Of a DNA stretch of 64,000 nucleotides, positions 1 to 64,000 are shown one piece after another. Position numbers and translations under genes: made by a program. The stretch is from Auanema rhodensis (taxonomy: Eukaryota; Animalia; Nematoda): contig OZ059895.1 in assembly GCA_964057225.1 (NCBI GenBank), positions 6,386,001 to 6,450,000 on the forward strand, read 5' to 3'. The notes beneath the pieces are model-generated. The model had not been told where the DNA came from, did no database searches, and worked only from the letters and a program-made list of their open reading frames with translations. Position 1 is the first letter of the stretch. Each line of letters starts with the position of its first letter.

Positions 1-2138
1 AAAAAATTAATAATAAAGAATATTATATGAAGAACATATAGTTGATAAATCAAAAACGTTATGATGATTCATCTATTGTCTCATACAATCATCTTAACAA
101 CTATAGATTTTATAAATGTTATAACATTTTATATGACAACCTGACTATAATATGTCAAATATGTAAATAAATGGATAACCTATGCAATAAACTTTTTCGA
201 ATTATTTATGTGAAATTTCAAGTTTTTAGATGAAAAAATAAGGTTTGTTATGCGTGATCATTACAAAGTGGTTATCGGTATAAGTATGTGTAGTTCTTCA
301 AATTATATATTTAATCCTTAATATCTATCTTTCATTAAAATTTGTTTTCAACTCTTCTTTCATGATACTACTGGTCTATAGTTTCGGAATTAACTATCAG
401 TTTATATAGGATGAGATCAAGTTTGACTCTTTCTCAACAACTAACCCCTAACTTCTACTCTCTTTCATCATTCTGAATTCTAAAACAGATGATAATGATA
501 CGAGCACGTTTAATTTTTTTATAATCGTTCTACATATCGTCATTGCTAAAACACAAAAGCCTTCTCTATTCATTTCTAATGAAACTGCTTAAATTGATGT
601 TGTAGTTTGCAGCCAAAAAAAAGGAAGAGTAGAAGAAAAAGTTTGGATATTTCTGTTCAAATGCAGCAGAATGTGTTTGTCTACATCAACAACGATAAGG
701 TTTCCTTCCTTTTCGATACATTTGTAATTTAAATTTTTGGCTTGTTTCTGTACTTCAACCTACACCTATTCAGTAAGTACAGATATGGTTGGTTTGCAAC
801 CTAACTGAAGGTAGTGAAGAGGAAAAGGGTGAAACGAATAAAAGCTACTTCGACTGCTTTGAAAGAAACATATAACAAACGAATAAAAAGCCATGAAATC
901 ATACCATTTCTCATTTTCAATAAAATAATTGAAAGAAATCATCGAAGATTCTATGGAAATGTTCATACATTCGTCCCCCCTTCACCCCTTCTATGGGTTT
1001 CACTGGTTAAGACAATAGATGTAGATAAAGTTACAACGTAAAGTCATAAGCATTATATGTTTTCCACTCTCTCTCCCTACAAACTTATTGTTTAATTAAC
1101 ATATATATTACTGTAATTAGTAGAAAAACTTCAATTTAAAATTGATTAATACATGGATGGACAGGCCATTCTTTGTATATAAAAGTTGTGAAACAGATGA
1201 GCAGATGTGAAAAAAAAATTGGATCAACTAACAATGAATGAATATTGATCAGATATTGAAAATACAGAAAAACAATTGCATAATTGTGTTTCTGATAGTA
1301 GAAATTGAGCTGACCCCTTCATTACTATGAAGCTCAATGAGCAATTTTCGGAGCTTTTTTTTGCTGCTTCTTCAACCAAGAAAAACAAACTAAATTTGAA
1401 CTTGAGACTGATTTTTGACTCTTGTCTCATATACACCTCAGAAAACATAGAAATGAAAAAGAATTGCTACTCCATATTGTGGCTATTTACACTTTTAATT
1501 TTCTTAAATTAAATAGTACAATGTATTAGTTTTATGCTTCAAATAACTAATGACAATGAGAAATATGGAAAAAGAGAAAGAATATTCTAGAAAAGAAATC
1601 AATAAGAGAATAGTAACTAATTACTTTGAATTAGGGAAAAATATGTAAATTCTTTTTGTAATTTTTATAAATTTCTATGAATTCTTCAGGTTAGCAATAA
1701 CATGCACCCCTTTCGTCTATTGTCAGGCATAAATTTCTGATAAACTTTTTTACAATCTGTATATCATGATGAGAAGGAAATTAACACCAAACGACATACT
1801 GCGAGAACACAGAGGCAAAAGGGGAGAGAGAGAGAGAGAGAGAGATAATAGATTGTCTTAACTTGAACTTTATTGTCCTTTGAGCATTAACTGCAATCCC
1901 CAGAGTGGGGCCATCAGAATTATTTCATGATTCAAATTCATAATATCATGATACTAATTCGTATCTCTTTTCGATATCGTAAGTCAAACTATAGCCATAT
2001 GTTGACGAAGCATTATTCAAAACGTGTAATAAGTCTTTATGGGCAATCCATTGAATATGAAAGATGATGGAGAGAAATACCGTACAGTATCAAAGATCAA
2101 GAATCTATTTGATAGTATTAGTCTATCATCTCTCATAA

Positions 2139-2143
<5 letters not shown>

Positions 2144-2178
<35 letters not shown>

Positions 2179-2198
2179 GTAGATATATATATATATAT
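2144..2198. repeat. (TA)n microsatellite, interrupted
   Basis: Seen directly in sequence; boundaries approximate. Confidence 0.9.
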
Positions 2199-5100
2199 GT
2201 GACATTGTAATTATCATCGATACAAATCCTAATATGGAAGATATTTCTACGAAAATCATCAATTTTATAGCAAAAAATGATTAATATCATTGACATCGTT
2301 ATTATAACGATGGCTATGTTAGATAATGATAACAAATTGAAAAAACATCAGCCTAACACCTTCACAATTCTTCTTATAGCCTGTCTTCTCTCAATCAGTC
2401 GCTCTGTCTTCGTTTTCTCTTAGATATCATGAAAAAAAACTTTTCAAAAGCGAAAAAATGATCAGAAATAGTATGATATGTTAAGAGAGAAAACCAAAAG
2501 TACAGGATAGCCACATCAATTTTAGAAGAATGATAAAAACATCCAGCATTCACATACGCACAATCATCAAACCAAAGTTGAAAGGCAGCATACAGATATC
2601 AAAATTAAGATGATGTTGAAAAGGAAATAAAAAAAATACATTGATGATTGGCCAATCGGTTCCCACTTTCAAATCATTTCTCAGTCTTCCTCTATACACA
2701 TTTATCTACTTCCACCTACTTACTGTGTTCCACCTATCTACCACCCATCATCGTTTTTCCATCATTTTTGCAGCAAAACGACAACCAAAATTTCCCATGT
2801 ATTGATTAATTCTTCTTCGTATCACTGGTGAAAGATAAGTAGGATTTTGAAGAAAAAGATTAACATATCTATCTCTATCTGACTAACTGTTTCCAAACTC
2901 AATGATATCTTCATCTTCTGATTCAAGTACCAATTCTTTCAATTTTATACTCTTTTTCACCACAGTGTTAGACATTTTTTTTAAATTTTGCCAAAAAGTT
3001 TCAAATTGAAATGGAAAAAAAGTGTAAAAGGTCGATGATACTACCAAAAGTTCCAATGAAATGTCTTTTCATTTCCCAAAACAGATGCTTCCATCGCATA
3101 CAATCTGTTCAGAGACTATTCTTTTTGGTTTTACCCCTCTATGATGGTCTCTATCTCTCTCCCTGAAGCCAACAAATCAAAAAACAAAAAAAAACGGTTG
3201 TTCATAGTTTTCCAAATCAATCAGTTCACATCAATGAGATCAAGTAAAATGGATTAAAAAAGTTAAAAGAAGAAGAAGGAGAAGGAGAAATTAGAAGATA
3301 TGATTTCGCTCTCTCTCTCTATATATATATGATTCTTTTTTTTAATAAATGAGCATAAGGTAGGTTAAAATAACATTAAACCTTTTTGTTCCTTTGACAA
3401 CTAAATTTCCCCCGTTTCAACGTCCAATTTGTACACAAAATTTTATTTTTGCGTACATAGATAACAATATAAAGATTATCCTTCGTTTATATTACCTTTA
3501 TAGACTTCAGGAGTATTCAAACGATGGCGATTAATGTAAGAAAAACAGATGAAAACAGCTAGTATCATGCAGAGCTATCCTTAAACCAAACAAAAACAGC
3601 TTGTCATGAATAATTCCTCCAAGCCACATAACGAAGTGACATTACAAACATTTTCTCTTTTTTTCTCTCTTACAGCCTTGTTCTGTTTCTGTCCCTCTTC
3701 TCGCTATCGCACCCTACCATAAACTTACTTTCTGCAGGCGATGACGATGTATGCTCAAACTCTCTAACTAAATGAATTGATATTTCCTATCTATATAAAC
3801 TATATGTATATACATAGCCAAAATTTAAACATATAGTATTTGAAACACATAGTGAACAAACCGAAAACGCAAATTTCTCTCATTACAGCTAGAATCGAAT
3901 GTAGTTCCCTTACATCATCTATCAAACCATAGTTTACTGTTCACACAATCAGAAATCAGCCTTATCCCTTTAGCTTTGAAGAAAGCGAATTCAGGCTTAA
4001 ACAATCGACTGGCTATTGATCGTATATTAGAAATCTTGAAAACTGAGCATTATTTCAAAACTCATGATGGAACGATCAAGCTGTTGTTGCATGGCACCTT
4101 CTCTTCTACTCTCACTTATCCAAGAACCTCATGATAACAAGGTTATCTCATGCTACTCCACCAGAAAAAATGCTGGCAAACGGAATGCTTGCAAAGCTGA
4201 TGATAAACTACTCCCGCAGAAACTTCTGACTTGCTCAGCTGCTACTTAGTTGGTGGCTGCATATACCCCTCAATATCTTTGCTTCTACCATTACCACACA
4301 AACCGCGTGCCATACAGCTGGCTTGGATATTTCAAATAATGACAACATAATGATAACAACACTGAGGAGAAAAACTAGGAAAGTTGAATAAATATCCAAT
4401 CTGGCGGCTGTAGTTACAGCACCAGTTTCGTGAGCAGATATCAGGCGGTTATTGAGAAGTCACTTGTATACTTCTCCCTTGTTCTGTTCCCTCTCCCATT
4501 TTTTTCATTCATCAGAAATCAAGAAGGGAAAAGAAGGAAATCCTAGCAGTTAGCAGCAGACTATGAGCAAAGTTGGCTGCAAGACAAATCTCTGCTGTAA
4601 GAAGCACATAAAGCGAATGAATATAAAGGAGCAGACATAGCAGAAGAAGACAAAAAGTAGATGCCAGAGAAAACGATGACATGAACAAGTTCACAATCAG
4701 CTGTTATATATTGAGCATGGTCAGCAAAAGCATTGTAAGCAAAACCAGGCAATAAATTATGAGGAAAAACCAATGTTTTCTTTTTTTTTTCTGCAATCAT
4801 ATCATCTGAAAAAATTGTGTCTTATTTTCTCCCCTACTCAACATCATATTCTACTGATATTCCCGACAATAGAAAAAAGAAACTTTTCAATTCTCTTGTC
4901 AACTTTTATGACATCATCAATCGATAATTAGTTTAGAACTATTCTAATGAGCTATACAACCCGTATCACTGGAGCAATTTCAGAACAGTAGTACTTGCTC
5001 AATATTCACTTGAACCTATATTTAAAGCTATGTAGATGCAAGAAAGCAAATAAAAGAATCCAGAAGATGAAAGAGAAAAGTTGAATTATCCGCCTTAAAG

Positions 5101-6283
5101 CAGAAAAACAATGACGATTTTTAGCTCTATTGCTTTCATCTATTACAGACTAGATAAAAAAAATAGCAAATAGCCATTTGTAGATCGAAATGCACAATCT
5201 TTTAAAGTTAGGATAAACATGCATCTTTCAAATTAAGCTCATTTAAGCTTAAACCCTTATGTTGATTGTGCTAGTAGTTGAAGCTAAATTTAAACGAAGT
5301 GGCGAATAGACAGACATATAGTAGATAGGAAAACAGAAAAAATTTATATTTTGCAAAGTAGCAAATAGTAAAAAACACAGACGTCATATCATAAACTATT
5401 GAAAATGATCCTTTTTCTTTTTTTTTTTGGACGCATTTCATCCATTTCAGACCATCATCATATCTCAACAGGCCGTTTATAGAGAGCTTCATAGAGCTTG
5501 CAAGTTGCACCCCCCTAAACCTCAAAATTCATTCAAACGAAAACGTCTGATATCAGCATCGTTGGGAGCAGCCGAAAAGAAGAGGAAAGAGCAGCAGCGG
5601 CACCTCGCTGCTTTTCTTTTCAAAACCACACGATGTTGAGGACTCATTCACGAAATTAAATTATAGAAATAAGGCTTAAGAGCCAGTCATTCTAAAGTAG
5701 ATTTCGGAAGAAATATATATATATATATATAGCTAGTCAGATACATAAATGGAGAATGGATAAGATATGCTTTGCTTGAGGCATTATTTTCTATTTCTTT
5801 CACAATTACCAATCATGGTTGGATTTTATTCAACTTAACAACTGGGTCAGACAAGAATCAGAGGAGACTCTAGATTTGTAGAGAAGAAGAGTCCAAACGG
5901 TTAGAATTTAGTAAAAGGTAATCAAAACAAATTGCAGTTTTCCAAAACTTCAGCAAAAGTTATATGCCAACCCATTAAATGAAATCAGAGGGAACAAATG
6001 TTTTTGGTTCGGAAAATATCTATACGTGTAGTAATAACGAACGAAGATAAAATCACCAGTAACATATTGCCAAGTACATGCTACAACTAGATAGAAGATT
6101 CTCAAAACATTCAATAACATTTTTCGTTTTTTAAGTCTTAAATATAAGAAAAAATCACAAAAAAAGTAATAAAACAAATCATAGAAATATAAACAGGAAA
6201 TAAGAATAATAGTAGTGTGAATATTATAAATAAATAAATTTAAAAAAAAACTAAATTAAAAAGTTGTATTAAAAGGAACGCAC

Positions 6284-7307
6284 CGTTTGTTTTCATGGAG
6301 ATAATCTGCAGCCACTCCTTGACTGTCTGTCGTGAGCGTGGAAGTTCTTCATCGAATGCAAATGATGGTGTGTTGATAGACCATTCTTTTTTGAAGAACG
6401 GACTTTTTTCAGTGAAATAGTTCTTGATAGCATATAGAGTAAAGTAGCAGTGAGAACTGACATCATCTGAATCCGCTGTTTCTTCTTGAGCTGGACGATT
6501 TACGGCTCGCTTCTTGTCATGATACATGAATAACATATGCTTGAAATCAAGTGATGTCTTCATCGTACCATTCGTCGTTCGGTTAGCATTCAGATCTCCA
6601 TGATAGGCGATCAATTGAAAGGTGCTGTCGGCCATTTGGCGATAGCTTCCTTGCATACGCGTGAGGAACGTATAAGCCTTTTTTGAATGTAATGACGATG
6701 GCATACCAGCAGTTGTTAGTACCGGTATTCCACCGTTCAAGCCAGCACTCACTTTTGTCACGGTGGCAAGGCCGTAACTGTCAGCAAATCCTAGAATAGC
6801 ATCTAGACGATGCTCACAGTAAGCCTGAATAACACCGACGGCAGAGTGGCGTTCAGCCAGTGTTGTATCTTCCCAGTAACGAGAATCATGATAAGTTAGA
6901 TTAATCCATCCAGGTGGCATACGACTACTATACTCAATATCTTTTACAGCTATATCAATTACTGGCCGTGCTTTTTCTATAGTTAGGCCAAACTTGTCAT
7001 TGTGCGATTCTTTGGCGGGAAGTACGACCAATACATTATAGGGTAGTTTGTGCCCACGGGCTTCAAACTTCTCACGAATGTATTCATCTTGTTCTTGAAG
7101 TAATTGAGCTTGAGCCGATTGAGTCTGGAGCAATAAAAAGATGATAACTGCGACTAACCACCAATGCTGCTTGGATAACAGCTTAAATGATGAAGAAGTG
7201 GATGATTCTCGTGCTAATGAGCAACATGGTCTAGTCAATAAGTTGAAACATCGACGTATCCGACAAAACGATGATGTGTTTGGCAATCGGAGGAGCTGGC
7301 ATGACAT
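6284..7307 (-). CDS. gcy-28: Receptor guanylyl cyclase (ANF/natriuretic peptide receptor family): intronless alternative first coding exon encoding the signal peptide and N-terminal part of the extracellular ligand-binding domain (partial gene)
   Basis: ORF 7307->6240 has a hydrophobic signal segment (WWLVAVIIFLLLQTQSAQA). It is followed by ANF-receptor-type motifs (YNVLVVLP, PVIDIAV, INLTYHDS, LDAILG, GIPVLTT, FLTRMQGSY, SHCYFTLYAI, FAFDE). Protein-like sequence stops at the donor AAACG|GTGCGT (last exon base 6284, phase 1; 1024 nt); the remaining ORF tail is intron read-through. It closely matches my recollection of a C. elegans GCY-28 isoform N-terminus. The symbol is from memory, not a search. 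Confidence 0.88.
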
Positions 7308-7932
7308 GGCCTCCTCATAGGGACATTAATCATGCATCAAGTAGGAGGTATATACGTATAGTCGGACCGTCTTGCAAAGGAAGAGATTGAAGCGAGAGAA
7401 ATTCACGCCGTGGCACGAGGTAATCTCCAAAAAAAAAAATAAAAGAAACGTAAACATATATTCAAGATAGATATAATTTGCACAAAAAAAAATAAAGAAA
7501 AGACTAATGAGTAGAACTAGAAGATAATACAATGTAAAAGAGATAATACATGAAAATGAGTAAAATGAAGTAAAAAACAAGATGAAAGACTAAAATAACT
7601 ATTAATTCGTGAAGGGAACAGTTACAAGAATGAACAAAGTAAACAATAGAAAAGGAAACAAGCTTCATAACAGTGCTCTACCAAACATAGATTGAAATGC
7701 ACAAGAGTCTGTCAGATTTTAATAAAAAAGAAAAACAAAAAAGAAGGAACTAATGGCAAGGAGAATCAGAAGAAGAAAATTATGAACGTTAAATTGATGG
7801 CAATTCTGACAGCCTATCTGTATGTATGTGAGTACATCAATTGATTGTTTTGTGTATAATTTAAAACTACAAACCACACCCACACGTCCATATACACACA
7901 TAGATATATAGAAATAGAAGAAAGAAAGAAAG

Positions 7933-7933
<1 letters not shown>

Positions 7934-8010
<77 letters not shown>
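7934..8010. repeat. (GA)n microsatellite
   Basis: Seen directly, about 75 nt; source of the spurious poly-SL ORFs. Confidence 0.95.
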
Positions 8011-8014
<4 letters not shown>

Positions 8015-11000
8015 TAATGCATTGATATATCGACAGATTTTTTTCTGATTCTGATCAAAAAGTAAAACAAAAAAACTCTTGTTGTTTTCGCTGATATTAT
8101 TCGAAAACGACAGCTTTGATATATACATATATATTAGCAAACACATGCCTAAATAAAGTTGAATAATGGTTAAGTTCTATGAAATAACAACTAAATAACT
8201 AGATAGTCTGACTGATATAGTAAAAAGTTAAAAAAAAGAAAAAGAAAATATCTATACTATTATCTGAGTGATATTGTCTATAAACTTGATTAAGACATTA
8301 ATAATCTTCAAATCAGGAGAATCACTTTGAAGAGGATATTTCACTCTTTTCCTTTTTAGATATTGCTTTTTCTTTCTCTATTTCATTTATTTAATGTGGA
8401 AACGAATGAAGAGATTGAGAGCAAAACATTGGACAAGCTGGTAAACGGAAGAAAAGTGCTTAAAGTGAAATAAAGAGTCTGAATAGCAAGTTTCGAAGAA
8501 AAAGTGATTAAAACTTTGCTTGTAAAGACATAGATAGACTTGTAAGGAAAAATAGAAAGTGTGATGAACTGTAGATAATGAGATTGAGAGAGAAAGTGGA
8601 AAGAGACTAAGAACCAAAATAAAAAAAGAAATATACGGAAGAGAGATGTGAATGTTTGACAGAGTAGTATTAAGAACCAGAGAAAGAGAGAAAAGTTTAA
8701 GAGAGAAGAGGCTATAGGGGGCGGAGCTACATATTCTTTGAAACACTGATGATTTAAGAAGAAAAACTTTTGAACAACCATGACGCGCTGATCATAATGA
8801 CGACGATAGAATGATATTTGAATGCAATGATCCTCATTTGTTCTTTCCCTCTCTCATTCTCTCTTCATCGTGAGAGGGTGGGATGAAAGAGGGTGGAGAA
8901 ACATCTACCCTCAGACAGAGCGGACTGCCCGGGCCCCGACGACACAACAACACAAAGACTCTGGGCTGTATGTATGTCTGCCTGGTGACACCCCCATCGG
9001 CCACTGCTGGTCCCTGTATCTCTCGGCACTAACGTCCCTGTCTAGCCTGGGCAAGTCCTTCTGCCCCACCATAAGTCTATCTCTCTCCCTCTCTATCTCT
9101 TTATCTCTATTTCTCTTCTTTTGACTATCTGTATTTCTCTATCTTATTTCTTGTTCTCTTTTCTCTACACACCCATGAAACAGCAACTAAACAGCAGTAG
9201 CAAGCACAGCCTTGGGGTTTGGCTCCGGCTTTGCAATGGTTGGATAGGATGGGCTGAGCGGGGCTAAGATTGTCCTCACCCCTAGCTCTGGCCCAACCCG
9301 GAGGCGGAGGCATGCGGAGTGCTAAAGACAGGAAGTAATGATGAAGAACGGAGGAAGGAAAAGAAAAAAGATGAGAGACTGGAAGAATGAACGGAATATA
9401 GAGAAGAGAAAGGGAGAGAGAAAGGAAGAGATAGCTAGATAGAGATAGAGCAGGCTGGAAGTTAACCGACTTTAAATAGCTAAGACGGCAGAGACGTAGA
9501 GATGGAAAGTTGAATAAATCATACGTATAGGTTGGTAGAATGGCAGAACAGCCAAACAGTAGATAAAACGAAGAGAATATATTTCATATTATGAAAAAAT
9601 GCATAATGTTGTTAGGAACAGAACAGAAGGATGGTCTGCATTGCAGCCACCCACCCATCATCAGAGCGCTTTCCTCCAACACCATCACCCTACGTGTTTC
9701 CATCAATCTTTCTCTCTCCATCAAAAAAAATACGATCTATAGTACATCGTGATATGTAAACAAGCGCTTATTTCATTTATAATCAAAGAATATTGAAAAA
9801 ATATAAAAATCCTTAGGTTACAACATCAAGATATTCTGATAATTTCTTTTGAAAAAAAAGAAACTGTGACTATCCGACAGTTGGATGATGGGTGATGATA
9901 AGTAGGCGAGGAATGATATGATAGGTTAGCAGTGCAGGACGGACGCAAGATGACAACGACAACGACAGAGATGATGATGATGATGAAGATGACAGGATTG
10001 CTTGCACGAGGTTTCAGACTGAGAAGACTGTCGTCACCGTCGTAAGTAGAAAGATGATACTCTGGTCTTAGTCTTCAATTGATAATCTTTTGTAAAATCG
10101 AAGAGAAAAAAATGAAAAAAAAAGTACGAAGAACGGTCGTTAGAATGTTTTGACTGGATATGTTGCTGAAGCTGATGCGAATGATACTATTGCCATCGTT
10201 GTTGTCATTGCCGTCATCATCATCATGATATGCCACGATTGAGGGCACTTTCGACAACAATTTAATCATCAATGAAGGACAAATATATTTAACTACAAGT
10301 TATAACTAGAATAACAACTTGTGGTTCTTCGAACCGGTGGTTCTCGTTGTTAGTCTGTTCCACCGACGGCTTGTCTGTCCGTGTCAGTGGTTTAAGCACC
10401 CATCTTCATCACCACTACCACCCTCTCGCCACATTTCGTTCTATATAGAGAGGTCTTATCATCATCACGTGTATCACTTCGGTCGGAGCGAAAAAGCAAA
10501 AAAGCGATAAACATGAAGAGAGGTGGTGGAGGTGATGTTGGTAGTAAACTGTGGGCCGGATGTCTGTTCCAAATTCATACCACATCAGATGGAAAAGAAG
10601 GCTTGATTGAATACCTGACGTATTTAATGAGCAGTCTGGCAAAGGGAGGGTCAACTAACAATGACTAGGACATATAGTGCAAAAATCAAAAAATATATTG
10701 ATGCTTATGGTTCGCGAAAGAATAACAATTTTCGTGAAATGAATATGTGTCCTTAAAATCGAGAAATAACAGAAAAAGTACTGAAGGGCATTAGATTGAG
10801 AACCGGAGGGTTATTCGTCAGTGAATAGAATATAGAGAGAGATAGTGATAGAAAGAAAAAGAAAAAAATGAGATAGAGAGAGGTTGTGAGGAAGGCAATA
10901 AGGGGGTGGAGGTGGGAAGAGGTAGAGCAGGTTTGAAAGCTGTCGGAAAGCTTAAAGGTTAAAATAGCGTAGGGTGACTTGTGGAAGGTTGGGTAGGCAA

Positions 11001-12437
11001 TAAAATCTGAATGAAGAATACGACTCGAAGGACATTATATATAAACTATATAATTATATCTAAATAAAGATAACAGAGCAAAAGCGAATAAAAGAGAGGT
11101 AGGGGAAAGAGAGAGAGAGAGATAGAGAGAGAGGGAGAAGAGGATAGGGTATTGTTGAGGGTGCAGGGTTGAAAGAAGAAGGATTAAGAGAATGCCAGAG
11201 CACAGACAATTCAGAAGATTAAGTTGAAGATAGCGAATATTATTGACAACGAAGATGTCGTGGACATTGAAAAAAAACGGAGAGACAATCAAAGCAAAGA
11301 AGAAAAATGGAAAACCAAACATGAGCGAGAAAATGATTAACTCAAGCACAAGCTAGGGAACAAGCCATCTTGGAGCCTCAGAACGTTCACAAGCAATAGT
11401 CTATATCTAACTAAGATATAAGAGTTCGATAAGACAAATATATAAGAATAAAAAACAGAGATGCATAACTCAAATATATGAAGATGTTGTTGTAGAACTT
11501 GATTACATCTTGATTTTGTCATCATACAACTACAATACACAATGTTGTACTATTTCAAAAACATTTTTTATATAACTGACAATTTAATAAAATCAATATT
11601 TTCTTAATCTTCTATCTACAATACTTTAAGTAATGAACAGATATATGAATCAAAGAAATTAGCTGAATCAGCTTATACAGATTAGTGTTTTGCTGGACAT
11701 TTTCCAAGCTTATGAATTAGTTAGAACAATTTTCACTTATAATTGAGAATGCGTCAACAGCATCAAATGCTCTCATCACGCGTATTGAAGTAAGTATATG
11801 AATAAAAGAAGAGTAATCTCAAAAAGAGATACGAAGATGCCTTAGAGATAAACATTACTAGCAACAGTTGAAACTTAAGTTAAAGGGACGACATTCATCA
11901 AGTCGATCGTCCAGCATGCAGAGTTTGAATTCTGTTTTCTCTATTCTTGAGTTTCTGCTTTATGTCCGGCCAAGTAATGTCCATTTCCGAAGTTTGCAAG
12001 CCTTTCCTGTCAAGCAGGTTAGAAGTGCCAAGGCAAGTGGGCTGATTCTCGGTCGCCGTCAGGCCGTCTAGCCGTTTCGCTCTTTTACGTTTTCTCATCC
12101 TAACAAACAACTTTTGGAAAAATGATGTTGCGGCTGATTGATACAAAAGATTTTTCAATTTTTAACAAATAAAGGTGAGAACAGAACAAAATGTTTTGAG
12201 TTTATTAAGAAATAGAAGAGTGGGATAGTTAGTGCTGAAAAATATCAAACTTTCATTATGATAAAAATGAACGAATGCAAGATAGAATCTTGGATTTTGC
12301 AGCAAAAAAAGTTTATTAACTATTTTTAATGGCGGAAAAAGAAAAAAAACATATGAATGTATGCTGTTAGAATGAACAAATGGATATTTGACTTTATAAC
12401 ACAGAAACAACATTGAAAAACTTTTGATACGTATACT

Positions 12438-12438
<1 letters not shown>

Positions 12439-12500
<62 letters not shown>
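12439..12500. repeat. (TC)n microsatellite
   Basis: Seen directly; opposite orientation to most tracts in the window. Confidence 0.95.
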
Positions 12501-12504
<4 letters not shown>

Positions 12505-15228
12505 ACCTTTTTCGCTCTCTCTTTCTCACACATAGAAAGATGAGGCAGGGAAGGTGCAAAGATAAAAGATATCGACATATAAAAGACAGGACGAAAGAGA
12601 AAAAGAAGAAAACAAATGAACAATTAAAACTGGAAAAGCCCGCAGAATTTCAAAGATATGAAAATTCGATAAAGTTTCAGGTGTATATAAAAGGTCGGCA
12701 AAGCGGACACAACTGGCTCAACTCTATTCAACTTTTCTATAAAGAGCAAGAACGAATAAAAACGCCTTTCTACCTAGACAAGATATGTTAGTGACAACCG
12801 GGACGTTGGTTGTAAAAGCAAAAAGCTTATCCAGTTTCAGCTGTCAGTGAAGCCTATTTCGGACATACTTGCAAACTTAAGGCTTCCAACTTTGTTATCC
12901 GTAATCATCTGCATATTATTCGATTTGTAGAAGTTTTTCTGTTTGGACAGGATTGCTTAGACAATTGAGAAGAGAAAAATGGCACAACGGAAACGCTGAG
13001 AGCAGAAAGATGTCCGTTTCGATTCAACAATGCTGATCGGCACGAAATGGAAGAAATCATTGCAAAGCCCATCCTGAAATCCACAAACTATGCATCATGT
13101 GCCAGAGAAATAGTAAAACTTGTGGACAAGATAGAAATGGAAAAAACAAATAAATGAGTCACTTCATTGTTTATACTTGTTTTTCAAACATTATCTTTGA
13201 ATTAGTATAAGTGTATATGCAATTTCATCAATGGGAATGATGCAAGTAAAGCTCGGGCAATGCGGTAATGTTGAAAAATTGTGGAAAAGTCTGGAGCTCA
13301 TAAAGGAACACACTGCATCTATTCGACATTTCTTATTCTTTTTACACCATCGGCTTTTTTTTATCTCGCCTGCTCAATCGTTTGTGATTACTCTTACTTA
13401 CTTATTCAATGGCTTTCACTAATTTTGCCGTTAATATCAGAATGATCATAATGATGCTAGCATAATGATTGAAATTGAAATATAATCAGTCTCATTGGCC
13501 ATTTTTCTAATATCAAAAGTCAATATAATCAAAAAGATAAAATAGTCTACCCACAAAACAAAAGACTTTTTTTCTATTCTTCTTATAATATCTTGTAAAG
13601 TGACTAGAGTATCAATAGAATTAGAGATAAAACAAAATGAATGAAACAGAGATAAGTGCGCATAAAAATGCTAAAAAAAAACTTTTAATTGTACAAAACA
13701 GAAAAAAAAACATTTTATATCACAAGTGCTGAGCTATTTCACAATTTGGAATAGCGTGATACAGAAAACACCAATTGCAGTATGTGATCATATATGGCTA
13801 AGAAATAAAGAGAGGGAAAATGAAAACAATGCTGAGATAAACATAATGAATGATAGCCTCGTATTCTATTCCAGCATTTCTATTCATCTTTTACTATTAT
13901 TTCGGATATAGAAGTCCTACTGAGTGATTGAAATGGAGAGCTGGAATGGAGAGAGAAAAGAACCCTGACTTGAGGTAAAGGAACAACAAGTACGTACATT
14001 GAGGACACATGATCAACAGAACTATTTCTCTACTTCTTTGCTTTCATTTTCTTTCTCTATCCCGCTCTCTCTCAATTTTTCTCTTTAGTTCTGTTGTAGT
14101 TTTCACATTTGTCACTCTCGATTTTCTGTTTCTCTCACTGTATAATCCAGAAAGAAGTAATAGCTATTGAAAGATCTTGAAAAACGACACTATGATCATT
14201 TGAGACAAGTAACAAGCTTGTATAAACAGTGTAAAAAGCATGATCAACTTCAAAATCTTTTCAATTTGAATTAAGAAATGTCAACCATATTTTTCCGCTT
14301 TCACTTGCATTCTTCGCATTTTCACTGTTGTGCTATACTTTCAACACCTACGAAGCAGATTGATTAAGTCGTTGGAGGAATATGAAGCCTTTGAATGAAT
14401 ATGAATAGACGGCTGTCGCTCCCAATAAGCTCGCTAAAATTCTCGCTTCCGAAAAACGAAGTATTTTATAAAAACAGAACATATTGACCGTCATTCTATA
14501 TTTAACTCAATAAAGTTGATAATATAGCATTGTGGGTTGAAGACAAGCTTATTCAAATTTTTAGTAGTATAAGAATTTTAGAGGAAAATGAGAGTGAGAT
14601 ATATAAAGAGAAATAAAGGATAAACATACGACGTAAAGGAATAAAGCTAAAACTGTTCTGAACAGACTAAATATGGCTTATGCATGTATTTTCTGTTTTT
14701 GCTCTGTCAACTATAAAGATGCAAGGCAGGCAAGCATGTAAGCATAGGCTCTTCTTATATCCATATTATACTTACCCCCATCCTCTTCTTTAATAGAGAA
14801 AAAATAACGAAAAGTATATAAGGGAAGATGAAAAAAATATATAAAAGGCAGAAAATCCAGCTTAATCATTATATTCAAAAAATAGTAATCATATTGGCGG
14901 TTGACGGCAGCGGTAGTTGCCTTATGAGAAGAGAACACGAAAGGGAAAGAGACACGAAGATAGAAGAGGAACGAAAGAGAGAAAAGAAAGTAGGAATCTT
15001 TTTAGAGCCCATGGTATATGAAAGCAAGATTATGATTCATTTGAAAACAACACACACACACATACATACGCATACACACACACACACAGGACAATCCACA
15101 GGTGTTCTCATCAAGACAGAAATTATTTGCTAACCAGCCAACAAGTTCTGCTTACACCGCTCGCAGCCTTCATGCTTCTAACCCATAAACGAACGCAAAA
15201 AAAAAGAGGGAAAAGGATGGATGGATAG

Positions 15229-15290
15229 AGAGAGAGAGAGAGGGAGAGAGAGAGAGAGAGAGGGAGAGAGAGAGGGAGAGAGGGAGAGAA
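15229..15290. repeat. (GA)n / GGGAGA microsatellite
   Basis: Seen directly in sequence. Confidence 0.9.
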
Positions 15291-18200
15291 AGAAGGGGAT
15301 ATACAACAGCCAGTCACAACATGAGAAAATAGCGAGAGCAATCAGTGGAAAAGCCTGTGTCAAACAAGTGTCTCTGCTTCCACCTGTGGGCATTCAGGTC
15401 CAAATTACTAGTCATAATAACAACTTCTTTCTGGGTACCAAATGAAAAATGGATTTCAACTGCAACAAACTCAACGTTAAGGATACGTAGAATCATTGTA
15501 CACCACGATACACAAATCATGTAATGTATAGTAAAAAGAAATGACGTTGATCAATCTTATGAAACAGAAGACAAAAAAAAAGAAAAGAGGAGTTTGAATC
15601 ATTTATTATTGGTATAATGACATATCCTTAAACTATATGATGATGTTAAGATTTATATTTATTCTATTGATATAAATCCTAAAATATATATTTTTTTGAA
15701 TGGTCATTACTTTCTATATTGGTTGAAAAGAAAAATTCTGAATAAATGCTATCTTTAGCATGGAATGAGATTGGCAAATAGATGTATTAGCAGTTCGAGA
15801 GAAATTGCAATTTCTGTGCTTGGCGGAAAATTATGTAAATTAGCTTGGCGAAGTTTGAACCTATAAAATTGGGAATAGAAGATAGAGAAAAACGAAAAAA
15901 AGAGAGAAATAGATAGAAGATGGTATGAAACTGAAAAGTCAAAAATCGTTTAGTTAGAAAATAATAATCATCATCATCAGCGTCAGTCATCTATTGTACA
16001 TAAACAAACGTGAATTAAGGCAACAATATATCTATTTACTATATCATATATATCATATATATATATATATACATATAGTAATTCAAAACATTAATATTTA
16101 CAGCACATATGAATAGTTTCAAAATATGAAAAGATGAAAAAAGAAAAAGATCAAGCTTTTTCTTGCACTGACAAGCACGGATATATTACCTTCACTGCTG
16201 CAGACTTCAGAAAAATGTAGTTAAAGAGGAAGAAACAAGGAAGGTTAGGAGGAAGAAAGAAAAGGAGAGAGAAGGAAAAACAAGGAGTAATATAGGGAGA
16301 GAGAGAACAGGAACAGAACCGCAACATAGAAATCTGATAGTTTGAGAAGTTGCAGAGATATGCAGAAAAAGCAGGTAATGATAGTCAAACAATTGAAAAA
16401 AAATAGAAACGAAAAGGAAATTTTAAAAAATAAGAAAAGAATTATTATGAGATTTCTCGTTTCAGTTGAAAAATGATGAAAAAAAAAGCCAAAAAAGAAC
16501 TGGAATATAAATAATACATTCAAGTCATTTGTACTTTTTAGGAAGAGGAAGATGAAGATAAGAGAGTAAGTAAAATCATACGCAGAAATGAGGTAGAAAA
16601 AAGAGAAAAATAAAAATGATGAATGAGATAGAGAAAAAAGATGAAAAGAGCAAAGAAGTATTAATAGCCTCGAAATCTCGACCACGTCCTCTACTTCTCT
16701 CTCTCTCCCCCCCCTTTCTCTCTCTCTCCTGTTTTTATTCATATTTCGTTATCCTGCAACTCTCTCATCGTAGTGACGTGCAGATTCATTAGGGATCGAT
16801 GAGATTTCAAAACGTTTAAATAAAACTTGCAATGTGTTTGTGTGTTTCGCAGTTGAAATTGGAATTAAAAGGCAATAAAGCTTCCTGAATTTTGGATCAA
16901 GCATTGAAGTTTTTTTAACACCTTAGCACCATACATAAATTCATTTAAACGTGCATTTCTCTCAGAATCAAAAAATAAAATTCCTGTTCATAATTTTAAA
17001 GTATTTCAAGTTTCAATTATTCATTCTTGTCCCAGTTCTTTCATTTTTCGACTCGCCAGGCTTCAAAAGAAAAATTTGCCAAAAGCTGAGACATATTGTT
17101 CTTCCATACTCGTCCTCCGTTCTCATCTATCGTCTCCTTTTTCTTCTTCCGGTCTTTTCCAAACTTGCAACTGCGAGAATCATGATAACAATATATATTG
17201 TGTCATGAAATTAGAAAGTCAACGAGAGGACGTGAAACCGGAGTAAATGTACTTGGAATATTGTACTAACAATGTTGAATCATGGGCTAATATTAATGAG
17301 ATCACTGCATGAAGGAGTTCTAAAATCGTTATTACTGAATATGACTGACCCAAAACCACATAAGATGCTTGACTGGTTAAATACAAGAAAATGGTCGTCA
17401 AATTTGGTAATAATAACCCTCAAGGTAATAATAGGTCTTCATTTGCTCTTATTGAACTCAAAGCCAGGATAGCTTAGAAGCAAAAACTACATTATGGACG
17501 TTATGAACACCTAATCAGATTGCGACAGAGCAAAAAAGAAATTTAATGGAAGAAATGCTGTAATTTCCGTTTTGTTCAAGAAAATTCGAAAAGTTTCACC
17601 ACGAAATAAGAAAGGCAATTCAAAATAATATAATTCGTTGATAATAAAACGAAAAACTGTGAGTCTCAAACGAAAATTTCAGAGTGTATTGCTTCTCATC
17701 ACGTGAAGCAAGTGGAAAAATTATCGTGTTTGTGGTATAGTATAGGTCAATCGTCAAGCTGATTTTTGTTTATATGTAAGAGTCAGGAAAATGATGGCTT
17801 GCTCAAGCTACTACCTCTCTCATGTTGACGAGACACATGATCTCAATCCAATGCGGTCATTATGATGAATACTTCGAAGAAAAAAAAAGGATTAGGATAA
17901 ATTGATTTAACGAAAAGAATTGAAATTAAAAGAATAATGGAACAAGAAAATGTAAAAGCTGTTGACAAGGATAAGCACAATTAATAAAATAAATAATTTT
18001 ATTGATTACATATTAATATGGGCCAAAACAAGCTTATATTTAAGAAAAATATGTGTATATATATAGATAGATATAGATATACATGACCACCAACAGCAAA
18101 TGGGGGATTGCTCTGAATATTATACGGAATAAGTCATGAGTGTTATCAGTTGACAAGCTCAATGATGGCAACTACAAAGCTTGGACAGCTCATTTATCGG

Positions 18201-21200
18201 AAAATTTGGGAGAGTAGAAGGGGATATATAGAGCGGGAAATTATGAAAGCCAATGAGATATAAAGAGAATGCAGGAGAATTGTAGATACAACATTTAAGA
18301 TTAGGAAACACTCCTCCAAGTTATTATTTCTAATACATGACGACGTGAAAGAGCACATTCGAATAAAAAAATTGTAAAAAAGGTGCTACATATCCGAAAA
18401 TGAATATATTGAAAAGCAAGTGAGTCGAGGCAAACAGAAAGTATGATTAAATATATAGAAACTGTATATCTCAATTCGGTATTTTTCCTCAATTGAGACT
18501 TTGGAAAAAAATTGTTCAAGTTATGATTCTGTTGTTAACATCTCGCCCTTTGAATAAAATCATAACATCTTGTGGCAAAAGCCATGAAAACATCCTGTTG
18601 AGAAGATGCCTGAATAGCTTTATTCAATCTACTGATCAAGCTAATCAACTACGCACAAGGTTTCTCGAATTAAGGAACACAAAAAGCAACGAGTATACAA
18701 ATACTAATGAGATGTCAAAAGAAACAAGTAGATTTGACTTGCACACACAGAAAGAATATGAATAAATCTCTGAGTAAAACGAGGGGTAAACCATGAAGGT
18801 CTCGTCTTTAGTTATCGTTTTTTTCTTGCTAGTAGCCAAAAGTTGTTCTGTTGGGGTTAACAAACAAATAAGAATAGTGAAATGAGGTTAAGAGGGAAAG
18901 TGAAGAACGGGAAATGAGCTGTCAATTGAAACATGAAAACGTTTACTGCTATTACTTTAAGGTTGCCTACGGCAACATACAATTTTGCGATCGAAATCTC
19001 GATTATGCAAGAAAAAGATGGTGATAGCATGAAATATATTGAAATATATTCATATGCACATATACGTGATCAATTTTCAGAACTCTTTGACGTAAAGTAA
19101 AATGAAGAAAGAAAGAAATAAGTGAAATGAAAACTGAACGTATACAATGACAACCAATGAAGGTTGGAAGGCGGCATTACGCACGTGTAGATGAGGTTGT
19201 CCTGAGAAATCTCGTTGACAACCAGGTATGGAATTGAAACAAGAGAGAAAGCATAACATGCCGAGAGAGAAATATTGGACAATGAAAATGAACTATATAT
19301 TCTAGAGCTCAAAAAAGCAAAAACAAAGGAAGAAAAAATGAAAAAATAGGCAAATACTCGTGTATTTCTCATTTATCCCATATTTTTGTGCTCTCTCATC
19401 CTCGCACGGCCTCTTGCAGTACACACTGAATATCCAGTTCGTTTTTTTTTCGTTTTTCTTTCCGAAAGAGAAGGTGAAAAGAGAGTCACAAATGAAATTC
19501 AGCTCAAAAGCTCAAATATGGATTTGATACTATAATTGACTGCAGTTTTTTTTTCTTTTTGTTAATATCAAACTAATGAATCCAGAACATTAAAATTCAT
19601 TCTTTACGATAAAGAGACCCATAGATATACTATGAGTATATCATAAAGAAAACAGAAAGAGAACAAATACATTTAATGATGGTAAGAAAATCGAAAACAA
19701 AAAATGTTATGAATAGTAAGGAGAAATAGAAATAAAATAAGACTTAGAGAATAAAGCAAACGAGCATCTTTTACAAGCATTTGTGAGCTTCGTAAGCCAA
19801 AATGAACAGATAAGGCTAGTATGGCTCTGTCGTGGCAGGAAGAGATAGATGGAGGAAACGAGACAGATACATGAAGCAGGTCTTGGCTCGAAAAACAGCC
19901 TGCCGGTCACAGCATGTCGGTCGGTTATGCCAGCAAGAGAAGTATTGTTAGCATTCATTTTAGAATAGAAAACGGCAGTCGATTCTTTTTTTTCCAAAAC
20001 GAGGGTTTAGCAAAAGAAGAAAACAAGAGAAATCTAGCGAGTTAAAGATTTTCCTCTATTAGCTTTACTTTCACATTAGAATCTTACAAACAATCAAAAA
20101 TCTCAACAGTTTATGAAGATACAAAGACAAGAGCAGAAAATGGAAGTGAATTCAATCAGTGCTCATGGTCAATGGCCCGACAAACAGAGCACACCAGAGA
20201 ATGCTGCAATTCAAGAAATTGAAATAGCTCATTGGAACATTCAGAAAAATTCCGGATGAAAGATTGGAATTCCATTTCTATAGATATAATGATTAAGACC
20301 AAGCGAAAAAGGGCTAATGAGAAAGAACTGCGCAAATCAGCACCGCTAATCAACGATATCATGAGAATTCATAGAAAATGGATATATTTAAAATAATATA
20401 ACAGATAGAACATAAAGAAGAATCAATTTTATAGAGAATAGAAATGAAAAGGGATAAAACCGATGAGAATAAGCCAAGAGCAGTGAGAAAAAGATTTAGA
20501 GAAAAAAAAAGAAATTTGAGAAAACGATAAAAATAAATTTTGTCTGTTAAGGAAGAAGGCTTTATTTATGAAACCAAAGCCGAATCTTGAACTATCATCA
20601 CCCTAACTTCCTTACGAGCAACATGTGGGCTTTTTTCTTCTTTAATTCATTTTTCTTCTAACTTCTATACTGCTATTTATCTAATTGAGGGGACGTCATG
20701 AACGCTACGGCATGAATGAAGCCTTAAGCAAGCATGAAACGATGATACAGAATTGATTCATTTGTCTTTCATCAAGAAAAATCGTTAGTTAGCTCATATT
20801 ACGAATTAATTTTGTATGTGATTCGATTTATTGACTTATAAAGATTTCTTAAACTATTCTGCAATCGTAACTAATCAAACGAGAAGCTTAGCGCGTATCG
20901 GCTACCGATGTACTTTCATACTTTTGTTTTTGAAGCAACTTCATCTGACTTCTCTTCATTACTAGTTGTTCAATAGTAGAACGATCCGGAACTGAGCTTC
21001 ACTCTCTCATCATCATTTTCGTACTTTTAATTACCAGTCATCATGGTTCACATACTAGATGATTCTGTTTACATTTCCTCCAATAGCTGTAGATTGTCGG
21101 AAATTAAAGACTATATTGTTTTCCTTGGAGAATAGCTAACTTGACTGCAATTTGAAACATGCATCCTCATATATATCTATCTATCTATATATACATATTT

Positions 21201-22677
21201 TTTTCTTCCTCTAGTTTTTCGTATTATTTGATAAGTAACAGATAAGCATTAAATCAAACTAACAGAACAGTAGGAAGATAGAAGACTGACAAAAAAACTG
21301 ATGAAAAAATAAAACAAATAAACTATAAGAAAAAGATGGGAAAGATGAAAATATAAAATGGCAATAGTAATAGATCGTAATAGTAGTCTATACTGCACTT
21401 TTAATAATATTTTCACAATAAAAAAAGTAAATGATCATATAAGGAAGAAGTAGAAGAAGATGACATATATGAAACTAAATATATAAATAAATTCCCTATG
21501 TACTCAGAAGTTTGTGATAATTAGTGTTGTCAACAGCTAAGCATTACTAAAAGCAGAATTAAAAGTACAGGAGCGCAATTCGATTCGTTATATTCTATGA
21601 GAAATTAATATAGATCTATTTTAACAAAAATTGAGTAAAAAACTTAATTATAGCTAATTTTAAGTTGGAGAAAAAGAGAAAAATTTTTATATTGAAATGC
21701 TCCTTCAATTACTTTCTCATTAGATTTGGCGTCAGCAATCGAATATATTTATATAGAATTATGCCTATGTACGCTTTTCAATGTTAAAAATTAAGGAAAA
21801 CTATGCACGGGGGAATATTTCTCATTTTCGCAATAAATCAATTTTGTATTTATATTTATTTTCCTAAATACAAAACAAATTTTTATATAACAATTCAATT
21901 TGTTCAAAAAGCTAGCTGGCTAACGTCATAAGAAAAAAACAGTTCATTACATTGAAATCAATGCAAATGAAGAACGAACCAAAGTAATGGGTTATAAATG
22001 TAACTGAAACATGACCACGTATACATAGAAAAATGAATAATTTTTAGCTTTTTCTATTTTTATTATATATATATATATATATATATATTTAGGTGAATAA
22101 TATTTCGCATAACTACGAGATAAATCAATTGGTTAAGACAGAAAGAAATATGATGACGTTCGATATGTGCAATCGTCAAAAGCCTATACTTGGTTCAGAA
22201 ATACATGCTCAGATCAATCACAAGTAAAATACAACATTGAGAAAATGGAAAGAGATGGAAAAAGAGAAAAAGAAAAAAGAAATTTGAAGATTAACATATG
22301 CAAATGTACAGATGAGACTAGGATGTAAATACATATCCCACACATTTCAATATATATATTAATACATTGGGGTATAGAATATAAGAGAAAAAAATGAAAG
22401 TTCGTGAAAACTAATGCAATAAGTAGAGAAAAAAAGAAATATATTTTAGCCGGATGAAGTAGCAGCAAAACGGATTTGGAGCTTTTCTTAGATCTCGACG
22501 AATTTTCTAAAAAGGCTAAGAGTGAGCTCACGGACTTTATATATGTGTACGTATGTATGACTGCAAAGATGAGGGGGAATAAGGATGTGGCAAAGATTGA
22601 GTGTGAGAGAGGCCCAGAAGTGAGGAAAGACTGGAAGATGAGGGTGGAGTAGATGTAGAGAACTTTGAGAGAGGAAA

Positions 22678-22708
<31 letters not shown>

Positions 22709-25700
22709 GCGGTATAGATATTTGAATGAAAGCATATGAGGTAGATGCATGGTTAGATGTTTATTTTATATTTTCATTCCCGCTCGTATACAGCTGATGA
22801 TGACATAAGAAGACAAGTGACACGAGATAACCAGGAGAAAGCGACTATATTAGCTGAGAACAAAACTAAGAAGCTAAAACTAGAGTTGGAAAAAAAGATT
22901 TCATGATGACACAAGGAAGAAATGTGAGACAGCAAGCAAGAATGATAGAGACAAACAGAACTGAGTTGGGAGTTGAGAGAGAGAGAGAAATTTTGTCTGA
23001 GTATGTTATCGATAGCTAAATCTCATAATAAATGTAAAGAAGTGTTAATGTCAGTTAGAATCATAGGGCATAGCTCGTGCTCACTTTAGCAAGACAACTC
23101 TTAGTTTTATGAATAACAAGAGTGTAGTGAATTCGTAGAATATTACTTTGAATACACCTGACATACATCGCTGTCATAGATGTTCCAGGCTACAGATATG
23201 CAATGTAGAGCCTCACAAATGATAATCAGTGCAAGCTACGGATGATTTGCGAAAAAAGGGTATACGAGATGTGTTATAGGATAGGAACGATGTTAACAAC
23301 ATGAACAGCAGAAAGTTTGATGACTGCAACATGAAATCGCCCAAACTCGCCGGCGACAGAAGTATGAACGAGAAAGAAGGAGAATAAGAACGGAAGGCTA
23401 GGTAGGAAGCGAAAGATATGAGCAGACAGACAGCAAAGCATAGAGACGGATATACAAAGAGGGAAGCGGAAAAGAGAAAATGACATAAATTTTTCTTGTT
23501 TAATCCATTCAATTTTATGGCACAAAAAGTTTCCAAGCCTGTGCCAGAATGACAAATGGCAAAACTCAATGATGAAAATAGCGACCTAGCAAACAATTGG
23601 AATTTGTTAGTTTCAAGTAATCGACCATCTGATGTACAAACATTTGTTGAAATTTAGTCAGTATTCGAGACTTTTCTTGTTAATAAACTTAGATGCTCAC
23701 TAGAAATAAAATATATAAAGAGATGGAAATGGGACATAGAGAAGAAGGAAGAGAAAAAAGATGAAGAGAAGGAGGAGGCAGGCAATGTTGCTAGAGCAAA
23801 CGAGTAAGATATGACCAGGTTTGCTCTCCTGGTTTGTTACACTATTTCATTTTGTTCAGATAGTCTGGCCAAACTCTAGTTCACTTTTAATCCTACTTGA
23901 TCTCTTGAAGTCAGCTTGCTCTCTGAATTACATCTTGATTTTTCTCCTAAAAAAGGCGACGTTTGGTCGCGAAGTTGGAAGAAGATATGCAGTAGTGACT
24001 CTCGCAGAACCAGAGTTTAGAGAAGGGAAGTGAGAACAGACACGATATGCTTAAACTCCATTGAACTGAGAAGACTGAGAAGAATGAAAAGAGAAAAGGA
24101 GATGGAGACAAAAAGAAAATGAGAGAAATGGATCCTTATTTGGATCATTGGAATTAAAAAGCCGACGAAACACAATGATACAAAAGCTGAATTTGGCGGA
24201 CGAAATATGAAAACTAAAATAGAAAATCTGAGAAAATCATAGAGAGCTAGATAAATACAAATTAATGGAAACAGAAAAATGTATTATAATATATGCATGA
24301 ATATTTACTTGATGTTGGTCATCACATATGGTCATTATGTGAAGGACTAGTGAACCAAAATAATTTCAAAACACAGAATAGGTAATTGCATAGAATGTGA
24401 GAAATAGTTAAAGCTCAAAAAGAAAATCAAAAATTCACGGATAAAATTGAATGAAATAAACAAGAAAAATTAAGGAACAAAAAAAATGACCGTTTTTTTA
24501 AAGAGCCATAGCTTCAACTATTATGCATTTCAGATATTAAATAAATGATTAAAAACAAAGAACAAAGACAAATATCAAGAGAAAAAGGTGAAAATTTCCT
24601 GATTCAGAAGTCGACTGTCTTGCTTTCATCAATTGTCTCAATCATCCCGCTTGGCATATGACCCGCATCCTATACTTTGACTCAAAAGAGATATGACGGC
24701 ATTATACGGCCCCCAAGCGGAAGCAGTTCGCTTAAAATGATTATTGGCCTCGTTCGAAAGAGAAAAGAACTTGACGAAAATGAAAAATAATCAAAATATT
24801 TGCTTAACATCATCTATTTCATTATTTCATTCCTTGTTTCTGTTTCCATTATCTTCTCGCTCTATCCAGTTCATTTCCTGATTCTTCTTGCATTAACCGG
24901 GTATAGAGATGCTGCAGCACACCCATAGTAGGATCTATGTGAGCAGGGGCCATAACGATAATTAGAAATTGAGAAGCTGAATAGCTAGGTCCACATCACG
25001 AAAGGAGAAAAAGATATTCCGGTGGTAACCGAAAGCAGTAGCAGCTTAGCACTACTGTTCGCCCTCGTTTCTCATTCTCCATCGTATCTTCAGTACTTGT
25101 ACCAAAAGAGAAGAACTTCGCCATATATAAAAAATGGCAAAAATAGCGAAAGCGAAGAAATGAATAGAAGTCAAGAAAACTTCAGTATACTAAGCAAATG
25201 TGTCCGCTCTCCTTGATGAAAATGAGAAGAGGGCAGACAGACGAAAACGTATATTGAATTGAAATGAAATGAACGTAACGAAAGTCAGTTAAAATAGGAG
25301 TAGACGTTAGGCAACAACTTGGAACAGCCAAAGGGTTTGAGAACTAGGAGTATGCGACTACTGGCTAGCAGAATGATGGGGCTTCAAATAGAAGGCGGAG
25401 CGGAGACGAATAGGAAGGATGGATATGGGCTGCCAATGTACGCCACAAAACACACACATATATTTTTTTTCTCGAGCATAGTTATAGTTATAAAGATTAA
25501 GCATGATTTATTGGTTGTTTTACTGTTTCCAATGAATGCCATGTTTGAACTGACGCTGTCGATTGTAGAAAACATAACTCATTAAGATGATAGTAAGGGA
25601 AAATGGATTATTGAGGATGATAAGAAAGGAGAAAAAACTTGAGAGGGGTTAAACAATATCAAAGACAGCCAACATATTATTGTTCTAGGCGACCCGAATT

Positions 25701-26562
25701 GAATAACGTCCGCAGGCAATTTGCAGAATTATAGGAAGGAAAACAAAAAACCGAAAATGAGAGATAGAGATACGAAATATTGAAGAAAAAATGAGCCAAA
25801 CTAGTGCGTATAGCCATAGCATGTGAAGTGAATAGAATTGGAAGAAGCAGCTTGTTCAGAGGTCAACCGTAGCAATAACGCAAATAACTGCAACACAGAA
25901 ATAGCAGCAAAAGAAAGACTAAGTATTTGGGAAAAAAAAGTAACATTTACTTAACAATATCAAAGTGAATTTCATTCGAATTATCCTCAATTAAATCTTA
26001 TCATGTGAGAAAGTGATCATCTCCACTTAGTTAGATCATGTTGCAAAGCACATACGTTTTCAATTATCGGTTATATAGCTTAGTATATGAGATATTCACT
26101 ATAAAGCTATTTATAGATAATATTAATCTATATATAGTATTCTATATATGCATTCATAATATGTGATAGATTTATAAGAAAAGTAGTAGAGAAAAAATAG
26201 GAGAGTCCAACATCGAAACGAGAGTATCTGGTCTACATATAAACAAACAACAATTGAAAGTCAGAGAGAAAAACAGAGTAATTGCTTGTTAAATAATTAT
26301 TTAAAGCAATAGTTAATTATATTATATTTTGTTTTAATGAAGTCCACTAGGAGATCAACTCCCACATTTGATTTTTGTCAAGTTGGAAAATTTTCTTATT
26401 CATTATAACAAGCCCACGTAAAATCAATTGAAATAAGTCCAATACAATTATACCCTTTTGTATGAATTAGGTATTTAAATATTAGTTTTGTTTTTTTTGA
26501 TTAGAATTAAGTATCAAAATGTGATTAGACTACATTTTAGAATAATTCAAAAAGTAGCGCAC

Positions 26563-28391
26563 CGTTTCCTATGAAAGAGCTTTTCATTAGTTTATTCTTG
26601 AACATTGTCCGATTATTTCCTTCTAAATGTTCGTTGAAAGTGAAAAAATTGTGTTCAGTTTGCATTCTCTGAAAAAAGAACAATACATAATTAGTTTGTC
26701 ACAATTACTACTAAAACGAATACGATAATAATCTATATGACAAAGCATATGTTTACTTTTTTAGGGGTTGCAAAAAAGTATCGAAGACAAAAATGCTTAA
26801 AGTGAAGACTTTGACATAGTCAAAACTGCTTATATGAATAAGTTCATATATATATATATATACTTATATATATACTATACTTATATACATAGTATATATA
26901 AATATAGTCGACAACTTTGTTACAAAATTGATACTTTAAGAAGCATTGCTCTAGATTAGAATACATTTTTATGACCAAAAAACAAGAGTAAGCAGACTTT
27001 AGATATTAAAAATGCGTTTGGTGGTTAGAAAATGTCTCATAAATAGGCGAAATAACCTTCATTCTAAATACTCCAGGGAAAAAGTAAACCGTAAAGATTT
27101 TTCCACAAAAAAAATTGAAAGTTAACTAACGTTCTTAAGTTTAAGTTGAATAGATGCCATTAATAAAAAACATTCTCCAACAGGATTTGAAGGCTCTTTT
27201 ATATGATGAAACAGATATACATGTTTCTTCCATTGAAGTGTATCAAATAGTTTCACAACAACAGACACCACAACCTGCAATTTGATTTTAAAATTTTAAA
27301 TTAACATTCAAACAGAGAATTTTTAAAAAATTAAATTAATAAACCTTATACGGACTACTAATCCGTGTTAATAGCTGATATTCCTTTTTATCATCTAGAT
27401 TCATTGTTAAACCAATAGGTGTAATGACAGGAATTCCCTATAATTTATGTATATATGAATATTGAAATATAATTCAACATAACATCATAAATAACCAATA
27501 ATATTATATTTAAAAACTTATAATATGTATAAATAGCAAACATATCTAATGAACTTACATAACTATCACTGTCTGTCCATGTTGGTGTCATTCTAGCGAC
27601 AGGAGCCAAAGCATATACGAAAGCATAACCGATTATACAATCCAATTCATTCTAGAACAGAAATATGGTAAATCACAAACAATTAAATAATGATACATAC
27701 TTTTACTAACTGAGATATGGCAACATTAGGTCCATGAGCATCTGAGAGCTTTGAATTTTTAAAAGTTGCAGCTATAGAGGAGTCCGGGATATACATGAAA
27801 TAAATATAAATAAGAATATTGTAATATATAATATCATAATTCAAAACAATTTTTGAAAACTTTTAAACTAATATAAACTAACTGAAAATTAAATTAAAAT
27901 CGAGCTTATTGTACAACCGATCAAACAAACAGCACAATTAAAATTAAGAAAATTAAAGTGCCACGTGTAAATTTTATATTACATATGCTAATTACTGACG
28001 TTTGTACTATCGTATACTAATGAAAATATTTAATCGCTCAGCTTATAATATTATATAAAACAATCAAAATTAATAAAATTATTGTTAATACGAATATTAA
28101 ATTAAAAAAACATACTGGGCTTTATAAGCATCTTCGAGAGCTAAATTAACGACTGGCACAACCTTGTCGATAGACAACCGGAACGGATTTTTACCATTGC
28201 TCTCATCATCACTTTCGGGAAGTGGAAATAGTATATGAATAGGCGTTAAAACAGATATCTGTAAATATATAATTAGTATTAAATAAAATAATCACTGTAT
28301 TAAAATATTTTCATAAAAGTATTACTCCTTTATACTCCTTAACTTCCGCCACCAGAAATAAGGCCGAAGCGACCAAGAAGGTACGGTACAT
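26563..28391 (-). CDS. gcy-28: Receptor guanylyl cyclase: second alternative N-terminal module (7 exons), signal peptide plus N-terminal part of the ANF-receptor ligand-binding domain (partial gene)
   Basis: Exons (minus): 28391-28326, 28258-28116, 27794-27701, 27651-27559, 27437-27345, 27274-27131, 26668-26563; 739 nt, with consistent phases. Translation: MYRTFLVASALFLVAEVKEYKG/ISVLTPIHILFPLPE...VVPVVNLALEDAYKAQ/YIPDSSIAATFKNSKLSDAHGPNVAISQLVK/NELDCIIGYAFVYALAPVARM.../GIPVITPIGL...LLTRISSPYK/...GECFLLMASIQ.../RMQTEHNFFTFNE...IGN. All introns are GT-AG except the acceptor at 27795-27796 (AT). It ends in the phase-1 donor AACG|GTGCG. Confidence 0.87.
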
Positions 28392-28420
28392 CTCATTACG
28401 ATAATTGCATACTGGCCCCT

Positions 28421-28440
28421 TCTGTAAGTAAAATAATTCA
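28421..28440 (-). promoter_or_regulatory. Splice acceptor (trans-splice site or 5' UTR intron end) 30 nt upstream of the module-A start codon
   Basis: TTATTTTACTTACAG|AAGGGG, with AG at 28423-28422 and the ATG at 28391. Confidence 0.55.
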
Positions 28441-29803
28441 AATATCAAATAAAAATGTTTAAACACTCAAATAATAGAATTATAGAAGTTAAAATGTTTA
28501 AAAATGAAAAATCTTTTGTTGAAAAAGTCCGAACGAACGACATAACTCAAATCAATATGCAAATAACTATCAACATAAACTTAATAAATTGAATAGTGTG
28601 ACGGAGAAAGAGCAAAGAAAAATGAAACGGAATAAAAAAAATGATGAGGATCTACCAAACTGACATTCAGAGAAATAGAAAGAAAAATTATAAAATAAAA
28701 TTAAGAAAAGGAGATGAAATCAGACTAGCAAGTGAATGGCATTTTTGTTTAATGAAGAGCAGCAAAACTAGAAAATAGATCATATAAATTGTTTTCAAGA
28801 CATAAAAAAGCAGAATTAGAATAAACATATAATCAAAACGAATAAAATGATTACGAAGTGATGCTTATGAGGTTTCTTCCTTATCACTGCCACTGCCAAG
28901 TTTTTTATTTAATTGAGATAGATTGATGAGGAAATAGATTAAGCTTTTGAGAACGATACCTTTAAAATAGCAGTGACAAAGCGATATAAAGACAAAGATT
29001 ACAACATCAAACTGAAAAAAATTGATGTTGCAAGAGAAAGAGTAAAACATGGAAGAGTTGCATTAAGAATACATGAAACGCTCATCCAAGATAAGCATAA
29101 AAAGAGAAACAAAAGTGATTGAAGGATTAAATTCTAAAAATTACATCCCAAACTTAACCAATGATACTAAAAAAGAAAAAGAATAAAATATTTGAAAGTA
29201 CGCACTAAAGGGAATATAAAATTTACAAAAAAAAACTTCTTGTATTAGGACATTTTAAAGACTTAAATCATTTAACATTAAAAAAAACTTAAGAAATAAA
29301 AAATAAAATAGAGCAACATGAACGAATAAAATAATAAAGCATAGCTAAAATAGATGTAATAGATGACAAAGAAAGCTATGAATGTGTCAAAAGTAAGAGT
29401 AAAAGCAATAGAAAAGCGAGAGAACTAGAGAACAAGCCTGGTTAGATAAGATTGAGTGGAAAAGAAAAACAGAAAGTGCGAGATACACTGTTGCCTTCGA
29501 AAATTGGACAACACATGAAGGTAAAGGATAGGTTAATTGAACAAAATTGTGAGAGGTAGCTTGAAGTCTATAGACAAAATTGACCAATTCAAAGAGCATA
29601 AAAGCAATTGGAATACATATTCTATTGATAAAGTTCAATACTTCATACTTTAAGTTAAACGTGTCATGTAGGGCATATGGAAGGTTGGAGTGAGTGATCA
29701 CAACTTGTTTCTTGCAGATAATAGAAGTTGAAGAAGTAATAGATAGAGAGCATGAAAGATAACAAGCCTAAGAAATGTTGACCTCAGGATGAGATGGCAA
29801 TCG

Positions 29804-29806
<3 letters not shown>

Positions 29807-29836
<30 letters not shown>
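29807..29836. repeat. (TG)n microsatellite
   Basis: Seen directly in sequence. Confidence 0.9.
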
Positions 29837-29843
<7 letters not shown>

Positions 29844-32800
29844 CTGTCTCTGTGTATGTAGTTTGCAGAAAAAAAATGTTTATACGAAGGTTATAAAGGG
29901 AAAATGTTCATTTGTTACAGAAATGCAAAAGTTTGGTAGTCATTTATACCGAATAAGCCATTTTAGAAATACTAGAAATAGAAGAGAAGAGCAAATCTAT
30001 ACCACTATTTCAAACTTCACTGTACAGGTTGAAGAGACAGGGGCAATAACATATACAATCATACAATATTACTCGCAATTGATTGGGATTCTTGAAAGTA
30101 ACAATAAAAATCAAAAATTTTGCTCTATATACAGAAAGTTACAAAAACCACTTCATTCCAATAACCAGCAATCTTTCCGAAATCAGTAAATTAGAATTCG
30201 ACTATATAAAGTGATGAAGTTGTATGACATTTTCTGTTTATTTTTTGTTGAATTTTGTGAATTAATTAGATATCAAAGCTAGTATATAGTATAGGCTCTC
30301 TATTTATTCGATGAGAAACAAAAACTAAAAGTTTTCAAACTAAAGTTTAAAAACTATAAAATTCAACAAAACTTTAAGTTACAAATATAAACTAATTCAA
30401 AAATAAGAACAAGAATGGAGGGGAAACAAAACATAGACAATAGTTTGATGTGTTCCACACTATATTCAATTTTTAACAAAAAATATAATTGTAGTAATCA
30501 CAAAATACTTATCTAACTACTTCATAATCATAAAAAATTAGCAAAACTATAATGAATAATTTTCAAAAAATGTTTTGAAATGAAATACTTAGCGCTAAAA
30601 ATGTGTTATATGCACATCCATATGAATAAATCAAACTGAATTGTAAGCAAGTATAGATATATGGCTAAGTAGAGACAGCAGCAGAATGAGAACAACTAGG
30701 AACGCCGGAGAGGAAAGGAAAAGGGCCAAATGACATGAAGCAAATCAAGGAGTTGCAAACGCAAATACGTAACTTGATATCATGCTGTGTTCAGCTCGTT
30801 TACATCTTCAAATGCATCAGAGAGATTGACACGGTCTATGTCGAATTCGTTACTGCCAATGACGATGCAGCATCTGTAGAAAAGATAACGAGGGAACGCA
30901 GAAAATTAGCGAATACGGACAACAACCAGAGTGATGAACGGTAACAAATACATTGATATTGGAACTAGAATACATAGCAAAGTATGAATAAAAATTATTA
31001 AATCAAGTAGTTGATAAGCAAATGAGACTACAATTTAATAAAATTAAAGGATGAGGTTGTCATTATCTCTATCTCTCAATCTCTCTTTCTCATTGTTCGT
31101 TGCAACCTCTGTTTCTTTCTTTAGCTCCAGCTAGCTGAAGCCAGAGAGTAAATGAAGAGAGGCAGAGAATAAATGAAGAATAGAGAGAAAATAGCGGAAT
31201 AGACACAGGTAGTAGATGAGATAGCATGTCTGAAGATCTGAGCTTATAAGGAAGGGTTAACTACATATATTTGCAAAGTTAAAACTAATAAAACGAAAAG
31301 AAAATTAATAAATGTGTAGTAAAGTGTAGAAATGAAGAAAATAATGCGAAATTGTTGGAGAAAGTATGCACTTTAATAGATCTATCAAGAGATATAATAC
31401 ATTCAAGAGAAAAAAAAAACATAAGTGATCAAGAGCAACTTAAGGAAAATGGTAATGTAGAAGTATGATGCATTCATAAAAATTGTTTTCTATTATCTAT
31501 TTTACCATTTATTCGACTAAAACTGGACAATATAAGTGAACTTTAGAATGGATATAGCAGATAACTCTATAGTACTCTAAATATTCTATCATCATTCATA
31601 TAAGAGCTAACAAAAGTCGAAAAACTGAGGGAACCACGAAAATTCGAAAAAAGTTGTTGGCGAAAGCTAATTAAGCACAAGTGATGTTGGTCAATTTACC
31701 CAAAGTATACTTCAAGAAAAAACAATTAGAAGCATTAAAAAAATAATAAATACCTATACACGAATTCGTGCATATAAAAATACGTACGCAAAAGTTCATG
31801 AAGGTACGATGTTTATGAGCACTTCCGGAAATATGTTAATAAGTGTATATAAGTGTATATATAAAACTTTGTAATAGTATGACTTTCTCACCAATAAAAT
31901 AATGGAAAATTAATGAAAAATGGTAATAATATATGAAAAACAACAACTATTATTGAATAACCTATTCCTCTAGTCAGACTTGGAAAGAAAGAAGAAAAGA
32001 AAAAGAGAGATTAAAGGTAAGTGTATGTTGGAAGCATATGTTGGAAAGGCTTCTATGTGAAAGCAAACTGAAAGAAATGGAGAAAAGGTCACTAGGCTCT
32101 ATGAAGCCATGAAAAACGAGCCGTTTTTATTAAGTTTTAATTATTCAAATAATTGAACGAAAATGTTTCTAAAATGAAGACGACAGGATAGGCATCAACC
32201 AAAATGACAAATAATGGAAAACTGTCTTTAGGGTAATAGCTAGACAAAGGTCAAACTATATGCTTAAATTGGTCAAATATATATAGTTTTTTTTAATTTT
32301 TGTCTTCTTCACTAGAAGAAATACGAATAATATTTTTAGTTAAATTAGATTTTATATCAGATTATCGGAAAGAATCTAAGTTGATCACAACGATGCCAAG
32401 AAAATTTTATAATTTCCGGTTATATAGGGTTAATTCAATCAGAACATTATATATTTTTCATAACTATATTTAGCAGATATCCATAAAACCTATTTGCAAG
32501 ATGAAGCCTAGAATGACGCAGATAATACGTACCCGAGAGAGAGGGAGAGAGAGGGAGAGAGATAGATAGATAGAGAGAGATAGAGCAAAAGGAAGGGACA
32601 AAGAGAAAGGAATGGAAAGACGAGACACATAGAAAAACCTAAAACGATAGATGAAGCTGAATGATCCGTCCAACTAATCTAACCATCTTCTTCACATTCA
32701 TTCTAAGGTAATTTGATAATCATAGGACTGAAAAAGCGGTCAAAATGAGAATATTCAGAATTGCATCACATCGTGTCAAGTTGAGGGATGGTTCTTAAAC

Positions 32801-34224
32801 GAACTAATGAAGAATAAGAAGAAGAGTTAGTTGTGTTGGAAACTTGAGTACAAATCGAACGGATTTGATTGCAAAATTCAAAAAAAAAAGAAGACAAACA
32901 AGTGAGGGAAGACGGCCTAAACCAGTACGTTTGATAGTCAAAGCTATTATTCTTTATTCGTTTTCATATTGATTTCAAATCATGATGAGATAAATGAAAA
33001 AAAACGAATGTTAATGAAAAGAGCAAAACATACTAGAAAATTAGAAATCAGATATTAGAAAATCCCGATGATCACGCCATCAGTTTTCAACAATCTGCTC
33101 GTTTTCTTGATAACCTTTGCCCTTTTCTGCTTTTCCTCCGTTAGCGACATCTCCCTATTTCTTCACTCATTCGTAAGATCTTGTCAAGATGCTTCCGTTT
33201 TCAGGATCTTTTTTCTTTTTCCAATTAACAATCAAATCATGATGAGATATCTGTTTTATCGGCTTGTTCTTACAAAGGTTATCTTTACTTTTCATCTCAC
33301 TTACTAATTCACATGATTCTAATGAAAACAGCTGTTATAGCATGTGATTTATAAGCGTCTTTGAAAGGAAAATATTTTAATTTAACAAGGATGACAACAG
33401 TAAGTAACTGCTGCATACAACCGAATCATGCAAGATTTTTCTTTAAAATGAAATATGTACATTCATGTAGAACAATGAGATCATCAAACTAGAAAAGTTC
33501 ATAATATATGATAAGTTAAAGAAATTTATAATTTTTATATGAAAATTGAAAATAATTTGATTGAAACAAGGACGAAAAATGATTTGATTAAAACGGAAGC
33601 GGAACTTAAACATGAGGACAAGCGCTTACGACATGTTATAGATACATAGCATGCAGTTATACATGTCAGAATCTAATCCACTACAAAGTTCAATGTAATA
33701 ATTAGAAAATATTAGAAAGGATTAAAGAAAAAAAAAGAAAAATAATAATGAATTATACATATATACATATACATATAGTTTATTATATCTAACTATATAC
33801 ATATACATATATATATATATATATATATTTATATGTTAGTGTATAATGACAATTAAATGAATAGTTATAGAATATATTGGAATGCCAACCGATTAGTTTA
33901 GTCAGTATGTATTGAAAAGATAAGAAAAAATAAGAGGAAATAGTAGAATATTTTCTTGAGAACGGAAAAAGAAAAAAATTGCAAAACAATGAATTAAACA
34001 GGTAGTGAAGGAAAAAAATATAAAATGATATGGTGGATGTATTGAAAACTAAATTTTGAAAGAAACACAGTATCGCTTATGCTAGCAAAATTCAAATCAA
34101 ATGACGAATATAAAGGTTAAAAAAGGATTTTAAAAGATAAACACAACACTAACTACATGCATATGTGTATGTATGTGAGTAATATCATATAAGTAAACTT
34201 AAAAAAATATAATAATAGAGCGAG

Positions 34225-34227
<3 letters not shown>

Positions 34228-34283
<56 letters not shown>

Positions 34284-35351
34284 GATAGAGCTGATGACAA
34301 TTTGAATAAATTTGATTATCACAGACTTTTTTGAGAAATAAAATAAAAAAGAGAAGAATAATAGAATGAATAAGACTAGGTTTCGTAAATCGAATAAGAA
34401 AAACAAAAAAAGTAGAAAAGATAGTGAGAGAGAGAGACTGAAAGAGAAAGAGAGCGATTGAGAAAGGGTGAGAGAGGAAGCTTATCTCAAAGGAAGGCTT
34501 TCGCAGTTTCATGATCTTTTGACATCATATCTTATAAAGAATATACATAAAAGCAGACTTAATAGTAAGAAAGAAAATACTATTTTCATATTAATTGCAT
34601 AATGAGCTAACTATATAGATATAGTTTAATATAATATGTTAATTATCTTAAAAGCTAAAAATCAATTACAATTTTAGAAGATAAAATACTTTTTTTCGGA
34701 TTGAAGACAAATTCGATTGTAAACTAAAAAAAAAACAAAGACAGACAGAGATTTTAGATGACATGGAGACGTCTTTAGAAATTGGTTGACAATCTACATA
34801 TCTCTCTCTCTCTCTCTCCCTCTCTCTTTCCCTCTCTCTTTCCCTCTCTCTCCCTCTCTCTTTCTCTCTTAATCTAAGTATTATATATAAATGTAACATT
34901 TCTAATTTGCAGTTTCCTTAACTATATTTTCTATTCTCTATATTCAATGTAGCAAACTGTGTATATGGGGCTGTGTTTGTGTGTGACGATCAGCAGTGAA
35001 CCGACGAACAGACTGATTGCTTGTCTGCCTGAATGACGGACTGACTGGATTAAGAAACAAACTGGTATTGAAGTTAAGAATAAAAAGAAAATGGAGGGAA
35101 ATGTAAGAAATACGGGGAATGAAATGAAACATTATACAGAGAAAGATAGCAAGAGTACATATGTATTTCTTTAGTCTAATCAAATTAGACAACTAAAAAT
35201 CGAAATGAATACTATGTAGAGGACTGGTCCAGAATGTTAACATAATTGAAAATACATAGGTTATATATAAATATTATATATATATATATTTAGTATAATA
35301 AAATGTAAAATATAAGTAAAAGAATGATATTATTGAAGAGAGGTTTAAGAG

Positions 35352-35406
<55 letters not shown>

Positions 35407-37298
35407 TCAGAGGGGAGGAGTTGAGGGAATAGGCTGAGATTTACTTAAAGAAAAAGAAAAAAAATGACAGCAAGATGAGTTGAACTCAAAATATAAAAAA
35501 ACCAAATAAACAAAAACATGAAAAAAGAAGAATTTTTTATTTTGTAGAACAAGTTAACAAGTATAGATCAAAATATTTCAAGAAATTTAAATGAAAAAAA
35601 AAGGGAAAATTCGCGTAAAAAGTTGTTAACTGCTTTGATTATCACTGATTAGTGTATAAACATGATTGAAAGCAATGAAGACAAGCAAAATTACGACTGT
35701 GAAATAGCTTGTAAACTTGAAAACTGATCAAGAATTACAGGAAAAAAGACATGTTGATCAAAAGAAAAAAAAAAGATTTGAACATAAAAGGGTAGTTGAA
35801 TGACAAATTCAAAGCGATAATGAATGCAGAAGAATAAAAAAAGGTTTTGGGATGTCAGGCAGGCTGTGGGAAACGAGGAAGACAAATAGCATGAAGTTGT
35901 TTTAAAATTGTGTTCGAAACAAAAAGTTTTATTTAGATGCAAATAAACGAATAATTAGAAAATGAAAGTTTGTTCATAAAATTGCTCATTTTATAGTTAT
36001 ATATGTAAGTAAGTAAAATATATGTACATACATACTATGTAATACATGTAAACGATGATAGTACAACAAGGCTATAGGTCAGATGAGTGAGTATGCATTT
36101 CTCTCTCTCTCTCCCTCTCTCTCTTTCTCTCTCTCTCTCTTTCTCTCTCTCTCTATTTAATTTATTTCTCTGAATATCAAAGTTAATGATGATACCGAAC
36201 AGAGAAAAATGTCTATAAGCAGACATATAGTCAATTATTAAATTATTATTTCCTTTTCTAATGCTGATAAGAAAATTTATAATAATCTTTCTTGAAGGAA
36301 CAACAAGAAATGCTGTTGTTGCTTCATCACCTTATTTTTCATATAAACAGGTAAAATCATTTATAATTATAAAATTAAAAATATATATAATCTAATATTA
36401 AATATTCTTAGTTAATATTATTTATAATAATTTAATTATATAATAGAAGAAAGCAGAATCACAATCAGAATTTTGCTGATATTGAGGCTTCTTAACTCGA
36501 ATGAAGCAAACGTGGTCGAATGTCACAATGTTTGAATAGTTTCTTGAAATCACGTAAATATTATGATAATCTAATCAATTATCAATAAAAATATATTAAT
36601 TCTTTAACTATATTAACTATTTAACAATATTAGATAATAAAGAAAAATATGAAGAACAACTTTTCTCAAGAATTTCCACTATAAACCGTATGCCAGACTC
36701 AATTGAATTGACGTTTTCAGCAAAATTTCGGAGACTTAAACCTTTTTTTCGCTGTTGTTGTTCCGTTCAAATTCTTCTTTTTTTCATCGCAACTTTCTTT
36801 ATTTTTTTTGTCAATATACTATCGTATTAGAAAACTTATTTAAAGTTTAAAGAAACAAAAAATGTTTTTCTTTTTCGTTTTGCTAATCTGTTCTCAGCTT
36901 CAAAACGCTACCGATCTCATCGAGTTAGCAGAACCGCTAGATGTCATCTGTTGACGTAACACAGTGTGAGAACGTCATTCATCTACACACTTCGTCATCA
37001 TGATCATCTGATTTTGAACTTTATTTCTACATGTATATAACCGGCTTAAGAGGAAGAAAGGAGTAGTAGCTTCATTCCATTCTTCAAAGCACATGGTCAA
37101 GTAGTTATTCTTCATAAAGAAATACATACATGTTAATATAGAATAGAAAATGTAAGAAAGATATGAAAAGAAGATAGATTAAAGAGAAAGAGAGAGAGTT
37201 AGAGAGAGAGGTAGAGAGAGATAGAGAGATAGAGAGAGAGTGTGTGTCTATGTATATACTATGTATATCTGAAACAGATATAGATAGAGAGAGAGAGG

Positions 37299-37345
<47 letters not shown>
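34228..37345. repeat. Cluster of five GA/TC microsatellites in alternating orientation
   Basis: (GA)n ~34228-34280, (TC)n ~34801-34870, (GA)n ~35357-35402, (TC)n ~36100-36153, (GA)n ~37190-37345. Confidence 0.9.
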
Positions 37346-37348
<3 letters not shown>

Positions 37349-39015
37349 ATAGTGAAAGTGAACGAATAGAGAGGGACCTAGTAAGACATCTATTCTAAAA
37401 TTTACAAAAAAAATTGTCAGAGATTTTATCCGAAGCTTATACGTGGTTTGGAAGAAATGTTCATGAGCAGCAGTAGCAAAAAGCTGGCACATTTCGTTTT
37501 GAACATACATACATACATGTATAAAGAACAAATGGACTAAAATCTAAAATAAACCAATTGTGCCTAACCAAAATGAAAAAAAAAGAAAACTGAACGTGTA
37601 AAGATTGAATTTCTTTTTTAAAAAATTTTTAAATTTCTCATAAAGTGCATATATCCGAGTTCTTTACAGTTCAAAATTTAAGAAATACATCGAGACGAAT
37701 GGGAGGAGACACATAAGATGACGAAGAAGAAGAAGAAGAAGTGAAAGAAATGTTTAAAATTGATATAAACAAATAGAATTTTGAGTTAGATTTTCAAAAG
37801 AAATAATCTTTTTTTTTTCAAATTATCAAATATCTCAATTATTATTATTATTATAACATATAAATAATAAAATATATAGTTAAAATAAGTTATAAATGAA
37901 TAAATAATACAATTATTATCAATAATATACATAAATATAGATACAGATGTATATATTGAAATTCTTAGTTTTCAAAGCTTCATCACAATATCTATCTTTT
38001 GGTTGAAATTCTATTGAATACTTACAAGACAAATAGTTCTCCTCGAAATCTTGATGATGATCATCATTGAAAATGATTTATGATCATCTAATTACCAACA
38101 ATATAGTACATTCTATGATATTCAACTAATATAATATATAATATTATAAAGTTTTTTATGTGAAAGCTTTTTACGTTTTTTTTTACCGAAAAATTCTTTC
38201 TGATTACTCAGGATTTATTTGTTTAAAGAAATCATCGTCATCATCATCATCATCATCGTACATCGTATATACTACATGTATATACATATATATGGAAATA
38301 ATTATATTATTCTATATAAGATTACTTGATATACTATTAACTATGTGTACATATATAGATAGATATATTATTTCTTTTAGTCGTTTAGCTAGTTTATAGT
38401 ATATTTCAAATTTATGTACATTCAAGTCATCTTAGTTGATTTTCTTCTTTTTTTTAAAAAAAAAAGAAGGAAGAAGAAGGGCAAAAAATGAAAAGAAAAA
38501 GTATTTTGTAACTAACTAATTAACTATATGAGAATAATTAATCATGAACATATTATAAGAAAAAAAATGAGATCGTCTTTTGTGTTGAAATGAAGAATTA
38601 TAATTAAGAAAAAAAGTTATAAAGTATTCTCATATAGTTAGGAATAGTATAATATTCCATTGACGAAGACTAATATAAAATGAAAAATCTTCAATTTCTT
38701 ATGGAATTAAGATTTGAATTTAAATTATATAGTTTGCATATGAAAATAATTTAAAAAGAAAAGAAACTAATAAAGTTATTAAATATAAATAGAATATTGA
38801 AATAATAATTAAAGATAATTATAATTGATAATGTACATATACTATATATATATAATAAAGATATTAAAGAAAACGTTGTGGATTATCTATCATCAATTGA
38901 AATCATATTTAAGCATTATGCTGTTAAGATAAGCTTTAACATGAAATAGAGACATTTACATATATAGTTAGAGAAGTTATGATTGCAATATCAAAACACA
39001 AACAAAGTTTTAAAG

Positions 39016-39022
39016 AGAGAGG

Positions 39023-39074
<52 letters not shown>
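39016..39074. repeat. (GA)n microsatellite
   Basis: Seen directly in sequence. Confidence 0.9.
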
Positions 39075-39078
<4 letters not shown>

Positions 39079-42000
39079 ATAAGCAAGAGTTTAGTATAAG
39101 TTTGATCAAGGTGTAAATGTGTGTAAGCATGGCTAAAAAGATATATGAATTATACATATAATCAAATTATATAATTGAGATTGAAACACAAATAATTTAA
39201 AAAATAAAATTAATAAAGAAGAGAAAAATAAAAAAAAATTAGATAAGAATATTAGAATTTATTTAATTAAATAGATTGAATATAGCTAATACAGTAGATA
39301 CATTGATGATACTGCTTCTCATTTCCTGAAAAAAAAATGAAAAAATTAAAAAAAGAAAATATGATGAGAAGAACAGGAAAAGCTTTATGAAAGAAAGAAG
39401 ATCATCTGATAATCAAAATGAAAAGTTATAGATGGCAAAAGAAGACAAATTAAAATTTATGGAAGATGAGACAAACAAATAAACAGAAAATGAGTAATAA
39501 AGGATGGATATGGTTCATTTCTTTTAGTTTAAAAGAAGAAAATAAGCTAAACTAAGGCATTTTAGGAGTAATAGTAAAGTCTATAAAGAACAAATATGTT
39601 AATGAAACTCTAGCTTGAGTAAAAGAAAAATATGAAAAATGAAAAAAATCGTAGGCAGTGCATAGGGAGTGGGTTGAAGAGAATGAGAAGGTAGAAAGAT
39701 CAGCAATGAATTAAATACATAATAACTATAGTATAAAACATAAAAATATTTATATTATATGTATATAGTTAGTAAAAATGAAAATAGCTTTTCCATTATT
39801 GCACAAATTATCATTTCCGATGAGGATAATGCGGAAGACTGACGGCTCACAAAGCAGATTGCAGCTACAAACCGTTAGAGATTTTGATGGAAACCTTACT
39901 AAAGATATGATGAAGAGCAGACACAACAGAAGAAAACATAATATTCTTCAAGAAAACTACTGAAAAGGTACTTGTATATATGAATATTATATAATTATAA
40001 TTAATATAGTTAAGTATATGTATATATAAATATTAACATCACATATGTATGTATGATATGCTCATCGAACAATAAAAAAAACTTTGATATCCTATACTAT
40101 ACTATACTATACTATATAATATATTTTTCTTGAAATAGAGTTATAAATCATGGAACAATCAAAGATAATAATAGACTTTATAAATATTGTTTATGTAATG
40201 TCTTATATTGGAAAAATTGTATGAAAGAATGATAAAAGAAAACATTGAAAAAGACAAATGTACTTCATCATCATTCATTAGTCTTAGATAATATCCTTTT
40301 TCTTCTTTTTACTATACAATATGATGTCAAATTAAGAATAAACTATGCGTAATGAATGAAAATTTTTCTTTTTTTTTGTTGTGAAAAGATGAGAAACAAT
40401 AAAATATTTGAAAGGTAAATATACATATATGTATATAATTCAATATATTCAATTTAAAACCATAATAAACAAAATTATAAACAAATTTGAAAAGTAAACA
40501 CATAAAACGTGACAGGATCATGATCATGATCATCAATATTGAGAATGAAAAGCTCAAAAATATAATATTAGATCAATCAGAATACCGGTTCTCTTCTCAA
40601 AAAATGAAGAAAAATCGTGTGAAGTGAAGCTGATAAACAGAAACAAAATGTGCAAAGTTCAAGAGGAAATGAAAGAAAAAAAGAACAAAATTTTGAAATC
40701 ATTCAAGTAACAACCTCACTACATTGACTCTTTTCCCTCCGATTTTCCTTTACACTCCGATGCAATTTACTTTTATACGGGTATGAAAGAGAAAAGGAAA
40801 CCAGACATGCAAGTATGAGAGATGAGAAAAGCTATCGCCGATAAAACAATCCCAAAACGTTAAAAGAGAAAAAAGAGTTGAAAAAAGTGATAGAAATAGT
40901 AATATATGAAAAGATAAGGAGGGAGAGAAGGAGGAAGAGAGGGAGAAAGAGAGAGAAGAAGGAGGGAGAGAGAAATAAATAAATAAAAGGTATTGGGAAA
41001 AAAGGGGAGAGAGAGAGAGAGAGAGAGAGAGAGGTTGGGAGGGGGAAGATGAAAGAAAAGACAAAATAAGACGAATTAGATGAAAATTTATTTTGACTTT
41101 TCTTATATGGCATGTGACATGATAAAAGAAATTAGCATAAACATGAAAAATGAAAATAAGAAAAGGAGGAAAGTACATCAGAATAGAAATGATCATCGTT
41201 GAAGTTGAAGAATATTTGAATTGAGAGAGACAGTCTTAACTAACTATTCTTATATACTATATATACTATATACTATATATATAATATATTTATATTATAC
41301 ATATAATATATCAAAATGATATATCGTCATTTAAATAGAACATCTGTTCATATTTCAAATTATTCACACATATAGAAACATATAGATAGATAGAACAACA
41401 TACGAACATACGAACTATTCTGATCTGAATTTCAATATTTGATAGTATTATATGTATAATCATTATATTATATATATATATATATAGTTATATATACTAT
41501 AGGTTGTTAGAAAAAGAATATAAAAACAAATCATCTTAATCATTTTATTTATAATTCTTTATTCAACTTATAGTTAAGAATATTATAATATAAGTATAAA
41601 GAATTATATAACTATACATATAGTATATATTATTCTATATATTCATATTTTCAAATATAAAATAAACTTCTTTTTTTTTGTTAAAAATCATATTCATTGA
41701 TGTAAAAAAGTCAAATATAAAAAAACTTTTGAAATAATTCAATAGATATGAATATGAAAATTAATTCTTATTCAGTATATATATATATATTTTTTTTTTA
41801 TAATTTATATACTATATTCATATAATAAACTTTGATTTACATCTTACATCATTTTGTTTTTGTTTATTTGTAAGAAGTATATATATCTAAGATATACAAG
41901 CTATACATACATACATACATCAGATATGCTTTCACAAGATATTTCATCCCAAGAGAAAGAATTGTTTCTTCTTCTCCAGTCAATACTTTGTAAATGAAGG

Positions 42001-43590
42001 TGACTACAAAAAAATGGATGAAAGAGAGAGAGAGAGAGAGCCAAGTGAATGAGGAGGAGCAACAAGACAAAGTCCAAAGATTTCAAATGATGAAAGAAAA
42101 AAAGAGAGAAAAAGTAGGCAATATATTAGAATAGAAAAACATATTAATACGTTGTTTTGTAATTGAAAAAAAAGGGAAAGAAAATTAAATGAAATTGTGA
42201 TTAAACTAACAAAATAAATAAAACAAAAAAAAGGAAAAGATATTATTATAATTAAATTATTAAATTATATTAAAAAATTATTATTTATATTTATTTATAT
42301 ATAAAATAATAATAAAATACAAATAAATATATAAACTATATATTTTAATTAATAATTATATTATAATATATATATACTTTTGACTTTTTTGATCAATTTT
42401 TATTATAAAATAATAATAATAATATAGTAAAAAGTAGGGTATAGTATATAAAATAATTACTAAATATGTATATAAGTTAAAGAAAAAACGAAATTCAACT
42501 TCTCAAGTCTGTTAATAGTTAATAGGTTTGTTGTTGTTTAGTTTTTGAAATGTAAATTCGACATTTTCCTTTTTTGAATATTATTAGGAAGAAAAGGATA
42601 ATATTATATATTATATAGTTTAATCTTAAACTATATTATATAATATACAGTTATTTTAATATATAATTTCATATAAAAGATTATAAAATTTCAAAATAGA
42701 AGGACGGCTGAAGAGAATGAAACAGCTATATGTATGTATATATGACATCAGAATAAAATAATTTATATGGTATAATCAGAAATATATTGAAACAGTTCAA
42801 CATTAATGAAATGAAAGCACAGTTTATAATGAAAAAAAATTATCGAAACTCATTGAGAGTTGTTGAATTAGATCAGAAGATTAAGTATGAATATAGAAAT
42901 AGTTAACTAATAGTTTATATAGTATAGATGAGTAGAGTTGTTAGAATGATTAACTAAATGAAATAATTTCTATTTATATAGTTAATATAGTATAATATTT
43001 GAAAATATAATGAATATTTGAAATGTTTTATGAGTTTAAAATGAAAAAAATTATTGTTTATGCAAGATGATACAGAGAGGCAAACAAGAGGTTAAACATA
43101 GAAAAGTGGTCATTACAACAAAATACAATGAATAAAGCTTAATATTATCGTTTAATCAATATATTTATATACTATATATATAGTATATATAGTTAAAATG
43201 TTCATATATTCACACATATAAATATACATTGAAGTATAATCATCTTCTATTTCCAATAATTAAAAATTAACGACATTGTTACTTTAAAAGTAAGCTAAAA
43301 ATAAGAAAAATAAAGAACTTTAAAGATAGAGTAAAGTTAGAAGAAAGAAAAAAAGAAAGTTGAAACAGGAATAGCTAAAAAGAAAAAAATAAGAGAGAAG
43401 GGTAAAATGCTTAGTTGACAAGATCATTAGTAGCAGTTACTTGATGATTAAATGCAAAAAAAAGAAAATATGAGGAAAATAATTCAGGGAGAATATACAG
43501 TATATAAATCAAAAACAATAATAAATTTTGAGGTGAATGAAGGTAGAAAGAGAAGAATAAGGTAAGCCATCGAACTATAGAAGAAGAGAT

Positions 43591-43686
43591 AGAGAGAGGG
43601 AGAGAGGGAGAGAGGGAAAGAGGGAGAGAGGGAGAGAGGGAAAGAGGAAGAGAGAGAGAGAGAGAGTAGTAAATGAAAAAAGAGGA
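43591..43686. repeat. (GGGAGAGA)n octamer repeat running into (GA)n
   Basis: About seven GGGAGAGA/GGGAAAGA units seen directly. Confidence 0.85.
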
Positions 43687-45071
43687 AACTGAATACATGA
43701 AAAAAGCAACCGATCAGCACATGTTTGATGAAAATAATGCATTTGAATGATGAAAAAAGGAAAAAGCACATGGGTCAAACAGTATATGCCACGTGACACG
43801 TCATAAGTACATATTCTGATTTCACGTGAATAACATCAAATATAAAAAAAAAGGAAGAAGAAGATGATGATGATGAAAGTATGAGGATATAATGAATAAA
43901 ACTATAAAAAGAGTAAATGTATGAAAGAAAAGTTCAAAATGCTACTACACTAGGGAAGTCCGGGATGCTTGTTGAAAATTGAGAATTTTTCATATTTCAT
44001 GAAGAAAATAGATATTCTAATACAAACAAATAATGTTAAAAAGCACAAAATATTAATAATATATACTATATAATAGAATATTATTTGATATTAGTTAAAT
44101 CTTAATAGTAAAAGAAATCACCTGAGGCAAGACATATATGAAAGACGTTTGAAGTCTTCTTCAAATTTCTTTGAGATATCTTCAATAGTTACACAATGGT
44201 TTATGAATGTATAATATATGAATATCAACATAAATAACTAACTAACTAACTATATTTATATAATATAAACAGTTAGATTTTCTTTTAAATTTTTTTGTTT
44301 CGTATATCTTATATTTAAGAGCATTGCTTTATAACTATGCTGAGTTCGTTCGATTCTTTTGTTCGACAGCACATTAAGCATAAAACCAGAGAGCTATTAG
44401 CTTTCTGGACAAAACATCCAGATTAGCAACTTGAACACATATATATATATATATATATAATACTAGTTTCTGTTATTACTATTACTATAAAGCTATGAAA
44501 AAGCATATAGTGAACATGAGCTAGAGCATTGACCCTTCATAAATACATTGACAACATACTATATTAGAGAACAATTTAATATGAAAAGGATGTGCATACA
44601 CGTATGTATATACATATATGTATGTGTGAGAGAGAGAGGGAGAGAGAGAGAGAGAGAGAAATTGGGAAAGAGAGAAGTATAAAGGTACACAGTAAAAGAG
44701 AGAAGAAGAGAAAGTCACAAAGAAAGGACATCAAATTGAAAAAAAAGCTCTGAACGAAATGAAATTAGGAGAGCGGCAAAGAAGTGTGCCATTATTCAGA
44801 AAAAGCTTTTGCGATTCAACTTGGCTTCACGAATGCTCACCGCTATTATCATCAATAGCCTAGCACTCACTCGTTTCAGTTGTCTGACTTCTGATAGTAT
44901 TAGAACAGATAATGGACAATAGACTAAGTTAGAAGAATGAATAGAAATTAAATGAAATGAGGGAAAGAAGAAGTTGATCATTTACAAGAAAAATGAATTT
45001 CATGACGTAAACCATTTGATGAAGTGAGAAAATGAAAAAAAAAATGATAAAGAGAAATATACTTTTAACAT

Positions 45072-45112
45072 GAAGAAGAAGAAGAAGAAGAAGAAGAAGA
45101 AGAAGAAGAAGA
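45072..45112. repeat. (GAA)n trinucleotide microsatellite
   Basis: Seen directly, about 13 units. Confidence 0.9.
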
Positions 45113-45866
45113 CGAATCAAATATAGAAAGAAGACGAAGAACACAATGAAAAGCAGTTAATTCCATGTTTATTTGACAATCGCTTTGACATAAAGCTACC
45201 TGACTGACAAACTGATATTTAACACAGGACAAGAATATCGGAAGGAGGACCAAGAGAGACAGAGAGAAGAAAAAATGAAAACAAGCTGTGGCACAGGACA
45301 AGTAAAGTCGATTAAACTACGTAAACACACATGTATATACACATGAAGACATATCTTTATTTATAACTTTTTATAAAAAGGTATATTATATTATATTTAT
45401 AACTATAAATAGTTTTAAATATGTATATTTATATATAAAGTAAATAGCAAAATGAAAAAATGCTATAAAGAGAGATTGATGGAGAGTAAGAGGGAGAAAA
45501 TGGACAGAAGAAGGATTAGAAGCAAACATGGTCAGAGTGAATCAAGAAAAAGGAGGAAGAGAGAAAAGGAGAAACATAGCCACAAGCTGTACTCTATTGT
45601 TCATTTAAGGGACAAGTCAACACATAAAGAACCTGGATAGGTAAAGATGATGATTATGGTCACAAAATACTTATAAGTATTGATTATTTATATTAATTTA
45701 TATAATTAATTAAATTATAAAGATATAATGAGTACATTTAGAAAAAAATGATGAAAAGTAATAAAGTTTCAAATATGAATTTTGAACGAGAGAAAGAGAG
45801 ATAACGAAAAATGGAAATATAAAGTATAAGTAGGGAGGAAAAGAGAGAGAAATAGAGAGAAGAGGA

Positions 45867-45870
<4 letters not shown>

Positions 45871-45919
<49 letters not shown>
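45871..45919. repeat. (GA)n microsatellite
   Basis: Seen directly in sequence. Confidence 0.9.
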
Positions 45920-45922
<3 letters not shown>

Positions 45923-47579
45923 GGAAGAGAGGAAGTAAGAAGATAAGAATGTCTAGATACTAAGAGAAATTGAGAGTAACCGACGAGAATAACCAAGAAA
46001 TAAGTGAACGAAGGAAAAAGAAATCATAACATAGAAGCTTTGAAGATGATATATCCAAAAGGTTTTTATGATTCAATCAAAATACCTCTCTCAATTCAAA
46101 TCAAGAATATTCTCTTGAAGATGAGGAATACTAGACCGCAAAACATGAATATGAAGTGAATTACAGGAAAAATAAAGTCGACAAATGGAAAGAACAACAC
46201 ATGATGGAGAAGATGCTGACCAAATGTGATTGAAAAAAAGAAAAAAAAAGGAAAAATAGAATAGAAGAGAAGTAACATATGACTGAATATAGTTTGATTT
46301 CTTATAATAATCTTTATAATATATTTCAAACTACTAATTCATTTATATCTATTAAAATAGTTATGAAACCTTCTACATCGTCATAAAAGAGTAAAAGAAA
46401 TACTTAAATGCTGGAAGAAGATGAGAAGAATGAAATCAGACAGCTTACGCTCGAATGCTGCAGCAAGAGCTGGACATACAGCTCCATATGAGCATATGAA
46501 AGAATGTTTTCTGCAGTTAAAAAAAAAGAAACAAAAATGAAATATGGAGAAGAAGAAGAAGAAATTAAAAGAAGAAACAAATCAAGAAAGTTGTTTCGTG
46601 TATAGTGTGAGAGGTCGGTGAATGGCAAAACAGATTAGTCGACAATGAAAGTTGCAAAGATGTGCGAATAGGAAATGATAAAAGTCAAAAAGTGCAGAAA
46701 GTTGGAATTAATTTAGCCAAGTTTTCATTTGGGTCAATGTTTTCAATATAATTCTTTTATCTTTATATATTATAATTAATATAGTTATATAAATTATATA
46801 ATAAATAACTTAAAATCTTATAAAATAAAAATATTTTTAAAATAACAATAAAATAATTTATATACATACATATATAACATAGGTTAAAAGAGAGAGAGAG
46901 AGAGAATGAACTTGAAAAGAATTGAAAGATCCAGTCCCTCACCTCATCTTTTATTCTTTTTTTCTTCAAAAATGTCCTTTTCATTTGTCATTTTTCAGAT
47001 TCAATGGCATTATTAATCATGTAAAGTTTGTATCTTTTTCACGACGACATAACTCAAAAATCAAATTTTTTTAATAAAACTTGATGAATCGAAAAAAAAA
47101 TTAACAACTAGAATGGAATCAGAAGCTATCGTCGAGACTGAATTTTGAATCAGATATGAAAATTAATCTGAATACGAATATAGATGGATGAATAGATGGA
47201 AGGATGAAATCAAAAATCTTCTATGAAACAGAATCTTAATCTGTCTAGCAAAGCTTTTGGGGGTTCACTATTATCTCTCTATCTCTCTCTCCATCTCTTT
47301 CTCTCTCTCTCTCTCACTCGCTCTCTCTCATCTTTTGGATGTAAGTAGTTGTATAAGATAGGTTGGTTTAGCCCAAAAAAAAAAACGAAAAATGGCCAAC
47401 CAGCTAATGTGTCTACCTCAAAACAACAAAAAAAGTGAACATTGACTTCTGAAGATGGTTCCAAGCATAGTTAAGTATCAGTAGTATAAAGTAGCAAAGT
47501 AAAAAACGATATTTATGAAGTCATATTGGTCAGAAAATCATAAAACTTAGAGAAAAGAAGGAAGAAATAAGTTACTCAC

Positions 47580-47707
47580 TTGTAATAGATAAAACAGTTG
47601 GAAAATTGAGCCGAAAAGAACATCGGTATGTCCTAAGCTTATAAGCATTCTCTACTAGCATCCTTTTGCATTTCTCTCATTGCATCAGATGAGTGTGAGA
47701 GAAAATG
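47580..47707 (-). other. Candidate 128-nt orphan exon (5' UTR or short alternative first exon)
   Basis: Consensus acceptor TTTCAATTTTCAG| and consensus donor |GTGAGT flank it. ATG at 47661 opens 27 codons to a phase-1 donor. Confidence 0.35.
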
Positions 47708-50700
47708 CTGAAAATTGAAAAGAAGGGCTTTCAGATGAGATGATACCAAACGAGAAAAGGATGCTTATCCTTCTAGAATAGTGAAAAGCTCTCGTCCGAA
47801 AAACTAATCCTACTAATAGGTCGGACGATCAGACAATAACCTCAGAAGTTAGAGAAAATGGAAAACGAAAGAAAGATCTTTACTTCAGAAGCATTATCAA
47901 ATGAAACGATCAACGATGAATAAAGAGCAAATATAGTAAACAAAAAGTTGAAAATAGTTAGTGAGAGTTCAACATTAATTATCAAAAGATGCTACTACTA
48001 ACTAAGACACAAGGGCAAATGAGCAAAACAATGTCTAGATTTCGTTAAGATGATATTCTTGTAGAAAAATGAGAAATAGTAAAGAACACAGTTAAAGAAA
48101 GAAAGAGAGAGAGAGAGAGAGAGATATGTCAGAAATTGAAAAAGATTTGAACATTTACATGGCTTGTGACCATTAGTCTTCTACTTCATCTTCTTCTTCT
48201 TCTTCTTCTTTATATATTATACTATTATTATTGTTTATTTGTTAACAATTTGTTGTAAAAAATGAAACAAAATTGAAAATAAAAGAACAAAAATTTGAAA
48301 AAAAAGGAAAGAAAAAGTAGTATCATCATTGAAAAATGATTCAGAAGAAGCTTAGATGGAGAATAAAATGCAAAAGAACAGCAAGATAAAGAAAAAGAAA
48401 ATGAAGATGCAATAACATCAGAATAGAATGCACGCAGATGGTCATTTTCATCAAGAAATAGCTCCCAAGGCGAAAAGAAATGAAAAAACTCCATAAAACA
48501 AGATTGTAAGTCATGGAAATCTTGAAAATGCTTAAGAATAGTATAGAGTTGTCAGACAATTTTAAGAAATATTATATAGAAAGATATAGTAAATAGAAAT
48601 ATATTTATATTCTTAACTATATGTATAATAAATTTATAAAATTAAAATATAATAATTAATATATATATTATACGTATAATTAATTAATAATGATATAAAT
48701 TTTATAAAAAAAAGAATTAGTTAAGAAGAAAGTACTTATCTCCATTTTTTTTGGAAAAAAAATTTAAACGAACAGATACTTATGTGGATTTTGAAACAGA
48801 GAAATTGAATTGAAGATGTGATTCGTTAAGTAAAAATCAAAAATCGGAGAACGCAATTCGATGTAGAAATCAGGCGACAACAAGGATAACAGAGTGTTTT
48901 GAAAAATTTCCAAAAAACTTGCAAGCCCAGAGGTCAGTTGGAAGCTTTGCCAATTTACTCTGCAGGATCTGTGAGCTATCGCAGGTCTGAAGGGCCAGTT
49001 GTTTGGATGAAAAACACGAAAAGTCAGCGAAGCGATAACAGAGAGGGAAGTGGAAAGAAACAGAGATTGAAGAAATACCCAAGAGACACCTGAGACGTTG
49101 ACAGACTGGAAAGAAATCAAAAAAAAAATAAGAAGAAGGAGATATCGAATAGAGAAAAAGAAATGCCAAGAAACATCATAGTATAATATTTAAAGGAAAT
49201 CCTAAGAAAAATAATTTATTTAACAGATAAGTATCATATTCATAGTTTAAAGTACATCATGGTTCAAATATATATTTTTCTTAAACATTATTCAAAAAAT
49301 GAGCGAATGAATCAGTTGCAGTCATACGAAAAGCTCACCAATTTGGCATATAGTAGGCTCATTCAGGCATGGACTGCATTGGTCAGGACAGCTGAAACAC
49401 GCAAAGTGCACTACAACTACAGCTTATATAGACCAAAAATGAAGTAAAATAACTAATTAGGATGTTGAAAACGACATCGGTTCAAACACATTGATGACAT
49501 AGTCATTGATATCGTTTTTAGGCTTCTTAAGTATATATCTGTGTATGTATATGTGTTAAAGAATCAATGTATTTCTTGAATTCTTATGACTTCTTATTGA
49601 ATTAGTTGTTATATGGCTCATCAGAAATACCAATTCAATATGTTTTTCAATAGAAAATATTTAAAACATTGTCTAAAATGTGGAAAAGGACATACAGCGT
49701 GAAAACAGAAAATCAAGCTCAATATGCGAAAAGGTCGCCGAATTCAATGGGTGTTCATGTGCCTTGGAATTATTCTTTTTCAGTTTCCACCCAGATCTAT
49801 TCATGTTTTACAAAGAAAATGTTTAAAAATACATTGTTTTTTCTCGAAATTCTCGTTAGAAAGACAATAGAAAAGTACTACCAAAATTTGGTTGAAAAGC
49901 CTTAATACGATAAAATCAGAAAAAAAAATAGATCTTCACTCTCTTAACTATATCATATAGTTTAATCTAATCTGTCTGATCAACCTAGCTTCAGCACCTT
50001 GTTCAACGTTAACTTGGATTTCAAAATCGATCGAAAATTGAGTCCTAAAGAGATTCAAACTTTGTATTGCCTCTTCTCTCCCTCTCTCCCTTCACCCCCC
50101 TCTCCTCTCTCCCTCTCTCTCTCCCTCCCTCTTTCCCTCCCTTCCTCTCTTGATTTTCCCTACCACTCTTCTCACAAGTCTCAGAATTTCACATTTTCTT
50201 TCTTTATCTGATTTGACACCTGCCGCACTCTTTCAAGCCATTCACTTTATGTTTTTTCTCATTAAGATGACAAGCAATTCCCAAAAAATATTTCATGGAT
50301 TGATAATTAAAGATTAACAATCAATTATATAATAATCCTTAATAATAATAATATTAAAAGAAAGTTTAATGAAATTATAAAATCTTTGTAATATGTAACA
50401 ATAAAACAAGAACTCATACAATTATTATTACAGAGAGAAAGAGGTAGAGATAGAGAGAGAGAGATAGAGAAGGAGAAGTAGAGAGAGAGAGAGACAGATT
50501 GAGAGAGAGAAAGAGTAGTTTTCGATAATTAAAGTATATAAGCTTATGAAGTATTTCATTTAGCCCGTTAAGGTGAAGTATCAATGAAAAAATTAAAAAA
50601 ATGAGATAAATAGTTAGAAATATAACTTATCTATATATATAATTAAATATTAAATATATATATTTAATAAAATATAATTAATAGACAGAAATAAAGAAAT

Positions 50701-53310
50701 ATATTAGAAATTAAAAAAAAAATAAAACAATTTTTATTATTTGAAATAAAAATAAATTATAATTAAATATAATTAATAAATATTTAAGAATATATATATC
50801 TGATATATATTACTGTATTATGATTCATTAATGTAAGAAAATGAAGAATTGAATTTAGCGATTCGAAGATATATGTACAAGAGAAAAACCTAGAGATCAA
50901 GTGCTAAGCTACAGATTGCTAATTCTGATACGTACGCTGATTTCTCCATCTGAAGATGTCTGACGAAATTACAACATCGCCGTATGTGACGACCTTGCTT
51001 GTCTTTCAATACATTCCTCATTTTTGCCACATACGTATGGCTTGAACCAGACCGTTTAAACTAATACTGCGTCAGAATTCGCGTCGTTTTCCTTCAAGTC
51101 ATCACCGGCTAGATTTGGACGATAACCCATCAAACAGAATCTGAGTTATCGTCCTTTGTATTTCATTTGGTGAAACCCGTCATTAGAGATTTGTTATCAG
51201 TGATTTGAGCTTTAGAATTCATTGAATATACATAGAATATATCCTTAACATTAGAAAAATGAAAAGATGATGAAACATAAGACATATGAACGAATGAAAA
51301 TGCATCAACTAGATAGATTCAATAGCATATTGTGTTATAAGCATCGAGTTATTAAACTTGAAAGCTTATAATGGGTTAGTTGAAGTATATAAAAAAGAAT
51401 TTTTCTAATAAGTTAAAGAAATAAAATATAAACTATATTCATATAGTTAAATAGGGTAAAATAACAGTAAATTTAAATAAATAATTTGAAATTAGAAAGA
51501 TAAGAAAAATAAAAATAATTGTATAAGAAGCTTTGAATTCATTGAGAAAGAACTATGTACAACATCATGTAAGCTAGACGATATGAGTTGCAACTGACTG
51601 AGTAACTGACCGACTACCCTGGCTGTCGGTGTTAATTGGCCAAATAAGGAGCTGCTTTTCAGAAATGGCAAATGAGAAAGCGTAGAAGCAAAATTAAAAT
51701 TAAATATAAAACATTTGAAAAAGAAACAAATGTTATATATGATATTGAAGAGAAAATAAATATATAAATTAATTATAATTTGCATAAGTTAAAGATTTGG
51801 AATTTATAATCAAAAAAAGAAAAAAAAAAGGAATGAAGAAGAAGAAAAGAAAAAATTGAAGTACAGTTTTCAATTGAATCACACATTTTAGAAATACATT
51901 TCACAAATATAGAAATGGCGAGAAGAAAAAACTCAGAAAAAACCACTCAAGCAAGAAGTGAGGAATGTTTCAGAGTCAGTTGAAAAAATTGACAAATCAA
52001 GGATGAATTCAAATGAAAGTTCTAGTGACATAAAGAAAATTGCACATCAGGTTCCAGTGGAAAACTCAATGCTCAAGCTCTGAATCTCAAGTACTGCAGA
52101 GTTGTTCGAATAGTAAGCACGAAATGGAGTGTAATAGACATCATACAAGTCGTGTTGAACCAAAATTGAAGATTAAGATTGAAGAGAATGTTAAAAGATT
52201 TAAAAGAAAATTAAATATCAAGTATATATATGTATATATCATATAGTAAGATATCTTATAGCATATCTTAATCCTTAAATCTTAAGTTTACTTACATTCA
52301 GTATATATTCAACGATTAGAATAAAAGAAATATTTGCACAAAGACAAAGTTAAATGGTTATGAAGCCAATTATAGCAATGAAATGCTTAAATTTAGAAAA
52401 ATTTATGACAGGAAATCAAATAATTATATAGAACAAATGAAAATGAAGAAGATCAACCGTTTTGATCATCTGCAAAAGCAAAAAAAAAGATAATTCATGT
52501 GCATAGTTAGCACGTGAAAACGCCAGATAATTATTCTAATTTCCTTTAGATATAGTTACGTCATCATAAAAATCTTCAAGAAACTATATAATACTTAAAA
52601 TATTCAAAAATATTAGAGTTAAACGTAAATTTACAAAAAAAACCAATTCTTTCGTTTTTTTTTCAACTAAAATGTTGAAAAGAATTGAAAAAAATGACAA
52701 TTGGAATCACATATCCGAGATTAAACTAAAAAGAAATTTGCAAATGCCGTGGGAAAGATATAAAAAGAAAAGAAAATATTGTTGAAAGAAAAAACCAACA
52801 ACAAGGAAAAGAGAGTTGAAGCTATGGAGAGAGGAAGAGTCACACAAATCTTCTTACTGACCACAATCATACGAAGCAACAAAGCAGGAAAGTAATTTGA
52901 GTAGTAGTAATATACAGTGCTAAACATCAACAAAATTTATTTTTGTTTGGAACAATAATAAAGAACTCTACATGATTGTACGGAGTGTTAGTGTGTATGT
53001 GCTTCGAACTAAGATCATACAATCTCTTTTCCATCTTTTCAAAGCTATTCCTCTTCTCTCATTCTCTACTCTTCATCTTTCTCTCTCTAGCACCATCTCA
53101 AAGGCTTTATAAGGCCAATGAGTAAACGCTAAGCGGCTATTTTCCTTGGGTTCATGAAAGAACAACACCCTCGAATGCGAAGCTCCACGAAGCGTTGTTG
53201 TCTCGATCTCAACTACGTAGTCAGATGGGTGTCTGGATGCTTGATTAATGACCGAATTGAAGAACGTTCTCGACAACTTATGACATCTTAGCAGATTTCT
53301 CTAGTTCAAA

Positions 53311-53311
<1 letters not shown>

Positions 53312-53353
<42 letters not shown>
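53312..53353. repeat. (TC)n microsatellite
   Basis: Seen directly in sequence. Confidence 0.9.
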
Positions 53354-53362
<9 letters not shown>

Positions 53363-55371
53363 TTCAATATATTTCATTTGAAACATACATGTTACAAAGA
53401 ATTATAATCCTAAAAATATTGAAAGAAAGTAAATAATTCAATATTCGAACAGAAAAATCGGATATATTCGTTTAGAAGGAAAAACTAAAGAAAACAAGAA
53501 AAATAAGATTAAGGCCCAGCAGACCTTTGGAACAGTTAAGTGAGTATATGAGCCAGTAAGAAAGTCAAATTCAATATTTTTCTCATTTAGACTTCTATTA
53601 TATGGACGAGTTCGTTCAACAAGTAAGTTTTGAGTTTCAAAATTTGTAAATTTCAAGTCTTTTGTCCAAAAAAAAACTTTTTGTTATATTAAATTTGAAA
53701 ATAGACTTATAGTTATTTAAAGTTCAAATGTTTTGATAATAATAACATGAAAAAAAGGTATGAAATATCAATTTTAAAGTAATTGAATTGAATAATTATA
53801 ATAATATAATTCATAGTAAACTGAATTTGTGAACAATCTAATAAGTAATAATTAAAGTTTTAAGTACTCATATGTGTATATGTAAATGAAATGAGAATAT
53901 TCATAGTTCTGAATAACTATAAAAGGCCAAGAAAACATCTATTGGAATACAAAAAAAATGGAAAAACATAGGAATAATCACATCTTATCCTATACTATAC
54001 TATGTTCAAACGAAGTTATTCATAAAAAGTTTTAAAGTGTATCATGCTTTCCCATCAATTCTTCAGCAGTATGAAATATGATGAGATATGTTTATAAACC
54101 ACTGAAAATCTGTATATAATAGAAAAAATAAGATATTGTAGTTTTATTTACTATGAGATGTTCTTTCCTTTTTTTTTTTTTTTTGTTAAAAATTTTAAAA
54201 AATTCAAGAAAATATATTTGAAAATGAGAACTTTTATTTCTCCATACATTGCCTATTTACATACACAACAGGAACAACACATGCAAAAATCCTAATAACA
54301 GCCTAAAAAACTTTAATGAAAGACATAAGGGAATGAAAGAGAAAAAGAAACGAAGCTGAAACAGATGTGTATGTGTATGTATGTGTGTGTGTGTGTGCTT
54401 CATAGAAGATGAAACTGCGAAAACTCAAACTATAGCCGATGTCTATGGTGTAGCTTTTATAGATTTGAATAAAACAACATATACAAGATGTACATCGTTT
54501 AGTAATCACAGTATCTTCTCTCTTTGTTTTCAGCTGTTTTTGTTTTCTTTTTGAACTTTCAATTAGACAGCAACACACTAAGTGATATGAGATCTGTAGA
54601 AGTGGCTGAGATGTCATCACACTCGAGTCGACTACAAGCAATCATAGAAAAAGAAGAGACAAAACATTAAAAAAGTTGGATATCAACACATGAAAGAACT
54701 TGAAGATGTTGCAAAAAAAGCTGGCGATGTTGGGATTATAGAATAAGGCGTCACAGGAGCAGGAGCGAGATCCGAAACTATCGTGGCAATCGCTGAGTAT
54801 AATCACTCGAAGATGTAATGGATCAGGAATCGCACGAAACACGAAAAAAAAACAAAATTGATTGAAAAAGCCTATCACCGAGGTGAGTAAAGAAACTATA
54901 AGAAATATCAATTTGATATGAACAAAGTTGGTGCCAGCATTTCAAAGTTGGAAAGGGGGTGGGAATATATTTAAGGCAGCAGAGAGCGAACAGAAAGGTT
55001 ATTGGCTTATGAAGGACAAACCTAACTATATGTATAATATTATGAATATAGTTCTATTCAATTCAATAAGTTAATTCATAATAATAATAATAATAATAAT
55101 AATAATATAGGAAATCGAGTTAATGCTTATGATTATTGGCCGTCGAATAATTCCGAAAAAATTGTATTTGTCTCGGAAAACACGCCAATGATACATCTGC
55201 TACATTAATGATTCCTGATATGAATCTATATCATGATTGTACATAAGTATTAGAAAATCCATATGGATTAGATACTTAATAAGGTTTTTCTTTGTAAAAT
55301 AGAAAATACTGAGCAGATAATGAGTTTTGTACATATCGTATGATATCAGCAAGTGTCATCAATCTGATATT

Positions 55372-55655
55372 CTAACTAGCTAATAGAAGCTCTGCACGAG
55401 CTTTACAGAAGTTGCAGGTATAAGCACATTGAGCTTTCATGAAAGCAAATTGTTCCTCACATACTGCTGCATTACTCTTAAGCCAGAATCCGCATGAATA
55501 ACGCATATCACGACAGTCTGGATCGCGGAATGAGACTGGTTTAGTATTGGTATAGAAACGCTGAGTGGTGGAGCGTGAGGAATTAGGTGAAGATGAGACT
55601 GTAACATCAGAATCATGTAATGTAGAAACGAATGATGATGTTGCTATTGGTTCAG

Positions 55656-55689
<34 letters not shown>

Positions 55690-58600
55690 ACTCGTAATAG
55701 GAACTGAGGTAGTTGTACTGATGATAGGAGAATCATCTAGCATTGATAAACCAACAGTCTTTAAGAATATTAAAATTAATAATTTAAATCAGAATCAGAA
55801 TGTTTACCTTCATAGCAAATCGTTGGAAGTGTTTACTCTTCCATTTAGTTGTTCCCAATCTTGGTGATTCTGTAGTTGTAGGTACAGCAGTTGTAGTGGT
55901 TGTTGTTGTTGTTGTTGTTGTTGATGTAGGATTTAATACCAAATTAACATCTGTATTGAGTAATTTATAGTTTTTTTAAATATTATAAAGATGGCTTACC
56001 TTTACGTAGACGATCAAACTCATCCTCAGGTTTTTTAGCCAGTTCTTCACGAGCACGTTGCATAGCTAACATACGATCTAAATATATATATATTTAATAA
56101 ATAATTAATATAATTAATAAATATACAGAATTGTTTACGACGAAGATTTGGAGTTATACGTTGTAAAGGATCACGTCGAACATTATTTAAATCTAATACT
56201 GTATCAAATACTTCTTTGACACCTTCAAATGTTTCAACAGCTGTTGGTATTAATTCATTTTTATGAAGAATAAAACCATTAGATACTATAAATAATAAAA
56301 TTAATATATTAAATAATAATTTTTAAAATAACATACATTCCATTTCAGGTCGTAATTCAATTAGATATACGTATTTGATTCCCATTTCTGATTTAGCCCA
56401 ATCATCAGAGCCACCAGAAGCTGGAGCTGTAAAACATTGAATATAAATAAAATATTTTAGAATAACTATGCTATTTATTACATACCTAGTAAATCAGCTC
56501 CAGTTCCCATTCGATAATCAGTTCCATAAACTTGTTGAAGACGATCTATAGCTCGTCTAGCTGTTCTTCTCTAAAATAACAAAATATAAATAATAAAATA
56601 AGAAACTAATTATTAAATACAACTGGTATGCTAACTATAAAATTAAATAAATAATCTTAATTAACATATTGAATCAATCACGTGATATTTCACGTTTATA
56701 ATATCCAATTGATATTACACGTTAAATTTCACGTTCATTATATGTTATAGTTAAACGATACTTACTAAATCTCCAATATCTTCAGGATATGATTGTTCCG
56801 CATGAGAATATGGGTAAATCCATAGTTGAGCATATGAGTGAAGTGTGATAAAAGCATCAACCCGTCCATACATAGCAGGTGATGAGAGAAAATCATCTAC
56901 GGCTCTGAAAATAGAAAATATTTTTATATATTATATGATATAGATTACCTAGATTCAGGTTCACTAAATACATCTTCACCATGATATATGTTAGAGCAGG
57001 GTTCTGTTGATGATCCAGATTCTGATAAATGGAAAAATATAAAATATTTCAAATTTCTTATACATACCTGACCAATGGAAACGGAAATTACGATTCAAAT
57101 CAACTCCTTGACAACATTTTTCACCACCCCAAGGGCTTTTACGACACTTTTGAGGTGAACGGTTTTTGCGCCATAAACGAATCTAAATATGTTTTAATTA
57201 TTACAATATAATATAATATATGTTAAATATTTAAAAAGAAAAATAATAATAACATACACTTGGAATAGGAGATGAACGTGTATATTCATAACCATCTGGA
57301 TTTAAACATGGTACAATATAAAAATCCATATGATCTATATAATGAGTTGTTTGTTCATCTTTACCATATCCAGATACAAGCTATAATAATTAATATAATT
57401 AATATAATTAATATAATTATATAGTATATAGTATATACCTGATTCATTATAAATAATGCTGTATGACTGCTAGCCCATTCCCTTGCATGAATGTTACCAT
57501 CAATCCAGACAGCTCGTCGATTTGTAATTCCATTTACCTTATTACCAACCTAAGATTTTCAAATTTTATTAATAATAATATTATTAATATAATATACTAT
57601 ATGATATATATATTTTTTTATTTTGTTTTTACTTAATATTTCATATATCAAATATTATAATTTATATTATTTATAACTTATAATATTATATATAATAGTA
57701 TAGTTGTTAAACAATTACCTTTAGTCCTTCAATTGGTTTACCCTCATGTGTGGTTCCAATACGAATAATTTGAGTTATATTTGGATAATAGAATTCAATT
57801 GTACGCATAAACTTCATCATATCAGCATAAGAAGCATAGTCTCCAAATGGATATTTTGCTCGTTTTAACTGTCCAACACGAGATAAATCATGATCAGCTT
57901 AAAATAAAATAAATAAAATATTTTTTTATTTTCTTTATTTCAATTTTTAATGAATTTTCGATTTAAAAATCTTAAAAATCAGGTCTTTATCATATTGAAA
58001 TGTAAAAGATACATATATCATCATTTCTATTTTAATAAATTTTAAAAGAAAATGTTTTTCTTGTTAATCTTTTAATTATATCAATATTTATTACTATATT
58101 ATACTATTATATAATATAGTTAAAAAGTAATAAAAATAAGAATTTCATTATATTTTATAATCTTATAATTATTTTAATCTTCTTTCTATTTTTCAAATAA
58201 AACTATTTTTGAAAGAAGAAAAGTCATTAAACGTTTTATTTCTCAATTATTGTCTGAGAGTTGAAACATACTATGTAAATAGCACAAGATGCATGAATGT
58301 TATTACACACCTAATCCTACTACTTGGGTGGTCTTTGTTCAATTTTATTTTAAAACTTAAAACTTAAAACTTATGAATCAATACTTTTTTTCTGGTAATA
58401 TGTTCGTTATGGGTGGGATATGAATCCCTTGTTGCACTTGCATTAAATCATCAATGAAATCTATTTCGGTTTTACGTGAATTTTTCACGTAAAAACTGTA
58501 TTTATCACTTTTATGCAGAAGAGGATCGGTATTTTTCCCAAATCTACACCTCCTTACACTTTCTTTCTGTTCTTAGAAGAACCGATATTGGGTTATTCGA

Positions 58601-59575
58601 TTCAAAAAGATTGTTTAGAACCTTTTTCGACTGATTTTAAGAATTCTTTGATTGAAAAAAAAGCAGAAAGATGTTTCATAATTCAGAAATTATTGAAATG
58701 GTGTAGAAGGATAAGACAAAAATTGAAAGTAAGTGCAATTGAACCGCTCAAGGTGAAATTTTTGTTGAAATATGTCCGGATAAAAAAAAATGAAATGAAT
58801 GTCTTTTTGTCTGCAAAAGAGAAATATCATGAAAGTGAAGTTATGATTCGCTAAGATGACCAATTTTTGATATAAAATTAATTCTTACTATATAGATATA
58901 TGTATAGTTAAGATTAACTATGTCTAAACTTACGTTCACTATCAAGAATAGGATCATCTCGTCGCCAGTTACTGTCAGAAGAGACATGAGAGCGTGGTCC
59001 TTCATTACGTTGAATAAGTCTATAATGAAATTATAAAATAATTATAATTAACTATATATCTTTATTTACTTTTGAACATCAGGTACAGTTACTTCGAATG
59101 TACTATTATATTGATTAAGTAACTGTTCAACTAATGACTGGTGTTTACTTGAGATCATAACATCACTATAATCACCAATTCGACTAGATTCTTTCCAAAA
59201 GTCAACCTGAAATAAGAATAAGTTTATAACTAATTTAAAGCTTAAATCTAATTAATTCTATCTTTTTTCTTTTCTACAGATATGGAATTAAGAGATAGTT
59301 AATGATCACAAATGAGAAAGAGAAGAAGAAGCCGACATTCTTTGAATTTGCCGCTATATCTACATTCAAAGATATTGAATTTTATATTTATTTTCATCGA
59401 TATCTTCTTATTATATGAATAATATTAAAATTACCTTATATTTGTGATCCATAAGTTGAAGTTTGGATAAGAATTGCAAAGCTTCGGCATCATGTGGCAC
59501 TACCCGATAAAGTCGGAACTTCTCAGCCGACACGGTACCGAAGAAACAAAACAGTAATAAAGTTCGTATTAACAT
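55372..59575 (-). CDS. Secreted zinc carboxypeptidase (peptidase M14A, CPA/CPB family) with propeptide, Thr-rich linker and C-terminal ShKT domain; 15 exons, 681 aa
   Basis: Exons (minus): 59575-59435, 59206-59070, 59019-58934, 57897-57719, 57549-57439, 57380-57258, 57182-57068, 57021-56949, 56904-56766, 56570-56486, 56426-56337, 56285-56127, 56077-56000, 55950-55808, 55758-55372. Total 2046 nt, all GT-AG and in frame. It has a signal peptide (MLIRTLLLFCFFGTVSA) and a propeptide (YRVVP, VDFWKE, DVMI). Catalytic motifs: DGNIHAREW, NPDGYEY, WRKNR, GVDLNRNF, FSEPE, TLHSY, ASGGSDDW, IELRP. Six-Cys ShKT: CRDMRYSCGFWLKSNAAVCEEQFAFMKAQCAYTCNFC. Confidence 0.93.
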
Positions 59576-59595
59576 AACCACATTCACTAAAAATA
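59576..59595 (-). promoter_or_regulatory. Probable SL trans-splice acceptor (outron end) of the carboxypeptidase gene
   Basis: TTTTTAG|TGAATGTGGTTATG: an acceptor-like AG at 59588-59587, 11 nt upstream of the start ATG and preceded by a U-rich tract. This arrangement is typical of nematode trans-spliced genes. Confidence 0.55.
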
Positions 59596-62339
59596 AATAA
59601 ATAAAAAAGATAAACAAACATAACGTTTATAGAAGACAATAGTCAAAGAAATGATTTGAAAGCTATAACAACGTCGAATATAAAGAGTTTTTTGGCACAT
59701 TAGTCAGACTTTAAAAGCTTAAATACATCTCAAGGACAACAAAAAATAGAAGTTCTTTAATGAATTTAACAGCGAATAAGGACTATTCTTCTCATTCATT
59801 AAGCATCTAATCATATCTTATACGGCTTAACAACATAATGATTTATCTAATATAGATAGAAGATAAAAGAAATCAGAAGATTTATCAAATTAAGTTTTGA
59901 AGATTATCTGATTTGTTAGCTTAGAGTAAATCTTAAGAAGACAACAGCTTGACTGCTTTACATTGAAATGAAACGAAACCAATAATCAAACTATGCATAG
60001 AGGTGGAAGGCGGAGTCTTGTTTTTACGCTAAGACTTCATTGAACAGGTCTATTCAGGAAGTGCTAGCTGGCATTTTCCAATATATTTGAAGATGGGTAG
60101 GATAGGATTTTGAAAATAAGAAAAACATACAACATTTACGTAATGGCTTAAACGCAAAGATGAAGCTTTGAGATATCAAAAATAGTCCGGGCTTCGCCTA
60201 GGGGGTGTGGATGACACCAACGGCGGCATCTGAAAGTGCGCGGCGGACTCTGGGCCAGACTAACAGGACAGAGGATGGGCTATTCAGTCAACTTCAAATG
60301 GGATAGTCGTCAGAATAATGATGACGAAAAAGACAAGATAAACGAAACATGAGAACAAGGAGAAGAAGCTGATGTTGGAAGTAGAGATAAGGATAAAGAC
60401 GATTGCATCGACTGTTGCGACATCGGCTGAAGATGGCCAATACAAGAGAGGATATGATCATACCGTCCGGTGTCCATCCACTCATCTACATGCCGGCATT
60501 CAGCCACACAACAAAGTGAATTGTATGCTAATGACAAATGATCTTAAAGCCTGACTAGATCGGATAACAGCTTTGCACGAATGTATATAGGAATATAGAT
60601 GCTTATAAGGAAAACAAAAGATTTCAATCATGAGATAAGCCATTTCAGGCTACTGGCATGTCACATCATATAACCGTGCACGATGTCAGCTAATCGTTCA
60701 ATATCGCCATATGTAAAGAATAAGAAACGTAAGCAACACAGGTGTTGGATATTCACGGTCAAGTCAATGTGAAGACGTTCAATACGTCAGAACTAATGCT
60801 GGAATGTAAGACAAAAGGCTGTTTAGGCGACAAGCTGGAAGAGTAAACCGTTCATTACATGAGATAAGTATCAGACGGTTTTTCCATTTGAAAGCGTGAA
60901 AGCAAGGTAAATCCAGTAAGGCAATAGCAGATGTCATCTAGATTCAAACCGAAAGCTATTTGGAATGCCGTCGTGAAACGAACTAAGATTAGGTAGATAA
61001 AGAACTTTTTTAAAACTTTTCAAATAAAATTAAGAAAATTCTAAAAGAAAAACGAAAAAAGAAGACATCTATAGATTATATAATGAACACAATGGCTTGA
61101 AAAAGGAATAACATGAGCTAAGCAAATTTTTCAAATAAAAGAAAGAAAATTCAAAAGTAAGCTTAAAGGTATTCAAGCATTTTCAAACTTTTTTATTAAA
61201 AAAACATAAGAAAATGGACATATCTCTAAGAGAATTAAAAGAAGAAATTGAAGAAGATGAATGAAATTGTCGCTATTAACTATTACGATTATAGATGATA
61301 AATTTGAAAAAGTTGACAAATGCAAGAAAAAACGATAGGCTGTTAGTCAACGGCTATGCTTGGATATATAAAAAAAACTTAAAAGCTGAACAATTTGAAA
61401 AGAAAGAACTTTATCAACAACTTGACGAGATCAGGCTTAAGCTTATATAATATAACAATTTAGCGACAATGTTACGATGTTGGACGATTTTAATGATTAA
61501 CGACATGCAATATGTGAACATACATACGTTGACTAGTGTGAAAGTCAGGTACATCTATCCGTAGTTAGAGAAGATATAAAAATTTTTATAAAACGATTCT
61601 TGAAGACTTGATGACTGATAGCCAATATCATTGTTATCGTCATGAATATTGGCGTTATTCTTCATCTAACAGTTGCTAAAATAACTGTTAAAGATAGATG
61701 ATTGACAGATATATTATCATTTCAAGTTAAGATCATATGATATGATGTATACAGCTAACATTAAGCTTTATATAAATATCTTTTGAATATCATTGATATG
61801 TAAACCTATTTACAGTAATATCTTGATAATTGAAGAAGAACAACGAGAACAATGCTTGTGTGCATAACATCAAGAACATTCAATAACATCGATGTCCTAA
61901 TCTCGTTTTCGAACTCTTATTCTACCGATCTTAATCTTTGATGTTCTGAGCCAACTATATCATATGGTATTCGTGATGACGACAACATTCAAGCATTTCA
62001 GCTTCGATAGGAACCTGTTCAAATCATTTACATGAATACACTTAATGACCGATACATCTGATGATCACGTTGTGCCATATCCAAAATGTGAAAATCATCT
62101 CTCTCTGTTTAGACACCCACTCATTTACCCTTTTTCTCATTTATCATTTAGCCGTGAAATAGACGAATTTTCTATTTTTTCACGTTTACAGGACTTCTTA
62201 AGATATTATAACCACAGAGATAGGTGAAATAAAGATAAATGAGGCATTAGAGAGAGAGGGGAGAGTACACGAAAGTTTTCGACAAATTCGGAAAAAAATG
62301 AATGAAATTGAATAAATGTTTGAAAGTGCAAGTGATATA

Positions 62340-62354
62340 GAGAGAAAGATAGAG

Positions 62355-62412
<58 letters not shown>
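62340..62412. repeat. (GA)n microsatellite
   Basis: Seen directly in sequence. Confidence 0.9.
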
Positions 62413-62415
<3 letters not shown>

Positions 62416-63418
62416 GATCTTCACTTCTAGAGGTGCTATGAGAATGATAACAGTTTAAGCGCCAATTGGCGATTTGGCTCCAGACTGTCGCTTGTCCTCC
62501 ACAATTAGCGTTCTGACCGTCTTTAGTCAGTCAAGCAATGAACAAACCAACTGGACAACCAACCCTAGAGAACACTGGAACCTGTTCATAGTTTATCGAT
62601 AGCAGAAAAAGAAGCAAAAGATTAAGGAGAAAGCACGAATGTATGGGAAGTTCATTTCACTCCAATACGTAGAATAATTGATTTTCGTCTGCTGTTCATA
62701 TAATTTTATCGGAAGTGAGATAACAATAAAATGCTCCAGAAACAAACTTAAAACTTAGAAACTGTATTCAAAGACAAGATATGGATGAATGGCATATAAG
62801 CTGGTTGCCAAGACAAGTAAACAGAAAAAACTGAAAATCATTTGATACAGAAAGAAAGTTATTACGAAACATTAGGAACATTTTCGTCTTAAGTTTGGTG
62901 ATCCATGTATGGCCTTGCATTCCAAAGCACATGCCCTCAACACATCTCAAACATTAACTGTAAGAACTAGCTGAGGATAATCATCAGATCCCTGTGAAAG
63001 GAAGAGTGACAACCAGAAAAGTTGGTTCAAAGGGAAAATAGCGAGGAAAAAGGATAATTAGCGAAAAGTATGGAAATCCGTCACTGTCATCAACTCAACT
63101 TCAGCTTAAGCTGGTTCAAAAAAAAAGTTTTTCAAATAATAAGAAGAAAAACGATAAAACAGTGATGAGAGTGTCCAAAGCATATCCTCACGGCTACGGC
63201 GCCAAGATGCCTTCGATGAACAATCATGTTTTTACGCCATTTGAGGACAGCAAAACCAGAAGATAAAAGTGGCCACTTGGTGGTACACAATCTACTTGTG
63301 GATAGCTACACAGAACAAAATATTTTTTTTCTTTATGAGACAAAAAACATGGATAAGCAAGTGTGAAAAAGAGAGGAAGAAGGAAGAGAAATCAATCGAG
63401 CACATATAAAGAGAGAAT

Positions 63419-63423
<5 letters not shown>

Positions 63424-63464
<41 letters not shown>
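63424..63464. repeat. (GA)n microsatellite
   Basis: Seen directly in sequence. Confidence 0.9.
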
Positions 63465-63465
<1 letters not shown>

Positions 63466-64000
63466 TTGAAGAGTTCGTAGAAGAAAAGCAGCATAGGAAG
63501 ATATACAGTAAAGACAGCTGATGATGATGTTGATGAATACTACCAACTTAAGTGAGAAGTTCTGGTTATTCCTTATTGACTTGACACCCATTATTCTCAA
63601 ACAACAGATTAAGTTGTCATTCGAGTAAGTTACCATATTTAGAAAATAAATAATGCTTGATATGCTCATAAGGTTATAAAATAACAATAAAGCATAGGCA
63701 AGTTTTAAAATAACAAAAAAATCAATTAATATTTAATTAAAAACGCAAAAACAAGCTTGAAGTTTGATAAAATAATTTGTGAATATTAATTAGATTATAT
63801 AATAGAAAATTATAATATTATAGTTAAATATTGAATAAGAATGAAAGATAAATACTAATGTAAATACATTTTCAACACATAAATTACTCTATTTTCTTAT
63901 TTAATTTATTGAATTTTACTAAAACTTTACTTTTCTCAAACTTTTTTTTTCATTTTCTCCTCCATCTTATTGTCTTCATCAACTCTCACATATCGTATAT

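Follow-up and report, generated by a model that had tools for sequence, protein, structure and literature searches.

The gcy-28 locus and its features

The window is a 64,000-nucleotide stretch of the Auanema rhodensis contig OZ059895.1 (positions 6,386,001 to 6,450,000); positions below refer to it, negative values lie to its left, and a bar in a sequence marks a splice junction. Very probably, the window covers two-thirds, at the 5′ end, of a gene orthologous to Caenorhabditis elegans gcy-28, a natriuretic-peptide-receptor-like receptor guanylyl cyclase. The 104 kb examined contain a tandem array of three paralogous 5′ coding units, all on the same strand, and a single body. We are highly confident that these form a single minus-strand gene of at least 51 kb, in which three 5′ modules, here called M1, M2, and M3, share one constant cyclase body. 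Along the minus strand the modules run in the order M2 (isoform-d type), M1 (isoform-c type), and M3 (isoform-a type), with M2 and M1 inside the window and M3 and the constant body to its left. The features are:

28344..28391, minus strand: M2 exon 1, ATG and signal peptide MYRTFLVASALFLVAE
28116..28258, minus strand: M2 exon 2 (…NPFRLSIDKVVPVVNLALEDAYKAQ), 53% identity to C. elegans isoform d (tblastn, E 9e-10)
27701..27794, minus strand: M2 exon 3 (YIPDSSIAATFKNSKLSDAHGPNVAISQLVK), match to C. elegans isoform d (tblastn, E 5e-5)
27559..27651, minus strand: M2 exon 4 (NELDCIIGYAFVYALAPVARMTPTWTDSDSY), 61% identity to C. elegans isoform d (tblastn)
27345..27437, minus strand: M2 exon 5 (GIPVITPIGLTMNLDDKKEYQLLTRISSPYK), 84% identity to C. 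elegans isoform d (tblastn)
27131..27274, minus strand: M2 exon 6 (VVVSVVVKLFDTLQWKKHVYLFHHIKEPSNPVGECFLLMASIQLKLKN), 61% identity to C. elegans isoform d (tblastn)
26563..26668, minus strand: M2 exon 7 (RMQTEHNFFTFNEH…SSFIGN plus G), phase-1 donor AAC G|GTGCGC
7308..26562, minus strand: stretch from M2 to M1, part of an intron in transcripts that begin at M2 and the presumed site of the M1 promoter
7307 (ATG) to 6284, minus strand: M1, one exon that runs from the ATG through the signal peptide and the first, N-terminal half of the ANF-receptor fold
1..6283, minus strand: start of the intron 3′ of M1, running leftwards beyond the window to M3 and then the constant body
-6560 to -7526 (L052:3440-2474), minus strand: M3, one exon some 6.6-7.5 kb beyond the left edge of the window
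-13744 to -13858 (L051), minus strand: first exon of the constant body, whose stop lies near -22620 (L050)

A preliminary description, made from the letters of the window, had reported M1 and M2 as homologous N-terminal units of one receptor guanylyl cyclase. Their positions and minus strand were as it gave them, and the homology is real rather than a chance resemblance. All of the motif pairs that it quoted (PVIDIAV/PVVNLAL, LDAILG/LDCIIG, GIPVLTT/GIPVITP, LTRMQGSY/LTRISSPY, and FAFDE/FTFNE) occur in the M1/M2 alignment, and the two modules do end at the identical alignment column, an Asn, both in phase 1. It was also right that the stretch between them is free of transmembrane, kinase-homology, and cyclase exons, as judged from the whole-genome PF00211 scan and tblastn with the constant exons. 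The two modules are thus real, but the count was too low, as the third, proximal module M3 had been missed; and M2, while an N-terminal module, is a seven-exon unit rather than a single first exon. A module HMM search revealed no fourth module in the 104 kb.

M1 consists of 341 codons plus G and is open throughout. It ends ...ATG AAA ACA AAC G|GTGCGTTCC, with the GT at 6283-6282 forming a phase-1 donor (AAC G|GTGCGT), and an intron of 20.0 kb separates it from the constant acceptor. Its start codon is uncertain, the sole in-frame ATG lying 46 codons ahead of the signal-peptide cleavage region. The match of M1 to PF01094 is weak (E 7.5e-4, profile positions 3-116) and, at 19.1 bits for M1 alone, falls under the Pfam ANF_receptor cut-off of 25.4; its assignment to this family therefore rests on homology to M3 (tblastn, E 1e-25) and to GCY-28 isoform c. 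In the interval 7308..26562 we found no module homologue, constant-exon homologue, or Rfam RNA, and an Rfam search of the whole window gave no RNA genes. The minus strand of this interval is T/C-rich, with many (TC)n tracts.

M2 is made of seven short exons (28391-26563, minus strand), all open and free of frameshifts or stops. Its ATG is preceded, at a distance of 30 nt, by a consensus acceptor, TTACTTACAG, and exon 2 is bounded by the acceptor TTTACAG and the phase-2 donor CA|GTATGT. Exon by exon, M2 matched C. elegans isoform d with E values of 5e-5 to 5e-24 (tblastn). The module HMM also matched every M2 exon, though M2 was itself part of that HMM, making this a consistency check only. Database searches were run with single exons, and the joined M2 peptide was used for alignment, for BLAST against retrieved proteins, and for the tree. 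Overall, M2 is 91% identical to CAI4224289.1 (P0072) of Auanema sp. JU1783. The module ends ...ATA GGA AAC G|GTGCGCTAC, from where an intron of 40.3 kb leads to the constant acceptor.

The sole in-frame acceptor of M2 exon 3 is TTATTTCAT|G, a non-AG site (TTTCAT), and the residues across this junction, AQ|YIPDSS, are identical in P0072. Other splice choices between exons 2 and 3 were considered and rejected: the next AG downstream (TATAG|CT) and an upstream AG (AAAAG|TT) both lead to stops, and a phase-1 GT donor is absent from exon 2. Given TTTCAT at exon 3 and no in-frame AG alternative, splicing of the d-type module may be inefficient in the sequenced strain, or the module may have been disabled there recently.

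M3 ends in the phase-1 donor AAC T|GTAAGC and is separated from the body by an intron of 6 kb. It matched PF01094 clearly (E 3.4e-18, profile positions 3-171), aligned with residues 20-190 of the rat NPR-A extracellular domain (E 5.5e-9), and is 90% identical to its counterpart in Auanema sp. JU1783. Its start codon is likewise uncertain, the sole in-frame ATG being ~96 codons ahead of the signal-peptide cleavage region, and a regex search upstream of M3 did not find a small 5′ exon encoding MMNVK, the start of the Auanema model.

There is just one constant body. Its first acceptor, TTTTCAG|TG ATC ATA TTA TGT GCT TCA at -13744 (L051:6256), is in phase 1, and the constant region starts (V/L)IILCASPDT. 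Joined to the donor base, the acceptor TG gives GTG (Val) with M1 and M2 or TTG with M3, in frame with all three donors. An exon of this kind, in phase 1 and beginning V-I-I-L-C-A-S, had been anticipated in the left-adjacent DNA, and it is present there, GTG supplying the Val with the M1 and M2 donors. The body contains the remainder of the ANF domain, a transmembrane segment, a kinase-homology domain, and a cyclase domain. Constant exons matched PF01094 positions 180-216 and 262-328, and the C-terminal half of this domain is confined to C3:6369915-6372257. The transmembrane candidate is the hydrophobic stretch LAAAAGIILLLLIFFFVFWRY at about -16500. Kinase homology was assigned by tblastn with GCY-28: residues 576-909 of the C. 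elegans protein matched -19830 to -21196 at 49-86% identity. The cyclase domain comprises four exon matches on the minus strand, together covering PF00211 positions 1-183 (E 4.6e-17 to 1.5e-6); in a whole-genome Pfam scan, the only PF00211 matches on this contig were these, at C3:6363423-6364142, left of the window. When 19 constant-exon peptides were searched by tblastn for copies elsewhere in the 104 kb, nothing scored better than E 0.19.

Correspondence with GCY-28 isoforms and age of the modules

The precedent of C. elegans gcy-28, cited in the preliminary description as a gene with isoforms differing in their extracellular region, proved correct. Its isoforms differ in the N-terminus, and comparison of these with the Auanema modules gave a one-to-one match: c with M1 (63% identity), d with M2 (57%), and a with M3 (63%). 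By tblastn, each variable N-terminus found a different best module, and all three isoforms found the same constant exons. Isoform names were taken from UniProt/NCBI, and isoform facts from protein records and later papers. The isoforms are:

GCY-28 isoform c (P0109, Q86GV3): 1276 aa, M1-type N-terminus, junction ...N|VIILCAS
GCY-28 isoform d (P0110): 1238 aa, M2-type N-terminus, junction ...N|VIILCAS
GCY-28 isoform a (P0243): 1217 aa, M3-type (third) N-terminus, junction ...N|LIILCAS

The junction residues V, V, and L are those predicted in Auanema from the donor bases G, G, and T, and isoforms a and d have an identical 975-residue body beginning IILCAS. Named best relatives of every module and of the body were GCY-28 isoforms or CBR/CRE-GCY-28, and the Auanema modules sit within the three GCY-28 module clades, which identifies the gene as gcy-28 rather than another of the nematode gcy genes. 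The C. elegans gene (T01A4.1; Q86GV3) has the same three module types, the same junction (…N|V/L-IILCASPDT), and one shared body; between the species, constant exons are 57-92% identical and modules 57-63%. The Auanema locus differs in its far greater extent, the introns from module to body measuring 6, 20, and 40 kb, and in the non-AG acceptor at exon 3 of its d-type module. The proteins nearest to the Auanema locus, at about 90% identity, are those of Auanema sp. JU1783, a genus other than that of C. elegans.

Within Auanema, M1, M2, and M3 are mutually 32-34% identical, and all three end with a conserved Asn codon plus one base in phase 1, AAC G|GT for M1 and M2 and AAC T|GT for M3. We are highly confident that each encodes its own start codon, signal peptide, and approximately the N-terminal half of the ANF-receptor (periplasmic-binding-protein) fold, corresponding to about positions 3-171 of the 353 in the Pfam profile or about residues 20-190 of the 435 in rat NPR-A.

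A tree of 62 module sequences resolved three clades with SH-aLRT values of 99, 100, and 93/96, each holding several nematode orders (nematode clades III-V). The single copy of Trichinella fell outside all three. M1 and M2 are 57-66% identical to their Caenorhabditis orthologues. The three-module design is therefore conserved and already documented for C. elegans, not new: isoforms a, c, and d have the same layout, and the module clades span clades III-V, which bears out the earlier suggestion of deep conservation rather than a new system. The a, c, d isoform system is thus not peculiar to Caenorhabditis, since module order, junction, and phase are conserved across distant nematodes. This conservation argues for distinct, selected functions of the three sensor halves.

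Taken as a whole, the following reading is tentative, and we regard it as possible though short of probable. A triplication that postdates the divergence of Trichinella-like nematodes but predates that of clades III-V would have produced an old cassette that swaps half of a single folded ligand-binding domain; over hundreds of millions of years, three sensor halves would have co-evolved with one constant half, giving three receptors with different ligands; and the d-type (AIA-type) module here would perhaps be going out of use or be spliced via a non-AG acceptor.

Proposed use of the modules and alternative explanations

By orthology with C. elegans, we propose that each transcript begins at any one of three promoters. 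Splicing would then link the final donor of the cap-proximal module to the first constant exon, in phase 1 and in frame, and any downstream module would be excised as part of the intron. The constant region provides the remaining half of the ligand-binding fold together with the transmembrane helix and the kinase-homology and cyclase domains. Mutually exclusive module use in this species, as in C. elegans, would yield three receptors with differing sensor halves and expression patterns on one signalling body, and perhaps with different ligands. As far as sequence can test it, the variable first exon/constant region reading offered in the preliminary description is supported. In C. elegans, gcy-28.c and gcy-28.d are treated as separate isoforms, each with a promoter of its own; that of c is broadly expressed, and that of d, 3.0 kb of its own 5′ DNA, marks AIA and a few other neurons (PMC9249223; PMC3842693; PMC8816384).

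Most public gene models break the locus into module-only and body-only proteins, and could suggest that M1 and M2 are independent genes for short secreted proteins of 250-350 aa carrying an isolated N-terminal half of the ANF receptor. Each module does have its own ATG and signal peptide, its reading frame meets a stop a few codons beyond the donor, and 93 of 102 representative M1 relatives in the database are annotated at <500 aa (module-only examples include CAI4224289.1 of Auanema JU1783, 268 aa, and AB6A40_007844 of Gnathostoma, 346 aa). Against this, the short models owe their C-termini to read-through into intron sequence: P0072 carries on as …FIGN GALLFFS, and so does the open reading frame here. 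Many of the matching body-only models begin at MLAAHELGMATSG, within constant exon 1, so the split is a prediction artefact. That gene predictors split such loci had been foreseen in the preliminary description, and both sets of models bear it out. Furthermore, a GT donor is kept at the same codon and phase in all three module types across long-diverged species, curated C. elegans isoforms join precisely these N-termini to the body, and a single half of the two-lobed periplasmic-binding-protein domain would probably not fold by itself. We consider independent genes extremely unlikely.

It is also very unlikely that one or both modules in the window are decaying relics of first-exon duplication, unused, with M3 the only one to make protein. 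This would fit with the missing AG acceptor of M2 exon 3, with the 20 and 40 kb that separate M1 and M2 from the body, very large introns by nematode standards, and with the sub-threshold Pfam score of M1. However, M1 and all seven exons of M2 have remained open, and M2 has not evolved faster, given its 91% identity to JU1783 compared with 90% for M3. The identity of M1 and M2 to Caenorhabditis orthologues also opposes decay, and their clades roughly track nematode phylogeny, as long purifying selection predicts. For M2, these data allow a very recent splice-site change at most. To the idea that the modules stand together in one very long mRNA, encoding two or three tandem N-terminal halves, we assign a negligible probability, although models with two or three modules per open reading frame do exist. 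The fused models of Aphelenchoides besseyi and A. fujianensis (P0129, P0152; 1500-1800 aa) hold M2, M1, and M3 in that order, and that of C. tropicalis (P0157) holds M1 then M3. Yet M1 and M3 each open with an ATG and signal peptide of their own, the M1 open reading frame has a stop directly upstream at 7326-7328, the few acceptor-like sites within M1 and M3 mostly have a phase that does not suit a phase-1 donor, and curated C. elegans isoforms a, c, and d hold exactly one module each. The fused models are most simply explained by homology-guided exon chaining.

Comparison with other systems and consequences for annotation

One gene with three alternative 5′ modules, our preferred reading, resembles UGT1A and the clustered protocadherins in having tandem paralogous 5′ units on one strand, each with its own start codon and the same end phase, that share constant exons. 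Unlike these, gcy-28 has only three variable units, one of which is split into seven exons. The variable exon of UGT1A or the protocadherins comprises complete domains, whereas the gcy-28 swap point falls inside a single folded domain, so that the variable half must pack against the constant half. Stochastic choice, a further point of comparison with the UGT1A/protocadherin class, has not been reported for gcy-28, for which promoter choice is putative. The whole GCY-28 protein has the domain order of vertebrate NPR-A and NPR-C (PDB 1DP4, 1T34, 1JDN). The best non-nematode matches are annotated as atrial natriuretic peptide receptor 1. No vertebrate NPR gene is known in which alternative first exons exchange the N-terminal half of the binding domain.

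The mechanism itself, being already documented, will not surprise a specialist. The arrangement sharpens the question of the GCY-28 ligand and offers a natural system for studying the exchange of half a binding fold. Annotation should treat the locus as a single gene, at least 51 kb long, that has three isoforms; in Auanema sp. JU1783 and many other nematodes it is instead annotated as orphan “ligand-binding region” proteins and body-only cyclases.

Three 5′ modules and one constant body

The Pfam ANF_receptor and Guanylate_cyc profiles were scanned over the whole 181-Mb assembly, and 40 kb of left flank was added to the window, with work done on the 104-kb concatenate.

Features of the locus (window positions, the window being C3:6386001-6450000; negative positions lie left of its start, and those prefixed C3 are on the contig)
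28391-26563, minus: module M2 (d type), seven short exons from the ATG at 28391
7307-6284, minus: module M1 (c type), one long open exon from the ATG at 7307, then GT
-6560 to -7526 (3440-2474 of left-flank piece L052), minus: M3 (isoform-a type), the proximal third module, a single exon
C3:6378487-6379038, minus, left of the window: strong N-half ANF match from the Pfam scan in a 406-codon open frame, at M3
C3:6369915-6372257, minus, left of the window: C-terminal half of the ANF domain, from the Pfam scan
C3:6363423-6364142, minus, left of the window: cyclase exons, the only place on the contig in the Pfam scan

M1 ends in …EWLQIISMKTN at donor AAC G/GTGCGT, M2 in …KLMKSSFIGN at AAC G/GTGCGC, and M3 in …DASQLTN at AAC T/GTAAGC (slashes mark splice junctions). 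The first exon of the constant region, at window position -13744, opens with a phase-1 acceptor, TTTTCAG/TG ATC ATA TTA TGT GCT TCA…, which yields GTG (Val) when joined to M1 or M2 and TTG (Leu) when joined to M3, followed by IILCASPDTVREIML…. Later constant exons encode what remains of the ANF fold together with a transmembrane stretch, the kinase-homology region, and the cyclase domain, with the stop near -22620. The module-to-body introns measure 40.3 kb (M2), 20.0 kb (M1), and 6.2 kb (M3). The anatomy is one of three modules that each carry a start codon, a single acceptor, matching phases, and one body.

Pairwise identity among the modules is 32-34% over ~230-290 aligned positions; by tblastn, M1 matches M3 at E 1e-25 and M3 matches M2 exons at ~2e-6. 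M3 aligns to positions 3-171 of 353 in PF01094 (E 3.4e-18). M1 alone is sub-threshold against Pfam ANF_receptor (E 7.5e-4), and its assignment therefore rests on the module homologies and its database relatives. An HMM built on all three modules, run over all stop-free segments in the six frames of the 104 kb, matched M1, M3, and the six larger M2 exons, with no fourth module. A tblastn search of the same 104 kb with 19 constant-exon peptides found no second copy of the body (best stray match, E 0.19). With a single body by these searches, no module is followed by a transmembrane and cyclase set of its own. The long stop-free segments between modules are low-complexity and T/C-rich, and no RNA genes in the window were matched in Rfam.

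The preliminary description had given the coordinates, strand, common end position, and phase-1 donor of M1 and M2, all of which agree with the open reading frames, donors, and module alignment, where every motif pair quoted for the two modules was also found. Its statement that no transmembrane, kinase-homology, or cyclase exons lie between the modules holds by the tblastn search, and the phase-1 exon with a V-I-I-L-C-A-S-like sequence that it predicted to the left is exactly the exon at -13744.

Where M1 and M3 truly begin is uncertain, as the open frame reaches far upstream of the signal peptide. The M1 extension has a similar counterpart in Parascaris by alignment. In M3, the sole in-frame ATG is ~96 codons ahead of the signal-peptide cleavage region, and an acceptor-like CTTCAG/TGG stands at the expected place of the MMNVK/WFS… junction of the Auanema model, pointing to a small 5′ exon that escaped detection. 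A consensus acceptor, TTACTTACAG, lies 30 nt upstream of the ATG in M2 exon 1 and would be consistent with SL trans-splicing or with a non-coding exon further upstream.

Correspondence with C. elegans GCY-28 isoforms

A word-index search with a 1070-aa Caenorhabditis sp. 36 protein as query added full-length relatives, among them the GCY-28 records of C. elegans. The N-terminus of database protein P0109 (Q86GV3, NP_001021600, 1276 aa) is of M1 type, with 63% identity; we call it isoform c by elimination, as a, b, and d carry labels of their own in UniProt. That of P0110 ("Isoform d," 1238 aa) is of M2 type, with 57% identity, and P0243 ("Isoform a," 1217 aa) clusters with a C. briggsae protein of M3 type that is 63% identical to M3. 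From IILCASPDT onward, the 975 body residues of isoforms a and d are identical, their N-termini of 242 and 263 residues being the sole difference; isoform c shares this body apart from two small internal differences in splicing. In alignments, the junctions read …LQSN/VIILCAS (c), …NMAN/VIILCAS (d), and …VMSN/LIILCAS (a-type, C. briggsae), the V, V, L pattern predicted from donor bases G, G, and T of M1, M2, and M3. When the three C. elegans isoforms were searched against the 104 kb by tblastn, each variable part fell best on its own module, and the bodies all fell on the same exons.

By sequence, the locus is the gcy-28 orthologue with the known design of isoforms a, c, and d; the statement in the preliminary description that gcy-28 isoforms differ in the extracellular region was correct. 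In C. elegans, gcy-28.c and gcy-28.d are treated as distinct isoforms with their own promoters, the c promoter giving broad expression and the d promoter expression in AIA and a few other neurons (PMC9249223, PMC3842693). A 3.0-kb stretch of gcy-28.d 5′ DNA has served as an AIA driver (PMC8816384).

Module clades, order, and gene models across nematodes

A search of M1 against 1.84 billion representative proteins returned 102 matches, 93 of them shorter than 500 aa. Local BLAST of M1, M2, and M3 on these matches separated three groups, with 45-91% identity to their own module and 25-40% to the other two.

Relatives by module type
M1 type: Gnathostoma, Syphacia, Panagrolaimus, Caenorhabditis sp. 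36
M2 type: Auanema sp. JU1783 (91%), Ancylostoma, Necator, Haemonchus, Pristionchus, Globodera, Ditylenchus, Panagrolaimus, Mesorhabditis, Aphelenchoides
M3 type: Anisakis; Trichinella at only 40%

The closest proteins are from Auanema sp. JU1783 (M2 91%, M3 90% identity; 94-95% over trimmed columns), with Caenorhabditis at 56-66%. A quick maximum-likelihood tree (IQ-TREE, LG+C20) of 62 module sequences, comprising M1-M3, named nematode proteins, and five non-nematode NPR-like outgroups, resolved three clades with SH-aLRT values of 99 (d type), 100 (c type), and 93/96 (a type). Nematode clades III, IV, and V are represented in the c and a clades; in this sample, the d clade holds IV and V. 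The lone Trichinella sequence belongs to none of the three (support 92), and placement of the long branches (C. angaria, Strongyloides, Syphacia, and Enterobius) is less certain.

Fused models from Aphelenchoides besseyi and A. fujianensis (P0129, P0152) carry M2-, M1-, and M3-type segments in that order, and one from C. tropicalis (P0157) carries M1 then M3, indicating that the genomic order M2, M1, M3 is conserved. These three models and P0094 (Pristionchus pacificus) place two to three modules, or an upstream gene and a module, in single ORFs of 990-1800 aa; such chained models are probably prediction artefacts of the same locus in other species. The 268-aa M2-type protein of Auanema JU1783 reads past the donor into the intron (…FIGN GALLFFS…). 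Conversely, models of ~970-1020 aa that begin at MLAAHELGMATSG, with the first Met of constant exon 1, and so represent the body alone come from Necator, Toxocara, Plectus, Brugia, Onchocerca, Teladorsagia, and Dictyocaulus. The module-only read-through and these body-only models confirm the earlier remark that gene predictors split such loci.

Proposed working and sequence features of the locus

Curated C. elegans GCY-28 proteins contain one module per isoform. We infer that each module would have its own promoter, that the donor of the most upstream module in a transcript would join the first constant acceptor, and that downstream modules, starting as first exons, would be spliced out with the intron. 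On the Pfam profile the modules span positions ~3-171 of 353, and on NPR-A their alignment runs over residues ~20-190 of 435. By these alignments, the swap point is the middle of a single fold, so that the variable half would have to pack against the constant half. This is unlike UGT1A and protocadherin clusters, in which the variable exon encodes complete domains. The design is already documented in C. elegans databases and routine in neurogenetics, and hence is not new; the modest additions here are an explicit picture over nematodes of three clades with conserved order and phase, the widespread mis-annotation of the locus, and the non-AG acceptor of M2 exon 3.

The sole in-frame 3′ splice site for that exon (window 27795-27806, minus strand) is TTATTTCAT/G rather than …CAG/G, and there is no in-frame AG alternative, as neighboring AGs run into stop codons. 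The resulting junction, AQ/YIPDSS, also occurs in the Auanema JU1783 protein. TTATTTCAT looks like a single G-to-T change in consensus TTTCAG. M2 is otherwise intact, and its divergence from Auanema is no greater than that of M3. C. elegans is reportedly able to splice at mutated non-AG acceptors (work of Aroian et al. from 1993), and the d-type isoform may be weakened, not lost.

Elsewhere in the assembly, ANF and cyclase matches alternate at G000:C4:13471715-13484228 (labelled L010, L012, L007, L029, and L023), which suggests two complete receptor cyclase genes in tandem, an ordinary arrangement unlike that of the gcy-28 locus. Within the window, an open frame at 55375-55788 on the minus strand encodes a Thr-rich tract followed by an ShK domain (PF01549, E 2e-7) and is probably the next gene upstream. 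The window is AT-rich, and between ~4 and 55 kb the plus strand shows a sustained excess of A over T and of G over C, leaving the minus strand T/C-rich. This skew is accompanied by (TC)n/(GA)n microsatellite tracts, present by the dozen in the window and left flank (for example, 7870-8050, 12430-12500, 34190-34480, and 45770-45950); almost all have TC on the minus strand, and they translate as SLSLSL.
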